Assembly (NCBI GenBank): GCA_048013815.1
Contig: CM106586.1
Location: forward strand, 11,284,001-11,348,000
Direction of reading: 5' to 3'
DNA length: 64,000 bases
From: Setoptus koraiensis
Taxonomy: Eukaryota; Animalia; Arthropoda
Shown here: positions 1-64,000 of the stretch, in pieces
Layout of the letters: each line of letters starts with the position of its first letter
Numbering within the stretch: position 1 is the first letter of the stretch
Position numbers and translations under genes: made by a program
The notes under the pieces: generated by a model
The model's input: only the letters and a program-made list of their open reading frames with translations
The model's database searches: none
What the model was told of the DNA's origin: nothing

Positions 1-745
1 ACTCTTATCAGAAATTCGAATTTTCAATTTTCGAACTCCGAACTTCGAATTGTGACCATCGAACTCTGACCACGGAACTCTGACCATCGAACACTGACCA
101 TCGAACATAGACCAAGCAGCTGAAACTCTCATCAGAAATTCGAATCTTCAATTTTCGAATTTCGAACTTCGAATCGTCACCACAGAACTCTTACCACGGA
201 ACTCTGACCATCGAACATCGAACGAGCAGATGGAACTATCATCAGAAATTCGAATTTTCAATTTCGAATTTCGAACTTCGAATTGTGACCATCGAACTTT
301 GACCACGGAACTCTGACCATCGAACATCGAACGAGCAGATGGAACTATCATCAGAAATTCGAATTTTCAATTTCGAACTTCGAAGTTCGAAATGTTACCA
401 CCGAACTCTGACCATAGAACTAAGAACACTCAACCACTAACTTTGAACGAGCAGCTAAAACTCTTATTAGAAATTCGAATTTTCAATTTTGAAGTTCGAT
501 TTGTCACCACCGAACTGCGCACAAATGTGACCTAGTCAAATCTCCATAGAATTGCATACGAAATATTTTCGAGTGAAGGGATAATAGACCAAGTCGAATC
601 TACATAGGAATACATGTGTAATGTCTAGCAGGATTCTCACAAATTTGACTAAGTCAGACCTCCATAGGATTACATAGTCACGTGAATAAACGTAGTCATA
701 ATCACCACCCCAATAGCAGCTTAATTAAAATTAAGCGCTAAAAAA
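1..745 (-). mobile_element. Helentron-associated non-autonomous element (HINE-like) copy A, truncated by the window edge, with TTCGAA-rich central tandem repeats
   Basis: Ends in the family terminus CACGTGAATAAACGTA...CTTAATTAAAATTAAGCGCTAAAAAA (to 745). Carries a ~200-bp core (530-700) also present at ~940-1100 (inverted), ~8610-8790 and ~9620-9790, and ~110-125-bp TTCGAA-rich repeat units at 1-520. Confidence 0.65.
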
Positions 746-850
746 GGAGGCCAAAGAGGAATAGGCCAAGTCTGACGAGGCCAAGCCAGAGTAAAAGACT
801 GAAGAAAAGAAGGACGAGGCCGAGGACAAGAAAGATGAGGCCAAGGATAA

Positions 851-1995
851 CAAGTGATCCTGATTCAATCAGTATCTCGAGCGCTTAATTAGCGCTTAAT
901 TTTAATTAAGTTGCTATTGGTTTGGTGTTTGTTGCTAATCTATTCACGTGACAATGTAATCCTATGGAGGTTTGACTTAGTCAAATTTGTGAGAATCCTG
1001 CTAGACATAACACATGTATTCCTATGTAGATTCGACTTGGTCTATTATCGCTTCACTCGAAAATATTTCGTATGCAATCCTATGGAAATTTGACCTAGCC
1101 GAATTAGTGAGGAGTTCGGTGGTGACAATTCACCACTTCGGAATTCAAAATTCGAATTCCTGATGACAGTTCCATCTGCCCGTTCGACGTTGGATGGTCG
1201 GAGTTCGATGGTCACAATTCCAAGGTCGAACTTCGAAATTCGAAATTGAAAATCCGAATTCCTGATGAGAGTTTCAGCTGCTCTTTCGATGTTCGATGGT
1301 CAGAGTTCCGTGGTGAGAGTTCGATGGTCAGAGTTCCGTGGTGAGAGTTCGATGGTCACAATTCGATCTTCGAAATTCGAAATTGAAAATTGAAAATTCG
1401 AATTCCTGATGACAGTTCCATCTGCTCGTTCGATGTTTGATGGTCAGAGTTCGGTGGTCAGAGTTCGATGGTCACATTTCGAACTTCGAAATTCGAAATT
1501 GAAAATTCGAATTTCTGATGATAGTTTCATCTGCTCTGTCGAAGTTCGATGGTCAGAGTTCGATGGTCAATGTTCGATGGTCACATTTCGAACTTCGAAA
1601 TTGAAAATTCGAATTTCCGATACGAGTTCCAGGTGCTTGTACACAGTTCGATGGTCACAATTTGAAGTTCGCTGGTGATAATTCGAACTTCGATGGTCAC
1701 ATTTCGAACTTAGAAATTCGAAATTGAAAATTCGAATTTCTGATGACAGTTCCATCTGCTCGTTCGATGTTCGATGGTCACATTTTGAAGTTCGGTGGTT
1801 AACAGGTTGTCATAAACTCCTTTGAATCCTTCAACAATACTTGTCCACACAAAAAATTAAGCGCTCGAAATACTGATTTGATCAGTATTACTTGTTTTCT
1901 AGTTAAAAAAAGCACTGATTTGTTCTACCCACGTGAATAAACGTAGAGCCCAGAACCACATCAATAGCTACTTAATTAAAATTAAGCGCTAAAAA
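851..1995 (-). mobile_element. Minimal (~140-bp) HINE-like element interrupted by copy B
   Basis: 851-890 is a reverse-complemented 3' end (CAAGT, stem-loop, AGCGCTTAATT). 1895-1995 resumes with a T-tract and ends in the reverse 5' terminus. Removing copy B rejoins the two halves at a T-run. The 1897-1995 part recurs at 2521-2619. Confidence 0.5.
891..1894 (+). mobile_element. Complete HINE-like element copy B (~1.0 kb)
   Basis: 5' end AGCGCTTAATTTTAATTAAG (subterminal repeat plus short inverted repeat), then core and TTCGAA repeat array. 3' end AATTAAGCGCT (inverted subterminal repeat), stem-loop AATACTGAT-TTG-ATCAGTATT, ACTTG, then TTTT. This matches the established Helentron/DINE-1 terminal architecture. 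Confidence 0.7.
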
Positions 1996-2059
1996 TTGTC
2001 AAAATCAACAAAGTCAAATTCCCATAGGGTTAACATTGTTAACGTTCAGATACCTTGAA

Positions 2060-2619
2060 TGGTTGAGCAGTTTCTGCTGTGCTATAATCTCTTAGCTACA
2101 ACGCATCTAGCTTCCCGTGCACTATATCAGAATTGTAGACAGCTTGCCTTCTGCTGTGCTAAATTCATCTAGTTAGCATCTCAGCATTGAGCGTGCTACA
2201 CTCGTCTAGTTTCAGCCACATCAGCATTGACAGTGCTGAGAAGCAGTAGTTATTCTGAATAGTATCTACTGTTCTACAATCTCCTAGTTCCAACACCTCT
2301 AGCTTCCAGTGCACTAAATCCGAATTGTATACAGCTAGCCTTCTGCTGTGCTAAATTCATCTAGTTAGCATCTCAGCTTTGAGCGTGCTAATCGCGTCTA
2401 GTAAGTGAACGCGCATAGCATTCTATGTGCTAAATTTAACTAATCAACATTGTAAGCTTTGAGTGTTCTAAATTTATCTAGTTTATTTCTCACAGTACAG
2501 CTTTCACCGTGCTATTTTTTCCTAGTTGAAAAAAGCACTGATTTGTTCTACCCACGTGAATAAACGTATCTGCCAGAACCACCCCAATAGCTACTTAATT
2601 AAAATTAAGCGCTAAAAAA
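2060..2619 (-). repeat. Degenerate ~38-bp tandem array (~192-bp higher-order duplication) ending in a HINE 5' terminus
   Basis: Recurring GTGCTAAATTCATCTAGTT-like units. CTGCTGTGCTAAATTCATCTAGTTAGCATCTCAGC occurs at ~2151 and ~2343. Terminus ...TTAAAATTAAGCGCTAAAAAA ends at 2619. Confidence 0.6.
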
Positions 2620-3477
2620 TTTGACACAGTGATACAGCTTATAGACGATCCAATATCCTTTGATCAATACATGATTGAGCAACAAACAGAAGAAATTACC
2701 TTAAATGCTTCTACAGAATAATACTGGACTAATATGATACTGGATTTTTGGTAATTAGGCGATTTGTTATAGAACGGGGGACACGTCAGCACTTGATATC
2801 GACACAAGTATTCAGTATTTGGTTGGATATGAAGTTGCTGAAAAGTCAGTTCCCATTACTGGACTAGAGATCACTGGCGGGCATGTTAATTTAGACAGAT
2901 CGATGAAAACAGATTCTCTAGTTGATTGCTACAATTAATTGTCGCGTGAGATCTTTGCGTTGTTCGCATCAGATTGCTTTACTATAATCACCACATTGGT
3001 TACGCAATGAGCATCCGCAATCATTAGTTTGATTTTCATTTCGATATAGGTGCTGCTGACGCAACAAAATAATCAAAAGTCGATGTGGGTGTGTTTGATA
3101 ATAGACAATAGATAGGTGGCGTTCAATATGCAATTAGAAATGATAGAAATCTCTCGCCAATGAACAAACTACTAACGAATTGATCACCCCGGGAAGTGAG
3201 CATACAGAAAGTGTAAGTTAGCATGGCAGTCATGTCACTGTCAATGTATAGCGGTTCCAGCTATTTAGTTCTATCATCACAGTTTTTATTTCCATGGTGA
3301 CCTAGGGTCCAACAAACTAATCAGATTTGTGTCTGTCTGATGTAATTGCCACTGCCATAAATTGCTTTCTGTATACAATTGCCGTTGCCTATAATTCTTG
3401 TTGCCTAGTCATTGCAAGGATATTCATGCACCGAGTTACTCCACCACTTTCGTCTTACTAAATCAATTAGAGGAACC

Positions 3478-3923
3478 ATGCGATTATCTAGGACTTTAGC
3501 TATTTTTCAATTACAGATGTTCATTTTTACGAACATCTTCTTGCTGGCCGCCTTTATTTGGCCCCTCACGGCACAGGTAATCTGCACCCATGAGCGGGAG
3601 CCACAATCATACAGATTATGGCCTCTGTTCAGCTTATACGAGGAGTTAAAATTGGCCAAGGATAGACTGAAAATATTACTCGAACACTATATGCAAGATG
3701 AGCAAACCTATCAGCAGCATAAAACAGCACCGGATGAAAATGGTGACTTTACCGCTGAATCAAGTCGGCAACAACAATCAGAAGAAAGTGGTACAAGCCA
3801 CAACGACGAGAGCACCGTGGGTTGTGAGTGCGATGAAGATTCATCTCTGGAGGACTTTAAATTGGCCGAAGAGAGATTAGATGAACTTATGTCAGATGTG
3901 AGAACTAGACTGATTACGAAAAC
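3478..3923 (+). CDS. Hypothetical secreted-like protein, 3' end lost in the assembly gap
   Basis: Open frame up to the gap. Hydrophobic MFIFTNIFLLAAFIWPLTA-QV resembles a signal peptide; two similar helices (LYEELKLAKDRLKILL and LEDFKLAEERLDELM) flank an acidic linker. No family recognised. Confidence 0.4.
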
Positions 3924-4423
3924 NNNNNNNNNNNNNNNNNNNNNNNNNNNNNNNNNNNNNNNNNNNNNNNNNNNNNNNNNNNNNNNNNNNNNNNNNNNNN
4001 NNNNNNNNNNNNNNNNNNNNNNNNNNNNNNNNNNNNNNNNNNNNNNNNNNNNNNNNNNNNNNNNNNNNNNNNNNNNNNNNNNNNNNNNNNNNNNNNNNNN
4101 NNNNNNNNNNNNNNNNNNNNNNNNNNNNNNNNNNNNNNNNNNNNNNNNNNNNNNNNNNNNNNNNNNNNNNNNNNNNNNNNNNNNNNNNNNNNNNNNNNNN
4201 NNNNNNNNNNNNNNNNNNNNNNNNNNNNNNNNNNNNNNNNNNNNNNNNNNNNNNNNNNNNNNNNNNNNNNNNNNNNNNNNNNNNNNNNNNNNNNNNNNNN
4301 NNNNNNNNNNNNNNNNNNNNNNNNNNNNNNNNNNNNNNNNNNNNNNNNNNNNNNNNNNNNNNNNNNNNNNNNNNNNNNNNNNNNNNNNNNNNNNNNNNNN
4401 NNNNNNNNNNNNNNNNNNNNNNN
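3924..4423. other. Assembly gap (500 N)
   Basis: Run of N. ORFs in the supplied track that cross it are artefacts. Confidence 0.99.
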
Positions 4424-5911
4424 TCACATGAGGTGTATTCAGTGAACCATGAACAAAACAACAAAGAAAAATCTCCAAAGGTCTCGCTGTTTCGGTGGAA
4501 AACTGCAAAAACCAGCGCTCTATTTTGCGAAAATCTGACGCGAGCATAGGTGGTAGGTAATATTTGCAGCAATGCGCATTCGAATTTCTAAATTTTGAAA
4601 TTTTGAAATTTCGAAAATTTCGAAATTCGACGCAAAATTTTCACAAAACAGTTCACTGGTTCTGCTGCCCGCAAGACTGGGCGACTGTCTCAAAATTTTC
4701 GACATTTTCCGCCAAAACGAAGCCAACAAAACTGCTTGTGACGCTCGTTTCGAGGCGCGCCCCACTACCCGTACTGCTGCAAGAGAGGAGGCCCTGCGGC
4801 CAGTCGCACGGCTATTTCCGTATTTGTGCCGTTCATATATGTGGGTCGAAGCAAAGTCATGTGTGCAGTCAGCAAAACACATTGTTTCTAACTGGGTGCA
4901 ACCAGGGGCCTCGTCAGACACAATTGGCGAGCGTTCAACTAGGGTTTTTTGCGTTTAGCCCGAGGGTGTCGCGGGCGCATTTTCCGCCAGGGCCCATCGT
5001 GAGTCATTGTATACATTTCGTCGGAATTGCCTGGAAATCCGGCCAGTTAAGATGCGCGGCACCAGAGATTTTCTGGCAGAAAAGAATGCCGCTGTCTCTG
5101 TTTATGACTAGATTTGAGCTCGCTCGTGCGCTATTAATTAGCGGCGATAATAATCAGTGGATCATTCGAATGAACATAATGAGTATGTCTCCGCTGGCAA
5201 ATGTCTGCACAGCTGAATGGTTTTGTTTCGACATTAGTGGCGCACGTTAGTGATGGATGCCAGTCGGGTCAGTGTGATTCACGCGTGAATCGTTGGCCCC
5301 ATTCTTCAAGAATGATTCTTGTGTCGGATTGTGTTGCAATTTTCAAACTTCGATCACTATCACAGTGGCGTACATTTCACGTATTTTATAATATATTACA
5401 TATCTGATTACATATCTGTCTGAATCATTATATAAATAGTATATGTAATGATTCATCGGATAAGCGAGTCTCGACCCGAGAGCGACGTGCGACGTTGATC
5501 GAGTTGTGATCCCAACTTCACTGAATCAGTGGCCATCTTCTGGCCAATTCGGGCGACTTTCGAGCGATTGAATCAGTGGTCATTCTTTCGGGGATCTAAA
5601 CTTAAACTCACACAGTAGATGAGCAGTTGCAATGCGAGACTCGCAGCGACAGGCGAGCTCCTTCGGAGCTTCGAAGGATGCAAGGCGCGGTGCATATCCG
5701 AGCCGCGAGACGCGCAGCTCACGAGTATTTCCAGTACCCCATGAAATTGAAGCGATTCACCTATTACATTCAATTTCGGAGAGAGAGAGAGAGAGAGTTC
5801 AGTTGCATCTTGAGAGCTGCTTCGAAGACATCTCAAATAAACACTTTCATACCTGAATCTTCCTGAATTTTCAGTGATCTTCATAACACAGCACACAAAT
5901 GTCACACCATG

Positions 5912-5974
5912 ATTGATGAGGCAGAGGACCTAGGTGATGCCGTTTGCATCTCCTGGGTCTCCTGCCTCATCAAT
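5912..5974. other. 63-nt near-perfect hairpin (29-bp stem, 5-nt loop)
   Basis: ATTGATGAGGCAGAGGACCTAGGTGATGC-CGTTT-GCATCTCCTGGGTCTCCTGCCTCATCAAT. By my count 27 of 29 stem positions pair on the + strand, including 2 G-U pairs. Confidence 0.85.
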
Positions 5975-6212
5975 AAGCAATAAGGAAGTACAAGAGCAAT
6001 ATTGAATTATTGATGCACAATAACGCAGTCCAACCAACGCATTTAATTAAGTATTTTCAAATAACGATCACAAAGTACACCAGATTAATCATAATGGCGC
6101 AAGATAACGCGTTCTGAGCATTCGAGCAATCACTGGCAGCGGAAGGTAGGACGGAGGCTGAGAAGCGGGGAGCAGTTAAGGGCCTACTGTTCTAAGATCA
6201 GCTCAAGCTATA

Positions 6213-7158
6213 CAAGTGATACTGATTCTGCGCTTAATTTTTAGCGCTTAATTTTAATTAAGCGCTAATGATGTAGTGATGTTGGATCCTAAATGGAGGA
6301 GGCAATCCACACACAAGCCTACAATTTTGAGTCACGCCCCCTCATTAGCACACAGAAAGCTACAGCCTGAATGAGACTTAAGTCGCTCCACCTCCCTAGC
6401 ACACAGTAAGCTACAGCTTGATTGAGACTTAAGTCGCTACGCTCTCTAGCACACAGTAAGCTACATACTAGTTAGAGACTTAAGTCGCTCCACCTCCTCA
6501 GCACACAGTAAGCTACACACTATTTCCAGACTTAAGTCGCTCCACCTCCTCAGCACACAGTAAGCTACAGCTTGATTGAGTCTCTCTGCTTCTTTAGCAC
6601 ACAGTAAGCTACAGCTTGATTAAGAATTAAGTCGCTCCACCTCCTCAGCACACAGTAAGCTGCAGCTTGATTGAGACTTAAGTAGCTCCGCCTCCTAATA
6701 CACAGTGCGCTACAGATATGATCGAAATCTAGGTCTGCCACCTCATCATCACATTCTAGCTGTTCAAAATTTGTTTACATGTTGTTGCTTCACAGTCTCG
6801 TGTGTAGATAGCTGGCTCTGTAGCTTGTTTACATTCGTGGTTCGAGTTCTACAATGAGACTAGAGATCATTTGTTGGTTGGGCACGAAGAAGGTTATTTC
6901 AATGGTGGGAAATTTCGCAGCACCGTAGTCCAATTCGATCAATGGTTGATTGATGTTAAAGTATCTAAACATTACACATGTTAACCTTATAGAGGTTTGA
7001 GTCTCTCAATTTCTGTGTTAAAGTATCTAAACATTACACATGCTAACCTTATGGAGATTTGAGTCTCTCGATTCCCGTGTTAAAGTATCGAAACATTACA
7101 CATGCTAACCTTATGGAGATTTGAGTCTCTCAATTTCTTTGTTAAAGTTTCCAAGAAA
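6213..7158 (+). mobile_element. HINE-like junction and element carrying 51-bp and 62-bp tandem arrays
   Basis: Same reverse-3'-end/5'-end junction as at 851-910, with a perfect palindrome AGCGCTTAATT-TT-AATTAAGCGCT at 6243-6266. About 8 copies of a ~51-bp unit (GAGACTTAAGTCGCTCCACCTCCTCAGCACACAGTAAGCTACAGCTTGATT) at ~6345-6720, and 3 copies of a 62-bp unit at ~6955-7145. Confidence 0.55.
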
Positions 7159-8832
7159 CAAGTAATACTGATCAAATCAGTATTTCGAGCGCTTAATTTT
7201 TCGTGTTGACAAGTATTGTTGAAGGATTCAAAGGAGTTTATGACAACCTGTTAACCACTGAACTTCGAAATGTGACCATCGAACATAGACCATCGAACGT
7301 GCAGATGGAACTGTCATCAGAAATTCGAATTTTCAATTTCGAATTTCGAAGTTCGAAATGTGACCATCGAACTTCGAATTGTAACCACCGAACTTCGAAT
7401 TGTGACCATCGAACTCTGTACAAGCACCTGAAACTCGTATCGGAAATTCGAATTTTTCAATTTCGAATTTCGAAATGTGACCACCGAACTTCGAATTGTC
7501 ACCATCGAACTCTGTCTAAGCACCTGGAACTCGTATCGGAAATTCGAATTTTTCAATTTCGAACTTCGAAATGTGACCATCGAACTCTGACCATCGAACA
7601 CTGACCACAGAACATCGAACGTGCAGATGGAACTGTCATCAGAAATTCGAATTTTCAATTTCGAAGTCCGAAATGTGACCATCGAACTTCGAATTGTAAC
7701 CACCGAACTTCGAATTGTGACCATCGAACTCTGTACAAGCATCTGGAACTCGTATCGGAAATTCGAATTTTTCAATTTCGAATTTCGAAATGTGACCACC
7801 GAACTTCGAATTGTCACCATCGAACTCCGACAAAGCAGATGAAACTATCATCAGAAAATCGAATTTTCAATTTCGAATTTCGAATTGTTACCACCGAACT
7901 TCGAAATGTGACCATCGAACTCTGACCATCGAACACTAACCACAGAACATCGAACGTGCAGATGGAACTGTCATCAGAAATTCGAATTTTCAATTTCGAA
8001 TTTCGAAGTTCGAAATGTGACCATCGAACTTCGACCATCCAACGTCGAACGAGCTTATGAAACTATCATCAGGGATTCGAATTTTCAATTTCGAACTTCG
8101 AATTTTCAATTTCGAACTTCGAATTTTCAATTTCGAACTTCGAATTGTGACCATCGAACTCTGACCACCGAACTCTGACCATCGAACATCGAACGAGCAG
8201 CTGTAACTCTTATCAGAAATTCGAATTTTCAATTTCGAATTTCGAAGTTCGAATTGCGACCATCGAATTGTGACCATCGAACTCTGACCATCGAACTCCG
8301 ACCATCCAACGTCGAACGAGCTTATGAAACTATCATCAGGGATTCGAATTTTCAATTTCGAACTTCGAATTGTGACCATCGAACCCTGACCACCGAACTC
8401 TGACCATCGAACATCGAACGAGCAGCTGTAACTCTTATCAGAAATTCGAATTTTCAATTTCGAATTTCGAAGTTCGAATTGCGACCATCGAATTGTGACT
8501 ATCGAACACCGAACTCTGACCATCGAACATCTAACGAGCAGATGAAACTATCATAAGGAATTCGAATTTTCAATTCTGAAGTTCGATTTGTCACCACCGA
8601 ACTCCGCACAAATGTGACCTAGTCAAATCTCTATAGGATTGCATACGAAATATTCTCGAGTGAAGCGATAATAGACCAAGTCGAATCTACATAGGAATAC
8701 ATGTGTAATGTCTAGCGGGATTCTCACAAATTTGACTAAGTCAAACCTCCATAGGATTACATAGTCACGTGAATAAACGTAGCACCCAGACCCATCCCAA
8801 TAGCAGCTTAATTAAAATTAAGCGCTAAAAAA
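7159..8832 (-). mobile_element. Complete HINE-like element copy C (~1.67 kb) with an expanded TTCGAA array
   Basis: 7159-7262 is nearly identical to the reverse complement of copy B's 3' end. About 1.3 kb of repeat units, then the core and the 5' terminus ending at 8832. Both flanks are A-runs, consistent with insertion into a T-tract on the minus strand. Confidence 0.72.
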
Positions 8833-9244
8833 GACTGAAAAATTCATTCGAAAGCCACCAAGTTCGCACTGTCGAACAGTCTATCTATGGCTATCTAGTG
8901 TGCGAAAACTGGCAATTTTATCTTGACAAACTTGGAAACTATGGCTGATCTTCGAAAACAAAATAGTGCATGGAAATGCGGATGCATCATAGCGATCAAG
9001 TATCGTTCAAATATAGATGCGAGTATGTGATAACATGTCGGAGGTGAAGATCTAAGCCTGTCGGATCAGAGTAGCCGAAAAGATGACAGAATAAATCCTT
9101 GTTCTCCAAATTGCTATCGCAGCATGATAAACATGTTGATTGCTTGCGTACGAAATTTAGTAAGATTCTAATGGTCCGTTTCGCTACAATGAGTAATTTA
9201 GTTAGACACACTAATTAGTCAATGGCGCACATTTTGTTATAGAG

Positions 9245-9835
9245 CATCAATTTCGAATTTCGAAGATCGAGTTGTGACCATCGAACTTCTACAATCGAAC
9301 TTAGAACACTGATCAGTCAACTTTGAGCGAGCAGCTAGAACTTCCACCAGGATTTCGAATTTCGAATTTCGAATTTCGAAGTTCGAAATGTGACCATCGA
9401 ACTCTGACCACCGAACTCTGACCATCGAACTTCGACGAAGCAGATGAAACTGTCGTGAGAAATTCGAAATTTCAATTTCGAAGTTCGAAGTTCGAACTCT
9501 GACCATCGAACATCGGACTCTGACCATCGAACATCGAACGGGCAGATGGAACTGTCATCAGAAATTCGAATTTTCAATTTCGAATTCCGATTTGTCACCA
9601 CAGAACCCCTCACAAATTCAACCTAGTCAAATCTCCATAGGATTGCATGCGAAATATTTTCGAGTGAAGCGATAATAGACCAAGTCGAATCTACATAGGA
9701 ATACATGTGTAATGTCTAGCATGATTCTCACAAATTTGACTAAGTCAAACCTCCCTAGGATTACATAGTCACGTGAATAAACGTATCCATCATCACTACC
9801 CCAGTAGCTACTTAATTAAAATTAAGCGCTAAAAA
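9245..9835 (-). mobile_element. Truncated HINE-like element copy D (no 3' stem-loop end)
   Basis: TTCGAA units, core and 5' terminus ...ATTAAGCGCTAAAAA ending at 9835. Confidence 0.62.
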
Positions 9836-10411
9836 GAATGAGCTAACTGAGAATAGTAGCAGCAGGAAGAAGCGAGCGAGAGTATAGACAGCGAATAAGA
9901 TTGGTGTGCACGGCGTATCATATATCCCAAAATAAACTTACAACAACTTATGAAAAACAAGACACGCCTCTTGCTGCGGCCAAAAAGATGAGTCAAAACT
10001 TTTCTCTTCCTTACTAGCCCCACCGCTCCGAAACTGTAGTCTGGTAGATAGCGAGTGAAGTTTAGAGGGAGAAGGGAGCTCTTCCCATCACTATAGCACT
10101 TAGGTAAACTGCTTTTCACTTTGCACACAAAGTTTTATTAAAAGTATTACAATTGTTGTAAAAAAAGTTGAGCTCTGTTCAGTATGTAAATAGGCGACCA
10201 GTTTCATAAGCACGTAAATATTACGACGCTGCATGACACATAATGAGTGAGCGATGCGACAGTTACGATGATATTACCGTAGGATATTACTGTAGTTTGC
10301 CTGTAATTTCCTCTGTTTTATTGCCCAACATTGACCACAATCTCACAATCTGACTAAGTGGTTGCGAGCTAAGCTCACACAACAACTAATATCGCACAAT
10401 TTCCATTACAG

Positions 10412-10854
10412 GTCAGCTCAGCCAAGTGACGCCTCACAATACAGAGTGATATAATATCTTGAAGAAGCACAGCTCCTAGTTTGATCAGCGATACTCACAC
10501 TTGTAGCTAGAGATCCCCTAACAAATCAACCAATCAAAAATATTATGAAGATGACCGAAAGCGATCCTAAGAACTTGTTCAACGTTGAACCTGCAGGAAT
10601 AGTCAGAATTGCTAAAAAGGTACGATGTCTCCGGTCATGCTAGTGAATTGTTCGATATAGATTCAGCAGGATCAATATTCATTAGACGAAACGTTAGACT
10701 CGACAGAGAGTTGGAATCAATGTATTTACTGCAAGTAACTGCCAGTGATTGCAATAAAAACCAATCTTCTGATCTTGACCAGTCCGGTTGCAGTCGATCT
10801 TTTACATTTGTAACAATCAAGGTCTTGGATGAGAACGACAACAGGCCTCAATGG
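10412..10854 (+). pseudogene. Cadherin-repeat fragment, disrupted
   Basis: Second part reads FDIDSAGSIFIRRNVRLDRELESMYLLQVTASDC...VTIKVLDENDNRPQW (LDRE, A-x-D and DxNDNxP cadherin motifs). First part reads ILTLVARDP...DPKNLFNVEPAGIVRIAKK in a different frame, with two stop codons just upstream. Confidence 0.7.
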
Positions 10855-11146
10855 GTCATGCTGAATCAGGCCGGAGATTACGATGCAACGATACTCATAC
10901 GATACTTATATTCGCCCTACAGCCAAACAGCAGCGCTCGCAATCTCGAATTGGATTCGGTGCGCAGGCGCATTCGAATTCGAACTTAGTTCGAACTCGAA
11001 CTAATTTCGAACTTGTCGGCATCGTGATCGTCAGCAACGCCACAACAACAATCAACTTCCATGCAACAGCAACTATCAACTATCAACTTCCATACAACAA
11101 CAACAATCAACTTCCATAAAACAACAACAACAAGCTAAATGTAACC

Positions 11147-12494
11147 ATGAGCACCAATAACATCAATCTAACAAGTAGTGCCAGCAGCAACAGCAGCAGC
11201 AACAGCAACGACAACATGCTGATTAGCACTCAGTCAGTGATGATGCAACGACAATCGTCGCCGCCGTCTGCGACCAGCTCGTCGGCCCCAGTGCCAAACA
11301 ATCTCGCCAACAACGACAGGTATCACCGGACGCCAAAGTGCGCTAGGTGCCGCAACCACGGGGTGGTGTCCACGCTCAAGGTAAGCTAACTGTGTATTGA
11401 CCCTAATTGTGTGATCAGTTGGTTTTGTCGAGCACAAAGTGACATGACGATTTAATTCAATCACACATCATGATTTAATTTAAAAATTTGAATCGAATTC
11501 ATAATTAATTCATTAATCAATTGACTAATTGACGCGCAGGGCCACAAGCGATCGTGCCGGTGGAAGGATTGTGTTTGCGCCAAATGCAACCTGATAGCCG
11601 AACGGCAACGAGTGATGGCTGCTCAAGTGGCGCTGCGACGCCAACAGGCCCAAGAGGAGAATGAGGCCAGAGATTTGAGCATTTATTACAATTGTGAGCG
11701 GCCCATAATTGAGATGAGACAACAGGCCAGTTTGACCTACTCGGCGGCGCTGAATCAGCTGTTGCAACAACAGCAGCAACAACAACCGCAACAACAACAA
11801 CACCAGCAGCAACAGCAATCGTCGCCGGGCAGCCAATCAAGCAATCTCACGGGCGGTGTTGGCGCGTGCGGCCGAGCGTCGCCCGGCCCGCTAACAAACA
11901 ACAACAACAACAGCAACAACAACAACAACAACAGTAGCAGCAGCAGTCCAAGTCAATTGTGCTCAAATTGGCCAGCAACAGCAGCAAGCAATCATCAGCA
12001 ACACTTTGCACAACAGCAACAACAGCAGCCGCAGCAGTGCGAGTGCGATTGCGAGTGCCTAGTGGGCGAGGGGGGCGCCTTGCCGGCCCGATTAGCTATG
12101 GCCAGCGCGGCAGCGGCAATGGCCACGGCAACAACAACAGCGGCCGCAACAACGGCCCAGCCAGCGACAACAAACAATCCTCTGGCCGCTTGCTCGTCGC
12201 TGTCGAGCGCCTTTGCCGCTGCCATGCTGCCCCAACAATTGCAACAACAATTGGCGGACAATGCCGGCCCGACAACAACAAATCAAAATAATAGTCACAA
12301 CAACAACAACGACAATATTTCGCTGGCGGCGGCAGCAGCAGTTGCCCAACAGCAACAGCAATCTGTTGCTATTTATGATCACATTGTTAAGCAGGCGCTC
12401 GAACCAACGACGACAATTGCCCAACAGCAGCAACAACTGCAACTGGCCGCTAATTCCGACTTACAACAACTACTGGCCTGTCAATCAGATGGAG
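11147..12494 (+). CDS. dmrt99B: DM-domain transcription factor, dmrt99B/DMRTA-like; exons 11147-11380 and 11540-12494, 3' end unresolved
   Basis: Spliced DM domain [20 protein letters not shown]|[52 protein letters not shown] donor at 11381, CTAAT branch point and CAG acceptor at 11539. Either a GTGAGT donor at 12495 or read-through to a stop at 12532. Confidence 0.88.
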
Positions 12495-15400
12495 GTGAGT
12501 CCGATACGCTTATTATAATGTTGTTATTGTGACACATTCGCTCAATGCTCAGTGGTCTCCAAAAATGCGTCGCATGGGCGCGATCCCGTGGGCCCTTTCA
12601 TATGAGACGCAAGCAAATCGTTGGAGCAAAACTGTCATTCGTTGGGGCCAGCGTGCGACAGCGACGTGACTCCGGGATTGACTTTGCATCCGATTTAATC
12701 GGGCTGCTATTTGTCATCTTCTATCAGTTAACTCATGTCACTCATTTTCTGACACTGTGCATGTAACAAATAAGCGCAACGAACCGGGGCCAAATCCGTC
12801 CACAGATTTCGTGGACAGATTTTTTTCTCTTTCTCTTTTTTTTTTCATTCATTGTCCAACTCACAGATACATTGAGTCTATAATATCTGGCCCGATATCT
12901 GACGTGCTATATCTGCTAAAGTGTGTTCGCCGCACACAGCCGCAAACGAACGCCGTGGGCTCGTCAGTGCGCTTTCATGGGGCCCACGTCGGGGCCTGGC
13001 AAATTGCGTAACGCGGTGTCGTTGACGGCCCGGTGACAGTTGCAACTTGTAGCTGTTTGCTGTCCGATTTGCGCCATGTCACGCTCGTCACGTTGCTATG
13101 GCGACACACTGATATATATGACACATATTCGTGCATATAGGTGGCCAAACCGACAAATTGTGACACTTGTAATTGTTGCAACAATCAGTCTGGGCATCAT
13201 TGAAGATTGGGCGCGATATGATCGAGTATGTCGATTTCGCGATGCCAATGAGCGCGCAATGTTGACGACAGATTGAATTAATGGGTCAAACGCAAACATC
13301 ATTAGCGCTGATGATTTGATGATATTCACACCAATCGCAACAACTGTCGGCACGGTGTGCAGTGATTACAATTCGGGGCCACTAATGACAAACTGACCCA
13401 ATCGCAATTTATATATAAATCGGCTCGCGTGAGCCGATTTGTGTATGAAGAGAGTATAATCGATAGTTTCAATAGTTTGTTTGCTGACCACTGTTTGTTT
13501 GTCGCAGTGTGTGCACAACGAAGCAAATTATTTATTTATCTTTATTTATCATTATTATTATTTATTGTTGTCACACGATGGCCACTGCTCACGCCAGCGT
13601 CGCGCCGGGCCAACTACTTGCGACAACTCACAATTGTCAGTCGCCTCATTGTGAGCATCATATTGGCCCGTTTGATTGATAGATTGGACCGGCCCAATAC
13701 ACACACAACGCAACACAAACAGCCGGTAGCTGATGATCAAATTTTGCAGAAATTGCCTCGTGTGATCACACAGCCAGAGAGTTACATGACCGACAGAGAT
13801 CCGGTTTGACACACCAACTCTAAATTTAACCTTTGCTCGTCGCTGGCGCACAAATATAATATATAATATAACAATGGCAATAGTTAGTTTAGTTTCAATT
13901 CATCATCAACTGATCAATGATTGCGGGCCATTGTTGCTGCAACACTTTATACATTTGTATGCGTTTGCAATTTGCAGTTTTGGTGCCGTTCCCATTCGCA
14001 ACTGGCAACTTGCAACTGTGAGAATGTTAATCAATGGGCGCCCGCTCCGTTTGGCTTGTCAAGTGACATTTGAAGTGATTAACTGGGCCTGTCGCCGTTG
14101 CCGGCTCTAGCGCCGTTGGCTACCAGTTTGGCCGATAACAAATGATAAATAATAAATAAGTAGTAAGTGTGAATATAAGTGGATTATATTTGGCACTCAT
14201 AGTTGGCCCGTCAATCAAACAAAATCACAGACTCGATTGGCATACGCTGATCAAACTTGCGATTGGCTGACAGCCAGCCAAACAGCAATTGTCTGCACAA
14301 TTGTGAGCAAATTGATGCAAATGGCACAATCGTTGTTCTTTTGGCTCTTGTCTCACCCAATCGCCAGACACTCGGACACAATCGGCGCTTCGAATCCGGC
14401 GATCGCACCGGATTGGACAGTGTCACACACACACTGACACAACGGCCCACAACAGCAAATGCGACACATGAGACGGCCAATTGGTTGGCGACCATTGCAA
14501 GCCGGCATCGAGCGCATTCTAACTATTACAACCGCTCGCCGGTTTATTCATGTTCGCGTTGCACAATCGGCCGCGGCCAGCCACTGACATGTTTAATATA
14601 ATTTGATTTCATTTCATTTGACTACGTCATGATTGTTACGTGCGCATTACCAACAGTGCTGCCGATGCTAGTTATTATGTAATAACTATCATCATTATGT
14701 GATAACTATCATTATTATGTAATAATTGAATTGGCGAAAAATTCACGTTTGGTAGCCGCGATACAGTTATGCTACCAGCCAGCCAGCCAGTGAGCCGGCC
14801 AGCCAGTCAGAGACAGTGACTAGCAGGCCTATAAAGTGACAGCAACGTCCAATGATTCAGTGTTTGAGGTTTGCCATTTGTGTGCCATTGGTTGTATGAT
14901 TACGTATTATATAATATATATATATTGTATGTTATGTGTAGCATCGGCAATATAATAACGTTTCCCCTGGCCCGTTATCCTATATTGTTGTCAGTTGTGA
15001 TAGTTGCGCTGGCCAAATGATAGACAAATAAGCGAAGTCATCCCATTGTACAATTGGTCATTATTATCATGGGGCTATTATCATTATTACTACTATTACT
15101 GCTGTTACTGCTATTACTTCTATTATTATTACTATTACTATTATTATTATGGTTGTTGTTGTTGATGTTGTTGTTGTCGTTGTTGTTGCTGTTGTTGCTG
15201 TTGTTGTTGTTGTTGTTGAATCGTGATGAACCGTGCAGATATGAATGAACTGTTGTCATCAACAACAACATTGTTTGACACCGCCGGCGCAAATGACAGC
15301 CAGCCAGCCAGCCAGCCCAATTGCGCCCTTTGTCCCACGTTGCGTAATAGCATCACACATGTATGTTACGTAATATAGCATGGTAGCCCATTTGCGAAAT

Positions 15401-18021
15401 AACAGTATATATATACTGTATATACTTTTGCGCTCGCACTACACAATATACACTACACAGTATACAGTTGCTAGATGCGCGCCAATAATATTGATATTGT
15501 CACCATGACCATGATGGTTATAAATAGTCTCGCTTGACTCGAGTCGCGGGCTGACTGGCTTGGTGGGCTGGCTGGCTGACGATAATATCAATTACTTTTG
15601 TTGTTCAATTTAATAAACTGGCCCCGTTGGCGCTGCTCTATTACCCAACTGTATACACTTGACATTTTCTCGCCAGCGTAAACTGCTAATATGTGCCGAC
15701 AGTGTCGATAACTCCAACATTCAGTGTCGACAGTGCTGATGACGCCGACACTACTGACAAGGGGCCCCGGCAAAGCCAACTAAAGCCCGGCTGTGTTTTG
15801 TTGCCCTGGTTTATCCCCGGATTGCTCCGTTGACGAGGGGCCCCCACACATATTCAATCATCGATAGCTAGATACTATTGGCCCGTTGATAGCGCCAATA
15901 GCGTTGATAGCGCCAACACTATCGGTCGCCTAGAGATTTGTCCCGCGCCGATGGGGCCCGTTGCCCGTTGTCACAGGCTGCTCACTGTGCTCGAGACATA
16001 CAATACATAAGACGTCATACAATATAAGATATATGAATTTTTTGTTATATCTTATAGGTTGCTAGTCAGACACAACGAACACTGATGATACAGATACAGA
16101 GCGCGCGCGCGCGCGCGCGTACTGTCATATCACAATAAATTGTAATATGTTGGTGTCATTATGTAACATGAGGCGTGTACTGTAACGCTGCTCGATCATA
16201 TTGAGGTAATATTTTGCTTATACTTGTACTTGCTGTACGCTTGACTTATCACGGTTGCCACAAACAGCCACCGATTAATTTCCAGCCCGCTTGAGTCCCA
16301 TTAGAGAAAGGGCGCAATTTCTTTGTCGCCGCCATCGTTTGTCTCTGTCCATGACGCGAGCGAGCACTATCAATAACAATGACAACGCCAGCGGCAACTA
16401 CATTACTTATACCACCACTGGTTATATAACACTGGTTATATAACGCACACAAACACACACACACACCATATATAACCAGTGTATAACCAGTGTGGAGTAA
16501 GTGAGAATTGCAAACAATTAAATATTGTTGTTGTTGTTGTTGTTGTTGGCAATATTGTTGTGTAAGAGTTGGGTGCAGGATAACTTACATGTGAAATGAG
16601 AGAGATATTATTCCATTTTACAAGACACACTCGCTGTCAGCGAGTCACAAAACAGTATCTAGTGAGATACCGTTTGGCCACAAGAAGGATTGAGGTCGCG
16701 CAAGGTTAACAGTTATCCATTACAAGTATTATATAATGTATATATAAGTCGTTGTTGTTGTTGCCGTTGTTGTTATGTAACCCGTGGTGGGTGCGTGCGC
16801 TTGTCAACTTGCAAACACCCTGTCAGTGCGAGTGTGTAAAGTGTAAATAAGATTGAATGTATAACGGATCGCCGGCCCGACAGTGTTGTTGCCGTTGTCT
16901 CACTTTCTCACTTTATAAACAGCTATCGATAATAATAATAATGATGCATCCATGAGAGTGTTTGCGCTTGTCCGTTGCCACAAGCCAAAAGATCCATTAA
17001 CGCCTGATACCACTCGTGCCAATGCTAATGGGAGATTGGGGTGGGGGGGGGCATAGATGAAACAAACAACCATATATTGCTTACTTTTGCTTATTACTAC
17101 CATTATTATTACTATTACAATGCTAGCACGTGGCAACTGCTCGCTACTCCAATTATTTATATATCCTGTCCCCATTCCGTTGTTTACCATAGACAAATTA
17201 TTAAATTTATTAATTGCAAACTGTCTCGTTCTCTCTTGTTATGTCACTCTCCTTGCTGTATTGCTGACATCCGATACACGGCGCAGTCAACAATGTGGTG
17301 TATCAGATAGTGAATAAGCAGTTACAAACATAAGCAGTTAAATAACGGTTAATCCAGTCGACCGCTATTTGCTCGGCGCCCCTTCCGAACAATTGACAGT
17401 AGACACTTTCTCACACTACAAGACGCCCCTCTGATCTCAAGTTGTCATGATACACAACACCCTGCTTGTTGTGTTTTAAGTTGCTACTACTACAGCCCAG
17501 TTAACCTATAATCCGATGACTGTATAACTAACAACAAACTAGTTTGCCCTGTCTCCCTCTCTCTTTTCCTCTGTTTGTGCCCGCATGGTGAATGAACAAA
17601 AACTGAACTCAATTCTCTTATTTAAGCATCAACTCTAGCTAAACTTGATCGATTTAGCTCAACTTCTTTTTGGGTACACCCAACCTTTCACACCTTATTT
17701 TGTTGTCGAATCCCAATTGATGTGCTCACTATACTTACACAAGACACGACAAAAGGCTCTCAGCCGACATTCCAAGTATCACCGATGTCATGCTGAGCGG
17801 CGACCATCAACTTGGACATGTGAGCACAAACCTCTCAGCTCACTTGACTGACAAATTGACCCAGTGAAATGAGCCCGGATTTATTTAGGCACATTTTACA
17901 GTAATGTCACTATAGTATTTGATTAAGATATTTTCTCATTTTTGTTAGCGCTAGCATGCAATGCATTTTCATTATTTTGGCTTTTTTCTTTCTCTTCTCC
18001 TTGCTCATCACTCCGCTACAG

Positions 18022-18149
18022 AAATTGATTACTTTAACAAATTCTCAGAGTATGTCGCCATGTCTGGCCTACCATACTCGGAGACCATTCTCATGCACAT
18101 TTATGAAAAGTACAACCAATCTTCCGAGACTGTACGTCTGGTTCGGTGA
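18022..18149 (+). CDS. Candidate orphan coding exon (EIDYFNKFSEYVAMSGLPYSETILMHIYEKYNQSSETVRLVR*)
   Basis: Long pyrimidine tract and CAG acceptor at 18021. Non-repetitive, protein-like reading frame. Phase 1, compatible with the dmrt donor at 12495. Confidence 0.3.
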
Positions 18150-18557
18150 ATGAATAATTAATTAGTCAGACGTCTAGACACTGTTCTTCCGCAATCTTGC
18201 CCGGGGAAATTATCACTGCTCTCGCTGGGTGCTACAGACCATTAGACTAAACGACGAACAAAAAGTATAGTGGTGTTAGTAAGGCCCATTTATAAATAGG
18301 CTTAGACTGGTAATCTAGACCACTGAGAGTCTCTCACAGTGTCGGAAGAAGATGGCAGATAGGGTTTAAATGTCGTTTCCTGTCTGGGCACACCGGATAA
18401 AAGTGACAATGCAAATACAAGAGTTTAACGGAATAACTCAATATAACTTTATTAAATTATTGTAGTTATCATCAGTTCTTGATGTATATTTGTATTTTTG
18501 CCCTCGATGAACTACTCGAGCATAAGTTTTCTTCTTTTATATACTAGTTAATATATA

Positions 18558-19769
18558 TTACTTTTGCCTCATTCCGAACGGATCAGCGAATGCCGAGGCC
18601 ATATTCGGTGGAGCTGTTTGAGGTGATAGAGAGTAGAGTGAAAGAATTGATTCTTTTGTCAATATTTTCTTGGTTGCGTTACTACCGGCTCCGCCTAGTT
18701 GTGCAGTTTCATTAAACTTTGGTTCCAAATTTTTGGTTGAAGATGATAAATCGTTAAGATCGGCCGATGTAGATGACGACAGTAGAGGAGGTTGCGAGTT
18801 ATACAAAGTTTGGTCATTACAGAATGCACCAAATAGATCTTCACTCGGGCTAACTGCTGTTGCGGTTGCGTTAGCTACCACCGGATTGTTATTACTTGGC
18901 TGGCTTACGGAAGTGTTGTTGCCAATTGTAAAATTTTCAAAAAGATCTACTGCTTCGTTTGCTGCTGTTGTTGCTGCCGCTGAAACACTATTACTGCCAG
19001 TGTCGAGATCAAATAAGTCCAACAATGAATTATTGGTGTCAACCTTGTTTCTTTTACTATTGTTGGTATTATCGTTATTCGTATTATTGTTGGCCGCAAT
19101 AGTGGCCGCAACAGTGCTGAGTCCTATCTGATTTGGTGCATCAGTGATTTTGGTGCCCAAATTAATTCTATCTTTGGATGCTGTTCCTGATGGTGATTGT
19201 TGTTGTTCGGTAGGGCGAGGCTGAGATATTTTGCTAGATGGCAATTCTTTGATCAATGAGGCTCCTACGCTGCCGCTGCTGGCTTTGTTTTTATTTCTTT
19301 TTTGCTCTTTCAATCTTCTTAGTTCGTCTTCCACGTCGAAGGCGGGCTCTGGCGGTCCTGGATCCACCCAGCCTTGGGCAATGTATTTTTTTAATTCGTA
19401 TTTAGCTCGTACAAAAGTCTCTAAGCTTGTGTCTGTTTGTGGTCTGCGGAAATCATCGGGTAGATTGGCCTCATAGATTGCCCTGGCCCTGCTATTGCCC
19501 ATACGCTGTATGTAAGCAACGTGTTCTGGCCTCCATGAGTCCAGATTGACGGATTTCACTTTTGAGATGTGAACGCCCAGATTTCTGTGAATGCCCGCGC
19601 ATCGAATGCACAAAAATATGCCCAAATTCCAGGAGGCCCAACGGGGTCCTTTGGCGTCACAATCAACACAATATTTGTTGTCTTCATCTTTAAGTAGTAC
19701 CTCAATGAGAGATTGGCACTTATCGTTGATGATCTTTTGTCTTTCCTTGTCCGATTTCGATTGAACCAT
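18558..19769 (-). CDS. SMAP: Stromal membrane-associated protein (SMAP-type ArfGAP), no intron in the CDS
   Basis: ArfGAP zinc finger [46 protein letters not shown], clathrin-box-like LLDLFDLD and SMAP-type TKESILSLY motif. ATG at 19769; splice-acceptor-like site ~20 nt upstream suggests a 5' UTR intron. Confidence 0.92.
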
Positions 19770-22141
19770 TTTCCTAAATGTATAACAATAACCTGTCAAT
19801 ATGTATTGAATGGGGGCTGTAGTGAATCTGCAACAATAAATATAATAACAATCTTATCCCTGTGTGTGCTCTCAGCTGTCCGACGGTGAGGTCAAATTAA
19901 AAAAGAATGAATAAATAATCTCCTAACAGTGTTAATATAATAATAGCAATAGTTTCTGGAATGTGGCGACTCGATATGGTTGTTGGGATAACAGACTATG
20001 CTTATTACTGTTGTTATTGATTCTATTACTAATAATATTACTATTAATTATGTTGATGTGTTAACGTAATGTTTTCAATACTGTTTTGCGGGCCTCCCCC
20101 GAACGACGATGACTAAATCCTCTTATCTGCGTCTCCAATTGTGGGTGTGTTGCTAAGCGATGCGACACTACTGATCCGATGCCAGGCTGGCGGCCGCTCA
20201 CACAAGTTCAACGATAGTGGTCGAGATGATAAATAATAAATTATATCATCACCATTGTGGGAAGGTCAGATAATCCCAGAGAAATAATAATAACGATAGA
20301 GATGATAATATACACACAGTAGACTCACATCGTCGAGGAGTAAAGCTGTTAGAAGGTCTAGGCAAACTATTTTGGTCGACGCTCACACACAAACAACAAA
20401 TAATAATGTCAGATGATTGCGTTATCTGTGTGTTCCATATTGTGTGGCTCGCGAGCCACCGGCACAGCAGCTGTTACTCTGGTTGCCAGGGTCTGTTCTG
20501 ATCGAAATTTAATTGCGCACAGGGTCCGCTAGGCGCGCTGTCCACGCAGACACGGCGAACGTTGGCTGCCTCAAAACGACACCGAGAGCGCCGCCCTCGC
20601 GGAAACAGTTCGTACCAGTTTGGCAAACTCAATCACAGTGGTTGTGCTCAGTGCACAGTGTGTGCCGCAACAGCAGCAGACACTCTGTGCAGCAAATTTG
20701 AATTTGATTGGGCGCCAATATCAGCTCGACGGGCCAGCCAGTTGGCTGGCCCAGTTGTATAAATCCGCGATAAATAAATGCGACGCAGATTATTTGCAGT
20801 CTCACAATCGGTGCCGATCAGAAGCCGAGCCGCCAACAAGTGGCTCGGCAAAAAGTCAAATATCTATAGTTGCTCTTTTGCATGATTTTAGCTGATGTTG
20901 TCGGTGCAATTACCTGAATGATAACATGATCAGTTGGTATTATTCAACCGAAAGAAACTGCGGCCGTCGCTCATGCCAACACCGGCTCGGCAAGACTGCT
21001 GGCAAGCTCGCCGGGCAGCACAGCTTTGTGTGTATATGAGCGTGTGTGTGTGTGTATCAGTCTCCATAAATGAATGTCGTCGGTGATGATTTTCATTTTA
21101 GAGAGATGATGTTGATGTTGTTGTTACGTCATCATCACCATAAGCTGTGTGTGTGTCGGTGTGTGTGTGTCGGTGTAATGGTATTAGGCTGACTGACATT
21201 TATAGCCGGCTCATCAGTCAGTCAACAATCGAACGGATTGAGCACAACAACATATCGGCTTGAGTGAGTTATCTTGGAGTTATCTGTGTGGTTACGCTCA
21301 CTTGTCAGGTTGAGTAGAGGCAACTGGCAATTTCTGGCTGGCAATATTGAGCCGGCAATGAGCGCTCATTGGCGGCTGCTCAGACAGGCTGCTGGTGTCT
21401 AATTGTGGACAGAGAAACTTTTCTCCGAACAAGAAAAGAATAGACAGGCCATCGATAGACGAGCGATAATTGTTGGCAGTAACGCTGTTGCGAGCGTTGC
21501 CATTGGAGCGGGTTAGCGAGTCGCTATGTCGTGGATGAGGCACGAGATGGAGGAAGAGTGTCGGAGTTGCGTACATTGTAACTTGTGCCGGTGTGTGTGT
21601 GTCTGGCATGTTTGCACCAGATTATTGGCGTTCGTCGCCGGGATAAATGGGTCTGATTTGGCTCGTCGAGCTCGTTTAGCACATTTGCAACAGCATTGCG
21701 GATTGTTTATCGGTCTGCACGCCGGCACCACAACAACAGCAGCAGCAACAACAACAACAACAGCAACAACACCGACAACGACAACAACAACATTTAGCAG
21801 ATAGTTGACAATTCTGCCAATTGTATCAGAAACATGTGGTTGTTGATGCTGTTTTTGGTTAGCTGGCTGGATTGGCATGAGCAAGGCGGCCCATGTTGCA
21901 TGGGCATGTACGAGTGGCGGCCGTGGCAAGATATGGGCATGGGATTGGCACGCAATTGGCAAGCGGCGCGCCGATCATGGCCAACGTTGAGAGATGTCAA
22001 GCGTGTTGGCACCGAAAACAAATTGTTATATCATTCCGATAATCTCCGCCGACTGCGGCTTTGTATCGTGTGTTATCGTGAACAGGCTCGAGTTGTCAAC
22101 GATGCCTGCCATATCGCCTACTACATGTATACTACACGCAC

Positions 22142-22250
22142 ATACCAATATACCACAATATACCAATATACCACAATATACCAATATACCACAATATACC
22201 AATATACCGACGATATACCAATATACCGACGATATACCAATATACCGAGC
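22142..22250. repeat. 18/19-bp minisatellite (ATACCAATATACCACAAT and variants)
   Basis: About 6 tandem copies seen directly. Confidence 0.9.
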
Positions 22251-22842
22251 CAACCGACATGCGTTGGCCATCTACGATGGCTTTCGCATTGGCAGCTTGT
22301 GCATGGGCCTAGCCAGCATGGCGTAATAGTCAATGCTGACAGTAGTTACAAGCGATGTATCATCGCAACAACAAGGACGACACCAAGGAGTGCAACAATC
22401 AACAACGAGTTGTTTATTTTCTTTCTCTGTCGCTCAAGTTGCGCTGTGACAATTTCGGCTCGGCTCGCTGCCTATACTGACACCATTGTCAGTGTTGTAT
22501 ACTGGTGACATGATGAAATATTCTCGCACTCGCATCACCTATACTCGCCATTGTGTCTAGGCACAGTGCATTTGTCACGGCGACGCTTATTTTCGCTAGC
22601 CGGCTCTCTCAGGCTCTGACAAGACCTGTCAGGTACAGGTGCCCCGGCGGCGTCAATCGCTCACGTCGGCATCGACATTGGCATCGACATGAGCGCCACA
22701 ACGGCAGCAGCGCCAGCATCAGCGCCGGCGACGTCAAATATCAAGTAGCTGCACAGGTGAGACCTTTGCTGCAAAGGCTTGGCAGCCGCGCCGAGACTCG
22801 GCGAGCCGAGCCAACTGTTGCCGACTGCTCGCTCGGATGCGC

Positions 22843-22906
22843 GGATATTAGGATGTTCGGATATTGGGATGTTCGGATATTAGGATGTTCGGATATTAGG
22901 ATGTTC
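22843..22906. repeat. 16-bp minisatellite (GGATATTAGGATGTTC) x4
   Basis: Tandem copies seen directly. Confidence 0.9.
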
Positions 22907-24738
22907 GGCTGTTCGGATGTTGCACGGAGGCGTTTATGAGAGAGAGAGTTGGCCCGGCGAACCAAGGTTGCCGTTTATGACGTGTCGCAAACTGTTTTTA
23001 TTATCGCCGTCTCGAGACACGCCAGCCGACTGGTGAATGCGAACGAGAACAATAGATCACCGAGCAACGTGGCGTCGACTTAATTGAAGGCCCGTCGCAC
23101 GCTGCCGACACGACAGCGAGCGCCGGCGACCATGGAGCGGCGCGAATCTTTCAGAGCCGCTACTCACCGTGTTGCAGTATCGTCACAGGTGAGGCGCTGG
23201 CCGCGATGATACTGGCGCTGCCGGCTTCAGGCTGGCACAGCGCCTCACTGTGTACGTCTGTGTACAGTGTATCACAAGTTGCTGCAAGTTGCTGAGACAA
23301 GTTTCAAGTTTTACACACGCCAGCCGAATCGCACGCCAGAGACTGAAAAGTGTCAGCGTTCGAGCGTCTAACAAAGTAAGCACCAAAATACCGTGTGTCG
23401 CTCTCTAGCCACGCCATGACGCAATCACGTGAGCTAGCGCCAATCAATTAACAGTGACACTGCTCACGGTGACTGTTGGTGTGTGTGTGTGTGTGTGTCA
23501 CCTTGACGACGGCGCCGATATTGTTGAACGCGATGGGCACATTATTCAGGTATCAGCGGTGCGTATGCGTGTAATATCATGCATGTAGTGTCAGTATTAT
23601 CATATGTGTCATTGTGTGCATTATTGTACGATGTGTACGCTGTCACAATGTCATCACAATGTGTCACATGCAAACACTGTCACAGGTGAGCCAGGTAAAG
23701 TGTCACACAAACACACAATGGTCGGTAATCGAACCAGAAGCGGCGCATAAACAAAACGCAACCTGAGCCACCAGCAACCGGCGCCGACCAGTAACCGGCG
23801 ACCAGTAACCGGCGACCAGTAACGAGAGTGAAGGTCAGCTCCGTGGTCGGCGATTAGCGACCACCTACGGTCATTGGCTTCTCTGGCGGGTGCCCCTCAT
23901 CGAGCCCTTGTTACACTTGTCACTTGCGCGCAATTGGCCGGCCGGTGCGCTGTGTGTGCAACTGGTCGTAACCAGTCGTACTTGTTAGTCTCGACACACA
24001 CACTGCGAGTCTCGCAAATGAGTCTCGCTCTGCCAATCGCCGACAGAGACAGTGAAATAATTAGACTGCTTGAGCGGCGCAACAAGTCGCCCGTTCGGCT
24101 AACTAACTTGCTAATAAGCATCGAGACTCTCGATTCGAGAGCGAGCCGGCGAGAGCGAGAGTGCTCATTCATTAATAATGGAACAACGTGGCGCCTATCC
24201 TGTTTCGATTGCTCTGCCGTGCGTGCCTTGCCAGCCAGCCAGCCGACCAGCCAGCCGACCAGCCAGCCGACTAGCCAGCCAGTATCTCGCCGTGCTGGCC
24301 TGCCGATCTGCCCAACAGCCAGCCAGCCAACAACCAACGGCCAACGGCCGGCAGCCGCGCTGGCCGAGTCACTCGAAAGCGGCTCGCCAGCGCCTACCGA
24401 CAACGGCTACCTGGCCGCCATTGTTGGCGACCGGCCGGCTCGCCAGACCGGCCAGATAGCGGCCATTAGTCGATGATAATCATTATTGTCATCCGACGCT
24501 CTCGCTCGGCCATTTGAGAAGCGCGCAAACTCTCGCCAGGCGCTGGCTGGCCGGCTGGCTGGCTGGCTGGTTAGCTAGTGCTGGCTGGCTGGCCGGTGCT
24601 GGCTGGCGATGGCGAGTGTTGGCGAAAAAAGATAAATAGTCGACCAGTTCGCTGGCAGGCCGACGGGAATATTGGCGATGATCAAGTTTTCACTTGTTAA
24701 TTTCTTCCAATCGCCGGCTTGCCGATCCGTGAGCAGTC

Positions 24739-24806
24739 GCGCTCATTCATCGCCAGCGCTCATTCATCGCCAGCGCTCATTTATCGCCAGCGCTCATTTA
24801 TCGCCA
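24739..24806. repeat. 17-bp minisatellite (GCGCTCATT(C/T)ATCGCCA) x4
   Basis: Tandem copies seen directly. Confidence 0.9.
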
Positions 24807-26417
24807 GCGAGCAGCCAAACTAACAGAACAGGTTGAAGTGACAGCGATTGTTGCAAAGGCCAATCTATTTGCATGTTGTTGTTGTTTACAATGATGATAG
24901 CGTTGCGTCATTTGCGCTTCGTGCCATGCTGTTGACCGGGCAGCGCCGGCACAATGCGCATAACGCATAACGGACGCTCGCTGGCACCTGTTGCTCGTTA
25001 CAGAACAGTAGCCACAACAGTGGGCCAGCCAAGTGGCCAGTCAGCACTGGCAGCACTGCTGCTTGTTTATGCTTACGCAACACTGCCCAACAGGTAACGG
25101 CGCTCAGGTGAGCCGCTCGGGCGAGCTGCATTCAACGTGACGGTGCTCATGTAACGGTGCCTGTGTGACGGTGCCTGTGTAACGGTGCTTACGTAACGGA
25201 CACCAGGTGAGACAGAAAAAGAAACAGATCATTGGCTGGCGAACACGAGCAGCGCGCCCGCCACAACCGCTGCACCTGTCCGATAGCGACAGTCAGCATG
25301 ACGGCCGGCCACTGATCAATGATGGTCGCTGGTGCCGCCGGCCAGCGGCGTCAGCCAACAGCAGCCGGCAACAACCAACGGCCAACAACAACCAGCGACA
25401 GCCAACAGCGGCCAACAACAACCAGCAACAACCAGAAACAAGCGCCAGTCATCGGCACATCCGACCCGAAGACGATTCCGACTGGCGGGCAACTTTGTTG
25501 TGACCAGCGTCTTGCCAGCGTGCGCTGTCTTGCGATGCGCGCGCCATCATCGCGCCATTTCTCACTGAGAAGTTCTCAGAAATGTCAAAAGGTTGTTGTT
25601 CGCTTCGCGTTCGCTCGACACACGGCAAATTCGCGCGAATTCGCCCACAAAACCGCGCGAATTTGCCCACAAAACCGCGATCAGCTGGCGACCAGCGTTA
25701 GTCGGGCGCGGTCTCGCCGGCCCGTCACTCAGTCGGTCGATCATCATGGGCTGATCAATCACAGTAACGATCGATTGCGCTGAGGCTCGCACATCCATGC
25801 GAGCCCCGCCGTCCACAGCCAACCGGTTATCCAGTGTTCTCAGAAATGTCCAGTGTGGATATTTCTGCTGATTTCGGACTATCCACTGTGCATATTGTCA
25901 GAAATATATTCCACATATAAGGCAGCCTGCGCACTGTGTCCCGTGACACCATCAAGTTGTTGCCGGTTGTGCGCACGTGACACCCTGTCACGTGGACGGA
26001 ATACGAGATAGGTGATTCGAATTGACATTTACCCGAATTAGGCTTCTTACTTGAATCGGTGTGACCGTGAATAGTGCACCTGACACGCTATTCACGAGCG
26101 ACGAGATGCGCAATGCGTGAGCATGATGTGCCAGTGATGCAACCAAGTTGACTCTTGATTTAATTCGATTAGCTCGATTAAATCAAATTTATTTAATTTG
26201 AAATAGAGTCTAATCGAGTTAAATGGCGCCAAGTGCATGATGCAAATTGGTGGCGTGACGCTGCATGGTTGCGTCAATGCGATATGATGCAGATCGCTAT
26301 GGGCGGCGCCGCCTTGCGCGACCATAAATCATGCGTTCGACCGGCCTGAACTTGGCCGGTTGTTGTTGGCATTCGTTGATTGGCGGCCAGTTTATATCAG
26401 TTTAAATTAGTTTACAT

Positions 26418-26418
26418 T

Positions 26419-26477
<59 letters not shown>
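26418..26477. repeat. (CA)n microsatellite
   Basis: About 30 dinucleotide units. Confidence 0.95.
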
Positions 26478-26479
<2 letters not shown>

Positions 26480-27758
26480 GTTGGCAAGCTAAGATTGGCG
26501 AGCTAAGATTGGCAAGCCAAGAATCGCAGCCAAGAATCGCAGCGAAAAATCACAGCTGAAAGGTGTTCAGGTATAGCGAGAGCGGAGTGGCGAGCACAAT
26601 GAGACTGCTTTCGTTGATTTGTGAACGCACACAAACACAACGAGTGGTGAACAGCCGATGACGTAACCAACAGCAACAACGGCAACAGCGGCAACAACGG
26701 CAACAACAACAACGGCAACAACAACGGCAACAACAAGCACCGGAGGCGACTCTCGCTCTCGCTCTGATGATAATTAAGCAGTAAGATGATATTAATGTGA
26801 ATGACCGGATAAGTGCTCGGCGTGTGTGTGTGTGTGTGTGTGTGTGTAATTCATTCAGAGCCAGCCATTGGCCAGTCGGTGCGGAGCGGGTCTGGCCGGG
26901 CTTGAGTGTGTGCCGCCGATCGGCAATCGTCATTGTATTGGTGCGTGTACGATATTAATACGGCGCTCTTACGTAACTAGCCTCGCCCCTGTCGTGTCCT
27001 GTTGCTGGCAGGCTGCGAGTCACAGTTTGTTTGCGTTGCCGAGTCGGCTGGGCCGAGCGTTATTGGCACTATTGGCTGGCATTGGCGCCGACGACCACAC
27101 CAGAGCCAGCCAGAGCCAGCCAGAGCCAGCCAGAGCCAGCCAGAGACGAGCGAACAGAAACGGGAGGCCTGAGGGCCGAATCAGGTCGCGAGCGACGCTG
27201 GCACAAGGTTGAATTTAAGGTGTCTTGCTTTTTATTATTTTTGAATTGTCACAGCCGGTGCCTATCCGATCGCACAGCGTTGTTATTAATTATCGGCCCT
27301 TGTTTGCGCCATTAATTAGATTAGACACACACACACTTGCATTCAAATTCATGATTCAATGGTTTGCCCATGGCTTGCCAGTGGTTAGGCCAGCCAGTGG
27401 CTAATGATAGGCATGCACAGTGGCGACATTGAAGCAACTTTGTGTCGCGCCAGCAAGCCAACAACGCCGACAGTAACAACAACTCTCAATCGAGCGCTCT
27501 AATCACTAATCACGCTGATCACTAATAACAGTTATTTCATTATCACACCATCTCGACTTTCTCAACATTCAATATTCAATATCCACCCGTGAATGCGCCC
27601 CATCAAACCCAATGCGATTGTCCCATTGTATGGCCATGTCCAGTCCTGGCCAGGATACTGTTCGTGGAGCGGCTCAGGCAAATGGACTTGTTGCGCCACA
27701 GTTAGCAGCACGCAACATATTCACACGCACAGAATTGGTCATTTAGACCGCACACTGT

Positions 27759-27791
<33 letters not shown>

Positions 27792-29828
27792 AATTTAGCT
27801 AACCAATTTAGCCACCAATTTAGCCAATTGATTGGGCCGAGCAGCAGTCGACAACAATCGGCACAACAATAACAATAATTGGCTCACATAACAGCATCCA
27901 CGCGTGAACATTGTTGTGGCCGGCAACTCGTAGCGCCGGGGCCCCAACAAAACAACGAGCAAACACCGAACGGCAGTGTCAATATTTGTCGATTTGCAAA
28001 TTCGCCGAGCAGCAACAATTTTGCAAATCAGCAATCTCGCAGACAACGATAAGCAACAACAAGCAACAACAACAACGACAACGATAAGCAACAACAACGA
28101 CAACGATAAGCAACAACAACAGCATCAAGCAACAACAACGACAACAAGCAACAACAACAACGACAACGTTAAGCAACGACGAGCAACAACAACAAGCGAC
28201 AAGACAACAGCAATAAAGGCGACCAACGAAGAGAGAATCGCCGACGAATCAAGCGACCACGACAAAGAAGCCAAAAGAAGCAACCAGAAAAGAACAACAA
28301 GTGTCCATTGTGCGTGTCACTTTCGCTGAAACGATCGGCATGCGGCCAGAAGAGGCGACCAGCATCCATTGAGCACCGAGCGTCAATTGTTGTTGACTCA
28401 TTATATTGACCCATAAATTCCTGTCTGTCCCACAGTGGCCCTATTAGGCATTATTGAAGCGAGCGATGTCAAAGCTGACAAGCCTACAATACAAGCAACC
28501 TGTTGCAGTCTGTGTGCGTCTGTCAGCGCTGTTTGTCTGACTGTTTGATAAAAGCTGATAAAAGACCAATTTGGCTGCTTGCATATGAAATTTTATTTCT
28601 ATTTTTTTTATATATGAATTGGCGTAAAATTATTTTATTTGGCCCATCGTCGCAACACACCATTCAGCAGCCATCGACGCGCAAACACTGCGCGCGCTCA
28701 TCGGCATACCGACGGCCTCCACCTACAACAACAGCCAACAACAACCGACAACAACAGCCGACAACAGCAACATCCAACAGCAACATCTAACAACAACAGC
28801 AACAGCCAACAACAACAGCAACAGCAACAGCCAACAACAACAGCAACAGCCAACAACAACAGCAACAGCCAGCAACGACTCACCTGTCCGCGTGAGTCCG
28901 TTGCAGTCGCCGAATAATCGCCGGCTTTGTGAAGTGAAAGTCACAGCCAGCGAGAGAGACTTGATGAGCATTATTATCATATTATATTAGGCAAACACAC
29001 GTTGCTTGTTGATTGCTATTATTCAGTTGGCAGACGGTGGCGACAATCGACAATTCATTATCATTGCACAACACACAATGGCGGCGCTGATTTATGTCCC
29101 TCGTTGAGGCATTGTGTTGCGCATCGCACTACTAGCAGCCATCATCGGTACAGCTCATCGTCTTGGCTTGTGTTCAACGCTGGCGATAGGCACACAATGC
29201 CCAACTAATGCCCACGCGGTGCCCAGATGATACTGGATAGTGCCAATTTGGATAGCACCAACTTGGATAATACAAGGGGCCAACAGCGAGTTGTGCGAGT
29301 TGCGCGAGTTGCGTGAATTGCGCGAATTGTGCTAGTTGTGGCGAGACCGCATCACCTTAGCTCGGCCGATTGACTGGAAATCGATAATTATTTAATTGGT
29401 CAATCAGACATCTAGACCGTGATCAGGTGATCGAGCAATTGCATTGTGAGGCTGTATGCGGGTGGCTCAACTCGTGGCAAGCGACAAGTAAGCACGAGCA
29501 GCCGACAACCGACAAACGACAACTGACAACCAACAGCTGACAACCAACAGCTGACAACCGACAGCTGACAACTGACAGATCATCATCGTTGCGGCGACAT
29601 TGATAAAATCAGCGACAGCGGCACAATACGAGGAAGTGACACACGATTAATTAATAATTAATTGTTACTGTTAGATGCGCCTCGAGATAACAGTGGACAG
29701 CCACTGATGCGCACCTATGCCAAGTGTTTGTTTTGCCGATGCCGTTCTCAATTGTCATTTATCAGCGGGTGCGATAAGCGCAGCGAGTGAGCAAACAAGC
29801 AGCAATCGACAGCAACGCGCCAATCAGG

Positions 29829-29945
29829 CCGATCGAGCCAACAATAGCAATCGAGCCAATAGCAGCAATCGAGCCAATAGCAGCAATCGAGCCAATAGCA
29901 GCAATCGAGCCAATAGCAGCAATCGAGCCGATAATAGCAATCAAG
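29829..29945. repeat. 18-bp minisatellite (AATCGAGCCAATAGCAGC) ~x6
   Basis: Tandem copies seen directly. Confidence 0.9.
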
Positions 29946-32105
29946 CCGCGACACGGCAAACAGTGGCAGCCGCGTGCCTAGTGTTTGACAGCGGCCAAAC
30001 AAAGCGCCCAAGAAAGATCGCTGACAGTGATAGTGGTTACGTCAACGTTATTAACAAATATCATCAACGCAAAATGTCGGCGCGCCACAGCAACCGGATG
30101 ATGCTTTTTTAAGCGTTGCACAAGGCGATACCACCCAGCGGCAGCATTTCGAATATCTCTCCCACACACTTCAGCCATTTCAGTTATTTCAGCTATCGAA
30201 GTTATTTCAGCCATTTCAGTTATTTCAGCTAGTTTTTTCAGCATTTCATCATTGCTCCAGCCTGAGCGTTTTTCAGCATTTTTCGGCAAACACCGACGAC
30301 TGGCAAGCTCAGCTGACACACTCAACTGGTCGCGGGCGGCGGCAATCAGTCGACAATATCGCGATGCTATCGACACTTTGAAGCGACGTTGACGTTGCGA
30401 TCGACACAATTGACTTTCGGCGAGCGACGACAAGCGAGCGACAGGCAACGGGCCAACAAGTTGCGATAAAGCGACTGATATAACGAGTTGCGCGAGTTGC
30501 CCTTCAAAGCCATCGGCCGACTGGCGCGCCGCTTCGAGAAGACAACGCGAAGCCAATTTTTGGCTCGTTTCAGCCTGTGTGTGACACTTGTGTGAGCGTT
30601 GCTGAATCGCATATTATCGCATAGTCGCATAGATTTTGGCTGGCAAAGTGGGCAAGCGGCACAGTTTATCGCGTTGGTGGCGCGTCTAGAATTGGCCTTT
30701 GATGGGCTTTTGCGCGTTGCGATCATAACTTATCGCCACAACAACGCCAACAACAATTGAAATAATAGGCAAGATATAATAATAGTGCCATCGCAACGGA
30801 CCAACACACACACACCAGCCACAGATAAGATAAGCGGCGGGCTGCATTTGCATGTTGTCGTTGGCACGACAGCCACACACGGCAGCCGACAGACGAGCCG
30901 GCCGACAGACGAGCCAGCCAGCCAGCCGATAGACGAGCCAGCCGGCGAGCAAACAAGCGGCGCTTGGCAAACAACAAACAAGGTGTCATATCAAATCTAA
31001 TCGCGCAGCGAGCCGACGAGCCGCAGCCCGACAGCCGCAGCCCGACGCGACCGAGCAGCCGACGAGCTCAAGAGGCGGCCACGGCCAGCGACAGCCAGCG
31101 ACAGGTGACAAACAACAGGTGAGGAGCAGCAGGCAGCGACAAGTGTCAGTCGGCGACAGGTGAGCGCAGCGGCAGCCTGAAAACTTTTTCGCAATCTCTT
31201 CGCAGTCTCGTCGAGTCTTGTCAGCTCGCGCGCTCGTTGCGTTACGCTGGCACTCACAGCAGCGCCGGCGGCATAGTTAGTCCACTACTACAAATACACA
31301 AACACAAAACTTATTAGTTTATACATAATTTACACACATGCAACAATTTGAATATCGCACCGCCAGCCCTTAGCGTATAGCCCACAGCCCATAGCCCATA
31401 GATCACCGACTGGCGATAGATTGCCGATAACGCGCAGCGATAATCCCCACCACAGAATCAGTCAGTCAGTCAGTCGGTGAGATTAGACCTCAGATCGGCC
31501 GTTGGGTCGCTGCAAACGCCGCAATTGTCGATACGCCGCAATTGTCGATACGCTGCAATTGTCACATACACAGTGCGCGCTTGTTGGGCCAGATTACGCG
31601 CTGCCAGCCAGACGCGGGGATTATGACAGATTAGCGGCAGCAACCAAATATCCAATAGCCCATCGATAACGAATCAATAACGAGATGCGCGCAATGTTGC
31701 CAATTTAATCAAATTACCAGCCCAGCCAAGGTGACGGGCCTGCGATCGCACCGGCCGACCGTGAGCGCCACCAGTCAGTCGCAGCAAGCAGCAAACGGCA
31801 AACAGCAAACAGCAATCGTCGAGCAAAGAAAATCCCAACAAAAACACACAAAACGCCAACAGACACAGCAAGTGCCCCGAGTGCCGCCGTCAAGTGGCCA
31901 GCGGTTGCGATAATCAGCGCGAAGCGCAGCAAACGAACACAACGAACACAACGAACACAACGAGCGAACACGACAAACAAACAGCGAACACATTCGAATA
32001 AAATAGAAAGTGTCACAGCGAATCAGTGTCGCGATATGACCAGTTAGCCGGGCCAATCAATCGTCAGTCTTATTGGCGCCCGATTAGCATTTTCGCGAGC
32101 CCACA

Positions 32106-32219
32106 ATGGCCTCGGCGACGCACAATCGCAAGAGCTCGCTGGCTCACTTCGACACACACATCATCATAGAGCACCAGTCCAACAATCAAGACCAACAGAC
32201 ACCCAACGCAACAGCAACC

Positions 32220-32251
<32 letters not shown>

Positions 32252-35200
32252 CGATAATAACAATGATAATTATGCGATGCAGCTACACGACTTGCACGAC
32301 ATTCAAGATTTCCTCGACGCGCACCACGAGACATCGGACAGTGAGCCAGTGTCGCAACAGCAACAGCAGCAACAACAACACACCAATTACGACTGCTCCA
32401 GAGCTATCGACGACGACTATTATCTACTAAATTATTATCCCATCGCACAACACACCAGCGCCAGCGGCAGCAAGCCAGTGACGGGCGCAATTGATGCAGC
32501 GGGCGCCACCAACAAACCGCCAGTTGACACAGTGAAACATTCCAATGGGGCCCAATCACTCGCAAATCAAATAGAGCGGCCAGACAACGACAATCTTGTG
32601 AACCACAAGAGCCGACACAAACTCGAACAACAACACCAACAACATCCGCAACAGCAGCCAATGTCGGCCGCTAATTACTGCAACCGGCAACAATTAATTA
32701 AGCCGAGCGACGCTATGCTAAAGAGCAGCACAAATAAAACCACCAAGTCCAACACCGGCGCAACAGCCACAGCTACCTCAGTTGCCAGCATGGCAGACAG
32801 CCAACAAAACAGGCCAATCAATAGTTTAGACGTGCCAGATATGGGGCCGACGTTCAAAGGCGAGCACAACAACAACAACAGACAGGTAGCAAACGAGAAC
32901 GGCGCCAACAATTATGCGTCAGGCGCGCATAGGTACCAGCTCGATCAGCATGCCAACCGCATAACAGCCGAGAATAACAATAACAGCAGCAGATATTGTC
33001 ATGCAAGCCAGATATCAAAAATGTTGTTTGATTGCTCGCCGCGTCAAAGTTACAACAGCAACAACAACAACAACAACAACAACAACAGCAACAACAACAA
33101 CAGCGGCAACAACAACAATAAGCATCAATTGTATCACGAGATAGATTCGTCGTTTGGTCTCGCCGAGGAGAGCAGTCCCTTCAGCAGTGGTAAGTCATTA
33201 ATTAGGCTCATTTGCATGCGCTGCTACATTATTGCGTCATTATGATCATTACAAGACGGGTGGTGGGTTGTCGAGCGTTGCCGTGTTGAGTGTAGTCGCG
33301 TGGGCGCGCTAGCTACTTAATTAAGGCCACCGCGTTGAGACCTAATGCCTAATTAGCGACAATTAGCCGGACCGCGTCGGTTGCGTCGGTCGCTTCGGTT
33401 GCGTCGGTCGCGTCGGTTGCGTCGGTCGCTTCGGTTGCGTCGGTCGCTTCGGTTGCGTCGGTCGCTTCGGCTGCGTCGGTCGCTTCGGCTGCGTCGGTCG
33501 CTTCGGCTGCGTCGGTTGCGCCGTTTGAGTCAGTTGCGTCGGCCGCATCGGTGAGACAACAACGCCAACAATCATCTAAAATCAAGTGGCGATAAATAGA
33601 CGAATGTGTGTCAGACGAGGTGCCGAGTTGACGGCGCACAAGCGAGCACTTTTGCCGGTTAGCTGTCGTTTGTGATCGTTGGCCATGCTCGGCCATGCTC
33701 GACTCACACTGTCGCCGATCACAATTGCGACATTGCCGGAATTTCGCATAGTGACACTTATCGAGGGATTGCATGTTTGTAAGTTTGTCAGTTCTATAAT
33801 TACAAGTCAAATTTTAAATTGTTCTAATGTCAGCTCAAATACAATCGGCGTGATTAATCGGTGGCGAGCCTGATGCGATTATGTAATATGCGCAAGCACG
33901 ACCACGACCACGACAATGATGCGAACAACAAATGTAAACATTGACAGTAGCTCACTGTCAGTGGCAGCTCGCGAGTTTAGCTGCGTCTCTCAACGTCAAT
34001 TGAGACACGGAGCAAATGCAATTACCTAAAATGATTGCTCCTATTCCATCCCACTGTTAGAGAGAAAGAGAAGGAGGCCCGAGCGTTAAAGAGCTCGAGA
34101 GGCAGTGATCAGCTCGCAATAGTGAAAGAGAGAAGGTCATCAAGTGGATGACATTTGGCCACTGTCGTAACCAGTTTACCTGTCAGTCATTATCGTGCGC
34201 TGTTGGCAAGAAAGCAGACTGCAGCTCATTGTTGACTCATTAAACGACTTGCCGAGAGTGGCTCGTAATGGTGATAATCGCAACGAGCCATTGATAACAA
34301 ACGCTCTATTCAGCTCTACGCGTCTCTGTCAATTGTGATTACTAATCAACTTGCTGCTTTGCTGTCTTTGTCTCTGTTGTCTCATTTAGGTTCGGATCGC
34401 GAATCTATAGTATCAAACACAAGCACGTGCACTGTGCCACAAGAGCGACTAGCCGTCCGACTGACGCCACAATCACATGTTGTGTCATCGATATCGGCAT
34501 TAAACAATCTGCTAACTAATGACAAACGTGCCACTGCAAATAATCACCACGATAGTCAGAGTTATGATTGCGATAAACAACAACAACAACAACAGCACCG
34601 ACTAACGTCAATTCGCGTCGACATGCATCACGACGAATATCAGCAACAATTTGACCGGCAACAGCAACTGCAATCGTCGTCGTCGTCGTCATCATCGTCG
34701 TCTTCGTCGTCGTCGTCGTTGTTGGGCAACAATGCCAATGACGCAAATGGTCGCATGCAAATTCAATTAGGAGCTAATATGTGTTCGACAATAGCAACAA
34801 GCAACAGCAACAAAAAACATCATTCTGACACTGCTGACACCAGTTACCAAAGCAATGGCTACACCAGCCCTGACACACACACAACAACTACAACCGACAA
34901 CAACAACAGGTTAATTACGGAGGATAATGTTAATTACGAGCCATCGTCTTCTGTCGCAGTCGAAGAGGCGACAGTTGGTGACAACGACAGTCAGCAGATC
35001 AAAACAAAGCCACATGACACCCTACTGACGAATCGCCTTCGACACCAGCCAGCTACGACAACCACAATTCATCATCAACAACAATCTTTGTATCATCATG
35101 ACGATGGCGCCAGAAAGCAGCTAGCTAGCGTGCAGCATCAACAGCAAGCGGCATCATCATCGCTCATCATGATGGAAAGTGGTGACGAGCAACGGTTTAC

Positions 35201-38118
35201 AATCGGCGAACAACAACAACAACAACAATTGCAATATCACAATGACAACAACAATTGTTACACAAGTCACAGGTACAATTTACAAACTGTCACAAATTGC
35301 ACTGGACCAGCTCAGCATCATCATCAACATCAGCATCATTTCATGTCGTCGGCTTTGGATCAGCAAGACCAGGAGGACCAGCACGAGGACAGTCTGTTGT
35401 TGACGCATCAAGATCTAATGATGCAATCGTTAAATGAGACACACAACACAGACAAAGACAGTGACTACATTGGCTCTAGTCCGGTATTTATTTTAAATGA
35501 TTTCAATGATACGATTGTTGACAACAGCAGACATTGTAACCATGACAACAACAATCATAGACAATCATTCGACAACTTATTTGAACACAAACAACACACG
35601 CCAAATAATAACAACAACGGAGATGATCATGATGACGATCAAGATGACAAAACACAACAAAAACATGCCAATAAACTAAACAGCTTGCTTGACCAGTCAG
35701 GCCAGCATTACCAGCAGCAGCAGCGGTCGTCGTCTATCGAGCCGAGGCTACACCAAGATTATCAACACAAACAATTGCTGACCAACGGTAAATGTTTGAG
35801 TGATATAGGCGCGATTATGCAAAATAAATTGTTGTCGCCACACTATGACGATGACTTCATGCTAGATGCTGATAATAAACGACACGATGAACAAATCAAC
35901 TATAGTCAGGATAAATATGATCAAAGGACCATGTTCGATCAGCAACACAATGTTTACCTCAATCATCACCTAGAACGTCCGTTGTTGTCCATGTCGGCGG
36001 GCACATTGTTGTCTAGGAATCAAGATAATAATAGTAATTCACTAATTAAATTGGCAACAAGCAGCTCTTCTCTCATTATAAAGGGCGACCCAGCCGGCAG
36101 TTTGCCATTGATTGGCACGGACTATGACGACCATGTGATACATTCAGACACAGGCACTGCAACCATGTTGGAGGAGGCCAAAACTAAATTGGAGACACAC
36201 AAACAACAATCTGTGGATATCATGATTAGACACAACCACTATTGTCATCAGTCATTCGAACAACCGGGCGACGATAATAACAATAATACAAATATATCGC
36301 ATCAGCAACGATTGACGGGTGATGGCCAATCAATTGGTTCTCTCAACAACAACAGCACTAACAACAACAACAACAACAACAACGATTTAGACGGGCAACA
36401 AGCCAACAATCTGATCGATGATGACACCATTGTGATAGAGGGCGAGAATGACTTGGTGAGATTCTCAAATAACAGCACTAATCAATCGCGTCACAACCAC
36501 CACCACCACCACCACAACCACCACCACGATGATGATTTAGGCGTACAAACTAGTTACATGTCACCTATGACCGTTGTTCAAAACAAGCTGCAACAACAAT
36601 CAACAAATGACCACCTACATCATTCACAGCATCATTATAGCAACCACCATCACAACCACCACCACCACCAACATCAACACGATGCAACATCACCTGACGA
36701 AACGACAGCGACAGCATTAATTGATGACGCTAATCATCATCATGCGTCTGTTGATTGTCAGACAGCATCTCAACAACGGCCGCCTCATCACTATGAACAC
36801 CTCAACAATCAACATCAGCAACATTACCAACAACATTATTATCAATACCAGACAGGATATCATCACGATTTGCACCATCACGAACAACAGGATCACCATC
36901 AGTTGACCGTGTTGGACCAGCATCAATATAATAATAACAATAATAATGATATGCAGCATCAAATAATTAGATTAGAACAACAACAACAACATCAACAACA
37001 GGCAACCTCAACGACAAATAGTGGCAATAATAATTCTGCTGTTGACACAATGAACAAATTATCCCCAAACAATAACAGTATTCAGAGGCGCGGGCAGATG
37101 GCGCCAGTGGCCTATAATACCAATGGTCAAACGGCATTGAGTCATGACAACAGTGCCAATTTTCACTACTGTCATCAGAATGATACACACATAGGTGGCG
37201 CCACCAATGACCACAGAACACCGTCATCGACATCAATATCAGCAACCACCATAACAAATCAACACCAACACCACCACCATCAACAACAACAACAACAACA
37301 ACATCATCATCATCATCATCTACAAACTAATGGCCAATCACAACAATTAAAGGGTGTCAATAATAATTACAATCAGAACAACGATGGCAGTAAATTGTCG
37401 TTGACGCAATCAATTCAAAACGACAACTCAAACCCAGCCAATCATTATATAGATCAGCAACAACAAACAAAACTAGGCCAACAGCCGGTCAAGTATCCTA
37501 TAAAGGGGCGTCGGGGTAGGCCTCGCAAAAAGGCCTTGCGTATAAAGAGTAGGTATCGATTTGAGACCATATAATAATGAGATTATTGGCTAACCATTAT
37601 GATGGCGTAACCTTAGCAGTAAATTAATTAATTTATTATTATCATAATATTTTATACATATCTATTTGCAGATAAAGGCAATGGAAAGTTGTGGGAATTC
37701 ATCAGAGATCTACTACTAAACGATCAAACCAATCCCAGCTACATTAGATGGGAAAGGAGGGAGGACGGTGTGTTTAAGTTTGTCAAATCGGATCAAGTGG
37801 CTAGGATGTGGGGCGAACGAAAACAAAATCCAAAAATGACCTACGAGAAACTGAGCAGGGCCATGAGGTAAGTCTCTTGAACATTATTATTATTATTATC
37901 ATTATTATTATCGTTGTTAGCTATGAATTCGTCACTTACTTAAATCATCCACTACTACCTACTGCTACTACTTCAGATACTACTACAAGAGCAAGGTGCT
38001 CCTTCCGGTGTTCGGTCGCAGGCTAGTCTACAAGTTTGGACCTCATGCAAGCGGATGGAGGTTGCAACCGAACAATTTGCATAATCATTCATCTCAGCAT
38101 CAAGAGGCTCCAAATTGA
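32106..38118 (+). CDS. ETS transcription factor, ESE (ELF3/ELF5/EHF)-like, ~1,526 aa; exons 32106-33189, 34390-37548, 37672-37867, 37977-38118
   Basis: Spliced ETS domain KLWEFIRDLLLNDQTNPSYIRWERREDGVFKFVKSDQVARMWGERKQNPKMTYEKLSRAMR|YYYKSKVLLPVFGRRLVYKFGPHASGW. All junctions are GT-AG and phase-consistent (1,1,2). AT-hook-like GRRGRPRKK lies just upstream of the ETS domain. The 5'-most exon assignment is less certain than the ETS exons. Confidence 0.85.
33374..33520. repeat. 18-bp intronic minisatellite (GCGTCGGTCGCTTCGG(T/C)T) ~x8
   Basis: Tandem copies inside the first ETS intron. Confidence 0.9.
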
Positions 38119-38661
38119 CCAACTATGAAGTGTGCAGAAATTTTGGTTTCTCTACGCCGGAACAATTACAATTAGCAACAGTTTATCTATCCTTAATTAA
38201 TTATTATCATTACTATATCATCATTAATGCCATTGCTATTATTGCCCCATCAATCACTATCATATTATTATTACGATGATTATTGATTTTACAATTACTA
38301 CAACTATTAATGTCAACATGATTGGATTTGACCAAAAGATTGAAACCTACACAACCCACAAAACTTAAGAAGCAAAGCTATTAAACTCCTTTATCTGCAA
38401 AATATGTTGAATGCTCGTTTTGGTCATACATTTACGATATATAAGTGTACATTTTCTTAAGTCTAGCTAGATACATATAATTTTTTTTTTTTTTGTGACT
38501 AGTTACATTTTCATTGATTGCATATTGATAGTAGTTATAACGAATCTTTCTCCGTCACGTGCGACAGTTTCGCAACTGATACTTTTGAGTCCACATTATG
38601 TTGTTTGCACGACTAGACAAATGATTAATTAGGATTTATTTTGTTGTTTGTTGTATGAAAG

Positions 38662-41600
38662 TTATACGTTCTTGTTAGCGCTCTCCTCCATTGCTTCGAC
38701 CATTAGCTCTCTCTGACCAACTGTGTTGTACATTGACTGCCTGAATTCAGCTGGTTGATTGACATTGGCATTGGACGATGGCGAGCCAGTAGATCGTGTC
38801 GTATCTAGTGCGCTGTTGCAATTCTTAATTGTTTGATTACCGAATCTTTGCGGAACCATTAGTGAACTCAATGCTGAATTGGGAAAATTTCCTAGCATGT
38901 AAGCTAGCCACGGATGGTTTCTCTGCTGAGTTTGTAGAAATAGTTGCTGTTGATGATGAGCCATGTTGTTGTAGAAGCTTAATTGTAATTTGTTCATTGT
39001 TGCCAAAGAGGGATAAGGCGAAGTGTCCAGAGAAGCGGACCCCACCATGGGGTTTTGATCATTGGGAAATCCTAGAGAGTTCAGTGATATAGATTGATCG
39101 CCTCCAGTGAGATCCACTTGATTATGCGGAAGACGACTCGCCAAAGCAGAATGATTTAAGAAGGGCAAGGAACCAGAATTGGATTGATTTCGTTGTTGTT
39201 TTTGATGCTGATAGAGGTCAGCAGATGCAAACGGATTTTGTGGATTGATTGAGTTTGCCATAACAAAATTATCTGATATAGGACCGTGTTTAAAATTAAT
39301 GAATGCATTGGTCGAGTCATATTTTTCCGACAACTTCTTATAATCAGACTGAAAATTTTCAATTGATGTTGCACTTGATGAGAGGCCTGGATTGTTACTG
39401 CTACTACTACTGCTACAACTACTATTGTTGACTATCATCGGATTGGCGCAATCAGTAGCAATCCGATGATAGTCAGAATGATAGTCATCTAAGGCAGCTT
39501 TTATAATATCCTGATTATTCACCTGAGTCAAATTCATTATATGAGTTGCAAAGGCATTTATTACAAGCTTGGGGTCGGTGTTATTTAAATTTTGTGACGA
39601 ACGGTATTGATTGAACAGCATGTTCCAGACGTTAGTGGGTTGTTGGTTATCTGAGGACACTTTATCTGAATTGGACATCAATTGCATGTCGTCCGGCATT
39701 TGTGATGGGGCAGCTAACTTGCCACAATCTGTTGCTAAACGGGACGGACCCATGTTGTTTATGTTGACTGCAGCCGATGGCGGCAAAGACTTTAATTGAG
39801 ATTCGTGCTTTTCGTAGCCAATTGAATCTTTTTTCCCATCATCCAATCTTATTCTATTATGATGGAACGATGACGAATCCGACACTTCAATCATGGTTCT
39901 AGGAATTATACTCATGCCTAAGTGATTGTTGCTGTGAAGATTGATTTCGCCTAGTTTTGTTTTGTTATCATTCGAAGTAGTCGGCGGATAATTATGATAA
40001 TCGTGCTGGGCAATCTTGATACAATCCGTTGGATGGGGTCGTTGATAACTTATGTCTGAGTTATTTAAGATGTGTGTTTCTACTCCTTCCATGCGAGGAT
40101 ACCGTTGACCGTCGTTCTTACGATCATTATTCGTAGAGCTATCTTCATTGCTTTGATTGGTCTCTTGACGCTGGACACAATTTTCTTCCTCTAAATCATT
40201 CACATGACTCTTAACATCTTTTACTGAACCACAACCTTTTATCCAATGGTCTCCGGGAGATCTAGCTTGTGCCTGTGAGATTGGTTGATTGTAACTGCTA
40301 CCATTGATACTGCTGGAGCAGATTGAATACCTGTGATTATTATCTGAATATTCACCAAGACTAGCTATTCGATTCTCGTTTGTTGCGTAGCAACTCATTT
40401 CAAGGTCTATTCCTTTTCTCTTCATTCTGCTGTCGTCTGGCACCTCGCCGCCTCTACTGTTCCCACAAACATTATGAGATGAGTGATTTGCGGTTGATTC
40501 GATAGGTTGAGAACATAGCGAGGCTATTGTCAATGGATTGATTGAATTAAAAGATTGCTCCTGTACCTCTTCGTTGACATTTGTTGCGGTTTCATTGTTA
40601 GGTATTCGAGCATTCAAGAGAACCTTTGATCCATTGGCGTTGTCATTGTTAAATTGTTTTTGTTTGTGCTCATTAGTGAAACCATGATTATTGATTACTG
40701 CCTTATTGCTGAATGAATCCCCCACTTTGGCCTTGTTATTGCTATTGTTGATACTATTATGCATTCTTTGTTGTATTGCGCCTGTTTGTTGATAGTGGCG
40801 GCGTTGATTTTTTTTACCTGTTGTTACCAGTTGTTTTCTATCAATTGTTTGCTGTTTGATAGTGGTAGATATTGTCATAGATGATGTTGTTGTTGTCGAT
40901 GATGATATTGACGGTGAAACACTAACAACCTCAACGAATGAGTCATCAGATGAAGAACTGTCATCATCTTGTATCATATAGGAATGTTTGTCTTGGATAA
41001 ATTGATTATTATCGTTAGGAATCGATTGACGAGTTATAGGCTCGCTATAATTATGATTGTTACTGTTATGGTTATATGATATTGTCTTATTTGCATAATT
41101 GTTACCCAAGTTGTATTGCTGATGATGATGGTGACCCATCCTGAGATCTTGCTGAAGTTTTAGTGTTTCCACATGGGGAGCCGTTTGATGCACATTGTTG
41201 TTTCCGCTGCTTGCACTAATATTGTTGTTATTAAAACCGGATCGACTGGTTCTATCAAAGTGAATACGATTGACATCGTTGTCACTACTTGAACTAGTGT
41301 TATAATTATTGTTGTTGTTTCTATTGCTAACTCCCAGCGACCTTGTTTTTTCCTTTGTTGCATGTTTTATCTGATGCATCGCCGATGGTAGTAATTGGTG
41401 CTCAAGCAAATGATGGTGGTTGCTTGCTCCATTACTATTTACAACAATTAAATTATTAATTAATTTTGATGATGATCTCTGATGGATAACTAAAGGGTTC
41501 ATGCTGCTTGAAGGAAGTCCAGTGTCTATTGATGCGCCTCTGGCGCCATCTGGCGCTAGATTGGCTTTTTGGCCTGTATCAATCCTGTGTTTGGGCTTTC

Positions 41601-44600
41601 TCGGTCCGCGCTCGTGTTGAACAGCTTTTGTCACCATTGGCGCGCATTTTTTTTGAAAACCATAATCATTTTTATGCCAACCGCACAGTCATTATAGGAT
41701 ATAATAAATTATAGGAAGGTGGTTAATTGTAAAGAGCTTGATAATAAATAAATGATAATTGGAGATAATTTACTCAGACAGTCGCTAAATAGTTAAATAA
41801 TTATCAAAGATCGGATGAATCTCACATAAAATCCATTGAAAGAGAGTATCATCAGACAAAAGAGCCATGGACGAGTAGTAACCAATATTGGTGGTCAGTT
41901 TCACCATTCAAAGCCATTAAAAATCCCTCTTATTATATTTGGAAAGAGAACGAGCAAGCATACATGGGGGCTCATAATTGTACTTGTTATTATGGCAGCA
42001 TGCCGAGCCATAAGCAAGAGATTATAATCAATATAAAATAGGTAATGCAGGCAGTAATATTATCATCAACGAGATATATTAGATCCAACAATTCAATAAT
42101 CCAGATGAATACTAGTAAAAAGGAAAAGAGAGATGTATTGCTAACTATCAGTTGCTCGCTCAAAGTCCATTGCACCAGGCCTACCATCACGATCCTATCA
42201 AAATAGACACTAACCGTGATAGAAAGCAACTTAATCCGTCTTCTGTACGCGACATCGGTAGTTCTGGGACAAGTGTTTGACTTGGTGCAAGTATTCCCTT
42301 GCTTCTAATAATCGTGGCACGATACGATCGGTCTTATATAATCCATTACTGACCGAATAATGGATAATATTACCAGGCCCTACTAGTTTTCAACAACTCA
42401 GCAAACAATGACAAGTACCAGTAGAGCACACGATGACAAAATTAAGATGTATGCTATGCTGACAATAGTAAGATTATGCTATGTTCTCTTGGTCATGTGT
42501 GCCCTCATTGGTTAAGTAAAACTAACCAAATCAAAACAATAACATGACATCACGACAGAGCAAATCAGATAGAACTTATAAGGACAAGTTCCATGGATCA
42601 ATCCGTATTAATTCTTCAACAAACAAGACTCAACGTGGAATCGAATATTGACAAAGCGACTGTTCGTCTCTATTGTTATCCAAACCACAGCTTTGTTGGG
42701 GAATGGTTGGCCCTCATCACCAGTAACTTGCATTCATAGTCGATAGTATTAAGGAAGAATCGGTCCCTAAACGCAATTGAATTTATCTGAATCGCAAATC
42801 GATATGGTGATTTGGGTGCAACAATACTGCTGCTATGAACCGCAGTTATGGGCACACCATCAACAACAAAAAATGGAGAAACTTGCATACATAACTTGCG
42901 AGCCAATCTCTGTCAATGATGAATTCGTCATGTTATATAGAGAGCGTGTAGGTATGGATAATGTAGATATCATGTTTTATGAAGCTTTGGTCATGGTTGA
43001 TCATTTTCATTGCACGAATAGTATAATTAGCGCCATAAAGTGCCATGGGTGACGCCCATTAGTTATGCTTAATTTGGAAAAACTGATTATTTATAACAAC
43101 AGTATTATTATCTCTTCTGGTAATGGTGTGCGCTCTACAGTTATTTGTTGCTAATATACCACACGCTGATTAATGTGCTGGTGTGATGTGTATATAACTT
43201 ACAACAAGGCCGCATCTATTGTGTGGTTTATATAATATATAGTTGGAGGTTTGATAGATTACTTGTTCATGACATGAATTCAGCTTAACCAATTCAGCGG
43301 CGATCTAAAGAGTGCACACAAACCACCGGAGAAGCGTAACTAATGCGTAACTGATCATGAATATAGTCGGATTAACTCTGTAGTCGAGTTACATCACATC
43401 AATTTTCCTAAGGAAAACATAGGGTGATATTAGACATGCGGGATCAAGAAGTGAGGGACAAGAGGAGAGAGGCTAGCGTGATGAGGTTGGCCGCAAACTA
43501 CTATCGTGATGCATATGGTAACCGCTAGTGGTTATAACCGTTGATACAAAAAGGCAGAACAAGTGCACAGTTCAGCAAGTTGTGCACCCGATTAGGAGCT
43601 CATTGTGTTCTAATCGATCGCATTACATCATGGGTTGTCGTACTAAGCAAATAAAAGTGAAACAGCCACTTGAATTTCCATCATCGTCAGTAGGAAAAGC
43701 AGCCATGCACCACGATATGGGTGCTGACAAATGGATGAATGAGAGCAAGTGAGCCAAGTGGGCCAGTCAGACAATCAGACAACCAAACTGGCAGACGACC
43801 TTTGGTTAGTTTAAAGCAGAATTGTAAATGGTGGACCCAGACACAATAATGACTAGGTGTGCCACCATCCGAGTGAAGCTCTTGAAAGAGCAGAATCATT
43901 TGTGTCTCTCAATGGATTACTATTTAGGTGGTCACACAAACGCACCTACATAGAAACAAGCACACACATGATAGCTTTTTATTCATCTTGGACTCGCTTC
44001 CTAACCAAACGATGAGATTGGCATTAATGGAGAATGTTACAGATGTCAGTGAATGGTAACGCTGACAAGCATGCAAGAAGCGACGGGCGTTTGATGCCGA
44101 TTGGTCCAAATTGATTTGAGAGGAACCTCAAACAAGGATGAGCAACGGGATAGAGCCAGAGAAAAGGCACTTGATCGATCAGCCTCTGATAATGTATTAA
44201 TGATTTCGTATGTTGAATCAACTAACCACCACCACACTACCACAATGGATCGCATAATAATATTGGATAGATGCTCGAGGGAAAATCAGCATACGTTACT
44301 TTTCTCTCGCTAGGAATTGTAGCCGCTTCATCAGCTCAATAATCAGATGGTCGCGAGATAAATATCGCTTATCGGGCCACATAGTTAACAAATGAATTTA
44401 CGTGGTAATGATGATTTACAATAGCCTAGCAATGTTATATAACCAATTCGACTAATTCGGTTAAGGCTATTATACAATGGAGTTTACGATAGAGTGATGA
44501 CGCAAACACTCGCACACACCATTATTACAACACAAAGAGAGCATGGTGTCAACATATTATCATCATGATTAGTGGACCATACAAAGTGACGGCCCCCTTC

Positions 44601-46511
44601 CTCTCGCCGTCCATATCTCATATCGGCTCATCTTTCCTCACCTACTAACAGGACCAATGGCCAAACAACTATTGGCGCGTGTAGTTTAGCGTGCGGATGT
44701 ACCCGTTTTGGTTTAATTTAACCAACGCCGCCGCCGACTGCTGCTGCCGCAGTAGCGGCATGTTGCGGGCATGAATTATGTGAGCAGTGGCGTAATTACT
44801 GAGAAATAGGACGTTGGTTGGCGGTGGCTCAAGAATATAAACATGGATTGACCGCTCATTTCATTTTATCATTGTGTGTTTGTATCAAATTAGCTCTATC
44901 CATCTCGACCGCTGTAGTTGTTGTTGTGTAAGTGTTTCTATAAACAGCAACTACTATATAAAAGCGATTATAAGTGACCAGTGGGTAGGAGGATCAGCGA
45001 AGAGAGTTGGACAACATAAATCATATCACGTGCTTAAGTGTGTAGTACCTGGCGTGCGTGGTCACTCGGTCAGATGGTAACTGGTACACAGCGATCTATT
45101 GGTTGGCAATTGGTTTTGTCGGTCGGGCTGGCAACAACACTGAATGACTAGGGTAAATATACGATGAAGGTGGTCATGTTCATGACCGTAAAATCATGAT
45201 GATGATGATAATCAGATGAAGCGAACGCGAGCGCCAATAGAAATCATCAACTTTGCGCTAACTCTGTTAGCGCGAAGAAGAATTGAGAGAGAAGAGGCAA
45301 GAATTGCTCAATTGGTTGTTGGTGGGTTGGTTGTTAGATAAGAATTATTATTATGTGATCGCGGTGATCGTCAGAATTGAATTGAGTGGTGGCCTGCAGC
45401 TAGTTCGTGCTGTCACTCAACGTCCACAGACACACAATTCCATCAAATCTCCCTCTGTTCTCTAATCTAATCTACCATATTCGTGCTGCCCACAACCGGT
45501 CAGTGGGTTGGCTGCCCGGCCAGTCAACCAACAAACATCACTCGACTGACCAACCCTGACGTGAGATGTTTACCGGTCTAACGGTATCAGCGGCAGCAGC
45601 AGCACCATCATCACCATCACCAGCAACGCAACAACAACAATAACAACAGCAGCAGAACGGAGAAGATTTATTTAAAAATTCCAGCTCATCCTGCGTGGCT
45701 ACTCTACCGAACCGTCGGCCACCAGAGCCAAACAACAACAACAACACACACACACTCACACAGATTACTAAACTAATCTTGCACTACTCACCATCTCGGT
45801 TCATTCCGGCATTGAAACATTTCCTTAGGCGACAAGCCCGGCAGTGATTTCGATGAGTCCTGTCCACTGGACACTGTCCGTGCACTGATTGTTGTTGTTT
45901 GTGTTTTTCGTGTTTATAATAAGTGTGGCGCAACCGCCACACAAACGATAGAGGGAAAGTATAAATGTATTAATAGTATAAGTCCATTTGTTTTTGGATT
46001 GTAGGAGGATTATATCGTCGCAACACTGATTTGTCACTTGCTCATTTCAGCCACAAATATGACGCCCCTGGCCGTACTTGTACCCACACCCACGCACTAG
46101 CACGACACCATAAGTAACAGCAGATTATCTACTTAGGTGAGGTTATCACCACACATCTCATCATCATATAGGTCTGGCTCGCATATATTTAAATGTTCGC
46201 ATGACCACCAGTATAATAGATTATAATTTCGATACTTACTGCCACCTTGGGCTTTGCATAGGTAGCGCCTGTTCCTATGTATGCTTCTCTTGAAGAACCC
46301 TGAACAGCCTGGATATATCATATACATATATATGCAATGCAAAAATGGTCGATGATTAGCCGAAGCTGATGGAGAGTCTAATAGTGCTGGCTATTATATC
46401 AAAGAGGACACTTTGTTAGTACAAACTCACCGTCACAACTGTATATTCCGTAGTGCTTTCCCGAGCTTTTGTCGCCGCATACCAAACAGTCTACATCTAA
46501 AAGTCGATCTC
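38662..46511 (-). CDS. dsf: Nuclear receptor dissatisfaction-like (NR2E group); exons 46431-46511, 46240-46308, 45792-45884, 38662-41624; first exon(s) unresolved; no LBD visible
   Basis: Spliced [30 protein letters not shown]|[23 protein letters not shown]|[31 protein letters not shown]|[12 protein letters not shown]. All junctions are GT-AG and phase 1. GDRLLD, RSIHRNR and RGPRKPK match dsf rather than tll (RGPRNST) or PNR (NERQPR). Confidence 0.88.
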
Positions 46512-49500
46512 CTAACAGTTTAGCTGTTTTTAAGACGAGTTTTGTCGAGACGATCATTGATGATGATTGAGGGAGAGAGAGAGAGAGTTTCAATTTGTTT
46601 GGAGGCAGGCTCATTAGATCAACAGCGCGTGACTTTTTTGATTACACAAGATTGATGATGCGACACACAATCGATTTGCTATCGCTAACAACTTACGTTT
46701 TTCCATATTTTTTTACTTTTTGTAAGATTATCCAAGTATTTTCATTCTTGACAGTCAAATTGTTTTTCGCTACGATGGTTGGCTGTATTTCGCTACTGAT
46801 AACTAGACACACCATAAGAGTTTCAAAAGAGTTTGTGTGCAGCCGAATGTCGATCTCGTTTGTGAGTGTTGCTCGTTCAGCTTGATTACTGTTAACTTGA
46901 TTATAATTCGACAAAGTAATTTAATTCAATTTTCATTGCCACTGTGGAGGCTCGTCACTAATAGGTTGAATAATAATGAGATTACGACGAAATACTGAAC
47001 AAACTTGCTTATGGTGTTGGGGCTGTGTGACCTATAAAAGTAATCACTGTTGAAATGACTTGCCATATATTGAGTGCTGGTGGGTGAATAATGTAACTTC
47101 TTGACGAGCTGTTATTGGCGGCGAAAAAGTGGTAGCCAAAGTAGGACTAACATATTTATGTTTGTCTATAGCTTGATCTCATAATTGTTAGTAGCGTATC
47201 GGTCATTTGGAAATTGTGTAATGGTTACCTTGTTGTGGACATGCGCGCCCCACAAAACAAGTCGCGTTTGCGCACACAATAACGCGCGCAATATCGCCGC
47301 TGCTTTGTGACTGGCAAACAAAATGTAATTTGGCCCCATAGAAACAGCACAGATAGTATACATCGGACCTGTCATGCATGTGGCACGACAATCATAGAGG
47401 TGACACTTTTATCTGGTTACTTGACGCAAGTAATGCCAAGCACACGACGAAATAGCGTTTTTATCCGGATGCCAGTTGGAAGTGCAACCGTTGAACACAA
47501 ACTGGCAACTAGAGGCCGGCTCATCTCCTAACCTAACCGAGATGCCTAGCGGTACAACTAGTGATATGAGTATGGCTGGCGGTATGAGTATGGCTGGTGG
47601 CACGGGTATGGCGATAGCTTCTTAGCGCATCGACAGAGACGTAACAGCGGCCCAAACAGTCAAGTGTTGTTGATCAAGCTTGCGCTTGCTACAATTGTTG
47701 TGCCATGTTACAATGTTATGTCATCATGTCATGGCACGAATAATGCGATGAAATGTTGCTGTTGTTTTATGTAAATTGTGAGCGGCTCTCACTATTGCCG
47801 ACCCAACGTCACTCACGAGCATCGGCATAACGTATCAGCAAAGAAGGTTGAATGTCGTAACATCAGAGCATCTTAACACCGCGCTAGCGGCTACGCGATA
47901 CGCGCCCAATGGCGTGATGCTGAAACAGCAGCGATCGATGCATACTGTCAGTTATATGTTATAGGCAATGTAGTTAGATGATTGTTTACTTGTTGTCGCT
48001 GGCGAGGTTGTTGTTGTGGTTGTTGTTGTTGTTGGTGTTGTTGGTGTTGTTGTTGGTGTTGTTGTTGTTGTTGTTGCTGTTGTTGTTGTTGTTGTTGGCG
48101 AGGCTGCTGCTGGCGCGGTTGTTGTCGGTGGCAAGCTTACGTTGTATTGGCCATATAGTTGGACTTTTGGGTTGCGCTGCTGGCAACAAGCAAAGAGATG
48201 AAAGTTAGCTAGCTGATAAATAAAATGTGCTCGCGTGTGTGTCCGGCATCGGCAAACATTTGGCCAGTAAAAATTTGACCATATGGAGTGGGCAAGAAGA
48301 ATAAACAGCAAGAGCGAACGCTCCCGATTTAGTCGCCATTCACAACGGCACGCTAACGCCGTTACACATATAGGCCGACTTCGGTACATTCACCTATAAG
48401 ACTAGCGACTAACGACTAACACTGTCCCAAACTACTACTTACGTCATCATCACCAAACAATGACTGCACTAGGCCCAAATTTGGCCAACAACTGGCTAAC
48501 TGTCTAACAGCAAACAACGCGAGTTAACATGAGCTTCTACTGATAACTGTAACAAGTTAATGGTAGTAGTTGTTGTAATCGATTTTATCGCCTGGCCAAA
48601 CCCGGCCATTCGATCATCATCACAACAAGCTCCTCTCTCAGTCACTAATAATTCAACTGTTCCCGTCCGACGGTTAGTGTTGACCAGCAACTGTCTGTTC
48701 TGTTTGTTGTTCGCTCTTTGGTGTTTCCTCTCTCGCTCTCTCTCTCTCCCTCTCTCTCTAACTTACACCGTGAGTTGCACACCGAAACACAAACATGACT
48801 GCTGTACATAACGACTATTATATAACGGCCACTGTCGTATGAGAGACGCGTTAAGATCATTTCATTACCTGATTAATCTTGCGCCTTAACCTATAGTGGC
48901 AAGCTAGTTGAAGCATTGTTGTTGTCATAGGACGTAAGAGATGGTTAGGTAGAGAATAACTAGATATATTCCCAGTCTTATCGGCAGAGGAGCCACTTCC
49001 TGACATGACATTAACCGAGCCAGCATAAACGAGCCTCGCCTAGCTGTATGCACCAAGCCAGGCCTCATAGAACTCAACAGAACAGTTTGTATCGCCGTCA
49101 ACATGACAGTAATCATTATTCGGACACATCATCGAGGCTACACTTGTAAGACATGCAAATAGCGTGCCAGTGAAACAAGGCAAATAATCATATTATTAAT
49201 ACACAACATCACGAGAGCACTAAAAAGCTAGATGGACTGGTTACATACAGCAACAACAACAGCAACAAAGCGACCCTATATCGATACTGCGGTTGCTTCA
49301 GGCAATGAATCATCAAGGATTAAGGTGTACTGCAGCACAACTGAACAACATTACACAATGTAGGTGTAGAGTGCATTAAGAGACAATTGGGTTTTATTTA
49401 TATTTATCTTTCGGCAAAAACGAAACGGTAAATCGATCTTGAAACAAGTGAAACAGCCAACAAAATTTATGCACATACAACAACAAAAGACTAACTCATG

Positions 49501-49547
49501 AGAGAGGCCATGTTAATGTCTAGTATGGCTACTGGCCTTAGTAACTG

Positions 49548-52500
49548 TTATGTAACTCGTGAAGGTTTTGGAGGTAAAGAGGGTGGTGTTTGGTTGCTGT
49601 CAAATGGCTTATCGGCACCACCCAACGACGACTTATTCTTGCTATTTGTTTGCAAGGCCAAATCGGACCGCTGTTGCTGCTGCCGTTGTTTAACTATTGG
49701 CGAGCATGCCGGATAGCAATTATCACTATAACGTCTAGTGGCTAATGTGTCGCTACTACCCCTATTATTATAGGACACATCGAGAAGACTTTGTTGACGC
49801 TGCTGTTGTAGCGCTTCTTTGTTGTTGTTGTTTGTTGCTGACGACAAATTCTTTGATTGATTAATAGGCGTCGGTGGTGGTAGCTTATCGTTCCGTTGTT
49901 GCAACATTAAGTCTGCTCGAAACGGAATAGGTGGCATTCTGATTTCAGTATTACTTGCTACTAAGCAATGACTATTTGTGGTAGCAGCACTCTGGTTAGA
50001 GCACATAATACTATTATTTGGCACACTTTGAGCGAGCGTTGTTGGTGTTGTTGGAGTGGTAATCATACAGTTGCCATTAGTATTGTTACCAGTAGTTGTA
50101 TTTAAAGTGTCTATTGAGCCCGAACGTTCCCAAAGCTGATGTACGAACAGTTGATCATCATTTAATTCGTTGTCCGAGTCATTATAGGCACTATTGGGTG
50201 TTAAATTAACAAAATTGTTACCTAGTGAATTCATTGCGCAATTATCATCGTCTAAGACATCTCCATAGAATTGTGACAAGCTGGCCTGCTCACGATTCAA
50301 CTTGTTTTGCGAGTATCTAGGGGAACAAATGTTGGCCCTTCGTGACTTAAACTTGTCTTTTAAAAACTTGTGTATGGCTTCTTTCGATTTGGACCCAATC
50401 AAAGAACTCGAACTGAGGTTTAGAGTGCTTCCACATTCCATAGAATTAGTTGAAGTCTTTCGTTGATCATTCGGAATATCGTTCGTTTTCAAGCTAGGAG
50501 GTGAGCCTATATTTTCGGTTGCACGCATTTCTATAGATGAGGATCTGGGCTGGTGTAGACTAGCTTGGCTCGAATTATTTGATTTTTGTGTCAACGAAAG
50601 ACTTTTGAAGCCACTGATTTCGCTTTTCCTATCAAGCGAACTAGGAGTAGTGTCTCTGGAATTACTCTTGGTAAGTGGACAAAAAGAAGATTTCGCTTTA
50701 TTCGTACGTAACTTCAATGTGCTTGATCGTGATCTTCTGCTAGAGCAATTCGAATTAATAGTGGAGTAAATTCCATACTTCTCCAGTATATGAGCTTTCA
50801 ATTTTTGAAACGATTCTTCAAGGTGCTGGTGTAGGGGCCTCATTTCATCAACTACTCTCTGATTGTGGATGGCTAAACCTTTCTCTAAAAGAGGCACCTG
50901 GGCAGCTATTAAACATTTCAATTTCCTCTTGTGATCCAATTCTGTTGGATCAGCGAGATTGCTGTCACTAAAGAAAGCCTGCTCGTATCTAGATATACCA
51001 CCATTCACAGCAGCGTCGATCATACCGGCTAGCTGCTGCCCTAACGATCTAACGTCTCCTTTAACATTATTAGTGTGATCTTGAATCAAGCGTTCCAATC
51101 TGGTATTTGTTGTAACTATATCCTCTATCGCGTTCTCTATCGGGCTAACTATAATCGTCTCGACAGATGTGACAGGGAAAAAATAGGAGAGACCAGGTAA
51201 TTTATGCTGCGTTTGCAATATTATTTTCTCCCGCCACATATTGGCAAATTCGTCTTCACTTCTAGATAGAAGTTGTCTTCGATCCTCATCATTATCGATC
51301 AATGAAACAATCGGTGGTGGCTTCATTTTTCGCATATACATGAATTTGTTAACATCATTCGCTTTATAAAAATTAGTTATTCGTGTGTCCACTTGTTGTC
51401 CATTGAATCGATCAAACAATTGCATAACGGGCTGACATGAACTGATTTGAATGTGGCATTCATCAGACTCCACAATGTCAGGCCCAGGTGGTCCGATAAA
51501 TGGTACTACTTTACTATCATTGAAATGTACCATAATTCTGGTTTGAAAGTCGCCCAGATTCTCATAGGCGGCACCTCTAAACAACAGAGTTGAGTTTCTT
51601 AAGAACAAGGGGAATCCTTTTCCATAAAAAGAAATTCTGAAATAGCTGGGCTCTGGCCTCAGATGAGTCTCCACTATTTTCTCGTAGAAAATTGACATTT
51701 TCAGTAGGAGTTTACTCATTTTAGAGTATTCAAAAGTGTGATCTCCATACTGTTGACACAATTCTCTACACAGAGGTAGACCAGCCTCCCAAAGTTGACC
51801 TTGTTCGAATAAATCAAGTATAGTAAGATATAACAACTCTTTCAACTTCCTTTGGCTGACTGATGATGTAGATCCTATTTGTTGCGGCATCACTGCATGA
51901 CAAGCCGAAATGTGGTGGTTGTCGATAACTTCATCCAGCCAAGACAAAAGCCTTGCATGTCTCAAAAGTACGAAACCAGCTTCAATCAGGTTATTTGTCT
52001 TGACGTGAATATAGTACAATTTATACAGATAGTATACAAATAAGTCTTTGTGGTCTATAACATTTTCAAAGAAATCCAACAGTCTTAGGAGGCATGATAT
52101 TTGCAACAGAATATTATCTTTCACAAATCTAAGGTCTAACATAAGTTGAATGAGTCCGTTTATGGCACTTTCATATAGGTGAATCTGATAGGTGAATTGA
52201 GAATCATAAAAAATAGGCGCAGCCACTGTTGACGTAATGTTGCTAGAGTTTCCGCTCACAGAGAATGATATTCTGGAATCTGTGTCACCAAGTCCCATTT
52301 CGAGAAATTTGTGAAGATGAGTCACGGTTCCTTTCAAAAAATTCTGAAAAGAACCTTTGTTAGACGTGGAACTGTTAAAACTTTCTGCAAAACTTTTACC
52401 GTAAATCAAACTATTGATAGATCGGTTGCTTCGAAAGGATTCTGTTCTGATTCCAAGTTTAAAATTTCCTGATTCAGTGTTCCTAAGCAACGATTGATCT

Positions 52501-53534
52501 CCAAAAGAATTTGTATCACTTCTGAGCATGGAGCAATGCCTGCAATCGCTTCCAGATTCCTTGGTTATAGTTGAACTACTCTGAGCGGCGTCGCAAATGT
52601 AAACAGAGCCATCTTGAGAGCTACTAGAGGATTGTGCGTATTCGGCTTGAATCATTTTCAAAAACATCGGCACAACAGTAGATCGTATATCTTCGTTTGA
52701 CACTAGCGACAATTGTAGCAGATCTCCAAGGAGTTCGTTGTTTAACTTTTGCAATGACTCTAAGCTAGAACTTATGCTGTCCCAAGAAAGCCTCATGTCT
52801 TTGATGACTAGTAGACGAATATCACCGAAAGAAGATACTAATCTGTCCCTTTGCAAGTCTGTCATGTCCTCCAGTTGTAATGTTTTGTGATTGGCTATTG
52901 AGAGGGAACATTTAAAATAGTCTATCCAGATGCTGTGCTGAAAATTTTGACAGCGGAAATTGATTCTCAAAGCGCTCGATATACTTGTTAGTGATTTGGC
53001 TATAACAGAAATTTGTGAGATAATTTTATCGTCATGACTTTTCGTGTAAGTTTCGGCTGCAGCGTCCCCACAATCTTGATTGAATTTTCCAATGGTTTGG
53101 GATAGATTGTTATTGCCACTGGATGAGATGGACAAGAATAAAAACAATAAACTTTTGATAAATTCCGATAGCTCCTGCCTATTAGAGAAGCTTTCAAAGT
53201 AATAGTCGAAATGCTGACTTTCCATAAGTCCTAAAACGTTTATAAATAGTGTTATGAGGTGATCATAATAGTTCTGAAGGTCATCTTTTTTGCTAATAGA
53301 TATGTAGATTGTTTTGACTAACGGATTTAACAATGCGGACGCCAGGTTATGAACATCGTGGTCTCTCTCATCCGTATGTTTGCTGTTGATAACACGGAGC
53401 ATATCGTCAATTCTGGATAGACACATATCTACTTTTTCGTCTCTTTTTTCAGTTTCGCATAAAATCCTGTCCATTTGACTAACGATCACAGGTAATGGCG
53501 GTTTTTCAGCGAAAGGTTGTGTCGCTTCGGACAT
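49548..53534 (-). CDS. Dedicator of cytokinesis DHR-2 Rac GEF, DOCK3/4 (sponge)-like, single 1,328-aa ORF lacking SH3 and DHR-1
   Basis: DHR-2 motifs LWEAGLPLCREL, RPEPSYFRISFYGKGFPLFLRN and GMIDAAVNGGISRYEQAFF (the DAAVNGG form is typical of DOCK3/4). C-terminal PPSLPPKP motif. Confidence 0.85.
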   Translation of the reverse strand: MSEATQPFAEKPPLPVIVSQMDRILCETEKRDEKVDMCLSRIDDMLRVINSKHTDERDHDVHNLASALLNPLVKTIYISISKKDDLQNYYDHLITLFINVLGLMESQHFDYYFESFSNRQELSEFIKSLLFLFLSISSSGNNNLSQTIGKFNQDCGDAAAETYTKSHDDKIISQISVIAKSLTSISSALRINFRCQNFQHSIWIDYFKCSLSIANHKTLQLEDMTDLQRDRLVSSFGDIRLLVIKDMRLSWDSISSSLESLQKLNNELLGDLLQLSLVSNEDIRSTVVPMFLKMIQAEYAQSSSSSQDGSVYICDAAQSSSTITKESGSDCRHCSMLRSDTNSFGDQSLLRNTESGNFKLGIRTESFRSNRSINSLIYGKSFAESFNSSTSNKGSFQNFLKGTVTHLHKFLEMGLGDTDSRISFSVSGNSSNITSTVAAPIFYDSQFTYQIHLYESAINGLIQLMLDLRFVKDNILLQISCLLRLLDFFENVIDHKDLFVYYLYKLYYIHVKTNNLIEAGFVLLRHARLLSWLDEVIDNHHISACHAVMPQQIGSTSSVSQRKLKELLYLTILDLFEQGQLWEAGLPLCRELCQQYGDHTFEYSKMSKLLLKMSIFYEKIVETHLRPEPSYFRISFYGKGFPLFLRNSTLLFRGAAYENLGDFQTRIMVHFNDSKVVPFIGPPGPDIVESDECHIQISSCQPVMQLFDRFNGQQVDTRITNFYKANDVNKFMYMRKMKPPPIVSLIDNDEDRRQLLSRSEDEFANMWREKIILQTQHKLPGLSYFFPVTSVETIIVSPIENAIEDIVTTNTRLERLIQDHTNNVKGDVRSLGQQLAGMIDAAVNGGISRYEQAFFSDSNLADPTELDHKRKLKCLIAAQVPLLEKGLAIHNQRVVDEMRPLHQHLEESFQKLKAHILEKYGIYSTINSNCSSRRSRSSTLKLRTNKAKSSFCPLTKSNSRDTTPSSLDRKSEISGFKSLSLTQKSNNSSQASLHQPRSSSIEMRATENIGSPPSLKTNDIPNDQRKTSTNSMECGSTLNLSSSSLIGSKSKEAIHKFLKDKFKSRRANICSPRYSQNKLNREQASLSQFYGDVLDDDNCAMNSLGNNFVNLTPNSAYNDSDNELNDDQLFVHQLWERSGSIDTLNTTTGNNTNGNCMITTPTTPTTLAQSVPNNSIMCSNQSAATTNSHCLVASNTEIRMPPIPFRADLMLQQRNDKLPPPTPINQSKNLSSATNNNNKEALQQQRQQSLLDVSYNNRGSSDTLATRRYSDNCYPACSPIVKQRQQQQRSDLALQTNSKNKSSLGGADKPFDSNQTPPSLPPKPSRVT

Positions 53535-54117
53535 CTTTGTATTGCAGGTGCTACGATGGTGTTGCTCAGTCTAGTGTCTACAACAAACTGTTGAATGATT
53601 GCTTGAGAAATCCAAAATGTTTATCATTAACTCGGAGAATTTGACTAGGTGCTAATGGAATGGGATTGATTCTATACATCCGATCTGGCGGATTAATTTG
53701 CGTTTCATCTCAGGTTCGTATTATGGAAGAGATAAGGATCAAATGTAATTTTTGATGATATTCTGATGCTGATATTAAATGAGGCTCATATCTCACTAGA
53801 AATATGGTACGGTGCCGCCTTGTTGACTGATAGCTAATGCATACTGTGTGCGTTTTTTCCAATTGCCTTTCTCCCATTTCTTTTTGGAGCCGCCAGGGCG
53901 GCGCACTCAAATTTTCATATGTAAACACGTATACTAGTATATATATTCTTATCCACTATCAGACGCATTCATTTAGGCTTTAGAGTTCACTCAATAAACA
54001 TATATAACTAACTATAGTATCCCTCAGCGTCATATATTAGTATACTGTAAGTCATCAACTGTCGTCATTATCATACCTAATCAATAAATTGTTCTCCGAT
54101 ATCCCTTTTTACTTATA

Positions 54118-54825
54118 ATGAACATGGACGAATCATTAGAACAATCGTACCTAAGTACCGAAGAACCCCTACCTGAGGAAACATTAACTCCAGAACCCCA
54201 AACTGGAGAACTCAATATAGATCAGTTCAAAAAAATCGATCAAGATCTGATTTTACAGCTCAAGCAATCACATGAGAAGATAGAGTCGTCAGAACAACAA
54301 TTACTTTCTCTGGAGGATCAACCCCTACCTGAGGAAACCTCAATTCCAGAACCCCAAACTGGAGGAATCAATATAGATCATTTAAAAAAAATCAATCAAG
54401 ATCTGATTTTACAGCTCAAACAATCACATGAGAAGATAGAGTCGTTAGAACAACAAGTACTTTCTCTGGAGGATCACATTGTCAAGGCGGACGAAGAAAA
54501 AAAAGATTTACTAGTTGCGATTCAAGCCTCAGAACGGTACAGAGAGGAACTCGAGAAAAAGATCGCAACCATGTGCCCTGACGATGCCAACAATAAAAAA
54601 ACTCCAACCAAAAAAATGAACACTCTCCGTGAAAAAAATGACATTCCGGATGGTCTATTATTTGATGATGATGATGATGCCACAAAGGATACGCTCAAAG
54701 GGCGCCTCTGTCACACAGAAACTAAGAGGAAGTATCCTCGGAATTCGATTGCTAATTGGCATTCGCAGAGAGAAAAAAATAACATGTCTGTTCGAGACTT
54801 AGTCAAAACATTAGAGAAGTCATGA
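54118..54825 (+). CDS. Hypothetical coiled-coil protein with a 52-aa tandem duplication
   Basis: 235-aa ORF with ATG and stop. 156-bp direct repeat (54165-54320 and 54321-54476) keeps the frame. Heptad-like LILQLKQSHEKIESLEQQVLSLED. Confidence 0.6.
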   Translation: MNMDESLEQSYLSTEEPLPEETLTPEPQTGELNIDQFKKIDQDLILQLKQSHEKIESSEQQLLSLEDQPLPEETSIPEPQTGGINIDHLKKINQDLILQLKQSHEKIESLEQQVLSLEDHIVKADEEKKDLLVAIQASERYREELEKKIATMCPDDANNKKTPTKKMNTLREKNDIPDGLLFDDDDDATKDTLKGRLCHTETKRKYPRNSIANWHSQREKNNMSVRDLVKTLEKS

Positions 54826-55300
54826 TTGGCTCATTCAATAGTTTTTTTTACTAACTTCAGTTTAGAAACCGATGAGGTTTACGAATGTGATATTTTTAGA
54901 TTATTATTTTTTTAATAAACACTTCGCGGGAGAGTGCCTCAAAAGGATTGTGAGAGACGTTCTTTCTCTTTGTTTATCTTGTTGCGCTTGCAAACTGAGA
55001 TAGTCCAGTTCTAGTGATCGGGGGTGATGGGAGGTATTCTCCCACTGTAAGAGGTGGGAGGTCCTGGTGAGCTGATAGGTAGAACACCTCACGCCTCCCC
55101 GCACCTCCCCGTTCACTATCCGGTTCTGACGTTCTGAATTTGCCGCTTCAAGAAAGCTATGTCATGGCTCGTGGCGAAAAGTACCTTCGCATGGCAGAGA
55201 GAAAGTGAGACTAAAAACCACGTTTTCAATGTCTGCTCTAAATTGTTTACTTTTACGTATCCCTTTTACATCTCGATATCTCATATTCCGTTAGTAAGGG

Positions 55301-56326
55301 ATGACACTTCGATCAGTTGGAAAAGCATTCAAGAAAAATTCAAACATTTATCGCGATTTGTATCCATGGACAACTAGAGATCAATTCCTCAGTCACATTA
55401 AGGAAAGTATCATCTATAGAAGTGAAGATGGTGGTTCCTTGGTTGCCATTCATAAGCCCTATGGGGTGGGCATCAACTTAGTTCTAGATAATAATAAAAC
55501 CAAACAAAATCAAGACAGATTACTAAGTAGGGTACCAGGAACACCTAAATTTTGTATAGCCGACATACTAGAGCCTTTGAGTGAAGATCTAGATTTGAAA
55601 AACCCTCTGCAAGTTATATCGTCAATCGACAGATACTGCAGTGGAATTATACTGCTTTCAGACGGGAATAAAGAAGCTAAGTCAAGATTGCAGAAATGTT
55701 TCGATCGTGCGAGATGCTCCAAAGAACCCCATTACGGATTTCGAGCAATAACATATGGCTATCCAATTGTCCCTAAGAACTATCTGGCCGAAAAAGTCGG
55801 TATAAAACTTGTTGAGACTGATCCCCTTGGTGATCACAAAGAACCAGTTATAGTCATCAATCCTTCTAAGATGCACTCAATGACACGAACTAAAGATAGA
55901 GCCGTGTCGAGGGTAGAACTAAAGGTAGTGAAAATCAACAAAGAAGTGTCTGCATCACTGGTGGAACTTTTCACAAGCAGTCTCAAGTGGGACTTCCCTC
56001 GATGTTACATTAGCAGTAAAACTTCATTTATTTTAGGTGATGTTCGTTTTTCTAAGCGAATTAAGGAGATTCTTGGTAAGCCGACACAGGTATCGGCACT
56101 TAACACAAGTCATAATTTTGACGAAAATTACGGACGCCTAAATACCAAAATAAGCGATAGATTAGGTGTCAATAACAACGCATATATACCACTCATGTTG
56201 GATTGCTTCGCCTTGCATTTGAAAGGCTTTGATCGCTCGGATGGCAAGGACTTACTTATACAGTCGCCATATGTGCCTGTACATTTCGCTCACACATTGG
56301 AGAGACTTGATTTGCTAGAGTTGTGA
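55301..56326 (+). CDS. Mitochondrial RluA-family pseudouridine synthase-like protein (RPUSD3/RPUSD4-like), intronless
   Basis: Motif I LVAIHKPYG, degenerate motif II VISSIDRYCSGIILLS, ILGD..FS motif and C-terminal PLML..F.L.L motif. Confidence 0.75.
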   Translation: MTLRSVGKAFKKNSNIYRDLYPWTTRDQFLSHIKESIIYRSEDGGSLVAIHKPYGVGINLVLDNNKTKQNQDRLLSRVPGTPKFCIADILEPLSEDLDLKNPLQVISSIDRYCSGIILLSDGNKEAKSRLQKCFDRARCSKEPHYGFRAITYGYPIVPKNYLAEKVGIKLVETDPLGDHKEPVIVINPSKMHSMTRTKDRAVSRVELKVVKINKEVSASLVELFTSSLKWDFPRCYISSKTSFILGDVRFSKRIKEILGKPTQVSALNTSHNFDENYGRLNTKISDRLGVNNNAYIPLMLDCFALHLKGFDRSDGKDLLIQSPYVPVHFAHTLERLDLLEL

Positions 56327-56483
56327 TGCAATAATTGTTTGCCTTAATATGTTACCATTCGCATGTACATGTATTATGCATATATAACATCTCTAAACAC
56401 AAATATATTTATATATATATAAATATATATACACATGTATTTGTGTGTTTGTTTGTGTGATCAGTGGTTGTATAAATATTGTA

Positions 56484-57263
56484 TCATAACAATTCGTACT
56501 GTCTTAAGTGCATCCGTTGTATAATATCGCGGCAATCATTAAATACTCGGCGTATATTTTCAGTATCGACTGCGCAAGTAAAATGTGGATAACAGTAATG
56601 TTTGCCATCACCGGTAGCTGTGCTTATTCGCAGGAACTCATCACGAATAAAATATTTCGCTCTGATAAAATTGGGATCTTCACCGGGTTCTGTAACGGCA
56701 TCAAGTGGCGTTTGGTAGTGAGCGAATTCTGGAAAATATTCCTCTATTCTTGACTTGCCTAATTTCACTTTTTCAGCCAACAAGTCTTGCTTATTAAGAA
56801 ATAATATAACTGAAATGGTCCGTAACCATCTATTATTCCAAATTGATTTAAATAAATCCAATGATTCTCTTAGTCTATTTTGATTAGGGTCCTCACGCAA
56901 AACCATATTGTAACTACTACAGGCGGTAACAAATATAATGGCAGTGACATCATTAAAACATTGAATCCACTTTCTACGTTCGTCTCGCTGGCCTCCCACA
57001 TCAAACATATGGAAATTCACCTTTTCCACTTGGAATTTAGTTTCGAATATACCGGATGTCAAAACACGACACCTCAAGATGTCTTGTTCTGTGGGTGTGT
57101 AATCAGGCCTTTTAACGATACTAACACGATCTAAAAAGTATTTAGCACAATCTATTAATTGGTATTCATTTGAGCGTTCAAAGGTTGCTTGAACTCCTCT
57201 ATCTTTCCACAGTATTTCTGAGTGTTCATAAAATTCGGGCGGGTAATCAAAATCTGGCGAAGA
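56484..57263 (-). CDS. GNAS: G protein alpha-s, C-terminal half (SSPDFDY...QYELL*), 5'-truncated
   Basis: [18 protein letters not shown] and TCAVD GTPase motifs and the Gs-specific C-terminus [10 protein letters not shown]. No introns. Homology stops abruptly at 57263. Confidence 0.9.
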
Positions 57264-58030
57264 ATCGCCCTCGCATTTGAAAGGCTTTGATCGCTCGGAT
57301 GGCAAAGATTTACTTGTTGCGAACGCGGGGAATTCGTTCGCGCTTTAGGCGCAAGTTCGCGAGTTCACTATATCATTCATATAAACGTGAGCAGCGAACA
57401 AGTTCGCAGATCGTCGAGCTAGCGAGCGAGAGCGACTCAATTTTTGACTCTCACCGAGTGCATGTGTATATTTGTGTGCGTGTGTTTGTACAGAGGCACG
57501 CAGTTCAATTCTTTTCACTGTTGCCGTTGCAGACTCAGCGACGACGGCGGCGTCGAGCACAGTTGTAACAATGGCAATAGATAGGAAGTGTGAGCGATAG
57601 GCTAGAGGGGGTGTAGAGAGTCGGCTCAGCGAACGAACGAACGACAGTGAGAGAGATCGAGCGAACGAGAGAACGATTGAGCAAGCAAAGTTAGAGAGAG
57701 TTAGCGAATGCACGAAGAGCATGGAGAAGTAACACACACACAACGCGATGGTGGTATATGTTACGTAAGCACATGACATGATTTGTACACAAAAATTTGT
57801 GAGCACAGTCTATGGACGGCTTAAATATATATAAAAATACATATACAAAGAATATTGTGCCGCTCGTAAGCATCTAATGTGCAATAATATTCTTCTGTGC
57901 TCCCCTCTCTCTCTGGATGGCTCTGTCTGATCCACCATTCTCTGCCATCGGGCCTCATCCTTGTCACATATCCTACATATCCCATTGGCAAGCGTTGATT
58001 CTGGAAGTGTAGTTCTTGAGCAGTTGAGCA

Positions 58031-58034
58031 GTGC

Positions 58035-58084
<50 letters not shown>

Positions 58085-58086
58085 GT

Positions 58087-58154
<68 letters not shown>

Positions 58155-58162
58155 GCGTGTGT
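58031..58162. repeat. (GT)n microsatellite, interrupted
   Basis: About 130 bp of GT repeats with GC interruptions. Confidence 0.95.
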
Positions 58163-58265
58163 TTGCTAAAACAGATTACTGTGCGCTGGTAAAGTAACAC
58201 TCTTTGGCGTAGTTCCGCTTTATACATAAGGGGCGCTTGTGTTGGGAAAAAACCGACCATTGAAC

Positions 58266-58598
58266 TATGCTGGACCGCGGTTTACGTCCCGCGGATTGGG
58301 CTGTTCCGCGGCCCTAGCGCGGCCTCCGCGGTTCTTCGGCGCGGAACACCGCGAAACCCCGCGGAAGCAGAAAAGACACCCCAAATCACTTCCAATCAAT
58401 AGAATGACTTTGGTTTAATCAATTTTTAGTACATTCACTCAATTAGAGGCCTCAATTCTGCTTTCGGGGCTCTTCGCGAGTTCCGCGGTAGAAGAACGGC
58501 GGAAGGGGCGCGGAAAGGCCGCGGAAAGGCCGCGGAACGAAAATCTATACAGAATTCCTACCGCGGTCTTTTCCGCGCCCCTTCCGCGATCCAGCATA
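58266..58598. mobile_element. hAT-like MITE (333 bp)
   Basis: 15-bp TIRs TATGCTGGACCGCGG / CCGCGATCCAGCATA (14 of 15 match). 8-bp flanking duplication CATTGAAC (58258-58265) / CATCGAAC (58599-58606); 8-bp TSDs are typical of hAT. CCGCGG-rich subterminal motifs; no ORF. Confidence 0.75.
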
Positions 58599-59457
58599 CA
58601 TCGAACAATTCACTGGCAAGAGAAACACCGCATTTTATGTTCTTTTGGGCGCCCTCTTCAGACACCATTGTGAAGTAGGATTATGAGCGAGATTTTAACC
58701 AATTCTCTGTGCTCATAGTGTATACAAATGGCTAGTGTGAGTCACGTATGTGTGTAGCGAGCTTTCAGACACCTTTCAGTTAGACACGATCACTGACTCC
58801 TCCATTTAGTGATGCTAAATCAAGCTTGTGTTGTGTGAATGAGAGAGAAAGCTAAGCACAGAGCTGAACAAAACATGCTCAGCTCGGCTCAGCTTTACCA
58901 TCAGCAGCACCATTGGACCGTGTGTGTGTCTATGTGTAAGTGTGCATGTGTGCGTGTGTGTACGTTCGACAATACAGCCAATGGTAGTGGCCCTGGGTGG
59001 TTGTGGTGATATTATTTGTGATATCGTTACTGCTGCTGCTGTACTAGCGCTCCTTTGGCCATGATGATGATACCGTTGGTATTTTCAATGAACCACCACC
59101 ACTGCTTGATCAATGATGGCCATTAGATGATTATGATAACTATACACACACTATATAATCGAAGTTATAGCTGGCTAGCCAGATTACAAAAGACTGAAAG
59201 AAGAGGGATAAAAGAAGGCAAACATTGACGGGCACCTACAACAGCAGCCATAGACATAGGCCAGTTGTTATATACCACCACTGTGTATTGGCGGCGTTAG
59301 CTCAGCTTTTCTATATGGTTAATATATACAGTATTTTATTATTATACAAACTTACAAATACACATTCACACAAGCACCCATACACAAACACACAAATAAA
59401 TATATAGATATATACATACCATACATATATATATATATATATAAATATATATATATT

Positions 59458-59489
<32 letters not shown>

Positions 59490-59862
59490 CACATACGAAC
59501 TCACTTACTTATACATATATATATATCTATCTATATATAAATATATATATATAGATATAATTGATGCATACAAATCAAAATCAATAATATTATTAGAGCC
59601 CCCTAGAATACTACTTATTATTATTATGACTAACAAGATATTGATATTACTACCACCATTATTATTACTATTACAACTACTACCACCAACTATTTTATCC
59701 TAACGAAGGATCGAGAGTTGCAGCATCGACACTCACTTTCTCTGTCTGTCTCTCACACACACCATATTCTCTGTCTCATCAAAGTAGTAACGTAACAATG
59801 CACATCATATAATACACATTCACACATAATAACATTTTTGTAATTATCACCATTAATATATA

Positions 59863-59900
<38 letters not shown>

Positions 59901-60286
59901 CCACCACCACCATACTCTATTTCTCTCGAGCACTCTCCCAAGCTGTATAAACCATCCTACTACTCTTACATGTAAATGTATCTATTATATTGCTGCAACC
60001 AATAGTATTATTATCGCCATCACTAATACAACTATTATAATTAAAAGGAAGGACATATTGTCGAGATTTAATTTGTTTAAAATCTGAGACAACAACAACA
60101 TCAGCAGCAGCTGCTGGAGGACAGGCCATCTCAAGTAGAACGACCGCCAGGAAGAGGACGACTTCTATTCCATTTTGGCTAATATTAACAACACGGATAA
60201 TCAATCAGCCAAGATATACAAGTAGAAGGACGAAAAAAAATTTATTATAAATGTGTCTCGTGGATCCTATAATGGATGGTAAACTC

Positions 60287-60718
60287 ATGGGGTGCTTTGG
60301 TGTATCAAGTTCTAAAAATGACGCCGAAGAGGATAAACGGCGGAAGGAAGCCAATAAACGTATCGAAAAACAGATACAAAAAGATAAACAAGTCTATCGA
60401 GCCACACATAGATTGTTACTATTGGGCGCTGGTGAATCTGGCAAATCGACAATCGTTAAACAGATGAGGATACTTCACGTTAACGGTTTTAGCGAGGAAG
60501 AAAAGAAACAAAAAATAGAAGATATAAAAAAGAATATTAGAGATGCAATATTAACAATTACCGGTGCAATGAGCACACTGATACCTAGCGTTTCACTTGA
60601 ACATCATGAAAATCAATGGCGCGTCGATTATATACAAGATGTTGCATCTTCGCCAGATTTTGATTACCCGCCCGAATTTTATGAACACACAGAAATACTG
60701 TGGAAAGATAGAGGAGTT
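60287..60718 (+). CDS. GNAS: G protein alpha-s, N-terminal half (MGCFG...ILWKDRGV), continuing as an error-riddled copy to ~61215
   Basis: MGCFG start and [28 protein letters not shown]-loop. After 60718 the sequence still follows Gs-alpha DNA but with dense insertions. Confidence 0.85.
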
Positions 60719-61319
60719 AAGTTTCGAAGAAACCTGTTTTTTAGCTTAGGGTCACCGGAAGATCACGTTGCCCTGACTCAATTATGGAACCTACCACTTG
60801 TAATAGTAGATAGAGTTGGGGCTAAATTAATACGGTGTGTTTTGGATCGGCTTGTCTGGTGGTTAGTATTCTGTTGTAATAACGCCTGATTTATTACACA
60901 CGCCACAGAAAAAACAAGACATCGCGTGACGGTGTCGTGTTTTGACATTCCGGTATATCGAAACTAAAGGTACCAAGTGGAAACTTAATCCGTATAGTCA
61001 AGGTGTTTTATTTCCCTTTTATGTTTTGATAATGTGTGTTGAGGCCAGCGAGACGAAGTAGAAGAAGTTGGATTCAAAGGAAAAAGATGAAAGTGGATTC
61101 AATGTTTTGAATTGATGTCACGTGCCATTTTATTGGTTGCCGCCTGTGCTGTATGTAGTTCCAATAGGGGTTTGGGTGAGGGTACCCTTAAGCAAAAATA
61201 GACGAGAGATTCATTGGGTGGTCACATAGGTGGTATACAGTTTGTCGCTCACGTCGGCCGCCGCCCCTCCGGTGTTGGGTAGTGTTTGGGTGGTGAGAAG
61301 ATATGTGTTTATACATTTG

Positions 61320-62065
61320 AAATCCAATGATTCTCTTAGTCTATTTTGATTAGGGTCCTCACGCAAAACCATATTGTAACTACTACAGGCGGTAACAAAT
61401 ATAATGGCAGTGACATCATTAAAACATTGAATCCACTTTCTACGTTCGTCTCGCTGGCCTCCCACATCAAACATATGGAAATTCACCTTTTCCACTTGGA
61501 ATTTAGTTTCGAATATACCGGATGTCAAAACACGACACCTCAAGATGTCTTGTTCTGTGGGTGTGTAATCAGGCCTTTTAACGATACTAACACGATCTAA
61601 AAAGTATTTAGCACAATCTATTAATTGGTATTCATTTGAGCGTTCAAAGGTTGCTTGAACTCCTCTATCTTTCCACAGTATTTCTGTGTGTTCATAAAAT
61701 TCGGGCGGGTAATCAAAATCTGGCGAAGATGCAACATCTTGTATATAATCGACGCGCCATTGATTTTCATGATGTTCAAGTGAAACGCTAGGTATCAGTG
61801 TGCTCATTGCACCGGTAATTGTTAATATTGCATCTCTAATATTCTTTTTTATATCTTCTATTTTTTGTTTCTTTTCTTCCTCGCTAAAACCGTTAACGTG
61901 AAGTATCCTCATCTGTTTAACGATTGTCGATTTGCCAGATTCACCAGCGCCCAATAGTAACAATCTATGTGTGGCTCGATAGACTTGTTTATCTTTTTGT
62001 ATCTGTTTTTCGATACGTTTATTGGCTTCCTTCCGCCGTTTATCCTCTTCGGCGTCATTTTTTAG
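61320..62065 (-). other. GNAS: Inverted second copy of the Gs-alpha N-terminal two-thirds (probable fold-back artefact)
   Basis: Reverse complement of ~60311-61215. 61320-61729 matches 56854-57263, with one difference that I noticed (HTE versus HSE). Confidence 0.75.
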
Positions 62066-62129
62066 TTAGCATAAAAACTTGAGGTCTCCATAATGCCCCC
62101 ATGGCGATCTACCATCCTCATCTCTGCAT

Positions 62130-64000
<1,871 letters not shown>

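Follow-up and report, generated by a model that had tools for sequence, protein, structure and literature searches.

A nuclear receptor gene on the minus strand of Setoptus koraiensis contig CM106586.1 raises the question of whether a dissatisfaction-like (DSF) receptor with an intact DNA-binding domain (DBD) has truly lost its ligand-binding domain (LBD), or whether such a domain lies disguised in its long C-terminal tail or on exons elsewhere, or the gene is simply decaying. The window analysed here is the whole stretch of 64,000 nucleotides (assembly GCA_048013815.1, positions 11,284,001 to 11,348,000, forward strand), and all coordinates refer to it. The original prediction described three small exons splicing cleanly into one terminal exon of 2,963 nt and ~987 aa, and the GT-AG boundaries, the phases and the splice sites of a sister species agree with this model in the window sequence. 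The features of the locus, in the order in which the gene is read, are as follows.

46431..46523, minus strand: exon 1, first zinc finger, with an approximate 5' limit (Pfam zf-C4, 3.8e-07; GTGAGT donor at 46430, kept in the sister species)
46240..46308, minus strand: exon 2, end of the P-box, inter-finger linker and start of the D-box, 23 residues (zf-C4, 1.2e-04)
45792..45884, minus strand: exon 3, remaining D-box and second zinc finger, 31 residues (from translation)
41625..45791, minus strand: intron 3, 4,167 nt, containing conserved stretches of non-coding sequence (83-88% identity with the sister species)
38662..41624, minus strand: terminal exon, T-box/CTE followed by a 975-residue N/S/Q/H-rich tail, TAA at 38664-38662 (from the ORF and the orthologue)
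38119..38661, no strand: tail-to-tail spacer of 543 nt from the receptor stop to the stop of an ETS gene (at 38116-38118)
38611..38630, minus strand: block of 20 nt shared unchanged by the two species, 32 nt past the stop (from pairwise alignment)

All three receptor introns (122, 355 and 4167 nt) are of the GT-AG type with compatible phases, and the flanking sites are shared with the sister species for exon 2 (AG acceptor and GTAAGT donor, substitutions mostly synonymous) as well as for exon 3 (acceptor and GTGAGT donor, 8 of 9 substitutions synonymous). The terminal exon holds 987 codons plus the TAA within an ORF of 991 aa (38662..41637, minus strand), and that it is intronless agrees with the bias of intron loss towards the 3' end reported for eriophyoid mites. 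At the other end of the gene, similarity to the sister species starts at a cag acceptor (46526-46524) in front of exon 1; in-frame ATGs lie upstream at 46614 and about 46557, and the sister-species exon-1 ORF has no in-frame ATG, and the current receptor model therefore probably lacks a coding exon further upstream. The conserved blocks of intron 3 were considered as a hidden exon and rejected, as their indels do not come in threes (29 of 94 are multiples of three against the sister species, the non-coding expectation), gaps are many and no Rfam family matched the intron.

The assignment of this gene to the DSF class with an intact DBD, proposed from the start, holds on several counts. The Pfam family zf-C4 (PF00105) matches exons 1 and 2, in both cases above the curated cut-off; the scan was made on separate exons, and the second-finger cysteines were read in exon 3, completing two C4 zinc fingers with all eight cysteines. 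In translation, the DBD is assembled over four exons from pieces of 20, 23, 27 (preceded by MHGQ) and 12 residues. Membership of the NR2E1 subclass (Tll/Tlx/Dsf/NHR-67) is defined by two DBD residues, an Asp at position 19 and an Ile at 29 (DeMeo et al., 2008, PMC2225407), and direct reading finds both residues here, as C18-D19-G20 and S28-I29. The D-box, CKAQGGMHGQC, counts 11 residues including its cysteines and spans the exon 2/3 junction, the sites and frame of which are kept in the sister species; published D-box lengths are 11 for Dsf, 9 for Tll, 12 for NHR-67 and 8 for NR2E3 (PMC2225407). Comparison by hand with two DSF and two TLL DBDs gave 52 ungapped identities over 70 positions to the published trematode DSFs. 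Drosophila and trematode DSFs resemble the present protein in Asp19, Ile29, the 11-residue D-box, His30, KCF.A.M and the T-box that follows, and the compared TLLs differ from the gene and the trematode DSFs in D-box length, His30 and KCF.A.M. Tailless/TLX (NR2E1/2) does share the P-box type CDGCSG, the T-box and probably an AAGTCA preference, but Tll has a 9-residue rather than an 11-residue D-box, and SIRRNR and KCLEVGM in place of SIH and KCF.A.M. Thus, the D-box length and the diagnostic residues support an assignment to DSF over Tailless, as far as residue comparison can tell. The canonical DSF differs from the present protein in its C-terminal LBD, which is not detectable here. In Drosophila DSF, too, the DBD is followed by a very long region.

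Whether the protein really ends where its long exon ends was addressed by comparison with the sister-species orthologue, which is collinear and 60% identical over its full length, with the same splice sites, stop position and ETS neighbour. Both species keep the 991-codon ORF open; between them (dS about 0.67) the tail has a dN/dS of 0.285 (CI 0.235-0.349), falling to 0.198 for residues 661-991 and 0.183 for the last 100 codons, and 30 of 32 indels in the terminal exon come in threes. Substitutions in the DBD are nearly all synonymous. Exon nucleotide identity, examined by bins, is not above intron identity, and the case for constraint is therefore made from the dN/dS contrast and frame preservation, not from nucleotide identity. 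Taken together, these comparisons indicate that the tail is under purifying selection to its stop, and the collinear orthologue, the conserved stop, the selection and the indels in threes lead us to conclude that the protein truly ends at the TAA. The tail, 38% of which consists of N, S, Q and H, carries short conserved islands at about residues 40-105, 225-295, 665-725, 765-795 and 875-990. No homologue of the tail beyond the sister species was found by an exhaustive phmmer search of 1.84 billion representatives or by a word search, and a further word search with residues 1-120 at E<=10 likewise matched the sister-species protein alone.

The distance of ~540 bp claimed from the receptor stop to that of the convergent ETS gene was measured at 543 nt (about 520 nt in the sister species), leaving no room for an LBD before the ETS gene, and indels in the spacer do not come in threes. 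The identical 20-nt block within it is a probable 3'-UTR element; an AATAAA stands just upstream of the block in the window only, not in the sister species. Independent contigs from two runs and the sister-species contig span the stop and the intergenic stretch unbroken, and contigs from three runs over the locus are all genomic, with no joints, so that the assembly break named beforehand as a way in which LBD exons might be hidden is not present. A DOCK gene is also among the neighbours of the receptor. A flatworm origin, at first suggested by the composition and by the language-model (Atlas) match of this neighbour, was set aside, the LBD loss agreeing with the pattern seen in eriophyoids.

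The search for an LBD was made at several levels, and the original claim that no LBD signature is present withstood all of them. The recommended comparison with the Hormone_recep HMM (PF00104) gave no match to the tail in either species at E<=10, and no Pfam family was found in the terminal exon. No nuclear-receptor LBD in the PDB matched the C-terminal part by phmmer or profile search; language-model features (Atlas) gave no receptor cluster, with a disordered T-box-factor tail as the best match (0.75). A scan for LBD-signature motifs over all six frames of the window, the sole check on small ORFs (<60 aa), found no match. Among the ten largest downstream minus-strand ORFs there was no Hormone_recep, and ArfGap was the one family found. 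AlphaFold gave the last 352 residues a mean pLDDT of 35.8, a value that is not proof of disorder because the alignment held just two sequences. By every test run, then, the receptor appears to be without a recognisable LBD. An AF-2 helix was likewise not seen in the original prediction; the C-terminal 12 residues do include a PhiPhi-x-E-PhiPhi-like string, LMVEAM, which reads LMVDTM in the orthologue and is preceded by no LBD body, and we give it no weight.

We consider it likely that this gene is a dissatisfaction (NR2E4) orthologue that has undergone a lineage-specific loss of the LBD and that selection maintains as a transcription factor made of a DBD plus a tail. Judging by Asp19, its DBD would bind AAGTCA-type half-sites, like those of Tll and Dsf, and the receptor would act independently of ligand. 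Its output would come from short conserved islands in a disordered tail rather than from an LBD co-repressor surface. In Tll and TLX, the LBD binds Atrophin-type co-repressors. By analogy with Drosophila DSF, that output would most likely be repression, DSF being described as a repressor by Pitman et al. (2002), a study cited to this effect in 10.1101/2021.08.09.455671.

An unlikely alternative is that a cryptic LBD, diverged to an extreme degree and broken up by low-complexity inserts, makes up the C-terminal ~330 residues and still folds and docks co-regulators. This segment sits where the canonical DSF has its LBD, shows the strongest constraint within the tail, with about nine helices predicted by AlphaFold (one segment reaching a pLDDT of 61-67), and carries the AF-2-like string at the protein end. 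Set against these points are the absence of any PF00104 signal in two species even at the permissive threshold, of any PDB receptor LBD by sequence or profile and of a receptor cluster in the language-model features, the low mean pLDDT, a composition of 27% hydrophobic and 39% N/S/Q/H residues, and the change of the AF-2-like string in the orthologue.

The original prediction went further, proposing a Knirps-like convergence in which the tail represses via Groucho (through the eh1-like LTIASLC) and CtBP (through QVDLT), a reading that we regard as improbable. Knirps, which lacks an LBD, works through short co-repressor motifs, repressor activity is known for DSF-class receptors, and the two species share an identical LTIASLC (residues 369-375). 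The motif is nevertheless a poor eh1 match, with Leu in place of the key anchoring Phe; it fits a relaxed pattern only and lies within a generally conserved block. QVDLT, offered as an imperfect PxDLS, becomes QLELE in the orthologue and is dropped. No strict eh1 (F-S/T-I-x-x-I/L-L/M), WRPW or PxDLS occurs in the whole tail. With one candidate not conserved and the other poor, the proposed convergence is weak. DBD-only receptors without an LBD do occur in arthropods and nematodes, and the insect Knirps, Knrl and Eagle (NR0A) resemble the present protein in combining a DBD without an LBD with output via short motifs in a non-globular tail. They differ in forming a separate subfamily with its own DBD type and kni-box, whereas the present DBD is of the NR2E type, its LBD would have been lost secondarily, and neither the Knirps-type DBD with a kni-box nor a conserved Knirps-type CtBP motif (P-x-D-L-S) is found.

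Still less probable is an LBD encoded by separate exons (past the ETS gene, within it or farther away) and reached by an alternative splice from inside the terminal exon, the LBD-less form being one isoform. Selection and frame persist as far as the conserved stop and do not decay past any internal point, the positions of the stop and of the convergent ETS gene agree between the two species, and neither the six-frame motif scan nor the ten largest downstream minus-strand ORFs yielded an LBD; in the related case of Aculops lycopersici, tBLASTn with Tetranychus urticae receptors overlapped existing receptor gene models only (PMC7738191). The notion that the long ORF is a functionless relic of a truncated receptor, to which a tail without detectable homologues outside the sister species and with nucleotide identity not above that of the intron might point, is barely credible against an ORF open in two species at that synonymous distance, an upper confidence limit of 0.35 on dN/dS, indels in threes in 30 of 32 cases in the exon vs. 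29 of 94 in the intron, and almost wholly synonymous DBD substitutions.

An LBD-less DSF orthologue, the reading that we prefer, has a published precedent. In the eriophyoid A. lycopersici, the genome of which is 32.5 Mb, DSF, E75, HR4, HR38, HR51 and SVP are reported without a predicted LBD (Greenhalgh et al., 2020, eLife 9:e56689, PMC7738191), which bears out the remark, made with the original prediction, that such losses had been reported from mites with reduced genomes. Absence there means no prediction by PfamScan or CD-search, and an LBD is predicted for the DSF homologues of T. urticae and D. pteronyssinus (PMC7738191). Compared by published description, the A. lycopersici protein is likewise a receptor of the DSF type from a mite whose genome is very small; it differs in belonging to another species and another genome, the present one amounting to at least about 48 Mb, and in that the published case consists of a failed domain prediction only. 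No search linked the tails of the two proteins. Beyond that report, the present case adds an orthologue in a second species, the conservation of the stop and of synteny, and the evidence that the tail is under purifying selection. The novelty is low because a DSF without a predicted LBD is already on record for A. lycopersici, and no new category is opened since the literature already describes a secondary loss of the LBD for this gene in this clade; the present gene is an extension of the gall-mite case, not a discovery.

What the comparison does establish is that the LBD-less DSF reported from the annotation of one gall mite is no artefact of gene modelling, as it recurs in two further genomes with a conserved stop, synteny and a constrained tail. 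Eriophyoid receptors thus offer a natural experiment in NR2E receptor function without an LBD, in which the conserved islands of the tail are now marked. It is conceivable, as a tentative suggestion from sequence constraint, that residues ~661-991 form a new lineage-specific effector module that replaces the co-regulator docking of the lost LBD. If true, a whole set of gall-mite receptors (DSF, Tll, HR4, HR38 and others) would have shifted from control through the LBD to control through the tail.

The dissatisfaction-like (dsf-like, NR2E4) receptor gene lies on the minus strand of the window, from ~46.5 to 38.66 kb, and consists of four exons:

Exon 1, ~46523-46431, minus strand: piece of the DNA-binding domain (DBD), from translation of 45700-46700
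Exon 2, 46308-46240, minus strand: DBD piece, same translation
Exon 3, 45884-45792, minus strand: DBD piece, same translation, beginning MHGQ
Terminal exon, 41624-38662, minus strand: within a 991-aa ORF (38662..41637), acceptor at 41625

The three introns measure 122, 355 and 4167 nt, each with GT-AG borders and with closing phases, and the terminal exon comprises 2,963 nt, i.e., 987 codons plus TAA. Its tail, the part following the DBD and T-box, is 38% N/S/Q/H and 23% hydrophobic. Receptor searches were run exon by exon rather than on the joined four-exon protein; exons 1 and 2 match Pfam zf-C4 above the cut-off. Translation, introns and phases agree with the original prediction of three small DBD exons spliced to one long N/S/Q/H-rich exon, all descriptive statements of which proved correct.

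The assignment to dsf was assessed by hand comparison of DBDs. Membership of the NR2E1 subclass is indicated by Asp19 and Ile29, and D-box length separates Tll (9 residues), Dsf (11), NHR-67 (12) and NR2E3 (8) (DeMeo et al., 2008, PMC2225407). The receptor has Asp at 19, Ile at 29 and an 11-residue D-box, CKAQGGMHGQC, which crosses the exon 2/3 junction. Compared with trematode DBDs taken from the supplement of PMC8363021, it aligns ungapped to CsDSF (52 of 70 residues identical, hand count) and has in common with trematode DSF His30, the 9-residue stretch between D-box cysteines and KCF.A.M, whereas the TLL sequences differ (CDGCAG, SIRRNR, KCLEVGM, other D-box lengths). On these characters the predicted dsf-like identity is provisionally accepted.

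A word search with the receptor ORF returned one relative, the sister-species protein P0001 (1013 aa, 60% identity, 100% coverage), which was also the sole match for residues 1-120 and, in an exhaustive phmmer search of the tail, among 1.84 billion representatives. The predicted lack of a ligand-binding domain (LBD) signature was borne out by every search applied. The 991-aa ORF gave no Pfam match of any kind, and PF00104 (Hormone_recep) matched neither orthologue at E ≤ 10. Neither phmmer with the last 352 residues nor a profile built from both full tails, each run against all PDB sequences, matched a nuclear-receptor LBD to the C-terminal part. That the last 330 residues hide a degenerate, cryptic LBD is an improbable alternative, although the least improbable of those considered. 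The protein does end in an AF-2-like string, LMVEAM (LMVDTM in the orthologue); language-model features of residues 661-991 revealed no receptor cluster, the best match (0.75) being the disordered tail of T-box factors. AlphaFold placed only scattered helices in the last 352 residues (mean pLDDT 35.8, pTM 0.19; only residues ~31-64 of the fragment attain pLDDT 61-67), a low pLDDT that is weak evidence since the alignment had two rows.

The gene for P0001 lies on L001, a Logan contig of 10.7 kb that is collinear with window 46528-37459 (DNA identity 72.7%) and carries the same DBD exon, the same long ORF and, ~520 nt past the stop of that ORF, the same convergent ETS exons. The splice sites of all receptor exons are conserved, including the sites, frame and residues of the D-box junction, and almost every substitution in the DBD is synonymous. 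The relevant neighbours in the window are:

34335-38118, plus strand: ETS gene, a 1079-aa low-complexity ORF without Pfam family and, after it, two small exons for the Ets domain
37689-37871 and 37975-38118, plus strand: the Ets-domain exons (Ets domain 1.4e-23)
18561-19853, minus strand: ArfGap-domain gene, one 431-aa ORF (Pfam 1.8e-40)

The tail-to-tail arrangement with the ETS gene is conserved in L001, and the ETS stop (38116-38118) lies 543 nt from the receptor stop, in keeping with the ~540 bp first estimated. The receptor stop occupies the same aligned codon in both species (TAA vs. TAG). Beyond it similarity collapses, apart from an identical 20-nt block, AATTAATCATTTGTCTAGTC (gene's strand; window 38611-38630, minus), 32 nt past the stop, which may be a 3'-UTR element for regulation or processing.

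In two public runs, contigs span the stop and spacer with neither break nor joint; one of these runs carries the label of a different organism and shows two substitutions and one intronic indel relative to the window. This excludes that LBD exons are concealed by an assembly gap between the receptor and the ETS gene. LBD exons joined through an alternative splice are quite unlikely: LBD-signature patterns (F/W-A-K-x-x-P-x-F..L...D-Q..LL and relaxed forms) are absent from the window in all six frames, the ArfGap gene is all that emerged from the ten largest ORFs on the minus strand beyond the stop, and none of the 117 listed downstream ORFs of at least 60 aa resembles receptor sequence.

At the nucleotide level the terminal exon shows no greater identity than intron 3, so the argument for constraint rests on how synonymous and non-synonymous changes differ and on the preserved reading frame, rather than on raw identity. 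Between species, the terminal exon shows dS 0.67, dN 0.19 and dN/dS 0.285 (bootstrap 95% CI 0.235-0.349), the last third of the tail being most constrained (0.198, CI 0.133-0.280; last 100 codons 0.183). Indels are multiples of three in 30 of 32 cases (the others are 7 and 8 nt), vs. 29 of 94 in the intron and a mixed set in the receptor-ETS spacer. With these values a decaying gene is barely credible. The receptor combines an intact NR2E1-type DBD and T-box with a coding, constrained tail and has no detectable LBD.

Such a receptor would bind AAGTCA-type sites independently of ligand, as Asp19 suggests (PMC2225407), with regulatory output probably arising from conserved islands in the disordered tail. 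This output is more likely to be repression, given that a repressor role has been described for DSF (Pitman et al., 2002, as cited in 10.1101/2021.08.09.455671). As a narrower version of this reading, knirps-like recruitment of Groucho or CtBP, proposed originally, is unlikely. The tail contains no strict eh1, WRPW, PxDLS or LxxLL motif; LTIASLC is conserved but fits only a relaxed eh1 pattern, and QVDLT, the CtBP-type candidate, is not conserved, the orthologue having QLELE.

At the 5' end, in-frame ATGs occur near exon 1 at 46614 and about 46557, and the sister-species ORF around this exon (L001 1756-1986) contains none. Similarity starts exactly at the cag acceptor before DBD exon 1, and a further upstream coding exon, unannotated in both species, probably exists; conserved blocks at 47149-47281 and 48105-48339 are candidates. 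Five intron 3 blocks (45480-45390, 45102-45009, 44849-44753, 42620-42524, 42425-42327) share 83-88% identity with the sister species, equalling or exceeding the terminal exon; their indels are not in threes, they match no Rfam family, and they are probably regulatory elements conserved in a developmental gene.

Elsewhere in the window, ~27 kb from the dsf-like gene, a plus-strand ORF (11525-12529) encodes a DM DNA-binding domain of the DMRT/doublesex type (Pfam DM 3.7e-13). Both dsx and dsf act in the circuits for sexual behaviour in Drosophila; their linkage in this window may be fortuitous. Near the end of the window, an inverted repeat of 405 nt without mismatches (60314-60718 / 61658-62062) duplicates the 5' portion of a G-alpha gene and directly adjoins a poly-C tract of >1.8 kb (62140-64000, GC 0.90). 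Together they look like an assembly artefact within the scaffold, made up of a foldback read and homopolymer junk. A 500-N assembly gap (3924-4423) falls within the repeat-rich first 10 kb. One further gene was identified:

49548-53534, minus strand: C-terminal half of a DOCK protein, a single 1328-aa ORF with TPR_DOCK and DHR-2 lobes A, B and C

Genes in the window tend to end in very long exons that lack introns (e.g., the DOCK C-terminal half, the 1079-aa ETS ORF and the receptor, whose introns all sit at the 5' end), the same pattern as in eriophyoid mite genes (PMC7738191). In the eriophyoid Aculops lycopersici, E75, DSF, HR4, HR38, HR51 and SVP are reported without predicted LBD (Greenhalgh et al., 2020, PMC7738191), which bears out the LBD losses in reduced mite genomes mentioned in the original prediction. 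Since DSF is among these six, the present receptor is a further member of a published case, to which our analysis adds evidence against an annotation artefact as the source of the LBD-less form and for constraint on its tail.
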